54,214 nucleotides of DNA from a virus (Duplodnaviria > Heunggongvirae > Uroviricota > Caudoviricetes). The notes below the pieces were generated by a model. That model made no database searches. It was not told the origin of the DNA and saw only the letters and a list, made by a program, of their open reading frames with translations. The stretch's first letter is position 1, and every line of letters starts with the position of its first letter. The position numbers and the translations under genes are program-made. The stretch is taken from the IMG/VR virus record IMGVR_UViG_2513237368_000009; one strand, written 5' to 3'. Below, piece by piece: positions 1 to 54,214 of this stretch.

Positions 1-3000
1 TTTAAGTCTCAACGATTCAAGTTCTAATTCCTTAGAAACACCACTATAATAGATACTATTATCGAGAGTATATTGTTCTGCCGATTGACCATTGTATACA
101 CTCTTTTCAAGTTCCTTAGTGATACCACTTAGAGAATTAGTTAATTGAGTCTTATTCAAATCAGCTAACGAAGATACAGTAGTTTGCAACCCTGTTAATA
201 ATGAATCAATTTCAGTTTGAAGAGTGTTATACTCATAACTTCCATTGGTATAACTAGATTGCTCTTTTTTCAAAGCACTCAATTGGTTCAAGTAGTTCGT
301 GTACTGATCAAACGTTGAAGAATATTGCTGTGCCATTAAAGCACCCTGAGCATTAGTATCAAGACCCAAGGTCTTTGCAAGATTTACCATATTAGTGATT
401 GTGTCTGTGACCGTTTGATATTTAGTTATTTGTGCTTGCAACAATGTGTTCTCATAATCAAATCTCTCTTTAATAGCAGATTTTATATTAGTTTGAGCAT
501 CAATAATTGCAGATTCATAACTTGAAATATCTGTCTTAATCGTACTAATCTGATCGCTTGTCAAACCTGTAAGTTTGAGTTTCTCTTTCAGAGCAGCGAT
601 TGATTGTTCGTCAGACGTAATCATCTCTTGGTAAATATCTTCTTGCAACTCTAACTGTTGTACGATAAATTTCTGTGTGGCAGCATCTTTATCACTTTGA
701 CTAGATGAGGAACTAATTGCACTAGCATATTGAGATTTCAGAAGATTTAACTTATCGGCAAATTTCTGAGAAATAGTGGCAAACTGTTTCTCTAAAGCAG
801 CGTTCGTATTCGTAGCAGTGCTAGTTAAATCTAGTGAAGCAGAAACATTACTACTTAACGATATTTGTCCCACGCTACCATTGCTATAAGCACTCGCTAA
901 ACTGATTAACTGTGAGTATTTATTCTGTTCAATCTGTAACTGAGCATTTGCAACACTTTGAGTACGGTCAACGTTCTTCTTAGCAAAACCATCTAATGCC
1001 TGATCCAATTGACTTTCAAGTTGTAATCTCTGTTGTAATTCTGAACTCAATCCAGTCGTCTGATCAAAGCTAACAACATCTAATGAGCTACTACCTAAGT
1101 CATCGAATGATTGACCACTCAACAGTCCATCTTGAAGATTAGTTACATTGTTTTTCAGTTCAGTAATGTTTGTATTCAACGAGGTTGTGAAATTCGTCAA
1201 ATCATTAGCTATCTGGTTTATCTGAATATCATTGAGTGTCTTTCTCAAAGTTATAATTGCATCTGCATCACTTAACAATGCAGTTTTAATATTTTCAAGA
1301 CTGCTTTGAACACTTGAAGCATTATCTTTCGATATGAATGACATGGTACTCAACTTGTTAAATTGAGTAATCAATTGCTTCATACTTGAAACTTGATCAC
1401 TTATAGATTCCGAAGACAACTTAGCCTTCATATTGTAATCAGTATCTCCAAACTCTTCTAATGCTCTTGAAAAAATACTTGCATTATTACTCAACAAGGT
1501 TGTTAAGTTAGTTGCGGCAGTCGTCAAAGTTGCAACATTGTTTGTTTCCTTTGTAGTGTTATAATCTATGATATTTTGTTGTTGTTGCCACTTATCAAGA
1601 TTTAAACTACTTATTGTGTTAGACACATCAACAATGTTTTCATAAACTGTCTTATAAGAATCTAGAAGTGTACTTACCTTATCGGCGGTATCACCCTTAA
1701 AGCTCTGAGAGTGATCCAAATTCGTTATCTGGTTACCACTTGACTTGAACCCATACCCTTTTAACTGAGACAATAATGAGTTCATTTGACTTTGATATGA
1801 ACTTTTGAGACTGTTTTGATAATTAATCTGTTGATTATCAAGATTAATCCTTTGCTTAGCTAGGCTTATTAACTTATCTATATCATCTGCGGCTTGCGTA
1901 ACAGCATTTTCTAACTTAGTAACTTGTGAGCTTAAACCGTCACCTGTATATAACTGTTTGCCCCAATAGCGCCATACATCTTCACTAACAGTAGAATCAC
2001 TCGTTGTACTGTCACTGTAATCTTTTGACGCTATATTCTTAGCAGCAGTTGCAGTAATCGCATTGTTGTCACTACCTATCGCTGCTGAAAGCGACTTAGT
2101 AGGACTAGCAGAGGTTACATCAGAAGAAGCAATCGCAACAGAGTTTGATTTAGCGTCTTTTTTAGTTGTCTTCTCTGTTTTATTAACAGCGATTGTTACA
2201 CTTTTAGATGTTGGCAAATTAGCGATTTTTTTGCTTAAACTATCAACATCTTTTCCACCTGTAACATTAGCTTTAACTTTAGATGTCTTGCTATGGACAT
2301 TTGCTATTGAGTTTATTAACTTGTCAACATCTTTTTTTCCAAAAGTTGTGTTCTTTGTCTTCGTACTCTTACTATGAGTTTTGTCAACAGAATTGTTTAA
2401 CTTATCAACATCTTTTTTCCCAGTTACCTTTGTTGTTACCTTTGATGTCTTACCCTTAATCTTATTAATCGCAGAACCAAGAGATTTAACATCTTTTGCG
2501 CCATACGGAACACCTTTGACTTTAACATTCTTACCTTTAACCTTGCCTATGCCCTTAGCTAGACTCTCAATATCCTTTGTCCCGCCAACTTTTGCAGCAG
2601 CCTTAACAGTTTTCCCTTTTAACTTATTAAGGTTCTTTTGTGCTTTTGTTATTGCAGAATCTAATTCTTTGTGATTACCTTTAAGGTTCGTCGTTTTGTC
2701 TTTGATTTTACTTAATTTCTTCTGAGCAGAGTCAATCTTGTCCAAAGCATCTTTTGCGTCACCTTTAACTTTAATAGGTTTTTTGGAAACACTATCTGCT
2801 GTTTTATTCACGCTATCTACGCCTTTGGTATAATTCTGAACATCAGCTTTAATCTTAGCAGTAGCAGTTCTACCATCTATCTTCTTCAGATAGGCGTTGA
2901 CCACATCAGCAGATAAACCAAAATAATGATTGTCAGCTAAGAATTTAGCGGTAGCTTTCTTCCCATCTGCCTCAGCCATATTCTTGATAATTCCTTTAAA

Positions 3001-5610
3001 GCCACTCTTAAAACCAGTTGTTTGTGCTAAGAACTTGCAAGCAATAACAGGAGGAACGGCTTTAATATTGCTGGTTAAATCTGTAATCAATGCTTTCGCA
3101 TCTACAGTACCATTAACATCGTATTTAGTTCCTTTTATTTCAGGGATCTGGTTCAATGCTTTAATAATTGAAGGAATCTCAACATGACCCGCATTATCAT
3201 AGGTTAAACCATACTTAGTACCTTTTTTCTCTGGAATCTCGTTCAATTTAGCTATAACATCCGTATCAACTAAACCTGTCGTCTTGTCAACAAAGCTGTA
3301 TTCTGTCATTGTTGTCTTAGGTACTTTGTCTATTTGCGTTTGAATCTTAGCATAAGCATTACCCCAATTTTTACCATATTGTGAAGCAAACTCAACAGAT
3401 AGGTTCAACATAGATTTTCCAAGAGTACCTTGTTTAGACATCAACTTGATATAGCTTGCTCCACCTTGCTCATAAGCAGCAATGGTTTTCTTAATAGCAT
3501 CTTGTGATTTACCACTAGCAGCTAAAATAGTAGTCATTCTATTTTCTTGTGTTGTCTTTTCGGTATCATACGCTTTGTTATACCCATCAACGACTTCTTG
3601 TGCAGCCTTTTTCTCTGTGGAACTCCACTTGCTAACATTGTTCGACTTAGTCCCCAATGAAGAGTTTTGCTTAGATAAATACTCAATTTCTTTTTGGTTC
3701 AGCTCTCCACCAGTAGCCAATTTCTTATTAATCGAATCAATCATATTCTTTTGATTTGACAGTTTTTCAAGACTAGAACCTTGCGCAACATTTGCTTTAT
3801 TAAGAGTAGAATTATTCATCATCTTAATATCATCTGAAGAAAAAACGTTGTTGTTTAAGGCATTACCAAATTCTTTTATATGCTTACGAATAGCACTTGT
3901 CTGCTTATCCCATTGATTTTCAACCGCTTGACCAGCCTTAGAACTCCATACCTTGGCATTATTACTACCTTCGGTATATGACTGATTTAATTCTTTAAGC
4001 TGTTGTTTATACTCCTTAATTTTCTTCTGTCCAGCATTCCAGCTAGTTGTACCTTCACTGATAGCTCTATTTTGTGAATCAATAGCAGTTTTGAGTTCAT
4101 TAACTTGCTTAGCATAGCCCTTATCGGTTGACTTAACTGCTTCAAAAGCTGTCGAACCACCCAATGTACTTGTTTCTTTAACTTCTTTGTCAATCTTTTT
4201 ATTACCTTTATAAACGTTCTTTTGAGCTATTTCTGTCAACTCAGCATTCAATGAATCTAACTGTTCTTTGATAGAGTCATAGTTGTTAATCGTAATCCTA
4301 AGTTTAAGATTGTTCTTCTTAGCTAAATCATTATAACTATTTTTCAAAGTGTTGAAATCATCATCTGATAATTGCTTCTTGCTATTATTTGTACCTTTAG
4401 CAAAACTTGAAGATAAATCACTGTAAGACTTAGTATTACTAATAGCACCACCATTAAAGATAGAGTTTGAGTTAATACTCTTTTCAGTATCTTCAAATGA
4501 TTTCTTAGTCTCTTTCAGACTACTGTTAAGGTTATCTACGGCATCTTTTGTTAAATTTGCACCCTTTATATTTATTTCCCATGGTTTTATTCCCAAAGCA
4601 TCCATTATCTGGAATGCTGCAAAAACAGTACCAACAATGGGGATTAATTTCAAAAGTCCGCCACCAAGTAATTTAGCTACATTGAGCAAACCACTAAATT
4701 TACCAGTAACCTTTGCTACTGTTCCACTACCACTTGCGAGACTTGAAAAGAAACCAGCATTCTCTGCTGCTGCGCCAACTTTTTCAACCTTACTTACTCC
4801 CTTTACCGTGTTGGCAGTTTTTGACACTCCGCCACCTAGATCGGCTACACTTGCCAATTCTTTATTAGCAGCCAAATCAGCGTACGCTTTAGACTCTGCA
4901 GTAACTGCTAACGCTTCTTCTGCTGCTTTACTCTTGCCGAGTGACATTAAACTATAGAACGACTTCATCGCTTTTCCATATTGAACCAACTTGTTGACAG
5001 CCCATATGTCTAACAGAATTTTACCCAACGCTTCAAGCTTATCCGAGTTCTCTGCTGCATATTTGCCAAGTTCATAAAGCTCTTTTGCCATTTTCCCGAA
5101 TCCTTCAGCATCTTTTTCGATACCAGAAACGAAACTCTTACTGTTAAATAGTTTTGACAAATCATTAGCAGCATCAGTGAAACTAGGTAATAACTTAGAA
5201 CCAAACATGATCTTTAAGTTGTTCCATGCTTCCTTAAATCTAGCCATTGATTGTTGAGCAGTCTGATTATTACTATCAGCTAATTTTTGAATATAATTTC
5301 CTTTATCTCCAACTTTCTGAACACTCTTAGCCAAATCTTGGAATTGCTTATTGTATTGAGATAAAATAATACCAGCCTGTTGTCCAGTCGTCCCGAACAA
5401 AGCATTAAAGACATTACTTTTTTGTGCTTTACCCATGTTTTTAGTTTTTTGATTAATAACATCCATCATTGTTCCCAACGATTTGAAGTTGCCCTTTGCA
5501 TCAACGAGATCCGATTTTTTTATCCCGAGTGGTGTTAATACATCACCTTTAGTACCAATTTTGGCAATATCTTTACCTAATGAAACGATTACTTTACGCA
5601 GACCTGTACC
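1..5610 (-). CDS. Tail tape measure protein, exon 2 (3' part, runs off the left edge)
   Basis: Frame begins GTGLRKVIVSLGK...ALFGTTGQQAGIIL...MARFKEAWNNL, typical of a TP901-type TMP core. Spot checks at 1-60, ~2040 and 5100-5610 show no stops. Absence from the ORF track fits an ORF with no stop inside the window. Confidence 0.9.
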
Positions 5611-5881
5611 CATTATGTTATCACGCAAGCTCTTTATCTTGCGTTTCTACATGTTTCCATGCAGATCAGACTATATCTCAACCTTCAACATTACTTGTTA
5701 AGGTTCTCCCTCTTCGTGGATATTTCGTCCGTTCTGGACTACTTTATCTAGTCGTTGCACACTTTCATATATTCCTATATGACTTGGCTCAGTCTTACCA
5801 TGTTTTTATAATTTAGGCTTGTACTGAATTAAAGGAGTTCTTTTTCAAAAACATTTCTGTTTAAGCGGCCAGTTTTACCAA
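5611..5881 (-). ncRNA. Group I self-splicing intron (271 nt, no homing endonuclease ORF) in the tape measure gene
   Basis: 5' exon ends in U (GCU), and exon GGCU pairs with intron GGCC giving the U-G splice pair (P1). P7 strands GACUA (5753-5749) and UAGUC in GAUAUAGUCUG (5673-5669). GNRA-capped stems AAACA-GAAA-UGUUU, CAUAUA-GGAA-UAUAUG and CUGCAUG-GAAA-CAUGUAG. Terminal G at 5611. Removal restores in-frame HGLEADKA|GTGLRK. Confidence 0.92.
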
Positions 5882-7651
5882 AGCCTTATCTGCTTCAAGT
5901 CCGTGATTGGCAAGTTCACCCAATGCTGCTGACGATTCTGCTAAACTAATTCCAGAGTTATGTGCTGTATCACCAACGTACTCCATACCTTTACCAATAC
6001 CAGCAAATGCAGTCGCAGACATATCGGCAGCATAAGCAAGTTCATTAACAACTTTTTTAGTATTCTTTGTCATTTTGGCAGTATTATTTGTTCTTAGATT
6101 AAAGGCATCAAGTGTTTGAGATGAAACCTTAACAACATCAGCAAAATCATCTCCAGATGCTACAGAGCCTTGTAATTCTGATTTCATAGCTCCCAATGCA
6201 GATGCGGAAGAATAACCACGCTTAACTAATTCTTGATATTGTAATGCGATATCAGCTTGAGATTTACCATATTTAACCGAATACGCTTGTCCATCTTTCT
6301 GCATTTGTGCAACGTTCTTAGTAACTTCTGAAACCTTCTCGCCACCACTTTTTAACAAATTTCCTGTAACTTTATAGGTATTTTGTAAACTCGATGCCTT
6401 TTTTGCGCCATCAACCAATACAGATCCTAGTCCCCCAACTGCCAATGCAGCGGTTGTTGCACCATTAACAAGAGAACCCGTGTCTAATTTAAGAGGAGTA
6501 GCCAAAGATTTTGTTAGACTTGGAGCGGCTGCTTTAGCTTGTGCTTTTGCATACATGAGTTTTAACTTATTCTCACTTTGTAGAACGGCTAACTCTTGTT
6601 TCTGAGTTGAACTTAGAAGTTTTTCAGCACCAGTAGACTCTGTTATTAATCTTTTCTTCGACTCTAATAATGACAATTGACGTTGAATTATTATGCTTTC
6701 TTCACGATTAGCTGTTAAAGCTCTAGTCTGCAAACTATTTTTTGCATTCTCAACACTAGATAACTTCTTGAATGCACTAGCAGATTCTTTAGCTTTTAGT
6801 TGAGTTTCAGCTAAGGCTATGTTCATCTTCTTAACACTGTCAACACCACTCTTCATACCACTAAATGCGCTATTGTTTCCACCATTTAATTTACTGAAAG
6901 TACGTTGATATGTTGTTTGTAATTCTTTCAATTTAACATTTAAGTCTTGAATACGACCAGACCAAGCAGCAATCTTACCTTGGTCATTAGAACCAGCAAC
7001 CTTTGTTTCCAATGAGCCGATTTCTTTCATAGTCTGTTTCAACTCGTTCAAAGCCTTTTTCTGATCAAGAATTAACTTTGTGTCAGACCCGTCTGCTGTA
7101 CTCTTCGTTACTCGACTAGTGAAACTATTGATATCTTCGGACTTTGTAACACTATTACTTGTACCGTTCGCAGTTTGTCTTGAAGCAGTTACTAACTTAT
7201 TGAGACTACCTTGCAGAGCTTGTTCTTCTCTAAGAGTATTCTCTTTAATTCTTTCTCCGACCTTTTTACCAGTCTGTTCAATCTCCTCAGATTGCTTCTT
7301 AAAGTTTTCAGCAACGTTAGAGGTGGCGTTATTCTTAACGTCTTTCATATTGACCTTTAAGTCAATATTCTTCTCCATTTCCTCACGTAAATGTCTAAAC
7401 TCTTTGGTTACCTGTAAAAGTTCCTTAGAAACGGAGGAAGTATCTAATTTAGGTTTAATGGTTACATTAGTTCCATCAAGGATATCCTTGATTTGTTTCC
7501 CCATTTTTCTAAGACTATTCTTATCTGCCTCAACGTTAATCTTAGCAGTGAAATCTGCCTTAAAGTTTTTCCATTTTTCTCTAAACTCACTTTCTAGTTG
7601 TGATTTAGAAGGTAGATTTACCTTTACCTTGATACCAAGTGTTTGACTCAT
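5882..7651 (-). CDS. Tail tape measure protein, exon 1
   Basis: ATG at 7651 after RBS AGGTGGTG. Coiled-coil N-terminus, then a TMP core (ELAYAADMSATAF...MEYVG...SAALGELANHGLEADKA). Unspliced reading stops at 5861. Confidence 0.9.
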
Positions 7652-8729
7652 TCTTTTCACCACCTAAGTTATTCTTGTCTTTGGGATTACTATTTCCATT
7701 CATCAATCTACTTATGTCTTTAAGTGTTTCCGACTCACTTTTCTCTTCCATATAGAATCTAGAAGTTGTATCTAACGATTCGTGATGAGCTAATTCCTTA
7801 GCAAGTTGAACGTTACCCGTTTGTCCTATCTGATTTAATCTACTCTTACGAATACAATGTGGTCTGAAATCACCAACACCAACAATTTCCCCAATCTTTC
7901 TAATGCGATTAGTAAGTGATTGTTTGCTCATTCTTCCCCATGCACCGTTTTTCCAAACATAGAACAATGCGTCACAGTCAATACCCTGTTCTTTACGCCA
8001 ATCTAGATATTCTTGCACTTTCACCTTTGTTGAACCTTCAAAGGGAATATCAACAATCTTTCCACGTTTTTCCCTAACGTCTTTAAAAATCATTTCATCC
8101 ATATTTAGATTTGATAAGCTCAACTGATGTAATGCACCTATTCGACATGCACTATCAAAAGCAATGTTCCAAATAATTTCGTCTTGGTAATCATATTTAC
8201 TTAATGACGTCTTGGGTTTGCTTAATTCTTTCTTTATCAAATCAATCTCTGGCTGATGTAGGAAATAAACTGCAATTTTCTTCTCTTCCTGAGCATTTTT
8301 TATTCTGTCCAACTTGCCACTAAAAGGATGTGATTGTATCAATCTACGTTTCGTAGCCCAAACATAGAAACTTGACACAGCACTAAGTTTTGTATTTATA
8401 ACTTTCTTTCCATTCCCACATTCATCTTCAAGAAACAACATGTATGCTTCCATAATGTCCAACATATCTTCTTCAAGAATGTCTTCATTAAGTAGATAGA
8501 AATTATCCCAATTCTCTTCGATATAACACATGAAAATATTCATATATGATTGATATACCTTATACGTAGTTTCACGAACATCTCGATTTTGAGCTTTCTT
8601 ACTGTTTAAATATTTGTTATATATTTTTATGTTATCTGGATTTATCTTCTCCATACGTTCTTTTGTCGTATACTTTTTGATCTTACGTTTACCTGTTGTT
8701 TGATACTTTAATCCTTCTTTGTGTTCCAT
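7605..8729 (-). CDS. Tyrosine recombinase (integrase/Xer family)
   Basis: Catalytic motifs SACRIGAL (R), RPHCIRKS (HxxR), LAHHES (H), TTSRFY (Y). Position next to the TMP resembles SPbeta yomM. Confidence 0.9.
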   Translation of the reverse strand: MEHKEGLKYQTTGKRKIKKYTTKERMEKINPDNIKIYNKYLNSKKAQNRDVRETTYKVYQSYMNIFMCYIEENWDNFYLLNEDILEEDMLDIMEAYMLFLEDECGNGKKVINTKLSAVSSFYVWATKRRLIQSHPFSGKLDRIKNAQEEKKIAVYFLHQPEIDLIKKELSKPKTSLSKYDYQDEIIWNIAFDSACRIGALHQLSLSNLNMDEMIFKDVREKRGKIVDIPFEGSTKVKVQEYLDWRKEQGIDCDALFYVWKNGAWGRMSKQSLTNRIRKIGEIVGVGDFRPHCIRKSRLNQIGQTGNVQLAKELAHHESLDTTSRFYMEEKSESETLKDISRLMNGNSNPKDKNNLGGEKNESNTWYQGKGKSTF

Positions 8730-8742
8730 CAATTACACCTCT

Positions 8743-9234
8743 CTATTCAATTACTGTTTCAAAACCTCTACTTCTTAAACCTTCAGCAAGAACTAAGATT
8801 AATTTAGGAATCATTTGACCAAAGCCCTGTTCCATAAAATGTCTTGCTGGCTGTGCGTAGATAGAAGAATGTCCACCTTGATCTAAAACGATAGGCAATC
8901 CTTGTCTAAAATCATTCCCATGAACATCTACGTGATGACCCCATTGGTGAGGTAAAGGAGGGTACATACCCAACTCATGAGTATCTATATAGACGAGAAA
9001 ACTAACACTTCTACCAGTAGAGGTCATTCTGGTTTTCACTGTATCTGCCATCTCTCCACTTCGGACGTAGTATTCAGATACAGCACCCGCTGGAAAGTCT
9101 CGTGTCAAGATCTCTTTCAAAATCTCTTCTGCTGCACGTCTCACTAATGTTGAAACAACTTCTTCAACACCTTTTTCAATGTGACTAATTACAGCCGAAA
9201 TTCCATCAAAGGTTATTTTTCCTTCGAGTGCCAT
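8743..9234 (-). CDS. Putative tail/neck component (HK97 gp10-like)
   Basis: ATG at 9234 with GGGGG RBS. YVRSGEM and QPARHFMEQ-type motifs; tail-module context. Confidence 0.5.
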   Translation of the reverse strand: MALEGKITFDGISAVISHIEKGVEEVVSTLVRRAAEEILKEILTRDFPAGAVSEYYVRSGEMADTVKTRMTSTGRSVSFLVYIDTHELGMYPPLPHQWGHHVDVHGNDFRQGLPIVLDQGGHSSIYAQPARHFMEQGFGQMIPKLILVLAEGLRSRGFETVIE

Positions 9235-9338
9235 AAAATTCCCCCAATCAAAATAAACGCAAAGTAGGATAGAAATATTTTGAATTTCCATCCTAACCTT
9301 GCGTTTAATATTTATTATTTCACCTGTTTTTGTTGCTT

Positions 9339-10046
9339 TTAATCTAAGTCATCACCATAAGCGTTTAAGACTTTTTCTTGATAAATCTGAGCGGGAGTTA
9401 AGTGAGTTGCCTCACTCACATTCTCGTTCTTGACCCTAATGTCAACTTGTGGAGCATCTTCGTTAGCCTTGGCTTTTTTCTTCATTTCTTCTTGGAGAGT
9501 CTTTGAAACTTTTCCTTTTTGAATGTCGTTCACCCTATCGGCTTCGTCAAATACCTCTTTCAATAATTCTTTACCTTTTTCTGTTTCACTTGCTTGATTC
9601 ACGAAAGTACCAACCGCAGAATGATTTAGCTTCATAGATTCCAAACTCACATCATGTTCCAGCAGTTCATTTGCGTATGATAAAAGTACAATTTTATAAA
9701 CACTCGTAATAATGTGTACTAATACTTGATTAACTTCCATCATAGCTGTACTTGGATTATCAAGTACGTCCTGAATTTCCTCTTCCGTCATGTCACCCAC
9801 TTTGATGTCTGTCAGAAGCGGAATAACGTCTTTTAGAATAGTGGCATCTGAAATCTTCAATGTTGACTTATCTTTTTCTTTCTCATCTTTCACATTCAAA
9901 CTGATAATAAATTCATGTAACCCCATTATCACTTCAACATCTGACTTTCTAGGTTCATAAATGGTGATATCACCATATTTTGACTTAATAACCGTGTTAA
10001 TTTCACGTTCAACTGGGTCTGTTCTTAAATTTTTAAGTTCAACCAA
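9339..10046 (-). CDS. Hypothetical tail-module protein, possible tail assembly chaperone
   Basis: 235-aa acidic ORF, TTG start with GAGGGTG RBS, upstream of the TMP. Confidence 0.45.
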   Translation of the reverse strand: MVELKNLRTDPVEREINTVIKSKYGDITIYEPRKSDVEVIMGLHEFIISLNVKDEKEKDKSTLKISDATILKDVIPLLTDIKVGDMTEEEIQDVLDNPSTAMMEVNQVLVHIITSVYKIVLLSYANELLEHDVSLESMKLNHSAVGTFVNQASETEKGKELLKEVFDEADRVNDIQKGKVSKTLQEEMKKKAKANEDAPQVDIRVKNENVSEATHLTPAQIYQEKVLNAYGDDLD

Positions 10047-10068
10047 CTACGCTCACCCTCTCCTGTAA

Positions 10069-10110
10069 TTTATATAACATATTATAACATAATGTCAATA
10101 TGTTTACTAT
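10069..10110 (-). promoter_or_regulatory. Host sigmaA-type promoter inside the late module
   Basis: Minus strand TTGACA (10098-10093)-N18-TATAAA, plus a perfect extended -10 TGT-TATAAT (10089-10081). Confidence 0.6.
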
Positions 10111-10130
10111 CAAAACCAAAATAATGACAG

Positions 10131-10496
10131 TTATTTTTCTCGGATAGGGAGTTTACTTGCATTTAGGTATAACCATTCACCTGTCGAATTTCCGCCTATC
10201 CCACTATACCCACCGTATAGATAATCTAGATCATCTTTTTCACCAGTAGTGATATATCCACGTTCAATATAATGTGTACAATTGTCATATATTTTGTTGT
10301 GCAATAACGCCTTTACTGCTTCCGTCAAAAGTCTATCTGTATTCTGTAGGTTTTCCAACTTCTCCTTGTCCATTTCCCTCTTATGCTTGAACCACTTCCA
10401 ACAAAAAGCAAGAGAGGTGACAACAATTGGAGCTGATAAGATTTGTGATGTTAAGTCGATACCTTCTTTTAAGTTACTTAACCACATATACTTCAC
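10131..10496 (-). CDS. Holin-like small membrane protein
   Basis: One N-terminal hydrophobic segment (ILSAPIVVTSLAFCW), then the LLHNKIY..C..YIERGYIT..E..L..LY.GY..IGGN motif common in Firmicutes phage holin-like proteins. Confidence 0.55.
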   Translation of the reverse strand: MKYMWLSNLKEGIDLTSQILSAPIVVTSLAFCWKWFKHKREMDKEKLENLQNTDRLLTEAVKALLHNKIYDNCTHYIERGYITTGEKDDLDYLYGGYSGIGGNSTGEWLYLNASKLPIREK

Positions 10497-10569
10497 CAGA
10501 AATTAACATGTTTTTATTTTTCATAATAATACCTCTTCTCGCCAACCACCCAACCCTAGATTCTTGATG

Positions 10570-10797
10570 TTATTCTGTTGCTGCGATATATGATTTTAAC
10601 TTATTCATTGCAATGACAGTTACGTCATTCATGATAGTATCTTTCAATTCTTTACCTTCTGACAAATCTTTCTTGAAGACCTTAGCAGAATAAGTTAATG
10701 ATTCTCCATCGCTATTACTTGCTGAAAAGCCTATCTTAAAATCATTGATTTCGCCTTGAACTATTTCTGCCTCATAACTATCTATTATAAAATTCAT
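10570..10797 (-). CDS. Hypothetical protein
   Basis: 75-aa ORF with GGAG RBS, in operon. Confidence 0.6.
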   Translation of the reverse strand: MNFIIDSYEAEIVQGEINDFKIGFSASNSDGESLTYSAKVFKKDLSEGKELKDTIMNDVTVIAMNKLKSYIAATE

Positions 10798-10810
10798 TTA
10801 TTTATCACTC

Positions 10811-11034
10811 CTATTTTACAGCCACTATTTCTACCAGTTTATTTTTTGCTATATTTTCGAGATCACTTTGACTTGTCTGTTCAAAAACCTTGCCATCAGT
10901 CAAGTCTGATAATTCAATTTTAATGGTAACATTTACAAAATTACCATTGCTATCAGAACCATATAAACCCACAGAACAAGAATTTGCAACGCTATCTTTT
11001 ATAACATAAGATATACTATTTACTTTAATTTCCA
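10811..11034 (-). CDS. Hypothetical protein, distantly similar to the adjacent 75-aa ORF
   Basis: Likely GTG start at 11034 with AAGGAAG RBS, directly downstream of the fibre gene. Confidence 0.55.
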
Positions 11035-11067
11035 CGTAAAACACTTCCTTCTCTTTTTTGTACAAAA

Positions 11068-14000
11068 CTATTCATTTAATTGAGCTTCCAACTTTTCAAT
11101 ACGATCTTGTTGCGACTGCATTTTTTTGTACATCTCTTGAATCATAACAGTGAGATAAGATAACTGTGTACCATCATCACGTCCTTTTTTATCTGAAGCA
11201 AGAAATTCATCTGGCTCAGTGTACTGAGACACTTCATTCACGTCATCAATAATGTATGAAGCATATCTTTTATTGATCCCTTGTTTTACATCATCTTTAA
11301 ATGAATATTTATATATATCAGTAGAATTGATTGCATCTATTGCGTCTTGTGCATCCAATTTAACAATATTGGTCTTAGCACTCAGTAATGAGGTCTGTGT
11401 AACTGATTTAACATGTAAGACTGCATTACCACCAGAACCACCATTACCATCAATGTAAAAGTCGCCACCACTAGTTGCTCTCAAGTTGTTGTTATTATTT
11501 AGAATAACTCCTCCACCTTGGAACATAGTATTGACTGTAAACTTATTGCTGTCCGCATATATCATACGTGTCCCGCCAGATTTAGAATCCCAATAGAATA
11601 TTGAACCTCTAAGACCAATATTACCCTGTCCTGAACTACTTCCCACAACCGCATCATGAGCGCCTGTACTTGACATTATCAGATCAGCTGTACCGTTTAT
11701 TCCCGAATCAACATAGAGTGGAGGAGTGATACTTACAGTATTTGCTCCGTATGCTCCTCCAACACCAGTAGCCCAATAAGCAATCGCTGGCTGAAAATCG
11801 GCACTTGCCATTGTTTTAGCACTATCAGTCGGGACAAATTGACCTATTCCAATGTAGTCACCGCCATAAGGATCTCCCCATACTGTTTGTTGAGCTAATC
11901 CCATAACTAAACCTGAACCACCCGTACCTTTCATGGTAGCAGTTTTATAATCCCATCCAAATCCTTTGATATATCCCTGAATTTCAGATTGATAATCACT
12001 GGCATTATTGGTTGAACCTACTTTGACAGGAACAGTAAATGACATTCCATTAACATCTACATCTGTACCCCAAACTAACCTAGTATCAGTTGTACTTAAA
12101 TTACCTATATGCAACTTACTATTTGCTTGAATTACATTTGTTGATATTACACCATTCTTAATGTAAGTATCAGTCCCACTGCCATTAGTATTATGAAAAC
12201 CATTTTGGTCTATCCATGTTTGATTTCCAGAAGCATTGACATATATACTACCGTTTGTAAAGTCGAGATTCATATTCTTGGCAACGGCTGTACCAGTTAT
12301 TACATTGGCATTTATGGTAGGTATAACTACTGGATTGCTACTATCAATTTTGACATGATCACCACGTAATAAAATAGTCTTGTTACTATTATTTACTCCA
12401 TGAGCGTCAAGTGTAATACCATTGCTATCCATAGAAAACATATTGGTGTAATCAGTATCATTAGGGGCTAAACTCCAATCAGTCGCAACTGAACCCTTTT
12501 CTAATTTGACGTTAGAAAATGTGATTGTCCCCACAAAGTTATCTAATCTAAATCCAATCATAGTAGCTATATTAGCAGTAGTAGTTCCTACACTAAATGT
12601 CTTAGAAAAATGTCCTGAAGTGTTAGAGCTTGAAACCGTACCACTTAAACCCATTCCCCATGGAACATTATTCCATTGAATGCTATAAGTTCCAGATGGT
12701 GAGCTACCTGAAACCGACCAATCAAAACTGACTGTAAATTGTGTTCCATAGACAGTAGCAAGTTTAGAAACGTTATATCCATTAGCTAATAAATAATTGG
12801 CCATCGTTTGATTAGCTGTATTTGTACCAGTCAGACTTGCAGATTTACTTGTACCCAATAACAAATTAGTACCAACCGCACTATTATCTAATTGAGTTTG
12901 TATTGCACTCGTTTTAACGTTAAATGTTCCAGCAGTAGCACTAATTTGGGTATCTGCATACGTCTTTGCACTAGCTATGGCATTACTTTGTGCATTGTTT
13001 GCTTTAGTTGTGGCATCTGAACTGGCAGTAGAAACGGCATTACTTTGTGCGTTGTTTGCTTTTGTCGTAGCGTCACTTGCAGCAGTAGAAACAGCAGCAT
13101 TCTTAGCATTCGTTGCTGAAGTATCTGCATAGGTCTTTAACGTTGTGGTTGTACTTGACAAATTAGCACTAAACGTTCCAGCAGTCGCAGTAATCTGTGT
13201 ATCAGCATAAGTCTTTGATTGAGTAATTGCATTACTTTGCGCAGCATTAGCCTTAGTTGTGGCATCGGCTTGTATATCTCCAATAGATGGACTCCAATCA
13301 GTTACCGTGTTTCCCATTTCCAATTTAGGATGGTAGAAAGCAATATAAGTACCTGAATTAACCAAATCAAAAGTTTTTAAATATAAATCGAACACTCTTA
13401 ATCCTACATTGTCATAAGCCCAAGTTTTTGTGCTAGTTATACGGTATAGATTATCACCAACTTTGACTAGGGTTACGGGTTGTAAATCATGTCCTTTACT
13501 TGAAAACCATGTAATAAAGTTACCTGTGTAACTTGAAATAGTACAATCTGTAGCAATATAGATAGATTGAGTATATGTTGCACCCTTTATAGGTACGATA
13601 CCTGTATTATTATTCCACGGTGAACCAGCTTGTGGTAGAATTTCATTACCATTAGCAGTGGGTCTACTACTTGAAAGGTTGACATACGCTTCCGTACCAT
13701 TCCAAGTAGTATTCGGAATACCATATCCCATAATAAATGGCTGACCTGTTCCATCAATTAAATTAGTTCCACCAATTTGCTGATTATCTAAGTTGCTCTG
13801 AACGGCATTAGCTTTGGTAGTTGCGTCACTTGCTGCCGTTGCAATTGCTGCTGCCGTTGCATTGTTAGCTGAATTATCAGCATAAGTTTTCAAGGTTGTA
13901 GTTGTGCTTGTTAAATTAGCCGATAATGTGCTTGCCGTAGCAGTTATCTGATTATTAACATAATTAGTTGTAGCATTATCTTCTGGGTTAGTTGAATAAT

Positions 14001-17000
14001 CCGTGGCTACTAAGCCTTTCTCAAGTTTCCATTTCTTAACCCATATATCTACAGTATCTCCTGCAACAACATTGAAGTATAATACTGAAGCCGCTCCAGT
14101 GCCAGAAGAAATATTACCTGTCGTTATCCATCTTTGATATGAAGTTGATAATGTCAATCCATTTGAAACATAGCCTGTATTTCCTTCTACTGTAAAAGCA
14201 TTAACAGTTGTATTTGCAAATGTTCCCTTTACAGAAACGGATAAAGCATACTGAGCTGGATAATTTTTGGATAATTGATTATTATAAAATCCTCGAACTG
14301 AATTTTGAGTAACAGTTCCAGATAAATGCCATGCTGTATCGCCATCAGAGTCCGTCTCAATCTTAGTAGTCAATCCAGCCGTTCCACCAGAACCACTAAA
14401 ACTTGTAGTTCCATACCATGGACTAAACATGCTTGTTCCATATAGTAGGTTAGTACCAACCGCACTATTATTCACTTGATTTTGTATTGCGCTAATATTC
14501 GTTGCATAACCATCACTAGTTGCCTGTAATGTGTTTATTTTTCCATTTGCACTAGCAATACTCGAATCCCAACCTGTTGCCCTAGCTTTCAATTGGGTGA
14601 TATCTCCATTTGATGTAGCTAAGTCTGCTGCTATTTGATCAGCCTTTTGAGATACATTGGTTACAGATGTGACTGTTGCATTCTCACTAGGACAAGTAGA
14701 ATAATCTGTAGCAACTGAACCTAATTCTAATTTAAAATTCCGAATTTTAAATACTCCAGTTGTACCTCCAGATATTGATAATCCAAAATCAAGACCTCCT
14801 GACACATCAGATGGAGTTTTCCCAGTAACTACTAATTTTTGCCATACTGAAACTTTACTTGTATCTAAGAGTGCTACATAATTTCCTGTAGCAGCTGAAT
14901 TTGAACCATAAGATCTAAAGTGTATATCATTATCAGTTCCAGACCCTGACACATTAACAATGTATATTTCAGCGGATAAAGTATAGTATTGTGATGGCAA
15001 AAACCCCGATTGTATGGTGTGCATGTAGCCTTGGCGTGCTGAACTTGTGGTTGATTTAGTAAATGTTACAAAATTTATAGCATCGAGACTAGCAGTAGCT
15101 GGAGACTGGGCATACCAATTTTTTTCTAATGTGCTTCCGCTTATTAGGTTAGTACCTACTGCACTATTATTAACTTGATCTTGTAACGTACTCATCTTAC
15201 TTACGGTACTATTTAAACCATCTGCATTAGCTGTAACCTTTTGTTCTGCACTAGTTACTCTACCAGTTAAATTATCAAAATCTGTCTTAGCCGTCTTCTC
15301 TGCAACCTCATCGTTAAGTACAGATATTTGTGCAGTTTGATTTGTAACTGTTTGACTAAGTGTATCAACAGATGTCTTATCAGCTTTGAGTTGTAAGCCT
15401 TCTGTGTTAGCCGTGATTTGATTTTGTTGTTTTACTGTTACATCAACGTTATCTTGTGCATTTGTAGTATAAGCACCGTTATTAATAGTCGATTTGACAG
15501 CTAAAAAGTTAGAAAATTGTAAATGACCATTTCTCTTTAATTCTGCTCTAATCGCAAACTTAGAAGCATCAGAATGAGAAATTTGATATTTATATTTCAA
15601 TCTTTTTGGATTGCTACCAATGACTTCACAATCAGATATTTGTAACTCTTTATAATCGATCCTACTATTAGAAGTGTTGAATACTTCAAGTATCAAAACA
15701 TTATTGTTGTCAAGAGTGACATCTGTTAGCTGGTTCATATCAAAAGCTACTACAATTACATCGTTGTCCTTGGCTTCAAAATAGTTAGATTCAATAGATA
15801 TTGGAGAGTCTGCGCTTAATCCACTCTGCTTAAAATCGACCCAATTCTTGTTATTTGAATCTGAAACAACATTAGCTTTTGCGCTTACACTTTGCCATCT
15901 ATTTAAACCTGATGTGAAACCACTATTTAAAATTTCGTTGTTGTTTGAATCACTGATATTGTCAATTTGTTGATTAATCTCTTCCGAAAATGTAGCTTGT
16001 AATTCTCCAGCTTTACTATCAATTTTTGTGTTCACATCTTGAACACTACCATTTAATGAAGTGATATCATTCTGAGCAATAACTATCTTATCGCCAAGTT
16101 GTGATATAGAAGCACTTTGTTCTTCTTGTTCGTCTCCTAGTTGTGTTTGTTTTAATGTCACACTGGAGATTTGATCACTGGTAATTTTTTGCTGTGCTTC
16201 TGAATGTTCAATTCTCTCAAAGTTATCAGCACTATTCATTTCCCAATATGTTACTTCACTACCTGTTTCAAGTTTTGCCTCATTGATTAAGAGTGCGTTT
16301 CCACTACTTACTGAACCAGTCAGTCCAAAAGCTATATTGATCGTGTCGCTTGAAGCAACAAAGGTTACTGAATATGTTTGAGGGTCAGTTGTTACATTCT
16401 GATCGTTATTTTTTGTCTTTAATATTCCAGCAGTTTTCTCTTGAACGTTTATCGTATCGCCAGACTTAATCGTCTTAGCAACCACCGATAAAGTGTACGT
16501 GTTGCCACTTGTTAGCCCGCTCACGCTCATAGAGATTGTCTCTGTACTCTTCGTTAATGAAGCCCAATAACATGCGTTATACAGACTGTCTGTCACACTC
16601 ACGTAGGCTGGATTACTAATTACCCAATTGTACCAATCTCTTGTACCCAGCAATAAGTTTGCTTTCTTAACTTGAAAATCGTTCATCTTGTTTGTGAGCT
16701 TATCTTCTGACACTTTGCCTGAAATCTCATCAGCTTGTTGTGATAAATCACTTTGAACCTTTGTTATATTTTGGTTAGCTAAAGTGAGATCTTCTTTTGT
16801 GGCTTTACTATCTAAGCCCTCGGCATTGATTAATATGTCAGCCGTATTCTTTTCAATCTGTTCTTGTGCAGCATCAAGATTAGCTTTTTCTGCTTTAGTT
16901 TCGATTTGACCCTTAACAGTATCTAATGTTTGAGATATGTCATTCTGTCCAATTTTGACATTGGCTAAATCAGATTTGACATCATCCAAATTTGTCTTTG

Positions 17001-17388
17001 TGTTACCTAAATCTGTACTAAGTGATTGAGCTTTATCGTTTAATGTTTGAATATTGTCATTATGATCCTTCAATTCTTTTTGAGCATCTGCAATATCTCC
17101 ACTTAAACTCGTTTGAGCATCAGTAATCCGTGTATTTAACTGACTCTTTGCCTCAGCTAAATCGGCTTCTGTCTGAGCTTTCAAGTTATTAGTAGCAGTT
17201 TCAATCTTGTCATCAACCTCTGAACTTGTTACACCGTCTTTGATTGCTACACCATTTTGAACTATGTCATTGATAGCCGAAACTATATCTGTTTTGACGG
17301 TAGTATTTAGGTTATCAAGATTCCCTATGTCTTTAACAGTAGGATATAAATATTCTCCATTAACTAAACTTTTAATAATTCTTGCCAT
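11068..17388 (-). CDS. Large tail fibre / host-specificity protein with repeated carbohydrate-binding-like modules and a C-terminal intramolecular chaperone (S74-like)
   Basis: 2106 aa. Coiled-coil spacers alternate with modules starting (V/G)GTNL(L/I)xGT and ending KLExGxxATD(W/Y)S. C-terminal SLLSAKTNIVKL...DIYKYSFK followed by a coiled coil. Confidence 0.85.
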   Translation of the reverse strand: MARIIKSLVNGEYLYPTVKDIGNLDNLNTTVKTDIVSAINDIVQNGVAIKDGVTSSEVDDKIETATNNLKAQTEADLAEAKSQLNTRITDAQTSLSGDIADAQKELKDHNDNIQTLNDKAQSLSTDLGNTKTNLDDVKSDLANVKIGQNDISQTLDTVKGQIETKAEKANLDAAQEQIEKNTADILINAEGLDSKATKEDLTLANQNITKVQSDLSQQADEISGKVSEDKLTNKMNDFQVKKANLLLGTRDWYNWVISNPAYVSVTDSLYNACYWASLTKSTETISMSVSGLTSGNTYTLSVVAKTIKSGDTINVQEKTAGILKTKNNDQNVTTDPQTYSVTFVASSDTINIAFGLTGSVSSGNALLINEAKLETGSEVTYWEMNSADNFERIEHSEAQQKITSDQISSVTLKQTQLGDEQEEQSASISQLGDKIVIAQNDITSLNGSVQDVNTKIDSKAGELQATFSEEINQQIDNISDSNNNEILNSGFTSGLNRWQSVSAKANVVSDSNNKNWVDFKQSGLSADSPISIESNYFEAKDNDVIVVAFDMNQLTDVTLDNNNVLILEVFNTSNSRIDYKELQISDCEVIGSNPKRLKYKYQISHSDASKFAIRAELKRNGHLQFSNFLAVKSTINNGAYTTNAQDNVDVTVKQQNQITANTEGLQLKADKTSVDTLSQTVTNQTAQISVLNDEVAEKTAKTDFDNLTGRVTSAEQKVTANADGLNSTVSKMSTLQDQVNNSAVGTNLISGSTLEKNWYAQSPATASLDAINFVTFTKSTTSSARQGYMHTIQSGFLPSQYYTLSAEIYIVNVSGSGTDNDIHFRSYGSNSAATGNYVALLDTSKVSVWQKLVVTGKTPSDVSGGLDFGLSISGGTTGVFKIRNFKLELGSVATDYSTCPSENATVTSVTNVSQKADQIAADLATSNGDITQLKARATGWDSSIASANGKINTLQATSDGYATNISAIQNQVNNSAVGTNLLYGTSMFSPWYGTTSFSGSGGTAGLTTKIETDSDGDTAWHLSGTVTQNSVRGFYNNQLSKNYPAQYALSVSVKGTFANTTVNAFTVEGNTGYVSNGLTLSTSYQRWITTGNISSGTGAASVLYFNVVAGDTVDIWVKKWKLEKGLVATDYSTNPEDNATTNYVNNQITATASTLSANLTSTTTTLKTYADNSANNATAAAIATAASDATTKANAVQSNLDNQQIGGTNLIDGTGQPFIMGYGIPNTTWNGTEAYVNLSSSRPTANGNEILPQAGSPWNNNTGIVPIKGATYTQSIYIATDCTISSYTGNFITWFSSKGHDLQPVTLVKVGDNLYRITSTKTWAYDNVGLRVFDLYLKTFDLVNSGTYIAFYHPKLEMGNTVTDWSPSIGDIQADATTKANAAQSNAITQSKTYADTQITATAGTFSANLSSTTTTLKTYADTSATNAKNAAVSTAASDATTKANNAQSNAVSTASSDATTKANNAQSNAIASAKTYADTQISATAGTFNVKTSAIQTQLDNSAVGTNLLLGTSKSASLTGTNTANQTMANYLLANGYNVSKLATVYGTQFTVSFDWSVSGSSPSGTYSIQWNNVPWGMGLSGTVSSSNTSGHFSKTFSVGTTTANIATMIGFRLDNFVGTITFSNVKLEKGSVATDWSLAPNDTDYTNMFSMDSNGITLDAHGVNNSNKTILLRGDHVKIDSSNPVVIPTINANVITGTAVAKNMNLDFTNGSIYVNASGNQTWIDQNGFHNTNGSGTDTYIKNGVISTNVIQANSKLHIGNLSTTDTRLVWGTDVDVNGMSFTVPVKVGSTNNASDYQSEIQGYIKGFGWDYKTATMKGTGGSGLVMGLAQQTVWGDPYGGDYIGIGQFVPTDSAKTMASADFQPAIAYWATGVGGAYGANTVSITPPLYVDSGINGTADLIMSSTGAHDAVVGSSSGQGNIGLRGSIFYWDSKSGGTRMIYADSNKFTVNTMFQGGGVILNNNNNLRATSGGDFYIDGNGGSGGNAVLHVKSVTQTSLLSAKTNIVKLDAQDAIDAINSTDIYKYSFKDDVKQGINKRYASYIIDDVNEVSQYTEPDEFLASDKKGRDDGTQLSYLTVMIQEMYKKMQSQQDRIEKLEAQLNE

Positions 17389-17431
17389 TAACTTTTAACC
17401 ACCGCCATCTTTTTAAATTTTTTATATGTAT

Positions 17432-17454
17432 AAAAAGGGATATATTATCCCTTT
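17432..17454 (-). terminator. Intrinsic terminator after the major tail gene
   Basis: Minus strand AAAGGGAT-AATAT-ATCCCTTT followed by further Ts. Confidence 0.55.
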
Positions 17455-17471
17455 AAATGTCAAGATTACTA

Positions 17472-18575
17472 TTACTCAATAATCTTGTATGTTGCCAAAT
17501 CGTTCTTATCGTTAGGGAACAAGTCAAAGACGATTGACAATGAAGTTGGTTCTTTTGCACTCTGTGTCAGAGTAAAGTTTGATTGTGGACGTGCATTGAA
17601 GTAATGTAACTGAATGAACGAGTCCTTACCACTTTGCTGATCACGAATGTAAGCATCACCGTAAATCTCGAATGCTGGAGCAAATGTGTCAGCACCAACA
17701 GTAACAGTTGTTACACCAGTTACAGATGCAACGTAGTAAACTACATAATCTGCACCAACGATAGCTTCGTCAGAAAGTTGAATTGCTCCACCTTCACCAA
17801 CAGTAAAGCTCAAACCTGATTCACCAGCAGCGTTTGCAGCAGCAGTTGCGATTGCGACAGCTTCATCGGTTGCCTTTACAACAGCCCCAGCAGTTGAAGT
17901 ACCAGCAGCAGCAGTAGTAATTACAACCTCTGCGGAAACAGGTGATTGACCATTCCCATTGATAGCCGTTACAGTATACTTGTACTGTGTTTCTGCAACC
18001 AAGTCGCTATCACTGAATGAAGTAGTAGTTGGTTGACCGATTTGTACGCCATCACGATATACAACATACGAGTTAGCTCCGTTAGGAGCTGACCATGTGA
18101 TATCTGCTGAAGTATCTTTGGCAGTAACAGCTACGTCAGTAACCATTACTGGCACTGAACCAGCATCACCAGTAATCTTCTGTGGAATCTCCGAACCATC
18201 ATGTTCAACTCCATCTTCTTTTAACTTGAATACTGATACTGAATCTGACTTAGGAACAGATTCTAGCTTGAATGCCTTGCTTGAATCCAAGGTAAATGTC
18301 TCACGTCGGAAGATATCTGCTGAACCTTGATCTAATCCACTACCAACTGTCATAGCCAATAGTTTCAAGTCAAACAATTCAGATTCAAGAGTCAACTTAC
18401 CAGCACGGTTTGTATCCCATGCAATAGCATTTGCACCTTTCTTTGTTGCATATACACGATCTGAACTCCACTCACTTGTAGTAGCGTTAGCATAATCGAT
18501 GTACATTGCAACTTTCTTACTAGCCTTTTCCAATAATGTAATATTGGAGGCATCTTTCATACCAAAAATTGCCAT
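17472..18575 (-). CDS. Major tail (tube) protein with an inserted fibronectin type III domain
   Basis: Tube-like N- and C-terminal parts. Central DITWSAPNGANSYVVYRDG...YKYTVTAING FN3 signature. Confidence 0.75.
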   Translation of the reverse strand: MAIFGMKDASNITLLEKASKKVAMYIDYANATTSEWSSDRVYATKKGANAIAWDTNRAGKLTLESELFDLKLLAMTVGSGLDQGSADIFRRETFTLDSSKAFKLESVPKSDSVSVFKLKEDGVEHDGSEIPQKITGDAGSVPVMVTDVAVTAKDTSADITWSAPNGANSYVVYRDGVQIGQPTTTSFSDSDLVAETQYKYTVTAINGNGQSPVSAEVVITTAAAGTSTAGAVVKATDEAVAIATAAANAAGESGLSFTVGEGGAIQLSDEAIVGADYVVYYVASVTGVTTVTVGADTFAPAFEIYGDAYIRDQQSGKDSFIQLHYFNARPQSNFTLTQSAKEPTSLSIVFDLFPNDKNDLATYKIIE

Positions 18576-18586
18576 TTATAATCACC

Positions 18587-19369
18587 TCATATATTTTTTT
18601 GTAGCGATATCTTTTCTCGCCAATTCTTTAATTCCATGTCTGATGTATCAAACTTATAGGCTGTGTAGATTTGTAGGTTCTGTTCATAGTATTCTTTTTC
18701 CATGTACAGTTTTATTAAATTGTTGAATTGATAGTAGTTCATTTCCCCTATCTCTTTGAATGAGATATACGAGGTAGACGAGCCTTGTAAAATAAGGATT
18801 TTATCGCCCAATTCAACCTTTTGTTCTTTGCTTAACTTTCTTACTCGTCCTTTATACACATTTTTCCAAATTCTCAATTGCGCCTTAGACATATTCTTAG
18901 GAGCAATCAAGTCTTCATTGGGTTTTGCCATTGTGATAGCCTTGACACATTCACTAAAATCTAAAAACTCTTGTTTATCAATTACCCAATTTAATTTCTT
19001 ACATATTGCTTTTTTGTTACTTAAAAACTGAAAATCATCTTCGTTTAATTTAGTCCAATAAGCAAAGCCTTTAGCAAACAGTTGGTGTAGTGTCGAGTCT
19101 GATTGTGAAATCATGTTTCCGATTTCTTTATTACCCTCTTTATCAAAGGACATATCCCATAATGTTGGGAATGCTTCTTCCATTTGATCCACTATCTCTG
19201 CCATGCCTGAGTAAAGCTCTCTTATCGTTATGGAGAATGGTTTTATATAAAGAGAAAGCTCTGTTTCTCCCATCGTTACAATCTCATCAATTGTCGGAGC
19301 ATATATATTAACTTTGTCATTGAATGGTATAATTCCTTTTAATAATAGGCTTGTGTAGTTTATATTCAT
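18587..19369 (-). CDS. Hypothetical virion morphogenesis protein
   Basis: 260-aa ORF in the head-tail operon. Confidence 0.55.
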   Translation of the reverse strand: MNINYTSLLLKGIIPFNDKVNIYAPTIDEIVTMGETELSLYIKPFSITIRELYSGMAEIVDQMEEAFPTLWDMSFDKEGNKEIGNMISQSDSTLHQLFAKGFAYWTKLNEDDFQFLSNKKAICKKLNWVIDKQEFLDFSECVKAITMAKPNEDLIAPKNMSKAQLRIWKNVYKGRVRKLSKEQKVELGDKILILQGSSTSYISFKEIGEMNYYQFNNLIKLYMEKEYYEQNLQIYTAYKFDTSDMELKNWREKISLQKNI

Positions 19370-19379
19370 GTCAATATTC

Positions 19380-19865
19380 CTACTTGTAATCTATAACTCT
19401 GAACATTATAGTATATCCGCCAAACCTATTATCTTGTTGCCAATTCTCGACTAAGTTACCTTCTTGAATCTTACCCATTCCATAGAAATTATTATCTTGG
19501 AACAAGTCATAAACTCTTTGCAAGAGTAAATCTTGTCTATATCCTTCGTCCATTTCCATGATATTTCTATCGACTAATATGTTGAAATACAGATAACCCA
19601 TTACATATCTTTCAGAGAATTGTCTCCACGATTCTTGTGGGACAAAACCACTTATACCCATTGTTATATAACTGCTTTGACTCTCAACAGTTTTAGGTAC
19701 ATAAGTAGTTCCGTGAATCTTATCCTTGACGAGAGCTAATTTTTCATCTTCTGTCAAAGCCTCACGAGATAAAGCATCCGAAGTAGGGTATTTCAACATT
19801 TTAGCTATATCGTCATCATGACAAATTGTATCTATCATGTTTTGCTTCCATGTTGTAATCTGCAT
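19380..19865 (-). CDS. Putative tail terminator/completion protein
   Basis: 161 aa, position just before the tail genes. Confidence 0.45.
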   Translation of the reverse strand: MQITTWKQNMIDTICHDDDIAKMLKYPTSDALSREALTEDEKLALVKDKIHGTTYVPKTVESQSSYITMGISGFVPQESWRQFSERYVMGYLYFNILVDRNIMEMDEGYRQDLLLQRVYDLFQDNNFYGMGKIQEGNLVENWQQDNRFGGYTIMFRVIDYK

Positions 19866-19936
19866 TACAGAACTATTGGGAGAGTGTAATTTTCTTCTAG
19901 TTATTTTTATCAGATAAATACGCCACCCTTCTTAAT

Positions 19937-20959
19937 TTAAAATTTAGCTATTATCTTTACAGATAAACTTTGATACTGATCATTAACTTTAGCAAGAATG
20001 TTCATCATGTTTCCTATATAGCGTGAGTCGTCTATAACACTAAACTGGAACATATCTTCATCACGTTCTAGTATATTTATAGGCAAGGTTTGAACGCTCT
20101 CTACGTCCCATTCTGACACTTTGAGAGGGGTCTTACTTCCGTCTTCATTCACTTGAACTACCGAGTAACTGTAAGACCTTCCTAATCTAGCCTTTTGCTC
20201 ACCAACTATATTAATAGTAGGAATTGCAATATTACTACTATCAGAAGGGTTCTCTTCTTTTTCACCATTGAAACCCCAATAGTTTGCTATTCCTAGCTCA
20301 ATATTGTCTAATTCTGGGTTTAATGTATCTTCATCTAATAGCAAGTTGATAAGTCCAATTCTTGAAATAGAATCGGCAAACTCAACCTTGTAAACTTTGC
20401 TACTTATGAAAAATCTGTCTCCTATAGTTATCTGACTTGTCTCGGAGTTATTTTTAACATATAGCATCATTTTACCATTGATTAAAGATAGGTTGTTACC
20501 CGTAAAGGAAACACCTAATGTATACAATGTCTGGTTTTGGACGTAAGCGCCCCAACCGTTACCATTGTTTGAAACTTTTTTAGTCTCTTTGTCTACTATC
20601 CATTTAATCGAGTGATTTACGTGTTTAATCTTTAATTGCTGATGTGTAGGAATTGTCTTAAATTCACCAGTGAAGATCAGCCATTGTTCACTACGCCAGT
20701 TTACATAAGAACCGACTCCACAATTAACACTATTGGGTAAGATAATATATTTATCATCAGATAAATCTTTATTATTACTTTGTGATTGATCCTGAAATAT
20801 AGCTTGTGTCGGAATATTATCTATAATGCAATCTTCTTTATCTAGTGCATTAGCAAAGTATTTATTAAACTCTCTCGTCTTATCGTGCATGTTTCTATCA
20901 TATCGAGTAGCGCCGACTCTCTTCATATGATTTCTAAAACTATCTGAAAAACTACTCAT
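19937..20959 (-). CDS. Putative head-closure protein with a C-terminal Ig-like domain
   Basis: 340 aa, neck position, beta-rich C-terminus (INIVGE...YSYSV). Confidence 0.45.
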   Translation of the reverse strand: MSSFSDSFRNHMKRVGATRYDRNMHDKTREFNKYFANALDKEDCIIDNIPTQAIFQDQSQSNNKDLSDDKYIILPNSVNCGVGSYVNWRSEQWLIFTGEFKTIPTHQQLKIKHVNHSIKWIVDKETKKVSNNGNGWGAYVQNQTLYTLGVSFTGNNLSLINGKMMLYVKNNSETSQITIGDRFFISSKVYKVEFADSISRIGLINLLLDEDTLNPELDNIELGIANYWGFNGEKEENPSDSSNIAIPTINIVGEQKARLGRSYSYSVVQVNEDGSKTPLKVSEWDVESVQTLPINILERDEDMFQFSVIDDSRYIGNMMNILAKVNDQYQSLSVKIIAKF

Positions 20960-21390
20960 TATGCCATATCTCCATAAAGGTCTGATTGTGCATATTCATA
21001 ATCATTTAGACCTTCTTGAATTTCGGTTCTTAATTGGCGCTCCATTTTACTCAATTTATCTAAATATTGATAACCTTGAACGGCTTGATAATCTCTATCA
21101 CCGATAGCCTTTCTCGTCATTTCTTCCGAGTTTTTAGTTCTCATTACCCATTCAAGTTTCATTGCTTTTGCCAAATAGGCAATTTCAAATCTACTAAGTG
21201 TGACATTGAACTGTTTAGCTTCTTCATCAGTATCATACACATCTTTATGATAGTTGATAAACATGACACGACCAGCATCGAGATATCCATAAAGCACTTC
21301 CTCTAATTCGTCATCATCAATAGCACTGAAATCGTAACTATCAATGGTATTTAAGAAAACCTTATAAACCTCTGAATATTTAGTTGCCAT
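20959..21390 (-). CDS. Putative head-tail adaptor
   Basis: 143 aa beginning MATKYSEVYKVFL; neck position as in SPbeta-like phages. Confidence 0.5.
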   Translation of the reverse strand: MATKYSEVYKVFLNTIDSYDFSAIDDDELEEVLYGYLDAGRVMFINYHKDVYDTDEEAKQFNVTLSRFEIAYLAKAMKLEWVMRTKNSEEMTRKAIGDRDYQAVQGYQYLDKLSKMERQLRTEIQEGLNDYEYAQSDLYGDMA

Positions 21391-21405
21391 ATTTATTTAT
21401 TCCCC

Positions 21406-21975
21406 CTAACCCTCCTGAGAGGCTTTCACGTCATTCCAAAAGAGGTCTTCCTTATCATCAATAATTCTACTAATTAAGTCCATTTTTTCTCCGTCTAAAG
21501 AGCGATCCTTACGATAGATGTCAACTGAATTTTCGATAATAGGATTCTTGATTGAGCTTTTAAGAGCTTTCTTGTAATCTTCTATATCAGATTCTTTGAT
21601 AAAATACTCAAAATCACTTGATGCAACCGTTGTACTGTTATCAACTGAATCTAAATCTACATCTTCGATATATTCAAAATAGTCTTCGTAGGTTTTTTCA
21701 ATATGCAATGCTGTAGCAACGTCCATGATACTTACGTTTTCGTCCAATACGTCTGATATGATTAATCTCATGTCTGTGAAGTAAGGGCGTAATTGTGACA
21801 ACATTGTTCTTAATTCCCCAAAGGTAACTGTCTCTTCATCTCCACGTTCCTCAAACTTTATAAAAGTTGTCTTATGAACGTCTTCCCAGAAGAAGCTACC
21901 TCCAAGATTGCTTTGGATAAAAATTTCTGTTTCTTTATCGATACTAATTCTTTTCTTCCTTTTTCTTTCTGACAT
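21406..21975 (-). CDS. Hypothetical protein following the capsid gene
   Basis: 189-aa acidic ORF with GGGAGAG RBS. Confidence 0.55.
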   Translation of the reverse strand: MSERKRKKRISIDKETEIFIQSNLGGSFFWEDVHKTTFIKFEERGDEETVTFGELRTMLSQLRPYFTDMRLIISDVLDENVSIMDVATALHIEKTYEDYFEYIEDVDLDSVDNSTTVASSDFEYFIKESDIEDYKKALKSSIKNPIIENSVDIYRKDRSLDGEKMDLISRIIDDKEDLFWNDVKASQEG

Positions 21976-22023
21976 TACTTACACTCTCCCTTTCTCTATT
22001 TAACTAGACACTCTAGTTATTTA

Positions 22024-23004
22024 TTATTTCGTCATTTTGATCATGCCGTAAACTTTCATTTGCAATACTGAAACACCGAGTTTCTTTTCTGTCAAGAAAC
22101 CATATTGCATATCGTTACGGTCTGTGTTGTCAACTTCTTTAATGACAGATGCGCCTTCCATAACAACACCAACAATTTTTTCATTTTGTGGTAAGATCAG
22201 AAGACTGTTGTCGTCTAAGGCAAATTCATCTTTGTTTACCTTGAATGCCTGTGGAATTTCAAATAATGGAAGACCACTGACTGTTCCAAGGTAGCCAAGT
22301 TCATTTATCTTATCTTTCAATGCGTCTGACAAATCAACTGCTTTAGCAACTCTAGCAAGAGCTAATTTCGTACCATAGATTTGTACTGGTGTACCAGACT
22401 TAACCTGAATACGTTGTGCTAAACTAACCAATGAATCAAGATCAATTGTACCCTCGAATCTATCTGCTGCATTTAACATGCTGTATGAATCTTGCAAAGC
22501 TGTTCCGATAGATGTTTCGATATGTGATGCAAAGCCTTTAGCAACATTGTCAACCAACTTATTCCAGTCAATTTCACCGTTCATGAATTGTTCAAATTCA
22601 GCATATACTGCTGCGCCATACCAATCTGTCTCAACCGTGTATTTCTTGCCTGTGATAGTCTGTCTACGAAGATCTTGTGAACCAGAAGCCACACGTCCTA
22701 CACGTACAATACGTGGATCTTGAACAGTAAATACTGGCTTAGTACCAAGTGCTACGTTACGAACATCTGCCAAGCTATCAAATTGATTTGTTAAAATCTC
22801 TGGAACAATTGCATCAATTGAAACTGAAACAATTTCAAAGATATCCCATTTGTTCTTTTGGAAGTTGTTGTAACTCCATTCCCCGCCAACCTTATCCATG
22901 ATAAGATTTCTTAAAGCATCGTTTCCGCTCACACCTTCAAATTCAAGGTTTTTGTTGTTATATAAATCACGAGCTAAATTCGTTAATCCTTTAATGTCCA
23001 TCAT
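22024..23004 (-). CDS. Major capsid protein
   Basis: 326 aa downstream of protease/scaffold and decoration genes; SPbeta YonB-like size and position. Confidence 0.8.
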   Translation of the reverse strand: MMDIKGLTNLARDLYNNKNLEFEGVSGNDALRNLIMDKVGGEWSYNNFQKNKWDIFEIVSVSIDAIVPEILTNQFDSLADVRNVALGTKPVFTVQDPRIVRVGRVASGSQDLRRQTITGKKYTVETDWYGAAVYAEFEQFMNGEIDWNKLVDNVAKGFASHIETSIGTALQDSYSMLNAADRFEGTIDLDSLVSLAQRIQVKSGTPVQIYGTKLALARVAKAVDLSDALKDKINELGYLGTVSGLPLFEIPQAFKVNKDEFALDDNSLLILPQNEKIVGVVMEGASVIKEVDNTDRNDMQYGFLTEKKLGVSVLQMKVYGMIKMTK

Positions 23005-23024
23005 ATTACCTCTTTCCTGTTTAT

Positions 23025-23480
23025 TTATCTAATTGCAAGAACTGCTACATCGCCGTCAAATCCATGATCTTCAACACCGATTACAAGTGCAATTCCACGT
23101 TCTCCGTCTGCTGCTGCTACAAAACCAGCCCCATTTGGGTTAATTGTTAATTTGTCGCCAGCCGCTACATTATCTGGTACAAGATCTGTCGTTACTGAAA
23201 TAACGTCACCTTTACCAAGATGGAATGCACGACCTGTCTTACCAGCCTTTAGTTTGTATTTTGCTAAGTCCCAATCTGGATAACCATAATCAATTGGTGC
23301 GTCTGCCAAGAATACATCTGCATCAGCTTCCGTTGCTGCTGGAGTTACAATGCGACTTTCTCCATCATCATTTAAAACTCCAAGAGTTAAAAATTGTCCG
23401 TTTGCTAAATCTGTTCCTACCGCCACAACTTGTTCAATGTGTTCTGTAGCTGGAATTTTGTCTAAAAATACTTTTCCCAT
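23025..23480 (-). CDS. Capsid decoration/cement-like protein
   Basis: 151-aa beta-rich, Ala/Gly-rich ORF between scaffold and capsid. Confidence 0.55.
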   Translation of the reverse strand: MGKVFLDKIPATEHIEQVVAVGTDLANGQFLTLGVLNDDGESRIVTPAATEADADVFLADAPIDYGYPDWDLAKYKLKAGKTGRAFHLGKGDVISVTTDLVPDNVAAGDKLTINPNGAGFVAAADGERGIALVIGVEDHGFDGDVAVLAIR

Positions 23481-23497
23481 TCAATACACAACCTTTC

Positions 23498-25021
23498 TTA
23501 TTCTTTGTTTTTGAAATATTTACCAACAGCGCCATATCTACTTGTCTTATCCTTTGGTTTTTCAAAGTTGCGAGCATATATTGCAATATTACTACTATTA
23601 GATTTTTTGTTCTCATTTTGGAAAATTGCATATGCAACTTCTTTTTCAACTTCTTTAGCCGTCAATTTTTCAAATTGAGATTTAATACTTTCAGTTTGCT
23701 CATCACTGAGTTTTGTAAATTGCTCATTCAAGATTTTGTTTTTCTCTGTTGCCTCATAATCTGATCTAAATGTTTCTAAGTCAGATAACTGTTGTCTCAA
23801 ATCAGAGATTTCGTCTCTTGCCTGTTCAATATTTGCTTTCTCATTTGCATCAACGAACATTGAAAATACTTGTGTCTTACTTGATAAGTCAATTGTAATT
23901 TGATCATTATCATCAACTGAATAATTATATTTGATGTAAATGTAACCGTCTGACTCGCTATCATAACTTTGAGTTATAAAGTAGTCACTGTACGTTTCAA
24001 CAATGTAAGACCAATAGTCGTCTGTATCAAGATCATTCAATGCTGAATTAATTCTTGAACGAATATCTTCCTGAGATAATTCAAATTGACTCTTTTCCCT
24101 AGTCTCAGTTTCAGTTTCACCAGATTCTTCTGCTGTTTCTGCTTCATTTTCTGCTGACCCCAAATCTTGTTCTGCTGGCTCTGATGTTTCTTCTGTGTCA
24201 GCATCTCCATCGTTTGTATCGGTTTCTTCTGTTTCTTCATTTTCAGTTTCAGTTTCGGATTCCGTCTCTGTTTCTGCTTCATTTTCTGCTGAATCAGCTA
24301 CTTCGTTTTCCGCTGGTTTGAGCGGTTTTTCCTCAACAGTTTCTTCTTCGCCTGTAACGTTTTTCTTTTCCAATACGTTCACTCCTTTCTCTTGTGAAAA
24401 CTCATAGAACATTTCTTTAAATGTTTCTTTCATTTCCTTTTTGGTAAATACAGTAGAGATTGTCGAACCTGTCATAGCTGGAGTTTTGTTGTCTCCGAGA
24501 ATACATAAACCTGTTATTGTTGCAGATGTGTAAACAACTACACCGTTCTCATTGACACTTCCACGAGCATCGCTTATCTCCATTGATTGTCCCTTCATAT
24601 CTCCTGACTCATTGAAAATATCAATTGCGTCCGAGAATCTAGTCCAAAGATATCCATAACAGGTCAACCATTCTTTCCCACCAGTAGTTTCGATGCAATA
24701 ATCATTGTCTTCTCCGACAAAACCATACGCCTGTGTTTTGAAAGTAACTTCGATGTTGCCATCTTCTTCTAGTTTGTAATTTTTTTCATGTCCGCCAAAA
24801 TCACTTTCATCAGAATTATCCTTGTTGATATATCCTATAATTGGAACATATGGTAATGTTTTTGCCATTTCTAGCAATGTTTCCTTTGAAAATATCGAAT
24901 TATTTAAGTTTTCACCTGTGTGGGCTATATAAATCTTTACTTTCTTGAATCTTGAATCTTTGTCCATTTCATCTTCGATTTGCTCAAAGTGAATTGGTAA
25001 TTTAACACGCTTAACATTCAT
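23498..25021 (-). CDS. Prohead protease-scaffold fusion (SPbeta YonD-like)
   Basis: N-terminal IAHTGENLNNS...FGGHE...GQSMEI...GLCILG protease-like domain, acidic linker, coiled-coil C-terminus. Confidence 0.75.
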   Translation of the reverse strand: MNVKRVKLPIHFEQIEDEMDKDSRFKKVKIYIAHTGENLNNSIFSKETLLEMAKTLPYVPIIGYINKDNSDESDFGGHEKNYKLEEDGNIEVTFKTQAYGFVGEDNDYCIETTGGKEWLTCYGYLWTRFSDAIDIFNESGDMKGQSMEISDARGSVNENGVVVYTSATITGLCILGDNKTPAMTGSTISTVFTKKEMKETFKEMFYEFSQEKGVNVLEKKNVTGEEETVEEKPLKPAENEVADSAENEAETETESETETENEETEETDTNDGDADTEETSEPAEQDLGSAENEAETAEESGETETETREKSQFELSQEDIRSRINSALNDLDTDDYWSYIVETYSDYFITQSYDSESDGYIYIKYNYSVDDNDQITIDLSSKTQVFSMFVDANEKANIEQARDEISDLRQQLSDLETFRSDYEATEKNKILNEQFTKLSDEQTESIKSQFEKLTAKEVEKEVAYAIFQNENKKSNSSNIAIYARNFEKPKDKTSRYGAVGKYFKNKE

Positions 25022-25049
25022 GTTTTGTTATCACCACCTTACGAATTTT

Positions 25050-26549
25050 TTAATCTAATCTATCAGTATCATCCGTAGGTTCATCAGTCTCAGGTCTACC
25101 CTTGGTATTTGTATTATTTTGTTGGCTACCCGATAACGTATTTGAAGTAGGTTTGACAACCATAAGATCATCAATATCAAGAACATTTTGTTCAAACTGT
25201 AGTTTAGATATAATTTCAATAGGTTCTAATCCGCAAGCTGCTAAATATTCCAATCTTGAACCGCCTAGAGTTAATTGATCCTTTAGGAAGGATAAGTCGT
25301 CTTTAAGCGTTGCGTTAGATTGTCTTATTAACTTAAATCTCCAAGAGACTTTAGATTTAACTTTAATAGTTTGTAAAAGCATGTTATAATAGTTTTCTAA
25401 CATGGGGAATACTGTGCTATAAAGCCAATTAGCGTCTTTTCTTTCAGATTCTTTAACAATATTTGCAGATGTTGTAGACCCACCAAACATTCCTTCTGAC
25501 ACGCCAGTATCGTAGAATATTTGCTTTGAACTCTTGTTCAACGTGTCATATGCGCTTGTAACACCACCACCAACCATTGATACATTTGTTAGGTTATTTG
25601 GAGATGTTACAGCAACAACACCTGAAGGCAATCTATTTCTTATTTGTGCGTCATAGATTTTTGCCGTTTTAACATCCATTGTTGGTTTTCCATCACTATT
25701 CAAAGGTATCTTTGAATGTATAATACGGATATTATCAATGGTATCTTGTACTTCCACATTACTTTTTGCTTGATCCATTGAAACACTATCAAGTAACAAG
25801 CCAGAGAAAGGAGATATCGCTTTACCACCATTGTTAAGTGCCCCAAGGTCGATTGTAAAAGCTACTCCATTGTCTGATAGTTTGTAAAACTTACCATTAT
25901 ACCAACTGTCTGGTTCTGACGTATTACTCGAAACATATGAGTTGTATGCAGTAGATATTTCACTAGGCATACCCACAATTGTATCTTCCGTAAACTTACT
26001 CATATCTAACATGAATTTAAATACGCCATTGCTTTGACCGTATATCTCACACCATTCTGATGGAAACTCCATATATTCAACGCCGTTTGTATCTTGTATT
26101 AAATAGAAATAACTAACGCCGTTTATAAACATTTCCTTTAAGAAATACGGAACGAAATATTTTAAATTAAATTGTGAAAAACTATATCCAACATCGACAT
26201 AGTCATTTGACAAAGTATCATCTAGATCATATTGCTTATTACCCAAGACAGGATAAAGTGAATAATTACATGTTGGAATCGACAAATAATAGTCTATAAT
26301 TCTAGTAATTAACCCATTGGCATTGTAGGCATTACGCATTGTAGCTGCGATAGCATCTACGTTATTCTTAGGATTCTTTAAATAAGTTAGAATATTTGTT
26401 TTGCTAGTGGTAGCAGATGTAGTGGACGAAATTCTTGCCCTAGGATCTGCTAAAGCATCAGCAAATTGTAGATTAGACTTTCTTACGTCTCTGACATTAA
26501 GTCTTTGTCTTTTTGTATTCCTGTAATTATTTTGAGCCTTTCTGTTCAA
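25050..26549 (-). CDS. Portal protein
   Basis: 499 aa immediately downstream of TerL. Confidence 0.75.
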   Translation of the reverse strand: MNRKAQNNYRNTKRQRLNVRDVRKSNLQFADALADPRARISSTTSATTSKTNILTYLKNPKNNVDAIAATMRNAYNANGLITRIIDYYLSIPTCNYSLYPVLGNKQYDLDDTLSNDYVDVGYSFSQFNLKYFVPYFLKEMFINGVSYFYLIQDTNGVEYMEFPSEWCEIYGQSNGVFKFMLDMSKFTEDTIVGMPSEISTAYNSYVSSNTSEPDSWYNGKFYKLSDNGVAFTIDLGALNNGGKAISPFSGLLLDSVSMDQAKSNVEVQDTIDNIRIIHSKIPLNSDGKPTMDVKTAKIYDAQIRNRLPSGVVAVTSPNNLTNVSMVGGGVTSAYDTLNKSSKQIFYDTGVSEGMFGGSTTSANIVKESERKDANWLYSTVFPMLENYYNMLLQTIKVKSKVSWRFKLIRQSNATLKDDLSFLKDQLTLGGSRLEYLAACGLEPIEIISKLQFEQNVLDIDDLMVVKPTSNTLSGSQQNNTNTKGRPETDEPTDDTDRLD

Positions 26550-26560
26550 TCTTTCTCACC

Positions 26561-28342
26561 TCACCCCATCATAAAGTATTTCAACAACTCCTGATCGGAG
26601 TAGTCGTCTTTAAGTTTCTTTTCTAGTTCGTCTGCATAATAATTTCCATATGCTATCGAACTGTATCTATCTTTTGTGGTCGTTCCAACTTCATGAATTT
26701 TAATAAGTCCACCATCTCTAACTTCATACTCTAAGTTGACTAATTCATTAACCAATGCAGTTGCCTGTTGATAGGCATATAACAACTTCTGTTGTTCTTC
26801 TGGCGATTTCTTAACAAAACCACCCTCTGAAACGAACTCACTTCGTTTCTCAATATCATTCATGGGTAATCTTAGTTTCCCATTTTCAATGTTAGACTTT
26901 AATTGAACTGCTATTTTATGGTTAAACTGTGCATTAGCCTTGACGGTATATACAATTTTAATTCCGTCAGCCTTGTTTCTTTCGTTAGTGGCTTCATCAT
27001 TTATACATGACCAAGCTGGATATTCCACATCACGCTTACTATCATATAAAACACGACAACAAGCATCGAAAACACCAAGTCCATTACCATTTGCATCCAT
27101 TACTACATAGTCTGCTTCAAAATCGTAATATAACTGTTTCATTCTAATTGCTAACTCTTCCGTAGCAATTGATTTCTGAATGCTTTCAAGATAGACAACA
27201 TCACGTCTGTAACTATCTCCGTCTTTAATTAATCTTATTAATGTAAAAGCAGAGGTATCATTCTTAACATTTTTGTTACCACCCATTAAAGCTATATCTA
27301 GGGAAATTAATCTTAATTCTGACTTATCAGCTCTTTTAATATTTCCTAAATGCTTTGGGTTAGATTTTTGCTTATTTTCCAAATATTCCGTATCAGTAGG
27401 AGGAATAAATGTTTTGTTGATCGTTCTTATGTTGTTTAAAGGTGTGAGTTTGTAGTACGCTTTATCATTTTCACCTACAAACATAGCTTCATATTCCATG
27501 TTGAAACCTGTCTGATCCATATTGTCATCAGTTCTAATTTGCATAATTCTTTCTTTTGAATTGATTTTATGGTGTGTTGACAATTGATAAGGTAAATCTA
27601 CTACGAAAAAGCTCTGCCCTTTTAACATTTTCTTCAATGAATTATTAAAACTGTCCCATATCCAATGAGATTTATACCATGCAGAAGAGATATAAATTTC
27701 TTTATTTTCCTCTGCTTTAGAGTCTTTATATTCTGGAAGAGACATATAAGCTGGCTGTCTATTAACCTGTAACATAGGCTTTAAAACCTTGTCTATTATG
27801 TCTTTTTTAACCATTCTGAACTCATCAACGATTAGGATATTACAACGCAATCCACGAGAATTATCTGTACTTGTTTCAGCAGATATTCTTGAACCATTCA
27901 AGAACGTTACTTCCGTAACATTCAATGAAGATTTAATGTTTCTAGGATCACCAATCTCAAATCTTATTTCTGGATGGTCGTTATAAAGAGTCTGTATTTT
28001 TTCAGTTATAATTTTCTTTGCTTGCCCTCTTGTTCCAGAAGCTAGAACAATTCTTGTGCCGGGGTATAAAATACATCTGATAATGCAATATATTGCAATA
28101 ATGAATGATTTACCCTGACCACGACTCGCAATATACATAAAATTGTCTACTCTCTCCATCATGAATAATAAAACTTTCTGGAAGAAGAATAGTTTCAGTC
28201 CTAAATAATTCTCTGCGAATTTGTGTGGGTTCTTACGCCAATAACCAACCCATTTCATGAGATTTGCTTCTCTTACACGAAAATACCCATCTTGCTTGGT
28301 TTCGTTCTTTTTCTTATTAAGCTCCATCGTCATATAATTCAT
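26561..28342 (-). CDS. terL: Terminase large subunit
   Basis: Walker A IASRGQGKS, Walker B ILIVDEFR, nuclease SLDIAL...VVMDANGNG...KDRYSS. Confidence 0.92.
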   Translation of the reverse strand: MNYMTMELNKKKNETKQDGYFRVREANLMKWVGYWRKNPHKFAENYLGLKLFFFQKVLLFMMERVDNFMYIASRGQGKSFIIAIYCIIRCILYPGTRIVLASGTRGQAKKIITEKIQTLYNDHPEIRFEIGDPRNIKSSLNVTEVTFLNGSRISAETSTDNSRGLRCNILIVDEFRMVKKDIIDKVLKPMLQVNRQPAYMSLPEYKDSKAEENKEIYISSAWYKSHWIWDSFNNSLKKMLKGQSFFVVDLPYQLSTHHKINSKERIMQIRTDDNMDQTGFNMEYEAMFVGENDKAYYKLTPLNNIRTINKTFIPPTDTEYLENKQKSNPKHLGNIKRADKSELRLISLDIALMGGNKNVKNDTSAFTLIRLIKDGDSYRRDVVYLESIQKSIATEELAIRMKQLYYDFEADYVVMDANGNGLGVFDACCRVLYDSKRDVEYPAWSCINDEATNERNKADGIKIVYTVKANAQFNHKIAVQLKSNIENGKLRLPMNDIEKRSEFVSEGGFVKKSPEEQQKLLYAYQQATALVNELVNLEYEVRDGGLIKIHEVGTTTKDRYSSIAYGNYYADELEKKLKDDYSDQELLKYFMMG

Positions 28343-29105
28343 TTACCTCACTTTCATCGGCAAGTCCGAATACTCGTTTCATTGGTATAACAAACCATTT
28401 TGATATATATTCCTTAATATTGTCTACGTCTTCCAAGCTCTTCTTTTCTGGAATTGGTTCGTTATTTTCCCAATCCTTAATTCTCTGACCAAGAGTTTTC
28501 ATTCCGTCATCTGCTGCATTTAAGACAGAATCAAGACCTAAATCTTTCAAGTCTTCAGAATATGATTTTCTTAATTTTTGAATTGCATTAGAATCACCTA
28601 GTTTAAGACTTTGGTCTAATGCAGTTTGTAATTTGACATTTTGGATATATCTCATTAACTCAAACTGTGTATTAGGAGTCTTGATATTAGTCAATCTCTT
28701 TAATGACAATTCAAAATTATAATACTCATCTTGTTGATATCCAGCGCCCCACTTTTGTTCTATTTCATCCGTAACCTGAAAGTCGTTTTGTTTATCGACC
28801 TGATTTACTACTTCAAATTCTGAATCAAGGAACGTAACGTATTTTTTGGAAGGGGCAATCTTTTTAAGATAATCTGTAAACAGTTTTCCATCGTCAAATA
28901 CTTCTTTAACCATAGAATCGACATAGGGAATATTCATCAGTTGACAAAGAGAAATTAATTCATCTTTATGCTCTGGCTTTCCTATGTCGTTTGCACAATC
29001 TGTACAGATTACAGCATCATCATTTAACAAAAGATTCTTATGCTTGACGATTTGTCGTACTCTTTTAATTTTCCCACATATAACACATTGCAATGTTTTA
29101 GCCAC
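28317..29105 (-). CDS. Putative terminase small subunit-like protein with an N-terminal zinc ribbon
   Basis: CxxC...CxxC...C motifs, directly upstream of and overlapping terL. Probable GTG start at 29105. Confidence 0.5.
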   Translation of the reverse strand: MAKTLQCVICGKIKRVRQIVKHKNLLLNDDAVICTDCANDIGKPEHKDELISLCQLMNIPYVDSMVKEVFDDGKLFTDYLKKIAPSKKYVTFLDSEFEVVNQVDKQNDFQVTDEIEQKWGAGYQQDEYYNFELSLKRLTNIKTPNTQFELMRYIQNVKLQTALDQSLKLGDSNAIQKLRKSYSEDLKDLGLDSVLNAADDGMKTLGQRIKDWENNEPIPEKKSLEDVDNIKEYISKWFVIPMKRVFGLADESEVNELYDDGA

Positions 29106-29307
29106 TTTGTACCACCCCACTTCTTTCGAGTGATTCAATTCTTTCTAAAGCATTTGCTAGGTTTCTTAGAGAGCTTGAATATCTCTCTAGATCCGCCATA
29201 TCGTGAATGTCAAGTTTGTTTTTCTGAGCTTTCCCATTTTCTGTAATTTTCTCAATTTGCCCCTCGACAAACACAATTTGATTGTAAATTCTATCTGAAA
29301 TTCTCAC
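29098..29307 (-). CDS. Small hypothetical coiled-coil protein
   Basis: 69 aa, GTG start with AGGTGAG RBS. Confidence 0.5.
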   Translation of the reverse strand: MRISDRIYNQIVFVEGQIEKITENGKAQKNKLDIHDMADLERYSSSLRNLANALERIESLERSGVVQSG

Positions 29308-29634
29308 TCTCTCACCTACTTTGTTCGTTTAATACAATTAAAACAACAGTCAATCTTTAAATAATAAAAATAATGTATTGACAATCTTTGTTTATTTAAA
29401 GGAGGCGATTGTCTACATAAACGAATGTGGTCTATTTTGATTGACTGCTGTTCTAATTGCATTAAACTTCGTTAAAAACACATGCAATTAGACGTATACC
29501 CTTAAACCAATCCAATGTATACGGGGATTTTTCTTGAAATTAATCAATGGACATTAAGCTAGTTTGTGGAGTCATAAACTCCGTTGTCTAAATTAATAGA
29601 ATAATGGGTTATGCGACCCTAGTAACGCGTCTTA

Positions 29635-29910
29635 TTAGACTAATAATTTGCTGAATTTTGCTTTAACTGTGTATTTATCTGGCACATCAACTGTTTCACC
29701 TGTAAGGTTACTTACTCGTTTGTGTGCTTTCTTGAACTTAACTCCGAATGTAGCAAAGTTACGAATACTTAGGTCTTTATGTTCTGACAGAACCGTTGTG
29801 ATACCTTCAACAACATGATCTAATTGTTTTTCTGCCTCAACCTTTGTGATACCATTCTGTTCTGCGATGATATCGACTAAATCTTTCTTTGTTGCTCTTT
29901 CTTTTGCCAT
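29635..29910 (-). CDS. hup: HU-like DNA-binding protein
   Basis: TKKDLVDIIAEQNGITK...LSIRNFATF...TGETVDVP...VKAKFSK is an HU/IHF family signature. Confidence 0.9.
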   Translation of the reverse strand: MAKERATKKDLVDIIAEQNGITKVEAEKQLDHVVEGITTVLSEHKDLSIRNFATFGVKFKKAHKRVSNLTGETVDVPDKYTVKAKFSKLLV

Positions 29911-30110
29911 TTCTCACTCACTCTCACTTTCTAAAATGTTAATATTACTACTATTGGTGCGAAAAAATAAAAGAGATGTCCCTTTCTTATCCACATAAGT
30001 TCGATATTCATCATATCGAACAACAGGTGTAACGCAAAGTTATTTATTTTTAAATCTCATAGCCCGAAAACTATGTACGAGGTTAATACCCCTTCACTTG
30101 TTATGCAGTG

Positions 30111-30758
30111 TTACTTTTGATTATTCAACCATTTTATCGACTTTTTACAAACATTTTTCAAAATTTTATACACATTTTGAAATGAAGTCTGAGATTTGAT
30201 AGCAACTTCTTTTGCACTCGTCTTTCCATCGAACATTTTGACTATTTCCTTTTCTCTATCCGTACAGTTGCTCATAATCTCTCCCCAGAGCCAAGAAATT
30301 CCACCTCTGATGTCGTCTGACACCGTTCGAGTATAATTACACCCAGAGACAATAAAACGTCTAATATCGTCCTCTGATAGCTTCTCAGGATTGAATAAAC
30401 GCTTAATGTAATTAATGTCAATATTACTACTATCAAATTTAGAATTACTCTCAATAGTTTCTAATTCATTGTTAGTCATATTTACTGCGTTTCGACCTAT
30501 TGCAAAGTTATTTCTGTAATCACGTTCACTTCTGTAATAGGTTTCCTCTATTCTCCGTCCACTTTTGATATCTTGGCTTTCGAGAAAGTAATTTGTAATG
30601 TTGTCTAAGTGTTCCCCTAGCGGAGTACCTTCTAAACTATTCCCATTATCAATCATTTTTCTAACATTCTTGTTTATCTCGATTTGATCAATCGTATTCT
30701 TGATATGTTTACCTCGTTCAATAATCGTCTTTTTATTCTTGTTAAAAATTTCAGCCAT
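30111..30758 (-). CDS. Putative late transcription regulator with a C-terminal sigma70-region-4-like HTH
   Basis: C-terminus CTDREKEIVKMFDGKTSAKEVAIKSQTSFQNVYKILK. Heads the late arm. Confidence 0.55.
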   Translation of the reverse strand: MAEIFNKNKKTIIERGKHIKNTIDQIEINKNVRKMIDNGNSLEGTPLGEHLDNITNYFLESQDIKSGRRIEETYYRSERDYRNNFAIGRNAVNMTNNELETIESNSKFDSSNIDINYIKRLFNPEKLSEDDIRRFIVSGCNYTRTVSDDIRGGISWLWGEIMSNCTDREKEIVKMFDGKTSAKEVAIKSQTSFQNVYKILKNVCKKSIKWLNNQK

Positions 30759-30933
30759 ATTTTAATTGATTCCCCCATTTTAAAATTTCGTAATTTTGAA
30801 TATCTGTCGTGAGATTGAAAAAGTTAAAAAGTTAGAACAAAAGAGAGAGAATATTTTCGTTTCGATGAGAAACGTCAATATATCTTCTATTACTAAAACT
30901 CTTATATATACTAACTCTTCTTAGTATTGCCCA

Positions 30934-31052
30934 TATTTTTCACTTTTTTGGTAACTATTTGAGTGTTCTGAATAGATTTGTTTACTTTTTTGGCAGATAT
31001 TTGAATGTTATACCATATGTTTGTTTACTTTTTTGGCAGATATTTGAATGTT
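30934..31052. repeat. Three ~43-bp-spaced direct repeats
   Basis: TTTGTTTACTTTTTTGGCAGATATTTGAATGTT is identical at 30977-31009 and 31020-31052; a degenerate copy lies at ~30934-30966. Confidence 0.85.
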
Positions 31053-31094
31053 GCTTTTCTTATTATTTACATAAAAAAAGTAAATATTTTTATA

Positions 31095-31961
31095 TTATAC
31101 CAGCATTTTTAATATTTCCTGATTAATTTTCTCTGGGTTATCGACTACCACTCCCTCTGAAACATAATTAATTCGATTATCTATCCATGCTCTAATCATA
31201 AATCGTTCTAATCCATATGCTTCGCTATATAAACTGTAATAATTTTTCTTAACACCTTGTCTATGACTCAAATTGGCTTTTATAGTCGAGATTATGCAAT
31301 TATCTGTGAGCCATCTTCTAGCTGTAAAGAATGTACCAGTGCTAAGTTTACTTCTATCTTCCAATAAAGAGGCACTTGCATAAACTATTCCAGAGTCTTC
31401 ATTTAGATTACTCTTGTCTTCGTACAATGTTGATTTAATTGCTGCATATGCTGATATAACAGAAAATACTTTTGGAGAATTTAAGTCTCCTGTTATTTTG
31501 TATATATCTTCTGTATATACTTTTGAAAAGTCTTTTGAATAATCTTCAAAAGAAAGATCATAAAATTCACTTTTACCGCTCATCCATTTTTTGACAATTT
31601 TTATATATCCATTGTCTATTAGTTCTTGAAAGTACCCATCAATTTCCTTCTTCATAAATTTACTTAGTCCAAATCTACCAGCAATGATTTTTGAATTAAA
31701 ATCAAGATATTTCCAACCATGAGCGTTGGCGGATAAATAGGTATAAAGTGCCAATGATTGACTCCTTATACTTTTGTCATCGAACATACTGGTGGGAACT
31801 TTGCCAAATTTTCCTGAGAATTTTATTCCTTCTTGTTTTTTAGCACGATGCAATATCTTATACTGCTCACGTTTCTCTTCTTTGCTCAAATGTGTTTTGT
31901 TGAGTACATCAATAAACTTCGTATCTAGCCTATTGATCTTTTCCTTCTCCATTGTTACCAT
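31095..31961 (-). CDS. Winged-helix DNA-binding protein, possible replication initiator
   Basis: KVPTSMFDD...LALYTYLS...FQELIDNGYI resembles the HTH N-termini of phage replication proteins; adjacent to the direct repeats. Confidence 0.5.
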   Translation of the reverse strand: MVTMEKEKINRLDTKFIDVLNKTHLSKEEKREQYKILHRAKKQEGIKFSGKFGKVPTSMFDDKSIRSQSLALYTYLSANAHGWKYLDFNSKIIAGRFGLSKFMKKEIDGYFQELIDNGYIKIVKKWMSGKSEFYDLSFEDYSKDFSKVYTEDIYKITGDLNSPKVFSVISAYAAIKSTLYEDKSNLNEDSGIVYASASLLEDRSKLSTGTFFTARRWLTDNCIISTIKANLSHRQGVKKNYYSLYSEAYGLERFMIRAWIDNRINYVSEGVVVDNPEKINQEILKMLV

Positions 31962-32000
31962 TCCTCTCGTTTATGTTATCTCCTTTGAATTGAACATAGT

Positions 32001-32103
32001 AATAGTATACATATCACAATAATATTTGTAAATATAATACTCAAATATTGACAAATATTGGCAAATAACATATTTTAATAGTATACATATTGCAATAATA
32101 TTT
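32001..32103. repeat. 27-bp direct repeat pair in a divergent intergenic region
   Basis: AATAGTATACATATYRCAATAATATTT at 32001-32027 and 32077-32103 (25/27 identical). Confidence 0.8.
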
Positions 32104-32136
32104 TATAAATGCTAAAATGTAGTTATAAAAGGAGGA

Positions 32137-34080
32137 ATGAATGTGGAATTAACAGAATCTCAAAAAGAAGCAATTTATTCAGACAGCAGTAAGATATTGG
32201 TTAATGCCTCTGCTGGGTCTGGTAAAACTAGTGTGTTTGCAGCAAGAATAGTAAATTTGATAGAAAATGAAAAAGTAAATCCAAAAAGAATACTCGGTTT
32301 AACATTCTCCAAAGATGGAGCTAACAATATGAGAAAACGAGTAATAAAATACATTGGAAATGTCGGAAATGACGTTGAATTATCCACTTTTCATTCATTT
32401 GCTTACAAACTTTTGCATAGTAATTTTCCGAAATACTATAATCACATACAAATGATGAAGAGTTGGTGGAAATTAAAGACATTATCTGGAATTGTGGGGA
32501 GACCAACAAACATGAACCCTGACGGCTTAAATATTCCAGTTACAGCGCCAGAATTGAGTATGTTTGTGTCTTATCAAAAATCGAACATGATCTTAAAGGG
32601 TATGCCAGTCGTAATTGACGAAAAGACTGGATATGTAAGTGAGGATTTGAGAGAATCATTGCAAAAAGCCTATGAAATGTTCCTTGAACGGCAGAAAAAT
32701 GCTCGTTTAATAGAATATGACGACTTATTATTGCATTTATATTATAGGTTGTATTCTAGTCCTGAATTTAGAATGGAAGTCGCAGACAAATACGACTATA
32801 TCATGGTCGATGAGTTCCAAGATACATCTAAGATTAACTTTGAAATTCTCAAAATGATTGTGAAAGACAACCTTTTTGTAGTCGGTGATTTTAGACAAAG
32901 TATCTACTCATTCATAAATGCAGATATCAACAATATTCTTGAATTTAAGGATAATTTCAAAGACGCTCATGTAGTTGAGTTGCGTGAGAACTTTAGATCA
33001 ACAGAAAAAATCGTTGACTTGTCAAACGAATTGATTGATGGGCGTAATATTGAGAAGTACAAACAGTTTGATAATGCAAAATCAGCAATTGGAATAGAGG
33101 GAAATGATATTCAGTTCAAAATATTCCAGACTGACGAAGACGAAGCAGACGCTATTGTAAGTAAAATCAAAGAACTTGTATCAGAAGATTACAATGATTA
33201 TCAAGATTTTGCTATTTTGCTTAGAACCAACTCTCAAATGAGTGTTTATGAGTCACTTTTTGCTGAAGAAGAAATACCAGTCAACATATCTGGCGGTCAT
33301 TCATTCTTTGAGAGGTCTGAAATTGATGTCTTGCTAAGTTACTTAAAAGTCATGCTAGATCATTCAGATAATCAATCAATGGCAAGAATTATCAACGTTC
33401 CAAACAGATTCATCAGTAATAATGTACAGGCTGCTCTTGATAAATATGCTTTTGCTCAAAAAATATCTATTTTTGAGGGTATGAGGTCATTTTCTGCACT
33501 TTCTGACAGAAAACCGATACAATATTTATCAGAAATCCTGTCTCATTTTGAAGACTCGTTGGACATTACTCCAGCAAAAGACGTTTTGCAGTATGTGCTT
33601 AATAGTACGAAATACAGCCAACACATCATGAGTACAGCTAGAACAGAAGTAGAAAGACAAGCAAAGATGGAATCAATCTCTAGTTTGATAGGTATTTCGT
33701 CAAATTTTGAGAATGTTGAGAAATTTCTGAAACATATCGACATGATCAAGGATAATAATAAGAAATCTCAAAAAGAAGCCGTAAATTTAATGACAGTACA
33801 CTCTTCAAAAGGTTTGGAGTTTGACCACGTCTTTATTCCAGCGGTTAGTGACGACTATTATCCACACGATATGTGTAATGGCAACTATGAAGAGGAAGCT
33901 AGATTGCTCTATGTTGCGATAACTCGTGCGAAGTATAATCTTGATCTCTCTTATTCGGCCAACAAGACTAATGGTAAAGGCGCTTATCGTAAGCCCTCAC
34001 GATTCTTGAATTGTATCTATCCAGATTTGAAAAAGAAACAAAAATTGTTATATCAAGGCACAGATGTTGTCGAAGTTTAA
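32137..34080 (+). CDS. uvrD: UvrD/PcrA-family SF1 DNA helicase
   Basis: ASAGSGKT, LTFS, IMVDEFQDT, VVGDFRQSIYSF, ENFRS, AILLRTN, MTVHSSKGLEF, EEARLLYVAITRAK. Confidence 0.95.
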   Translation: MNVELTESQKEAIYSDSSKILVNASAGSGKTSVFAARIVNLIENEKVNPKRILGLTFSKDGANNMRKRVIKYIGNVGNDVELSTFHSFAYKLLHSNFPKYYNHIQMMKSWWKLKTLSGIVGRPTNMNPDGLNIPVTAPELSMFVSYQKSNMILKGMPVVIDEKTGYVSEDLRESLQKAYEMFLERQKNARLIEYDDLLLHLYYRLYSSPEFRMEVADKYDYIMVDEFQDTSKINFEILKMIVKDNLFVVGDFRQSIYSFINADINNILEFKDNFKDAHVVELRENFRSTEKIVDLSNELIDGRNIEKYKQFDNAKSAIGIEGNDIQFKIFQTDEDEADAIVSKIKELVSEDYNDYQDFAILLRTNSQMSVYESLFAEEEIPVNISGGHSFFERSEIDVLLSYLKVMLDHSDNQSMARIINVPNRFISNNVQAALDKYAFAQKISIFEGMRSFSALSDRKPIQYLSEILSHFEDSLDITPAKDVLQYVLNSTKYSQHIMSTARTEVERQAKMESISSLIGISSNFENVEKFLKHIDMIKDNNKKSQKEAVNLMTVHSSKGLEFDHVFIPAVSDDYYPHDMCNGNYEEEARLLYVAITRAKYNLDLSYSANKTNGKGAYRKPSRFLNCIYPDLKKKQKLLYQGTDVVEV

Positions 34081-35045
34081 GCCAGAGGTAGCCCTTTGGT
34101 TTTTTTATTGTTCACAGAATTTAAGACTGCTGCTAGAACATTGTCTATTTCGTAATGATCCGAAATGAATTGTTTAGTTTGCTCGATAAAGAAACCACGT
34201 AGGAACGAGAACATGAACGCTGCTGGGTTACTAATCTTCTTGTAGCGATAAGCTAACTCTGAAACGACTAAAATAGCCCCTTCTAGCCTGTCTTTGAAGT
34301 ATTTATTGCCGTCAAAAGTCATAAACTCGCTGTATTCTACTGGTATTCCGCTCTTGATGAACTTGTTTCTTGCAGAATAACTTGCCTTGAATATTATATC
34401 AATCATGGCTTTTGTCTTAGTATAGCTGTGATTAGCAGCTTGTTTTAGACGTAACATTACTCGATCTGTGAGCGTATCTTTGTATCTGACAGCTAAAGCG
34501 TCAATCAAGAAGTCGTCACTGCCTGATTTCGTAGTTACACTTGTACCACTTGTAGACGGTAACTCCTCGTAAGGTGTACTTGTATTACTTTTTTGCGAAG
34601 TCGAAGACGCATTTTTTGCTACATCGGGTTTTAAAGTAATTGTATAGTTGATCTTGCTGTTCTTGTAAGGCATAACAAGATTGTCTGCCTCAGTATGTTC
34701 TGGGTTAGCTACAAATATTCTGTTTTGCTTTAGACCAACCTTTTTTATTTCGATTAATTTATGTTTTATTAGTTTATTTCTTGAATCAGATATTTTTCGT
34801 GGAGATACCCTTAATATTTTGGCAGCCTCTTCATTTGAGAACAGAATATAAATACGCTGTCCATCTTTCCATGAACCGTCTTTTGAATTATATATGCTGC
34901 ACATCGTGCGATTGGAGTAGACTGCATACAACATTATTGTCGTCATGTCAAGTTTTTTATACTTATCGTTGTTGATTAAATCGGAGTTGACTTGCAAATA
35001 AGCAGTTTGGGGTAGGTTCTTTTCGTTTATTTCGTTTTTGAGCAT
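34077..35045 (-). CDS. repA: RepA_N-family plasmid replication initiator
   Basis: N-terminus AYLQVNSDLINNDKYKKL...MLYAVY...IYILFSNEEAAKIL...KLIKHKLIEIKKVG...NRIFV, followed by an S/T-rich linker; GGAGG RBS. Confidence 0.85.
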   Translation of the reverse strand: MLKNEINEKNLPQTAYLQVNSDLINNDKYKKLDMTTIMLYAVYSNRTMCSIYNSKDGSWKDGQRIYILFSNEEAAKILRVSPRKISDSRNKLIKHKLIEIKKVGLKQNRIFVANPEHTEADNLVMPYKNSKINYTITLKPDVAKNASSTSQKSNTSTPYEELPSTSGTSVTTKSGSDDFLIDALAVRYKDTLTDRVMLRLKQAANHSYTKTKAMIDIIFKASYSARNKFIKSGIPVEYSEFMTFDGNKYFKDRLEGAILVVSELAYRYKKISNPAAFMFSFLRGFFIEQTKQFISDHYEIDNVLAAVLNSVNNKKTKGLPLA

Positions 35046-35064
35046 AATAAATAAACCTCCATTA

Positions 35065-35164
35065 TTTACTTTTTACGCTCCATATGCTATTATGTACTTG
35101 TCTATGGTACATGATATTATACAGAAACGTATTAACTAGATTGGATTCCCGTCCAATCTTTTTT
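35065..35164 (+). ncRNA. Candidate antisense (countertranscript) RNA opposite the repA leader, with promoter and terminator
   Basis: TTTACT(35065)-N17-TATTAT(35088) with an extended TG. Hairpin AGATTGGA/TCCAATCT (35138-35159) plus a T-run, oriented for the + strand. Confidence 0.55.
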
Positions 35165-35165
35165 G

Positions 35166-35489
35166 TTATCTAATAATCTCTTTATATATAAGAGAATCTG
35201 ATAATGTGTTGATGAAGTCGTTGAACTCTATTCTGTTTTGTGGCACTTCGTCCACTAGTAACGAACCATATAAATCGTTTAATAATTCCTCTAGAAGGTC
35301 AAGTCTCTCTTCCGAGATTCTTTTATCCCCTTTCGTAAAGTCTCTGAAGTAGTTAGCATTCAACCCTAGTTTCTTAGCTAGTGGCGACATTGCTACGAAA
35401 TACTTCTTGTGTAAGAGTCTCACTAAATAACCTAAATATATATTGCGTAGTTTTTTATCGTAACGTCTCGTATCAATCATAAATATCAC
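35166..35489 (-). CDS. Small HTH (XRE-like) protein upstream of repA
   Basis: AMSPLAKKLGLNANYFRDFTKGDKRISEERL helix-turn-helix pattern. Confidence 0.6.
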   Translation of the reverse strand: MIFMIDTRRYDKKLRNIYLGYLVRLLHKKYFVAMSPLAKKLGLNANYFRDFTKGDKRISEERLDLLEELLNDLYGSLLVDEVPQNRIEFNDFINTLSDSLIYKEIIR

Positions 35490-35780
35490 AACTTTCTAGT
35501 GTGGTTTTCACACAAATATTTACAATCTAAATTAAAACATACATCGTTTTTTAATGCAAATATTAAATTATAGAGACAACACTCATATATCCATACATAA
35601 TAGTTAATATCTATATATTACATAATACATTAGAATTAAAATATATACTTACATTATAATTAACATTATGAAATACATTATATAATGTTAATGGTTATAC
35701 TCTTTTAGGCTTTTAGCATAGCATATTTATTTTTGAATCGCTTATTTTAACAGTTTTTTAGTTATTTCGATATCTTTGGG

Positions 35781-35809
35781 TTGAAAAACACACCAAGTAA
35801 TACTATAAT
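35781..35809 (+). promoter_or_regulatory. Probable par operon promoter
   Basis: TTGAAA-N17-TATAAT, flanked by the palindrome ACATTATATAATGT (35675-35688) and a 1-mismatch copy (35850-35863). Confidence 0.55.
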
Positions 35810-35941
35810 CTTTTTATAGATTAGTACATTGTGTTTATGCAATGTTTTAATATTATATAATGTTAATAGTAAACCATTAGGTTTATATCATATGTTTATC
35901 ATTGTAAATATTTTTTGCTTGACAAATGGGAGGATTAGTTT

Positions 35942-36865
35942 ATGGCTCAAAAAATAGCATTCATCAATAATAAGGGTGGAAGTGCTAAGACTACAACTTG
36001 TGTTAATATTGCTGGGTGTATTCACACTAGGCAACCTGAATGTAAGATTCTGATTATCGAAGGTGATGGTCAAGGTAATGCTACACGCAGTTTCGGAATA
36101 GATCCAAATAGTAAGAAGATTGAAACTACCATATACGATTTATTTATGGACTATGCTGATGCTGAAGAAGCTATCTATAAAGATGCTTATAAGAACATTG
36201 ATATAATTCCAGCTAATAGCGACATGAACTTTATTGAGTTTGATAAGATGAAACAGTTTGAAGACGATTTTGGATCTAATAATATTAGAGCTATTCGTGA
36301 ATTAAACAAACGTGACATTAATATAGAACAAACTACTGATGAGCAGCTATTGAGAGTGATCAATACGATTGCTTCCCCTACTAAAGATTATTTCAATATG
36401 TTAGATGGCAAACTAGATAATCTTGATAAACAATATGATTATATCCTATTTGATACGCCACCTGAATTGAAAGCTGTAACTAGTTCTATTATTGCTACTA
36501 CTGACACTGTCATTATTCCTTATGAACCAGATATGTACTCAATTGATGGTGTGAAAAACATTCTAGAAAGAGTACGAGTAATTAAGGAGCAATATAATCC
36601 AGATTTAAAGATTGGTGGTTTGTTAGCTACCAAGTACAAGAAGTCTACTAAGCTACATGCTGATGTGACTCTTTCGATTACTGAATATGCGAACACTAAT
36701 AATATTCCCTTCTTTTCTACTAAGATCCCGAATACAATTAGGTTTGCATCTTCTACTGCATATCGTGGTTTACCAGCAACACTATCAAGTAAGAGTAATA
36801 GTCTGATTGATACTTACTACCAATTATTAGACGAAATGTTAGATAAGAAAGTAATTACGTTATAG
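35942..36865 (+). CDS. parA: ParA/Soj Walker-type partition ATPase
   Basis: Deviant Walker A NNKGGSAKTTT, ILIIEGDGQGNAT, YDYILFDTPP, IPNTIRFA. Confidence 0.93.
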   Translation: MAQKIAFINNKGGSAKTTTCVNIAGCIHTRQPECKILIIEGDGQGNATRSFGIDPNSKKIETTIYDLFMDYADAEEAIYKDAYKNIDIIPANSDMNFIEFDKMKQFEDDFGSNNIRAIRELNKRDINIEQTTDEQLLRVINTIASPTKDYFNMLDGKLDNLDKQYDYILFDTPPELKAVTSSIIATTDTVIIPYEPDMYSIDGVKNILERVRVIKEQYNPDLKIGGLLATKYKKSTKLHADVTLSITEYANTNNIPFFSTKIPNTIRFASSTAYRGLPATLSSKSNSLIDTYYQLLDEMLDKKVITL

Positions 36866-36877
36866 GAGGCATGACTT

Positions 36878-37387
36878 ATGAACGAGTTGACTAATAGCAA
36901 TAGACGTAGAAAGAAATCTAAGGACTTTAAGAACTCCCCTCTTGCTAGTGTATTTGAACCCGATAAAGAGGAAACTACCCCCACTACTAGTCCCGCCCCT
37001 ACTAATGAAGAAGTTAAAGAGGAAAAAGCTCCTGTTGTAGAAAAGCCTACTGAAGAGAAGGCTGCTGATATATTCAGTGATCTACCAAAGAAAACTAGTA
37101 GTACAGTAGTCAATTCTAGTAACGGTCTGCTAAAGTCTTCTGATGGTAAATATGTATTGAAACAGAATACGATCTATCATAAAGTCAAGAAATTACCACG
37201 TACGATTAGTATTAGAGAAGATATAGCAAAAATTTTAGATGAAGTTTCACTAAAACCTGACGGCTCTGGGAGCTATGCACGAGGGGTTAAAGCATCGATA
37301 TTGAACAATGCGATCATAAAAGAGTTGTACAGTATGGGTAAGATTAGCAAGGAAGATATGATGCATGAATTAGAACCATATGAATAA
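36878..37387 (+). CDS. Probable centromere-binding partner of ParA (type Ib, RHH-like)
   Basis: Disordered N-terminus; C-terminal RTISIREDIAKILDEVS...ILNNAIIKEL strand-helix-helix; directly follows parA. Confidence 0.6.
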   Translation: MNELTNSNRRRKKSKDFKNSPLASVFEPDKEETTPTTSPAPTNEEVKEEKAPVVEKPTEEKAADIFSDLPKKTSSTVVNSSNGLLKSSDGKYVLKQNTIYHKVKKLPRTISIREDIAKILDEVSLKPDGSGSYARGVKASILNNAIIKELYSMGKISKEDMMHELEPYE

Positions 37388-37401
37388 ATGATAAAAATTT
37401 G

Positions 37402-37428
37402 AGACTATCTGAATAAGATGGTCTTTTT
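37402..37428 (+). terminator. Intrinsic terminator of the par operon
   Basis: AGACTATCT-GAATA-AGATGGTCT followed by a T-run. Confidence 0.7.
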
Positions 37429-37449
37429 CTTTTTGCTCTAAATTTTAAT

Positions 37450-37960
37450 TCATTATATAATACATTATGATTATGAAATGTTAATATATTTAGTAATTCA
37501 TTTTGAATATAAAGTGTATTATAATTATATAATATATTTTAACATAAGTATGCACGCTGATTTTACTTTATCCTAGTCTCTTCTGAAAGATCATGTGACG
37601 AGTGTTTTACTTAATGTATTATAATTACATAATCTATTTAAACTACTTAATTATAATGTATTACTAAATATGTTATAAAATCAAAATGTATTATAAATAC
37701 ATAATGTAAGTTGATTAGGTAATGTATTTTGTAATGCTAATCTGTTATAAATTATATTTTGTAATGTTAATTCATTATGTAATTCATTATAATTATGTAA
37801 TTAAATAGTATGCACACGTTATAATGATAATGTTAATGTATTATGTAATGTACTTGTATTATGTATTTATAATGAGTATTAAAATAAATTATATAATGTA
37901 CTATATAATGAATTAGCTAATGATAAACAATTGGGTAAATGCAATGGTTTATATAATGAA
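37450..37960. repeat. Very AT-rich tract dense in TAATGT/ACATTA/TATATAATG motifs (candidate centromere)
   Basis: Many half-site copies of the palindrome found upstream of parA; no ORF. Confidence 0.55.
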
Positions 37961-38939
37961 TTAAGGCGATTAGATTGCTATTATAGTGCTATTGTTGAAT
38001 AAGGCAACGGAGTTGCTGTAAATGGCGAGTGTGAAAATGGATAATGTAAGCGAGTTGATATGCTTGATTTAAGGGTCAAAAAGTATGCACGGTAAAATAG
38101 CTCGATTTGACCTTGTTTAACCAATATTGTTTAATTTGAGGAGTTTGATAGATTAAGGGTAGAAATGAGCATAAATTGAGGGCAAATAAAATTACAATAA
38201 AATATTTGTAAAATGTGAATAAAGAATAAATTGGATCACTTTGGCAGCTAGATTAATTGGCAGCAAAATTGTTATATAGTTTTAACTGTTATTAATATTG
38301 TTGAAAATCGACATTTACATTTACATAAATTAGATTAAAGGAAATCATAACGCAATTGTTATGATTTTTTTGTTGTGCTGAATTGATCTATTGAGTAATG
38401 CTGGAATGAAATTTGAGGGAGAGTTTGAGGAAGATTGAGAGTGGAATGGAAGGTGATTATAGAATATTTGGCAGCAGATTTGATTAGGCTGAATAAATTA
38501 TGGAGATAGTGAAGATAAATTATGGGGCAGCTTTGAGTAAAACAGGGGGCATATGGAACGAATATTTGCATATATTGGTGAATATTTGAGTGTAGGTTAG
38601 GAATATTGAGGGTAAATTTGGGGAAGATTAAGAGTGAAATGAGGGTAAGTTGGGTCGAAAAATGGTGTGTGGGTGTAGCTACTGATTTCAAAACGTTCAA
38701 AAAATTTCCATTCATTCGAGTAAAATAGCCCCCGACTTGTTATAAAGAATAATAGTTCTTAATAATCGCATAGCATATATTTAAAATTATTTATTTTTAT
38801 TTTAATAGGGGCGGTTAGTGTAAAAATTTTACTCAATCATGTCACACAATTTTTTTCTTGATATTCCATTTCAAAAATTTAAAATCGTTTTGAAAAATTT
38901 CAATAGTGTTTATCTCTATCAGCTTACATAAATTTATCA

Positions 38940-39230
38940 CTATACTTTCATATCAAAAAATCACACAATTAAACACGATATCATAAACATATCACAACAA
39001 TATCACAATGATATAATTACTTATGCACACTATCACACTTCACAACTTAATTAACTATCACACTATCATACTCAATCAGCATTCAATCACTCAATCACAC
39101 AATCAATCACACAATCAATCACACTAACACATTCACACACGACACACACAATCAATATATCAGCATTCAATCATACGACACAATCAATCACACACACAAA
39201 AACATACAATATATACACACGCAAAAACAT
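38940..39230 (+). repeat. CA-rich, G-poor low-complexity tandem repeats (ACACAATCAATC / ATCAGCATTCAATCA units)
   Basis: Directly visible, e.g. CACACAATCAATCACACAATCAATCACAC near 39096-39124. Confidence 0.8.
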
Positions 39231-39358
39231 AGCTTAATACTATTCATATCAACGACCGCACTCACTTTTTATTTTTCATTTTTGATTTTTCCTTCTATTA
39301 AAGCAACGTTAAACATAACTTGCGATATTCATATTATTAATTCAATTTAATTTAACAC

Positions 39359-39731
39359 TTGACAGTTTAACATTATTCGACTATACTTGTGTTTGTTGAT
39401 TGATATCAATAAGCAAGAACGATAACAATCAATATCAACAATCTAATATCAATTTAATTTAATACTTGACAACTTAATAACAAACGATTATACTTGTGTT
39501 GTTGATAAGTAAGAACGTGATTACTTGATAGATAACCGACTAAGTGCGGTATTATCAGTTAAACGTACAAGCCTATCAATAAAGAGTAAAAAGAGTTTAA
39601 AAAAGTAGTTGACAAGTTATAATGAACCTGATATACTTGCAACATGGCAATCAGGTAACAAGGTTTTATAGATTGCCAGTTTCAAAAAAGTTTAAAAAAG
39701 TTCTTGACAAAAAAGATATCAAGTTTATAAT
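39359..39731 (+). promoter_or_regulatory. Four tandem near-consensus sigmaA promoters
   Basis: TTGACA-N17-TATACT at 39359, 39466 and 39609; TTGACA-N16-TATAAT at 39704; AT-rich UP-like elements before each. Confidence 0.88.
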
Positions 39732-39739
39732 TGGTATCA

Positions 39740-40255
39740 TAGAGTTAAGGAAACGGCGGGACAACGCCTTACCAATCAGATACACGGACTTGACTACAAT
39801 GTATATCGACTTTAATAGTATTCTATACGACAGTTAGTTAAATAAATGTATCTAGTCCTTTGAAAAATGAATAACCTTGATAGCATAGCAAGCTATCATA
39901 ACACTTGAATACCTAATGAATTGTTAAGTTAAGATTGCGAGTCTTAATAATCAAACAAGTATATTTTTAAGCACTTGAATACAACAAGGCACTTGCTTAA
40001 ACAGTATGGAGATAAATAAAGCATACAATATACAACGGGCGAAAAACTACTTGCCTTTAATCTTACGATTGAATAAAATAGGTCAACGCAACAACGATAT
40101 AAGCGATTATATCAGAGCGTACTTGATTGACGACTTAGGCAGCACCAAGTATAAAAATATGTCAAAGTTTTAAAGTTTTAAAGCAGTGTTCAAATAGACT
40201 AGCAACGTTTTAATGGTTAGTCTATTTTATAGAATGCTTTAAATAAGCATACCAA
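39740..40255 (+). ncRNA. Candidate large structured RNA / structured leader
   Basis: ORF-poor segment after the promoters with many stems, e.g. GATATAA-GCGA-TTATATC, AAATAGACTA/TAGTCTATTT, TTTAAAGCA/TGCTTTAAA, TTTAAGCA/TGCTTAAA, TGATAGC/GCTATCA. Confidence 0.55.
39855..39873 (+). promoter_or_regulatory. rrn boxA-like antitermination motif
   Basis: GTCCTTTGAAAAATGAATA resembles the Firmicutes rRNA-leader boxA (YTTTGAAAACT). Confidence 0.45.
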
Positions 40256-40274
40256 TAATAAGGGGTGTATTAAA

Positions 40275-40412
40275 ATGACAACAATCAAAAATAGTAGTTC
40301 CGTAACTAAGGCAACCAAAGGCAATACAACTTACTACCTAAGTAATCGTGACGAACAACGTGGTATTGATATTCAATTGGATATGCAAGGCTATACAGTA
40401 ATCGCACTTTAA
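40275..40412 (+). CDS. Small hypothetical protein (45 aa, not in the ORF track)
   Basis: AAGGGGTG RBS; MTTIKNSSSVTKATKGNTTYYLSNRDEQRGIDIQLDMQGYTVIAL. Confidence 0.6.
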   Translation: MTTIKNSSSVTKATKGNTTYYLSNRDEQRGIDIQLDMQGYTVIAL

Positions 40413-40450
40413 TAGTAGTAATCTTGCAATATATAAAGGTGGTTTTAATA

Positions 40451-40651
40451 ATGGGTAAAGTAGTCGCTGTAATTGGTTTAACTAATAATCATAGTATTAA
40501 TATACTTGATATTGATACAGACAACGAAAAAGTAATATATCGTATCAACAATGGTAAAACGCACGTTGTTAAATTGTATCTTACTAATAACCCGTATTTC
40601 ATGTGTGGGACAACTAGAATAAGGTTATGTACTGCTATGAAAGTTGGTTAA
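40451..40651 (+). CDS. Hypothetical early protein
   Basis: AAGGTGG RBS, ATG at 40451. Confidence 0.6.
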   Translation: MGKVVAVIGLTNNHSINILDIDTDNEKVIYRINNGKTHVVKLYLTNNPYFMCGTTRIRLCTAMKVG

Positions 40652-40652
40652 A

Positions 40653-40697
40653 AGCGTGGCATGGTTGCTATGTTAGTGTTCGATTCACTAACACGCT
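40653..40697 (+). ncRNA. tRNA-like element E1
   Basis: AGCGTG / GCA-TGGT-TGC / TTAGTG-TTCGATT-CACTAA / CACGCT. Confidence 0.75.
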
Positions 40698-40736
40698 ATT
40701 GTTACATATATTATTCAAAAAATGGAGGTAGTTATC

Positions 40737-40910
40737 ATGTATCAAGTGTACGATAACTTTGGTGGTTATCCAGAGCAGTTAAGTAAGAACAGACTTATTG
40801 AGCTTGCTAAAAGTGTTTGCCCGTTTAGTTTGATTAGTTCGACTTTTGAAGCAATCAACGAATTGCAACAAGCAGGGTATTATGTATCAAGAATTGACTT
40901 ATTGTATTAG
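40737..40910 (+). CDS. Hypothetical early protein
   Basis: GGAGG RBS; MYQVYDNFGGYPE... Confidence 0.65.
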   Translation: MYQVYDNFGGYPEQLSKNRLIELAKSVCPFSLISSTFEAINELQQAGYYVSRIDLLY

Positions 40911-40944
40911 ACAAAAATCAAAAACAAAAAGGTGGAATTTTATT

Positions 40945-41310
40945 ATGAAAAAGACAAGTTTAGTAGCAACTGTAGCTGTAGCGTTAGGCGTGTTTGGTGG
41001 TCAACAATTTATCATTTCTAAGCAAGCGGGCGATATCAATTCAGCTAACCAAAGCGTTGCAACAATGAAACAGAAAAACTATGAATTTGCAACTGGTAAA
41101 CGTGCATTAAAACTCGAAAATGGTCAAACTATTAAGACAGATAAATTTGAAATTCAATACGTTGCTAACGGTAAAAAGTGGAGTGCCGTAATTGTGCCAA
41201 CAGATAAAAACTCACGTTTATTAGGTCAACAAGGCGAAGGGGCAAAGGGTCTTGAATTAGATAGTGTATCATACCTTGATACTGGTTTAACTACTATTGT
41301 TGATAAATAG
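40945..41310 (+). CDS. Putative exported/membrane-anchored protein
   Basis: MKKTSLVATVAVALGVFGG signal-like N-terminus. Confidence 0.6.
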   Translation: MKKTSLVATVAVALGVFGGQQFIISKQAGDINSANQSVATMKQKNYEFATGKRALKLENGQTIKTDKFEIQYVANGKKWSAVIVPTDKNSRLLGQQGEGAKGLELDSVSYLDTGLTTIVDK

Positions 41311-41364
41311 TAGTAATATTAACATTTTTAATGTAGGGTAAAAAAGAATTTTTTGTCAATAAAA

Positions 41365-41410
41365 AACATGGCATGGTTGCATTTTGGTGGATTCGATTTC
41401 CACCTATGTT
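41365..41410 (+). ncRNA. tRNA-like element E2
   Basis: AACATG / GCA-TGGT-TGC / GGTGGA-TTCGATT-TCCACC / TATGTT. Confidence 0.75.
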
Positions 41411-41446
41411 GTTGATACATAAAAAAATAAAAAGGGGCGTATTAAT

Positions 41447-42142
41447 ATGACAAAGTACATAAATAAAAAAGGACAAGTTTTATCTATCGAGCCAGACGAC
41501 TGCTCAGAAAATCCCGTACGTGATTGGGATATGTTAGGTACTTACTATACTTTTGAAGGTAGGGCATACTCACCTAGCGAACACAATTACAGTGACGCTA
41601 TGGAATTTTTGGGCAGCATTATCGGTGACGAATTAGTTGAAAAATTACATGTAAGAAATAATAATACAGAAGATTTTTTGAATGACGTTTTTGAACGTGC
41701 GAATAAGTTAGGTTATATCATGTTTCCGATTAGTAAGTTCGAGCATAGCAATGTAGTTTATTCATTAGGTACGGCAAACGGGTGGGATTGTGGTACGGTT
41801 GGCGTAGCTTTTGTGGCAAAAGAAACAGTTTGTGCAGAATATGGCGTTAAAAAAGTCACTACTAAAGTCCGTAAATTAGTTAAACAACGTTTTGAGGGCG
41901 AACTGGAAACCTATACACAATGGTGTAATGGAGATGTTTATGGTTTTACAGTTACCGACAGTAAAGGCGAATTAGTCGATAGTTGCAGTGGGTTTTATGG
42001 TTTGTGTCAAGACACAGATTTGGACGAGGCAGTAAGATCGGGCTTACTGGAAACAGTTGCAGAATTAACCAATTGTGGTAAACCGAGTGACTGGAAAGAG
42101 GCAATAGTTGACCGTGTAATTTATAAAGAGAAAATTGCATAA
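41447..42142 (+). CDS. Conserved phage/mobile-element hypothetical protein
   Basis: Motifs FEHS...WDCGTVG...YTQWCNGDVYGF...DSCSGFYG; function unknown. Confidence 0.7.
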   Translation: MTKYINKKGQVLSIEPDDCSENPVRDWDMLGTYYTFEGRAYSPSEHNYSDAMEFLGSIIGDELVEKLHVRNNNTEDFLNDVFERANKLGYIMFPISKFEHSNVVYSLGTANGWDCGTVGVAFVAKETVCAEYGVKKVTTKVRKLVKQRFEGELETYTQWCNGDVYGFTVTDSKGELVDSCSGFYGLCQDTDLDEAVRSGLLETVAELTNCGKPSDWKEAIVDRVIYKEKIA

Positions 42143-42188
42143 TGTAGGCAGAAAAAAGAATTTTTTATAAAACAGAGGAGATAATATC

Positions 42189-42410
42189 ATGTTATTAAAA
42201 TTTAATTTTGGGGATTATGATTTAATTCAGGTATCAGAAAACGAGTTCAAAAAAGTGTTCCATCAGAATTGCCAAGGCAAGACTAAAAAATATTATTTTG
42301 ATGACTCAGATATTGAGACAATCAAATATCTTGATGAACAAATCAATGGAGACAATCCTGAAACAGCAGAAAGTGCGCTGTTCTATTTAGAAGATGTTTT
42401 TCTACATTAA
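42189..42410 (+). CDS. Hypothetical protein, paralog of 49509-49730
   Basis: Shared NFGDYDLIQVxxNEFKKVFH. Confidence 0.7.
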   Translation: MLLKFNFGDYDLIQVSENEFKKVFHQNCQGKTKKYYFDDSDIETIKYLDEQINGDNPETAESALFYLEDVFLH

Positions 42411-42448
42411 ATTGAGTTAGCGAGAAAAAGAATTTTTAGTCAAAAATA

Positions 42449-42493
42449 AACACGATATGGTTATTTAATGTAAGTTCGATTCTTACACGTGTT
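42449..42493 (+). ncRNA. tRNA-like element E3
   Basis: AACACG / ATA-TGGT-TAT / TGTAAG-TTCGATT-CTTACA / CGTGTT. Confidence 0.75.
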
Positions 42494-42530
42494 GTTGATA
42501 CATAAAATAAATTTTAGGGGTTGTATTATT

Positions 42531-43076
42531 ATGGAAAAAAGCAAAGATATATTGGAGAGAATTGCGGACAAGTCGTGGGGTCACGGTTTATGTTTTGAAT
42601 TAGGCGGAAAATTTAATACAGAACGTGAGTTAGAAAAAATTCTTGATTCATACGGAATTGATAAGGATAACGCAGAAACATTAATGAACGAGGGTATCGG
42701 TTATGCCTATATTTACAGTGAAGAAATTGAGGGCGTACAAGTTGAAAATGAAAATGAATTGTGGGTAGTCAACAATGAGTTATCTACTTTTGACGGATTG
42801 TGCGATAAGTTATACAAGGACAAAAAAGGGAATTATATATTAGGTTTTGCATATGATACTTTTGATATACGTTTTGCGATTGATATTTTAACCGCAACAA
42901 TTGGCGTAATCAATTTTGATAATGAGGGCAATGCAACATATGAATGGAAATACACTATGCAAAATGAAGATATAGAAATGCTGCAAAGAATTATTGAAGA
43001 GAATGATATGAGCCTTGATGATAGTATTAATATTACAAGAAATAATTTAAGTAAGTTACCATATCCAGTAGCGTAA
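42531..43076 (+). CDS. Hypothetical acidic early protein
   Basis: AGGGG RBS, ATG at 42531. Confidence 0.65.
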   Translation: MEKSKDILERIADKSWGHGLCFELGGKFNTERELEKILDSYGIDKDNAETLMNEGIGYAYIYSEEIEGVQVENENELWVVNNELSTFDGLCDKLYKDKKGNYILGFAYDTFDIRFAIDILTATIGVINFDNEGNATYEWKYTMQNEDIEMLQRIIEENDMSLDDSINITRNNLSKLPYPVA

Positions 43077-43092
43077 AAAAGAAATTTTGGTT

Positions 43093-43150
43093 AGCATAAT
43101 ATGGTTGTGGCAAAAAATTTTTGCTAGTGAGTTCGATTCTCACTTGTGTT
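43093..43150 (+). ncRNA. tRNA-like element E4 (with a third arm)
   Basis: AGCATA / ATA-TGGT-TGT / GGCAAAA-AAT-TTTTGCT / AGTGAG-TTCGATT-CTCACT / TGTGTT. Confidence 0.75.
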
Positions 43151-43186
43151 GTTGATTCAAAAATAAAACAAGGGTAGGTACATATT

Positions 43187-43618
43187 ATGAACGTAGAAAA
43201 GTTAATCGAAACGCTTAACAATCAAACAGTTACACTTGTTTCCAATATGGAATTTGAAAATAAACTTGTTGAGGTAACAACGTTGGAAAAAAGATTAGCA
43301 ACAACTTGTGAAGAGGGTTGTTTAATCAGTGGCAAGGAATTAAATAGTCGTCCAATGGATTCAATGATGGAAACATTTTTGGCTGATAATGGTATGGCTA
43401 TCTTTGATAACGATGCTGTGTATTGTGAGTCAATCGAAGAAATTTATGAGGTAGGTAAGAATTTAAAGGATTGTATTAGCGAATTAAGTCGAGGGTATAT
43501 TTCACAATTAGGTTGTCAATTGACTGGATTAGAAGAAGAGGAATATTGGGAAACACTTTTTGGTAGCTATCCTAATGCAAGAATTAATGAAGATTATGAA
43601 GTAGTTATCAACGATTAG
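43187..43618 (+). CDS. Hypothetical acidic early protein
   Basis: 143-aa ORF with RBS. Confidence 0.65.
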   Translation: MNVEKLIETLNNQTVTLVSNMEFENKLVEVTTLEKRLATTCEEGCLISGKELNSRPMDSMMETFLADNGMAIFDNDAVYCESIEEIYEVGKNLKDCISELSRGYISQLGCQLTGLEEEEYWETLFGSYPNARINEDYEVVIND

Positions 43619-43653
43619 TGTAATAAGAAAAGAATTTTTAGGAGGAATTAATT

Positions 43654-44121
43654 ATGACAATGACTTACGAACAATTAGCAGAAAAATTAAAGGTGGCAAA
43701 AGATTTTAGAGAGAGTTTTGTCGAATGGACGAAAGATTTCTATGAAGCAGAATACTATTACAATCATTGCACTAAGTATGCAAAGAAAAATAATATTGCT
43801 ATTGAGGAAGATGCTGTTAAACAACATATGTTTGACAAATTGTATGAAATTGCAGATAGCAGAGGTAATGAATATGAAAGATGTTTAATTGCGGATATGG
43901 CGTGGGACTTATGTGGGGATAATCAACCTATCAACTATGGTATTGGTACTGTTGAAGATATTTTTGATAATATTGAAATATTTTTGGAAGCCAATAAGAA
44001 AGTTGCTGAAATTGCTAGAAAAGAGACAAATGTTGATGAAGATACATTTAGTGATGAGAGTAATGATTATCTAACTGATAATTGGAGTGAAATGTACGAT
44101 ATGTTAAAAAATAATAAGTAA
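43654..44121 (+). CDS. Hypothetical early protein
   Basis: AGGAGG RBS, 155 aa. Confidence 0.65.
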   Translation: MTMTYEQLAEKLKVAKDFRESFVEWTKDFYEAEYYYNHCTKYAKKNNIAIEEDAVKQHMFDKLYEIADSRGNEYERCLIADMAWDLCGDNQPINYGIGTVEDIFDNIEIFLEANKKVAEIARKETNVDEDTFSDESNDYLTDNWSEMYDMLKNNK

Positions 44122-44153
44122 AATAAAAAAGAATTTTTAGGAGGAAAAATTAT

Positions 44154-44477
44154 ATGAGTAGAGAAACAACTAAGCTAGAAAGAATTTTAAATTTCATTGA
44201 GGGAAATGGAGAAATAATAACTGGTGTTAAATGCACTAGTTTAAACAAGAATGGTTTTAATGATATGGAAGGTATTCAATGGATAGTCGGTATCAAAATT
44301 CTTACAATCAAAGAATATAGAAATGTTCAATTTAGTTGGTTCACTAATTCAACATATATTGACGACTACTATTTAGATAACAACGACAACCCTACTAACA
44401 AAGAGTTCAAAGATTCTGTTATGAAAAATATAGAAGAGCTTTTGATCAATACGTTAGCAATGAAAAAATGTAGTTAG
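44154..44477 (+). CDS. Hypothetical early protein
   Basis: AGGAGG RBS, 107 aa. Confidence 0.65.
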   Translation: MSRETTKLERILNFIEGNGEIITGVKCTSLNKNGFNDMEGIQWIVGIKILTIKEYRNVQFSWFTNSTYIDDYYLDNNDNPTNKEFKDSVMKNIEELLINTLAMKKCS

Positions 44478-44504
44478 CTAAAAAAGAATTTTTACATGAT
44501 TAAA

Positions 44505-44549
44505 AGCGTGGCATGGTTGCTATGTTGGTGTCCGATTCACTAACACGCT
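44505..44549 (+). ncRNA. tRNA-like element E5 (near-duplicate of E1)
   Basis: AGCGTG / GCA-TGGT-TGC / TTGGTG-TCCGATT-CACTAA / CACGCT. Confidence 0.75.
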
Positions 44550-44586
44550 ATTGTTACATAAAATAAAATAAGGGTGGTACATAATT

Positions 44587-45117
44587 ATGAGTTATGAAAC
44601 AGTAAAAAGTTTTTCAGCAAAAGAAAAAGAATTAATAATTAGAGGTACTTATTCATCAAGTAACGTGACTGACGCATATGGACGGAGAGTAACTGACAAA
44701 TTTGAGAAAAAATATAAGGATTTACAAGATTTCAAAGATAGTTTGCTAGGTTTTGTTGATGGATATTTTGATGGCACACTTAGATTTTCCAATTCATCTA
44801 CTTTTGTTAAACGTGTTCGTATGTTACAACAAGAAAATCTGATTGAAAGTCGCAAAGATAAATATGGACTTGTATGGCATTATGTAGTTCGTAATGAAAA
44901 AGCGTATAACATTATGGTGGGTAAAGAAAAAATCAAAGTACCTACTTATTCAATCGTAGGTAATCAGAATGTTGTGTTAAGAAAAGTGAAATCTAAAATC
45001 AGATTAGAGTCCATGAGAAAACCGACCGTGTTTTATGAAAAAGCAGAAGTAGAAAGAATTTTTGACCTTGTCGAAGATTGGGTCGGTAGTTACGGACTAA
45101 GAATAATTGAAAACTAA
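44587..45117 (+). CDS. Hypothetical basic early protein
   Basis: 176-aa ORF, AGGGTGG RBS. Confidence 0.65.
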   Translation: MSYETVKSFSAKEKELIIRGTYSSSNVTDAYGRRVTDKFEKKYKDLQDFKDSLLGFVDGYFDGTLRFSNSSTFVKRVRMLQQENLIESRKDKYGLVWHYVVRNEKAYNIMVGKEKIKVPTYSIVGNQNVVLRKVKSKIRLESMRKPTVFYEKAEVERIFDLVEDWVGSYGLRIIEN

Positions 45118-45207
45118 AAAGAATTTTTGGTCAAAAATAAATATTGATTAATAGTAGTAATATCAACATTATATGTTAGCAAGAAAAAGAATTTTTAGTC
45201 AATTGGC

Positions 45208-45251
45208 AACGTGGCATGGTGCAAAATATGAGTTCGATTCTCATACACGTT
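45208..45251 (+). ncRNA. tRNA-like element E6
   Basis: AACGTG / GCA-TGG-TGC / TATGAG-TTCGATT-CTCATA / CACGTT. Confidence 0.75.
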
Positions 45252-45302
45252 CTTGTTACATGGACAATGTAAACAAAAAATAAATTTTTGGAGGAATTAA
45301 TT

Positions 45303-45722
45303 ATGCCAACAACAAAATCAATTGCAATTAGGAAAGATGTTTATAATTCATTAATGATTTTAGTAGGAAAGATGAGAAAGCTGAATAATTCAGCAGTAGA
45401 ATTTGAAGACAAAGAGGGGCAAGTAATTACGGAGAACATTGAGATTCCAGAAGTTGACGCAAGTTTGCGACTTGTATTAATACCAGAGAATTGTTCGATT
45501 AGATATGATACCTCAATGGGAGATTCAATTGAAGAGAATTTACCACTTTCAGATAAAAAGTTGTCTGAGGTTGGTTTGTCTATTGCAGTTGTTGCAGAAG
45601 TTGACGGTTGTGATGATGAAGAGGTGGACATTGATACGACAAAATCAATTGGACAACAAGCAGACCAAATTATGAGATATTACGGACAACGTAAACGTGA
45701 AGGGTTTTTCAAAATGGTTTAG
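45303..45722 (+). CDS. Hypothetical early protein
   Basis: GGAGG RBS, ATG at 45303. Confidence 0.65.
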   Translation: MPTTKSIAIRKDVYNSLMILVGKMRKLNNSAVEFEDKEGQVITENIEIPEVDASLRLVLIPENCSIRYDTSMGDSIEENLPLSDKKLSEVGLSIAVVAEVDGCDDEEVDIDTTKSIGQQADQIMRYYGQRKREGFFKMV

Positions 45723-45784
45723 TCAATTTTTGAAGGATTTTTTCATTCAAAGTACATAAAAAAAATAAATGGAGGTTGCATATT

Positions 45785-46300
45785 ATGACGTGGGAAGAAG
45801 AAATTTACAAGGCAAGCGAGGGTAAAGTTACACCTGAAAATTACAATGATTTTAATGTAGCATTCTACCAAGCCTTTATAGACCAAGTCGCAAGTGAATA
45901 TCCTAGTGAGGGTAATGTTGGCGATTCAGAGACGGGCGTAGTTAAAGTGTGGGGCATGGAATTACATGTAGAATTTAACTTTGAGTATGTTGATGAAAAT
46001 GAAGGCATTGAAACACAACCTACCGATATTGCTTTAGTAGAGGAGGAAGTAACAAAAGTAAAATATCTAGGTATAAAAGAAGACTTAGAACACGGTTGTT
46101 ATATGGTACGTTTCAAAAAGGAGGATCAAGTCAAAGAAGTATTTTTCCAAGATAATGAAGATTTGGTTCAATCAGTTTACGGTGAAGATTGGATAAACCA
46201 CTTAGAAGATAGTGATGACGATTTGTTAGATATGGCAGATAAGCATTTTGAATTAGAAAAGAATTTTTGGTTTGACTGTGTAGCAGAAGTCGTAAAATAA
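45785..46300 (+). CDS. Very acidic hypothetical protein (possible DNA mimic)
   Basis: GGAGG RBS; high Asp/Glu content. Confidence 0.6.
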   Translation: MTWEEEIYKASEGKVTPENYNDFNVAFYQAFIDQVASEYPSEGNVGDSETGVVKVWGMELHVEFNFEYVDENEGIETQPTDIALVEEEVTKVKYLGIKEDLEHGCYMVRFKKEDQVKEVFFQDNEDLVQSVYGEDWINHLEDSDDDLLDMADKHFELEKNFWFDCVAEVVK

Positions 46301-46336
46301 AGAATTTTTAGTCAAAAATAAATGGAGGTAAATATC

Positions 46337-46657
46337 ATGAGAATATTTGAGAATTTTAAGGAGTTAGAAGAAAGTAACAAGAGTTTGGCACAAGAATTAC
46401 TGGAAAATTTTGGAGAAGGAGATTGGCAACAAGATCAATTGTATGTTCACGATAGTCTTTCTGAATTTGCTGAATATGAACTGACTGACGGTTGGTATGA
46501 AAATAATAATCTAGATAGAGATTACAATGGAGCGCCCGATTTGATGGATTATATTGATACAAAATCATTGGGTAGAGATTTAAGTGAACGTTGGGATATT
46601 AGCAGCCACTTTCTATCTGAAAATGGTTCGGTCGTTGAAACTGGTTTTGGTTGGTAG
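46337..46657 (+). CDS. ardA: ArdA-like antirestriction protein (C-terminal domain-like)
   Basis: Acidic; DLMDYIDTKSLGRDL resembles the ArdA YxDYExxGRDL motif. Confidence 0.5.
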   Translation: MRIFENFKELEESNKSLAQELLENFGEGDWQQDQLYVHDSLSEFAEYELTDGWYENNNLDRDYNGAPDLMDYIDTKSLGRDLSERWDISSHFLSENGSVVETGFGW

Positions 46658-46702
46658 AAAAGAATTTTTAGTCAAAAAATAAAATAAAAGGTGGAATTAA
46701 TT

Positions 46703-47080
46703 ATGACAAAAGCAGTAATGGGATATGAAAAGGAAAATGGTTTAGTTGTTGCAAAATTTAAAAAGTCGTTCTTTATGAAAATTGAAGGTGTAGTAAAAGA
46801 AAGTATCACAGTACACGATACAAAGATTGAAATTATAGATATTACAGAACAGAAAATTTCTGATAGAAGATATGAAGAGGCATTGGACGATTACGGCTTG
46901 TATTGTTGTTATAACGATCCAAAAGAAGTTATGGAAACAGCAATATCTGGCGAAGATTCCCCCGAAGATTCACCGTATATTTGGTGTAGTGCTTTAATCA
47001 AAAGAAATGATGAATATTCAATCGTAACTTTTGACTTTTTTGACGGAGCAGGATTAACAGTTTTTACGAGTCAAGATTAA
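46703..47080 (+). CDS. Hypothetical early protein
   Basis: AAGGTGG RBS. Confidence 0.6.
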   Translation: MTKAVMGYEKENGLVVAKFKKSFFMKIEGVVKESITVHDTKIEIIDITEQKISDRRYEEALDDYGLYCCYNDPKEVMETAISGEDSPEDSPYIWCSALIKRNDEYSIVTFDFFDGAGLTVFTSQD

Positions 47081-47097
47081 CAGTATAAAGAATTTTT

Positions 47098-47158
47098 AGC
47101 ATAACCATGGTTGGTGCAAAAAGAAATTTTTGTTAGTGGTTCGATTCCGCTATATGTT
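47098..47158 (+). ncRNA. tRNA-like element E7 (with a third arm)
   Basis: AGCATA / ACCA-TGGT-TGGT / GCAAAAA-GAAA-TTTTTGT / TAGTGG-TTCGATT-CCGCTA / TATGTT. Confidence 0.75.
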
Positions 47159-47189
47159 TTTATTACATAAAAATTAGGAGGTACATATT

Positions 47190-47564
47190 ATGAAAAAAGA
47201 AAAATTACTTGAATCAGTAAAATTGATTAAAAAATTAACAAATATTATTCAAGACACAAACTCCGAACAATACTCTATTAATTTAGTTAAGAAAACTAGA
47301 CAAGAATTGTCGCATAGACTTGACCGTCTAGCAATAAAAGAATTAATGAAAGAGGCTGACGTTGATAAGAAACTATACAATTCAAGAAAATTTTACGACT
47401 ATCTTTTCCATGAATTAGAGGAAGCAAATTATCATTATCCCGCAGAAGCATTATTGAATTTGGATAAGGATGTTGTGGATGGTTATGAAATAAATGCAAA
47501 TTGCAAAGACTACATTTATTTTGTAAAGACAATTGCAAAAATAGTTTTAATAGGAGGGGAATAA
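47190..47564 (+). CDS. Hypothetical early protein
   Basis: AGGAGG RBS, 124 aa. Confidence 0.65.
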   Translation: MKKEKLLESVKLIKKLTNIIQDTNSEQYSINLVKKTRQELSHRLDRLAIKELMKEADVDKKLYNSRKFYDYLFHELEEANYHYPAEALLNLDKDVVDGYEINANCKDYIYFVKTIAKIVLIGGE

Positions 47565-47567
47565 TAT

Positions 47568-47957
47568 ATGTATTTGTTAGTTGAAAAAACAATTCATGGT
47601 GTAAACGGAAGTTATGCTGAGCTTGACAGTGTTGGTTGTTGGTACGTTCAAAAAGAAAAAATACCTAACGGTACTGACGGACAGACAATGTACAAAATTG
47701 ATCTTAGCAGACACAATTTAAAAGACTTGTCTGATGATACTCCAGTATATTCAGGTGTAAACGATTATGAAGAATTTACGGGAACACCAGAATATGAGGA
47801 TAAACAATCACTAATGGAAAAGGTAAAAGAATTTTTGGTGAGAAATAATCTTGAAGTCAATGAATATAACGTATACCTCTTTGCTGAATTAGCATTGGTG
47901 GTATGCAATGTACAGGACATTGAGAAATTTATAGACAACGGATTGAAATTACAGTAA
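47568..47957 (+). CDS. Hypothetical early protein
   Basis: GGAGGGG RBS, 129 aa. Confidence 0.65.
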   Translation: MYLLVEKTIHGVNGSYAELDSVGCWYVQKEKIPNGTDGQTMYKIDLSRHNLKDLSDDTPVYSGVNDYEEFTGTPEYEDKQSLMEKVKEFLVRNNLEVNEYNVYLFAELALVVCNVQDIEKFIDNGLKLQ

Positions 47958-47976
47958 AAATTAGGAGGAATTAATT

Positions 47977-48420
47977 ATGGGAAGTTTTAGTTGGAACAAG
48001 GCAGATAGTCTTACACGTATCAAGAATGTATATTATGGTGCGCCCTTTAAGTTATTAATACCAAAGGAATTTGGTGGTGGTTTTATCAGAGACCACTACC
48101 AAGATTATGGTATTATCACAGACCATAAAACTGGTTTAGATTATGATATGTATGAATTACTTGCCTTTTGGAATAAAGACCAATTATCAATGGGTGGTGA
48201 ATTAAGGTTTAATGGAGATTTTCCTAAACTAAAATCTGTAGATGAATACACAGACAGAAACAGAGGTTTAGGTATTGATATTGGTTGTTATGACAATCAG
48301 ATCGACAAACTCAAATATCCATTAAAATTAGTGAGTGTCGGCTTTAAAGGTTCTTACGAAGATTTGGATAAACCTAGCTACGGAGATCCCAAACAAGGAT
48401 TTTATCCTGTTGAAAGATAG
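47977..48420 (+). CDS. Conserved phage hypothetical protein (MGSFSW... type)
   Basis: AGGAGG RBS, 147 aa. Confidence 0.7.
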   Translation: MGSFSWNKADSLTRIKNVYYGAPFKLLIPKEFGGGFIRDHYQDYGIITDHKTGLDYDMYELLAFWNKDQLSMGGELRFNGDFPKLKSVDEYTDRNRGLGIDIGCYDNQIDKLKYPLKLVSVGFKGSYEDLDKPSYGDPKQGFYPVER

Positions 48421-48476
48421 TATCTGTTTAATGAAAAAGAATTTTTAGTTAAGTTATAGATAGGGTGGTAATTTTT

Positions 48477-48725
48477 ATGAAAGAATATCGTGAAAATTAT
48501 TTGAGAATAATCTTGCCTGATAAGATCAAAAATACGAGAAAAGTGTTGTTTAGACATGAAGAAAATTTTCTGCCTATACACGTTCTTGTTGATCTCGACA
48601 ACCCAAGCGATACACGAGTTGGAGAACATATTAAAGACTTGTTGACTACTGAAGAGTGGGACGATGTTTTAAAAGATATCAGAGAAAAAGAAAAAACTGA
48701 ACAGATAGAAAAAGAAAAAAATTAA
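48477..48725 (+). CDS. Hypothetical early protein
   Basis: AGGGTGG RBS. Confidence 0.55.
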   Translation: MKEYRENYLRIILPDKIKNTRKVLFRHEENFLPIHVLVDLDNPSDTRVGEHIKDLLTTEEWDDVLKDIREKEKTEQIEKEKN

Positions 48726-48960
48726 AAATCGGACTAGTTTTGGCAGCTTAGAGGTTAATCAATTTTTAGGTGATTGGTCAAACATTAGCAGCTTAAATGA
48801 ACGACCAGAGTTTGTTGGTACAAAAAATTTTTGAAGGTAAAGTTAAGGGGAATTGGCTGACCGATGAAAATGGTAAGCGACATAAGATTGATGCTAATCA
48901 AGTAGTTAGTTTTAAATTTTACGAGACAAAAGAAGATTTTGATAAAAGGAGAGCTTAATT

Positions 48961-49224
48961 ATGAAAATAATTTCACCCGTTGTTGCGAGAAATGTAGCAG
49001 ATAAAGTTAATAAAGCTCCTAAGATTGAGGAAGAAGACATGAAAAAAATTAATGAAATAATTACTTCATGTTCAGAAGAAGGGCAATACTGGTTCAGAAT
49101 AGTATCTAAAAGAATGGAAACTCCAATGGATGTTATTCAAGACGAATTATCAAGATTAGGTTACAGAGTGGGAGATGTAGAACCTCACGAAGAATTTATT
49201 GTAACTACATTTTGGTTTAAATAG
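48961..49224 (+). CDS. Hypothetical protein
   Basis: AAGGAGAG RBS, 87 aa. Confidence 0.65.
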   Translation: MKIISPVVARNVADKVNKAPKIEEEDMKKINEIITSCSEEGQYWFRIVSKRMETPMDVIQDELSRLGYRVGDVEPHEEFIVTTFWFK

Positions 49225-49238
49225 AGGAGGGTTTAGCT

Positions 49239-49463
49239 ATGGGAAAGAAGACGGGCAACGTATCACATATTAGATATATTATGAATAATGATCCAATAAA
49301 AGGAATTTTAACAGTTCATGATATGCGAGATATAGAGTTTATTGATGAAAGAGGAAATTGGTGGGAGACAGAAAGTCCAGTGAAAGAAGAGATTCACTAT
49401 ATACCAAAGTCAGAAGAATATTTTGATACATTAAAGGAATTAAAGCAGAAGTATAATGTATAA
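49239..49463 (+). CDS. Hypothetical protein
   Basis: GGAGGG RBS, 74 aa. Confidence 0.65.
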   Translation: MGKKTGNVSHIRYIMNNDPIKGILTVHDMRDIEFIDERGNWWETESPVKEEIHYIPKSEEYFDTLKELKQKYNV

Positions 49464-49508
49464 TGTTACTAAGTAAAAATAATCAAAAAAATAAAGGGGA
49501 TAATAAAT

Positions 49509-49730
49509 ATGATTAATGCAAATTTTGGGGATTATGATTTAATTCAGGTTAACGATAATGAATTTAAGAAAGTATTTCATTCAAACACACAGGGAGTTGA
49601 AAGAACATTCTTCATTTCAGACAAAGACCTAGATTCATTTAAGTCTTTGATTGATGAAATTGAAGAAACAGAAGATTCAGACACTAAGTTCAACAATATC
49701 CAGTATATAGAAAATAACTTTTTAGTATAG
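49509..49730 (+). CDS. Hypothetical protein, paralog of 42189-42410
   Basis: Shared N-terminal motif. Confidence 0.7.
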   Translation: MINANFGDYDLIQVNDNEFKKVFHSNTQGVERTFFISDKDLDSFKSLIDEIEETEDSDTKFNNIQYIENNFLV

Positions 49731-49750
49731 TATCGAGTAAAAAGAATTTC

Positions 49751-49803
49751 TGCATAGTCTGGTGGCATAAGAAATTATTGTGGGTTCGATTCCTACTTGT
49801 GCA
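49751..49803 (+). ncRNA. tRNA-like element E8 (with a third arm)
   Basis: TGCATA / GTC-TGGT-GGC / ATAA-GAAA-TTAT / GTGGG-TTCGATT-CCTAC / TGTGCA. Confidence 0.72.
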
Positions 49804-49835
49804 TTAGTACAAAATAAAATGAGGAGTGATACATA

Positions 49836-50174
49836 ATGAAAAACAATATTGAAGAAATCTTTGCTGCAATGCAGAAACATGATTCATGCGCTATCTACTA
49901 TGAGGTTAGCGAAGATAATTTCTATTTGCAAATTGATCCAACAATGTACACAATGAATGAATTATTCAAGTCAGGAAACATTAAATATGTTGCTACAAAG
50001 AATGTACGTGGGTTTAATAATTCTAGTAAGAAAGAATTACTTAACAGAATGATTGTTCTTTGCAACAAATTAGGTTATAGTAATAGTATGAATATTAACA
50101 TTCAAATCGAAAAGCTAATCAAGGCTATGTATGTGTATGATATCTGCAAAAAAGAATTTTTGCAGATTGCTTAG
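49836..50174 (+). CDS. Hypothetical protein
   Basis: GAGGAG RBS, 112 aa. Confidence 0.65.
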   Translation: MKNNIEEIFAAMQKHDSCAIYYEVSEDNFYLQIDPTMYTMNELFKSGNIKYVATKNVRGFNNSSKKELLNRMIVLCNKLGYSNSMNINIQIEKLIKAMYVYDICKKEFLQIA

Positions 50175-50233
50175 TACGATATGGGCGATAAAATAACTAT
50201 TTTATCATTGGCAATAGGACATATTTTAAATAC

Positions 50234-50261
50234 TTGACTATACACGTGTCCCGTGTATAAT
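50234..50261 (+). promoter_or_regulatory. higBA promoter with overlapping operator
   Basis: TTGACT-N16-TATAAT containing the inverted repeat TATACACG-N5-CGTGTATA. Confidence 0.8.
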
Positions 50262-50293
50262 ACATATTAAGATAAGGTAAGGTAAGTAAGACT

Positions 50294-50578
50294 ATGATAA
50301 AGAATTTTGCTGACAAGGAAACAGAGAAAATATACAATGGTAATTTTTCAAAAAAGCTGCCTCAAAATATTCAGAAAAGAGCTTTGACCAAACTTATGAT
50401 GATCGAAAGCTCAATGAACATTAATGATTTACGTGTGCCACCATCGAACCACTTAGAAAAACTGGTGGGAGATAGAGAGGGGCAATACAGCATAGCAATT
50501 AATGATCAATATAGAATTTGTTTTACACTTGAAGATATGAATGATTTCTATGATGTAGAGATAGTAGATTATCATTAA
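50294..50578 (+). CDS. higB: HigB/RelE-family toxin
   Basis: MIKNFADKETEKIYNG...DLRVPPSNHLEKLVGDREGQYSIAINDQYRICF. Confidence 0.93.
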   Translation: MIKNFADKETEKIYNGNFSKKLPQNIQKRALTKLMMIESSMNINDLRVPPSNHLEKLVGDREGQYSIAINDQYRICFTLEDMNDFYDVEIVDYH

Positions 50579-50592
50579 AGGAGAGATATATT

Positions 50593-50889
50593 ATGGAGAA
50601 AATTCCAACACCAAAAATGAGTGAAATTTTAAAAGAAGAATTTATGCAACCATTAAATCTGACCGCATATTCTTTAGCAAAAAATATAAATGTTCCTGTA
50701 TCTAGGATTCAGGATATAGTACATGACCGTAGAAAGATTACGGTAGATACTTCCGTAAGATTAGGAAGATTTTTGGGTACGTCTGATCAATATTTTTTAA
50801 ATATACAGAATGATATTGATCTAAGAAATGCAAAAAATGACAATAGCGAGGATTACGATAAAATAAAAAATTTCCAGCCTTTATGCTAG
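50593..50889 (+). CDS. higA: HigA-family antitoxin
   Basis: EILKEEFMQPLNLTAYSLAKNINVPVSRIQDIVHDRRKITVDTSVRLGRFLG. Confidence 0.93.
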   Translation: MEKIPTPKMSEILKEEFMQPLNLTAYSLAKNINVPVSRIQDIVHDRRKITVDTSVRLGRFLGTSDQYFLNIQNDIDLRNAKNDNSEDYDKIKNFQPLC

Positions 50890-50898
50890 TAATTTAAA

Positions 50899-50927
50899 AA
50901 TAGGGTTACCAAAAACCTTATTTTTTT
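50899..50927 (+). terminator. Intrinsic terminator after higA
   Basis: AATAGGGTT-ACCAAA-AACCTTATT plus a T-run. Confidence 0.7.
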
Positions 50928-50973
50928 ATTGTAATAGTAGTAATATTGACATAAAATTTAGGAGTGAAGTCGA

Positions 50974-51702
50974 GTGAAAAAAAGAATTGCAAAGAAAAAA
51001 TATTCAGTAGAAAAGAAAAATGATTATCTGAAGTTTATACATGAATTGGGAGACATTGTACTCACACACTACTTTGATAATCCAGTTTGGCGACCACACG
51101 ATTACGATAATTATGAAAAACTGTTCAGGATCAACATGTACATAAGGCAAATTTCTTGTACTATTAAGCCAAGAAATTTTAATGACGTGTATAAGATTGG
51201 TCTGTTTGTCGGAAGAGATGAACAAGACAATATCACGTATCGCCTCTATTTAGACACTCTTGATGCAGCAGATTTTACAAGATATGATGAGAGCCTGTTG
51301 ACTATTGAGGGCGTTTTTGAACCAAACCATCTCAAATACGATATCGCAACTATCAAGGACTATATGTTACTTCATTATCTGGAAGATAAAAAAGAAATTC
51401 TTGGCCGTAGTACAGAAGATATTAATAATTTCAATAAAATTATTGACAATATTATTGAAGCAAAGAAGTGTGTCGGTGCTTCGGAAGTTGGTATCAAAGT
51501 AGAAAAGAATGCGAGTCCCGACATGGAATTATTCTTTTATGGGGTATCTAGTGAAGAGGGCGATAAGTTATCAGATATAATATATGGAGATAATTATTGG
51601 AAAAAATTTAGTAATTTTTATCATTCTGTAGAATATACCTTCTCTTATGAGGAAAGAAGAATGCGTAAAAGTGATCAAGGTAATTATCAATATATCTTAT
51701 AG
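50974..51702 (+). CDS. Hypothetical protein
   Basis: 242 aa, GTG start, AGGAG RBS. Confidence 0.65.
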   Translation: MKKRIAKKKYSVEKKNDYLKFIHELGDIVLTHYFDNPVWRPHDYDNYEKLFRINMYIRQISCTIKPRNFNDVYKIGLFVGRDEQDNITYRLYLDTLDAADFTRYDESLLTIEGVFEPNHLKYDIATIKDYMLLHYLEDKKEILGRSTEDINNFNKIIDNIIEAKKCVGASEVGIKVEKNASPDMELFFYGVSSEEGDKLSDIIYGDNYWKKFSNFYHSVEYTFSYEERRMRKSDQGNYQYIL

Positions 51703-51728
51703 TAGTAATATTGACATGGAGGAATAAA

Positions 51729-52004
51729 ATGATAACGAAAAAGTATTACACAAAGTGCAAATTGTGTGGTAAAGAAATCAATATCACTAGTGGAAATGCG
51801 GTGTTTGATCGTCACTTATCGACTCACAATAATCCGATAGGCAGAAATTGTAATCAATGGTATAAAGACTATTTCAAACGGGACAAACACACTTGTGTAT
51901 GTAAATTATGTGATAAGGAATTTTACCATGATAATTTATATTCTTGGTCTAGTGAGCAGTATGTTAAGCATCTAAAAAATGAACATAGTATTACAAAAAA
52001 TTAG
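51729..52004 (+). CDS. Small protein with two C2H2-like zinc fingers
   Basis: CKLC-x15-HLSTH and CKLC-x19-HLKNEH; GGAGG RBS. Confidence 0.6.
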   Translation: MITKKYYTKCKLCGKEINITSGNAVFDRHLSTHNNPIGRNCNQWYKDYFKRDKHTCVCKLCDKEFYHDNLYSWSSEQYVKHLKNEHSITKN

Positions 52005-52036
52005 CAACATGAAAAAGAATTTTTAGGAGGAAAAGT

Positions 52037-52720
52037 ATGAGATATGACAATGTAGGTAAGATAGTTGTAAATAGAGTAACAGGACGTGAGCGTTTAGTAG
52101 GAGAAGAATTTGACGCTAATTCTTTTGTATCTATTACACTTTATGGTGGCAACGTTGTTAAAGACGGAATCACAGGTCGTGATGAAATCTTTAACAATTT
52201 GTCGGATAGAATAGTGGAGCTAGAGCTTTCTCCGAGACAGTGGGGAGAATTTGTGAGTTCTTTTGGTGTTGGCTGTGGTACTACTTGCACAATTAGAAGT
52301 GCTACTGGTCGTAAGATTGAAAATAAATATGTTACACCTAATTCATTAGAGCGAAGTGAACATACTATTAACCATGTTTTAAATGAAAAATTAAAAGATT
52401 TTTCTGAAAAACAAGAAGTCATAGAAGAAATTCTTGAAAAAAAAAGTATTGGAAAAGCAGATAGAGAAAAATTAGGAGCATTGTATGCTGACTTTGATAA
52501 TTTTCTATCTTCCACAATTCCATATATTAAGCAGAATTTAAGAGAAGAAGCTGATGATGTTTTAAGTAGTGCAGAGACACAATTTAAGCATGATCTTAAT
52601 CTTATTACAAACCAATATGGGGAAAGAACTATTAGTGAAAAAGTTAAAAATTGGGAGAATGGAGCGCTAGATGTGATATCGGAACATGGTTCATCGGAGG
52701 TTGAGAACGTATGGGGATAA
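52037..52720 (+). CDS. Hypothetical protein
   Basis: AGGAGG RBS, 227 aa. Confidence 0.65.
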   Translation: MRYDNVGKIVVNRVTGRERLVGEEFDANSFVSITLYGGNVVKDGITGRDEIFNNLSDRIVELELSPRQWGEFVSSFGVGCGTTCTIRSATGRKIENKYVTPNSLERSEHTINHVLNEKLKDFSEKQEVIEEILEKKSIGKADREKLGALYADFDNFLSSTIPYIKQNLREEADDVLSSAETQFKHDLNLITNQYGERTISEKVKNWENGALDVISEHGSSEVENVWG

Positions 52721-52977
52721 AAAGATTTATTAATTATATAAGAGCTATGCGAAAGATAGATTCGCTCATAGAGAAAGGTTGGAATATAACCTATGAGATA
52801 GTTGATCAAAAAGAGAATGGTACTAAGGATATTACAGGTGTCGATTACACAGTCTCATCTTATGTGGAATCGCCAGAAATGAATCCATATGAAGGCTCTT
52901 ATTTGGACTGTTATCAGGCTTCATTTAATACGCTCGAAGAAATGTATATATGGTTGGCAGACAATATAAAGGAGTGA
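52711..52977 (+). CDS. Hypothetical protein
   Basis: 88 aa, overlaps the upstream stop. Confidence 0.6.
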   Translation: MGIKRFINYIRAMRKIDSLIEKGWNITYEIVDQKENGTKDITGVDYTVSSYVESPEMNPYEGSYLDCYQASFNTLEEMYIWLADNIKE

Positions 52978-52982
52978 TAACT

Positions 52983-53357
52983 TTGAGTGAATATAGAAAA
53001 CTTGGACAGAAAGAATTACTTTCAATAAATATTCTTCTTGATACAGGAGAACCCGATGATTGGTTCCCAGTTTTTACAAAGTTATTTGGTAATGGAGTTT
53101 GCGCACAATTCTTTGATGAGAAAGACAATTGTGACGAGTATTGCCCTCTAAGGATAAGATTGAGTGACGAAAATGGTTACAGAACCTTAACAATCGAACA
53201 GTTGCTAACGTTACAGATTAGAATGAAAAATGAATATGACGGACGTTGGTATTGGTGTCCTGTATTTGTTAGAGGTAGGAACGGTATATATCTTAATTTC
53301 TTTGATGGGGAAGACGAAAAGGATTGTAAGAGAATGCTAAGAATAAAAGAATTTTAG
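52983..53357 (+). CDS. Hypothetical protein
   Basis: TTG start with AAGGAG RBS. Confidence 0.6.
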   Translation: MSEYRKLGQKELLSINILLDTGEPDDWFPVFTKLFGNGVCAQFFDEKDNCDEYCPLRIRLSDENGYRTLTIEQLLTLQIRMKNEYDGRWYWCPVFVRGRNGIYLNFFDGEDEKDCKRMLRIKEF

Positions 53358-53367
53358 GGGGTAAAAT

Positions 53368-53661
53368 ATGAGTCCAATTGATTTTGCTGAAAGATTTGAG
53401 GTAGTAGAAGTCACAAAGAACATTGAAGAGAGAGTTGACTTACGATCTCTAAAAGAAATTCCTAGTGATTACTTTGATAATGTACCAGCGTTAATCTGTG
53501 AGATTCCAAACATGGCAGATGAGAATAAGAAAGTAGAAACAAACTATGGTAAAGCCGTATATTCCTATGATGTTTACGACAATAAGAATGACAATTTTAT
53601 CAAAACTGGAATGACATTAGCACAATTAGTTACCTTCATTGTTGAAAGTACAAAAGAATAA
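53368..53661 (+). CDS. Hypothetical protein
   Basis: AGGGGG RBS, 97 aa. Confidence 0.65.
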   Translation: MSPIDFAERFEVVEVTKNIEERVDLRSLKEIPSDYFDNVPALICEIPNMADENKKVETNYGKAVYSYDVYDNKNDNFIKTGMTLAQLVTFIVESTKE

Positions 53662-53668
53662 TATATTA

Positions 53669-53696
53669 AACCACTTTATAGTGGCTTTTTTATTTT
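53669..53696 (+). terminator. Intrinsic terminator
   Basis: CCACT-TTAT-AGTGG plus a T-run. Confidence 0.6.
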
Positions 53697-53746
53697 AATT
53701 ATAATTCAATTTAATACTTGACTAAAATACTAAATTGAATTATAAT
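53697..53746 (+). promoter_or_regulatory. sigmaA promoter with inverted-repeat operator
   Basis: TTGACT(53718)-N17-TATAAT(53741) bracketed by TTATAATTCAATTTA / TAAATTGAATTATAA. Confidence 0.7.
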
Positions 53747-53778
53747 TAAAATAAATCAAGGGGAATGAGGTATATAGC

Positions 53779-54214
53779 ATGAGTTCTGATAAAAGCGACA
53801 CATTGGAATTACTAATTGAATTTAAAAAGAAATTTACAAGCTAGGCTTAGAAAAAACACCATCAAAAACATTGTATCAAGAAAAATATACGAGAGGAGCA
53901 GCTCCATCTCCAACTACCTTGTTGAACAGAACAGGTAAGACATGGAAAGAGATCTTAGAGCTGATAGGTATAAAAGATTTCAAGAGGGTCAAAGTTAGAG
54001 ATACTAGCAACATGGGAAGACCAGAGAAGGTATATGACATTGAGAAAAATGTTGTTAGGCAACAGTTGGAAGAGTTTTTTAAGGTAAACAGAAACGTTAA
54101 GACTCAAAAGGAATTTAAAGAGCTGCTGAAACAAGATAAGAATATGCCTTCATTTGGTAAGATTTACAATTATGGGTACAATTGGAGTTATATCAAAGAA
54201 AACATATTGAAAGT
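53779..54214 (+). pseudogene. Frameshifted gene with a homing-endonuclease-associated-repeat-like motif (truncated by the window edge)
   Basis: ATG 53779 frame stops at 53844. The -1 frame from the A-run at 53824-53828 reads KEIYKLGLEKTPSKTLYQ...PSPTTLLNRTGKTWKEILELIG and stays open to the window end. Confidence 0.55.

Follow-up and report, generated by a model that had tools for sequence, protein, structure and literature searches.

Is the stem-rich stretch at 39740-40255 of this DNA a free-standing structured RNA, or is it the untranslated beginning of the message that follows it? An earlier note, made from the letters of the sequence, had described it as an ORF-free, stem-dense segment of about 500 nt lying right behind the strongest promoters. 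It had proposed a large ornate non-coding RNA, either of a known family such as GOLLD, ROOL or raiA, or of a new one. The window considered here is the whole stretch of DNA that was analysed, 54,214 nt in length, and makes up the beginning of a 126,646-bp contig (C61) within a 2.65-Mb draft genome (G000).

Proteins encoded in the window have relatives that carry the name Liquorilactobacillus hordei. The large terminase shares 42-45% identity with the enzymes of Lysinibacillus phage LC76P1 and the SPbeta/phi3T group, and portal, helicase, DnaD-like loader and ParA-like genes are also found in the window. In the congeneric complete genome G203, a related element forms a separate contig on which the region is present in two copies 123.5 kb apart, the signature of an over-assembled circle. 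Together, the terminase, the portal, ParA-like and DnaD-like genes and the circle signature in G203 identify the element as an SPbeta-like temperate phage-plasmid of a lactic acid bacterium, about 127 kb in size. Its genes are laid out in the window as follows.

1-32 kb, - strand: virion genes
32-37.4 kb: replication and partition genes
about 37.4-40.27 kb: gene-poor zone
40261-40412, + strand: ribosome-binding site (RBS) and first real early gene (gene 40275-40412, 45 aa, phrog_11464, E = 9.5e-14)
from 40275 onward, + strand: small early genes

The first early gene marks the 3' limit of the leader. It has homologs in myophages of Listeria, Lactobacillus and Carnobacterium, and no comparable leader was found upstream of its homolog in Lactobacillus phage Semele. 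The gene is missing from the G203 element, where the leader continues into the next gene. Between the small early genes lie tRNA-like elements, over more than 10 kb. A 2-kb repeat-rich non-coding zone and ParA adjoin the leader.

The stretch does lie right behind strong promoters, as had been stated. Four near-consensus sigma-A promoters stand on the + strand, scored here by the number of positions that match the sigma-70 consensus.

39359-39387, + strand: promoter P1, 11 of 12
39466-39494, + strand: promoter P2, 11 of 12
39609-39637, + strand: promoter P3, 11 of 12
39704-39731, + strand: promoter P4, 12 of 12

Transcription from P4 would start at about 39736-39740, which is where the flagged stretch begins. 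An A-rich tract runs into the -35 element of both P3 and P4, as in the rrn promoters of the congeneric host G203, and the G203 homolog likewise has four promoters. A promoter-like site on the - strand (40133-40106) is not kept in that homolog. Short BLAST matches to P4 in other genomes were considered as rrn promoters and rejected, as they are not rrn promoters. From the P4 start to the first gene, the following parts are distinguished.

39755-39768, + strand: 5'-proximal hairpin of 4 G+C base pairs, invariant in the homolog
39778-39853, + strand: domain D1, a three-tier hairpin whose closing helix covaries
39857-39874, + strand: boxA-like 18-mer, identical at 16 of 18 positions to the rrn leader boxA of the congeneric G203 and predicted to be single-stranded
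39878-39898, + strand: domain D2, a hairpin of 6-7 bp that starts 3 nt after boxA and has a conserved loop core
39903-40150, + strand: central domain, multi-branched and about 250 nt long, with stacked long-range helices closing it
40006-40173, + strand: open frame of 55 codons inside the central domain, not a gene
40151-40191, + strand: A/U-rich linker, partly deleted in the homolog
40192-40227, + strand: domain D5, a hairpin of 10-12 bp with a short U-run, terminator-like but weak

Taken strictly, the stretch is not free of open frames, as one of 55 aa (40006-40173) and one of 71 aa (39622-39837) lie in or near it. However, neither is a conserved gene. In the G203 homolog, a stop interrupts the 55-codon frame at codon 5, and gaps in 15 alignment columns (one run of 4 nt and one of 11 nt) disrupt it further. 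Its mismatches are distributed over the three codon positions as 18/11/15, compared with 38/25/87 in a neighbouring real gene of 231 aa, and neither PHROG and Pfam families nor a tblastn search of phages gave a match to it. In the 39-nt block 40000-40038, the one difference between the homologs toggles a stop codon in both of the sense frames that could be open. Thus, the conservation of this block is not protein-coding. The + strand of 39740-40255 is non-coding.

The sole independent homolog of the stretch is on the phage-plasmid of the congeneric host (G203:C3); an IMG/VR record, G201, is of the same lineage. In the leader, G203:C3 is about 75% identical to the window, and in the flanking genes 74-79%. 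In the leader, identity is uneven, with blocks of 44/45 (39796-39841), 38/39 (40000-40038) and 18/18 (40140-40157) in a background of 40-70%. The leader of the G203/G201 lineage contains an IS3-family element of 1,180 bp with a 3-bp target duplication, which occupies the place of the window hairpin 39928-39948. It is because of this insertion that the Illumina contig G201 ends at the leader. The extra sequence at the G201 contig ends was considered as an expanded RNA stem and rejected, as it consists of the inverted repeats of the IS3-family element. Once the element is excised, the two leaders align end to end. The presence of the insertion also means that an intact leader is dispensable for plasmid maintenance, which is compatible with a role in the lytic cycle.

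The known distribution of the leader is very narrow, comprising two lineages of one genus. A blastn 'distant' search against phages and plasmids gave no homolog of the region, and searches of 200 and 400 genomes of the family gave only short promoter-like matches and G203, the only carrier found within the genus. IMG/VR, searched via the neighbouring proteins and a 21-mer, returned only G201, of the G203 lineage. Among GTDB contigs, a protein profile gave no match and an 18-mer gave only chance matches in unrelated phyla; in JGI metagenomes, a 19-mer gave two chance matches in otherwise dissimilar sequence. Relatives in the protein database comprise a 95% identical protein in 20 contigs, one with 71% identity encoded on an ENA contig of 114 kb, and several with 45-47% identity.

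The density of stems seen by eye was borne out by folding. For the + strand of 39740-40255, the folding energy is -108.2 kcal/mol (z = -2.9), a value reached by none of 100 dinucleotide shuffles, compared with z = -1.1 for the - strand. Covariation, which had been suggested as a check, was examined with the one homolog. In an RNAalifold consensus of the whole leader, based on one MAFFT alignment of two sequences (the window and the IS-excised G203:C3), there are 95 pairs, of which 19 have changed on both sides and still pair, 10 have changed on one side and still pair, and none is broken. The null consisted of permuting columns within conservation classes and refolding, a mononucleotide shuffle in which dinucleotides are not kept; it gave 6.1 +/- 2.6 compensatory pairs (maximum 14, n = 150) and a consensus energy of -31.6 +/- 5.1, against -72.6 for the real alignment. 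When a narrower slice was folded, the z-score of the consensus energy was -7.9 for the + strand and -3.1 for the - strand.

The window's own minimum-energy structure allows a test that is free of consensus bias. In that structure, 28 of the 51 substituted pairs stay paired in the homolog, with 13 double changes, compared with 1-7 double changes in slid controls. One-sided changes after which the pair remains number 15 on the + strand and 5 on the - strand, which points to G-U pairs of a + strand RNA. Additionally, five domains refold alike when the two homologs are folded separately. The C/G ratio is 0.90 in the leader and 0.55 in the early genes. A conserved non-coding RNA structure of about 490 nt on the + strand is supported.

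At the 5' end of this structure, the G+C hairpin 39755-39768 shows no variation and is therefore uninformative. The 7-bp closing helix of D1 (39778-84/39847-53) carries four compensatory changes and one G-U, with no pair broken. The 45-nt interior of D1 is almost invariant, and both homologs folded alone give the same D1 shape, the 3' end of which is 3 nt upstream of the boxA-like 18-mer. D2, one of the stems picked out by the earlier note, is conserved, with two compensatory pairs and one G-U in its helix (39878-83/39893-98), and its loop-closing pair is lost in the homolog.

The central domain is closed by three helices, 39903-07/40146-50, 39912-16/40135-39, and a third near 39921-29/40121-33. 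The second of these has three compensatory changes across about 220 nt, and the third has two (in one register). When the central segment of each homolog is folded alone, the same long-range closing helices are recovered with pair probabilities of 0.9-0.99. The domain contains a variable hairpin (39928-48), the hairpins 39966-40001 and 40004-26, the block 40000-40038, a variable part (40037-40085), and the segment 40086-40120 with a GNRA-capped hairpin. This closed multi-branch domain of about 250 nt is real as a conserved fold, and it is new. On its 3' side, the D5 helix (40192-201/40218-27) has two compensatory and two G-U changes with none broken, and energies of -12.2 and -14.5 kcal/mol. 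D5 is rich in A and U. In the window its loop measures 12 nt and 4 U follow, compared with 3 U in the homolog, and a terminator scan does not call it.

Of the six stems that had been noticed by eye, four are conserved and a fifth partly so. The remaining one, 39929-39947, is present in the window but not conserved, and is the site of the IS3-family insertion in the homolog. The stem 39966-40001 holds, with two compensatory pairs (39966-73/39994-40001). In the nested stem 40082-40131, the surrounding 4-bp helix is kept, but where the window has the GCGA-capped 7-bp hairpin (40096-40113), the homolog has an unrelated 5-bp stem with a GAAA cap, and the outermost helix is lost. At 40177-40243, the inner 10-bp helix, which is that of D5, is kept, and the outer one roughly so. 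In all, the window stems 39928-48, 40037-56, 40127-65 and 40234-50 are not kept in the homolog, and 40167-84 is deleted there. The best-supported parts of the region, namely 39778-39853, the boxA-like 39857-39874 and the long-range closing helices, had been missed in that first reading.

The 18-mer at 39857-39874, between D1 and D2, resembles a motif of the rRNA operons of the congeneric host. The six rrn operons of G203 share this motif in their leaders, about 105-122 nt before 16S, and its core recurs about 76 nt after 16S in the 16S-23S spacer, directly behind a small hairpin. In rRNA operons, boxA sits in the leader and in the 16S-23S spacer, and in Firmicutes it has a form of its own. With the core copy in the spacer, the host motif thus stands where boxA should, and by its placement and Firmicute form we take it to be boxA. 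The boxA consensus of E. coli is GYTCTTTAANA (PMC5725501). In the window, 39857-39874 is the sole match to the rrn motif in 54 kb at three or fewer mismatches (it has two), with 0.24 matches expected by chance. In G203, a degenerate pattern covering the phage and rrn copies finds the phage leader, the six rrn leaders and nothing else, and in G000 it matches two chromosomal sites (C66, C80) and the phage leader only; as the pattern was drawn from these same sequences, the counts show specificity and not discovery. Reversed-pattern controls gave 0 matches, the genomes searched being 2.4-2.65 Mb in size. In IMG/VR, the exact 17-mer of the host boxA is found in coding sequence or in rrn leaders at prophage edges, and in no other phage leader.

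The 18-mer lies on the transcribed strand, about 120 nt after the P4 start. It is unpaired in the single-sequence and consensus folds, with covarying hairpins 3 nt off on each side. It is kept at the same place in the homolog, the copy there differing from that of the host at 4 of 18 positions. In rrn operons, boxB stands at the place where D1 ends here, before boxA. The host encodes Rho, whose RNA-binding domain was recognised in a frame of 427 aa, and NusB, recognised in one of 142 aa. Judged from sequence, the 18-mer has the motif, sense-strand position, unpaired state and host factors that would be expected of an rrn-type antitermination site.

The best explanation of the locus, to which we give a probability of about 0.55, is that 39740-40270 serves the early operon as a long, structured 5' leader that is non-coding and carries a predicted loading site for Nus factors. 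Host RNA polymerase would start at the four tandem strong promoters, and about 120 nt into the P4 transcript, a single-stranded rrn-type boxA would emerge between two conserved hairpins. There it may recruit host NusB/S10, plus NusA and NusG, and the elongation complex would turn resistant to Rho and to hairpin terminators. Such a resistant complex could transcribe the 530-nt untranslated leader, the weak hairpin 40192-40227, and more than 10 kb of early genes. The domain of about 250 nt would work in cis, whether through the processing of the RNA, the stability of its 5' end or co-transcriptional control. We infer the transcription, the loading of Nus factors, the read-through and whatever function the large domain has. 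With no convincing terminator before the gene at 40275 and with a boxA of host rrn type, the leader and anti-termination reading is more economical than a free-standing non-coding RNA. Counted against it are the distance of about 120 nt from the start site to boxA, which is further than in rrn operons, and the four differences between the boxA of the homolog and that of the host. Moreover, boxA alone needs tens of nucleotides only, and the reading therefore leaves the conserved, closed 250-nt domain unexplained.

As the size and closure of 39903-40150 are not explained by a leader, a free-standing or trans-acting RNA stays a rival, although we consider it unlikely. This would be a non-coding RNA of about 490 nt, made from P1-P4 as a bulk early product, ended or cut at 40192-40227, and acting in trans as a sponge, antisense RNA or decoy. 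The boxA would then have the task that it has in rRNA, getting a long untranslated structured RNA made and folded. A closed, covarying multi-branch domain of about 250 nt exceeds what anti-termination needs, invariant single-stranded blocks exist, and the conserved hairpin with a U-run on the 3' side could give a 3' end. However, this hairpin is A/U-rich with a 12-nt loop, is followed by only 3 U in the homolog and leaves the terminator scan silent, and the proposed RNA abuts an RBS and a real gene. An invariant block of 17 nt (40140-40156) is complementary without a mismatch, in both host-phage pairs, to host atpF at nt +11 to +27, suggesting a possible antisense target. However, 43% of shuffled leaders show some 17-mer match in the host genome, so the atpF match alone is not significant and serves only as a lead, and the block is partly taken up by the closing helix. 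In a further-reaching form, which is improbable, the phage-plasmid would copy the logic of an rRNA operon, with rrn-like promoters, a host boxA and tRNA-like punctuation, to make a new class of RNA of about 0.5 kb as its first product, acting on the host. Pairing with the start of the atpF message via 40140-40156 is the candidate action, again as a lead only.

Control in cis by a switch or attenuator is likewise quite doubtful. Here, alternative pairings of a repeated 10-nt motif (39903, 39972) would decide termination at 40192-40227, with a ligand, a protein or the condition of the host as the signal. The motif is conserved and can pair with two or three partners, 39906-12 being joined to 40186-92 in the single-sequence fold and 39903-07 to 40146-50 in the consensus, and a conserved hairpin with a U-run stands just before the first gene. 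However, no riboswitch, T-box or other leader family of Rfam 15 matches, the terminator is weak, and the alternative pairing is without covariation support.

A still smaller chance is given to elements that function as DNA and not as RNA, such as operators for a phage repressor or sites of replication, partition or packaging. Such elements would suit the adjoining 2-kb repeat-rich zone and ParA, as well as a lysogen that must silence four strong promoters, and inverted repeats would appear as hairpins on both strands, in agreement with the - strand consensus z of -3.1. However, helices about 220-240 nt apart covary, and the G-U-compatible one-sided changes are three times commoner on the + strand than on the - strand. 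The stems also have long asymmetric loops, unlike protein-binding palindromes, and operators would be expected at the promoters and not 200-500 nt downstream. Finally, a decayed coding sequence or chance stems in an A+T-rich spacer, for which the existence of the 55-codon frame and the many weak hairpins formed by such DNA could be cited, is already largely refuted by the lack of third-position bias, the stop and frameshifts in the homolog, the absence of any family, the 38/39 and 18/18 identity blocks inside DNA that is 70-75% identical overall, and the covariation statistics.

Membership in GOLLD, ROOL or raiA was not supported. A search of the whole window with Rfam 15 (4227 models) at gathering thresholds gave no match in the region, the sole match in the window being a group I intron at 5647-5889, and a permissive scan of 39300-40700 gave chance-level matches only (E 0.5-9). 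GOLLD (RF01998) has no match at gathering score in the window, nor at E up to 10 on 39300-40700, and ROOL (RF03087) has none in either the gathering-threshold or the permissive scan. Similarly, raiA, OLE, HEARO, T-box, riboswitches and 6S have no Rfam 15 match in the region. Thus, the RNA is not GOLLD, ROOL or raiA. The structure matches no family catalogued in Rfam 15. Like GOLLD and ROOL, the RNA has hundreds of nucleotides of conserved multi-helix structure, occurs in a phage of a lactic acid bacterium, and is near tRNA-like elements. ROOL has an ornate fold of about 580 nt, whereas the RNA described here is smaller and is mostly a chain of local hairpins with one closed domain. Unlike those RNAs, it is a leader, directly behind promoters and before a gene.

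The rrn leader has tandem P1/P2 promoters, a boxB-boxA-boxC arrangement, and a Nus-factor antitermination complex. The phage leader resembles it in its A-tract promoters, in a boxA identical at 16/18 positions, in a hairpin directly before boxA as in the 16S-23S spacer, in a long untranslated structured RNA downstream, and in tRNA-like elements in the operon. However, there is no similarity outside boxA, no leader-trailer helix with distal parts of the operon was found, and the product is a protein message. Phage anti-termination through boxA is textbook knowledge for lambda in E. coli, where nutL and nutR consist of boxA followed by the boxB hairpin and act with the N protein; the put RNAs of HK022 are without boxA. 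As in lambda nut, boxA here has a small conserved hairpin (D2) a few nucleotides downstream and lies close to where the early operon begins, and the probable logic is processive anti-termination. However, the D2 loop is 7-9 nt and not a GNRA-like pentaloop, and the first gene is not common to both homologs. The leader differs from put in that boxA is present. Among phages of Firmicutes, the early messages of Bacillus phage SP82 have conserved processing structures, according to a passage in PMC4838370 that cites Panganiban and Whiteley (1983).

A literature search found no description of this element, or of boxA in a Firmicute phage leader. The boxA of the phage leader seems to have been taken from the rrn operons of the host, and if this proves true, phages infecting different phyla would repeatedly have hijacked the machinery that transcribes rRNA. 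The 18-nt motif, together with its natural variant in the homolog, would then provide a compact system for Nus-factor anti-termination in Lactobacillaceae, a group in which the process has received little study. The promoter-plus-leader cassette could also be used in lactic acid bacteria to drive strong expression that terminators do not stop.

The closest described analog is the early region of T7, which contains promoters A1-A3, boxA, the RNase III site R0.3 and the anti-restriction gene 0.3. Both have tandem strong host-type promoters with a host-type boxA shortly downstream, and both have a structured leader and a long early operon of small takeover and anti-defence genes that is cut at RNA structures. 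In T7, according to the part of PMC3709561 that cites Savalia 2010, a working boxA lies behind the early promoters A0-A3 and anti-terminates host transcription. The two systems differ in that the host here is a Firmicute with a Firmicute form of boxA, and the carrier is a temperate SPbeta-like phage-plasmid and not a lytic podovirus. Furthermore, the leader here has a closed multi-branch domain of about 250 nt, its intergenic signals are tRNA-like minihelices and not RNase III hairpins, and there is no sequence relation to T7. Thus, the kind of element, a phage early leader with a host-type boxA, is known, whereas its carrier, a Firmicute temperate phage-plasmid, the near-copy of the host rrn boxA, and the large conserved fold attached to it are new.

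In the related phage-plasmid of a congeneric host (genome G203, contig C3), the structured leader ahead of the early operon is interrupted by an IS3-family insertion sequence, with the promoters and boxA on one side and the remaining leader and early genes on the other.

L041 3062-4241 (G203:C3 about 20061-21240): IS3-family insertion sequence, 1,180 bp; second copy 123.5 kb further on

Terminal inverted repeats bound the element, which carries frames of 87 aa and 255 aa and is flanked by a 3-bp GAT target duplication. Its insertion accounts for where the contig of IMG/VR record G201, of the same lineage, ends, and may lock the related phage-plasmid into the plasmid state.

Within the leader, a 17-nt block (40140-40156) is invariant and is the perfect complement of codons 4-9 of the host gene for ATP synthase subunit b, in both phage-carrying hosts.

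G000:C97:104685-104701: complementary host site, in the gene for subunit b of ATP synthase (Pfam ATP-synt_B)

As a shuffle control indicates that 43% of shuffles are expected to give some 17-mer match in the genome, this putative pairing, based on sequence complementarity, is a weak lead.

Upstream of the promoters is a 2-kb zone without genes (37400-39300), which adjoins the ParA gene and contains three kinds of repeat.

37440-37900: A+T-rich iteron-like 12-mers
about 38100-38700: C-free, G-rich tract
38950-39230: G-free, CA-rich tract with CACAATCAATCAC-type repeats

Compared with the homolog, only 38662-38808 is kept (76%). The repeats, beside ParA, may serve as an origin or as sites for partition or packaging, and a 118-aa frame at 38359-38715 on the minus strand is probably spurious. 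Elsewhere in the window, an intron lies between two long minus strand frames (5861-7663 and 1-5628), apparently splitting one very large gene for a tail or structural protein.

5647-5889 (-): group I intron (Rfam RF00028, 70 bits)

The early operon opens with a gene that G203, the closest relative, lacks.

40275-40412 (+): first early gene, 45 aa, phrog_11464

Homologs with 55-61% identity are found in early or terminal regions of myophages of Listeria (P100/A511-like), Lactobacillus plantarum (Semele, Iacchus, Dionysus) and Carnobacterium. The gene has the look of a mobile immediate-early one, common to unrelated phage families.

The first two of the four tandem promoters, P1 and P2, form a tandem duplication (107 bp, 73% identity), and a 7-bp hairpin (GGCAATC ... 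GATTGCC, within 39640-39680) stands immediately 3' of P3, ahead of the P4 A-tract. TGTGTT(T)GTTGAT follows both P1 and P2, and is also the terminal part of an intergenic module repeated through the early operon (40650-48500).

40653-40699, 41387-41404, 42470-42487, 43127-43144, 44505-44551, 45228-45245, 47140 onward: example module copies

Each module is preceded by a AAAGAATTTTT-type motif, and consists of a stem of 5-6 bp, closed by the loop TTCGATT and stacked onto an acceptor-like stem. ARAGORN called no tRNAs for the modules in 40650-48500. They look like tRNA-like minihelices punctuating the polycistron, the TTCGATT-looped stem resembling the T-arm of tRNA.
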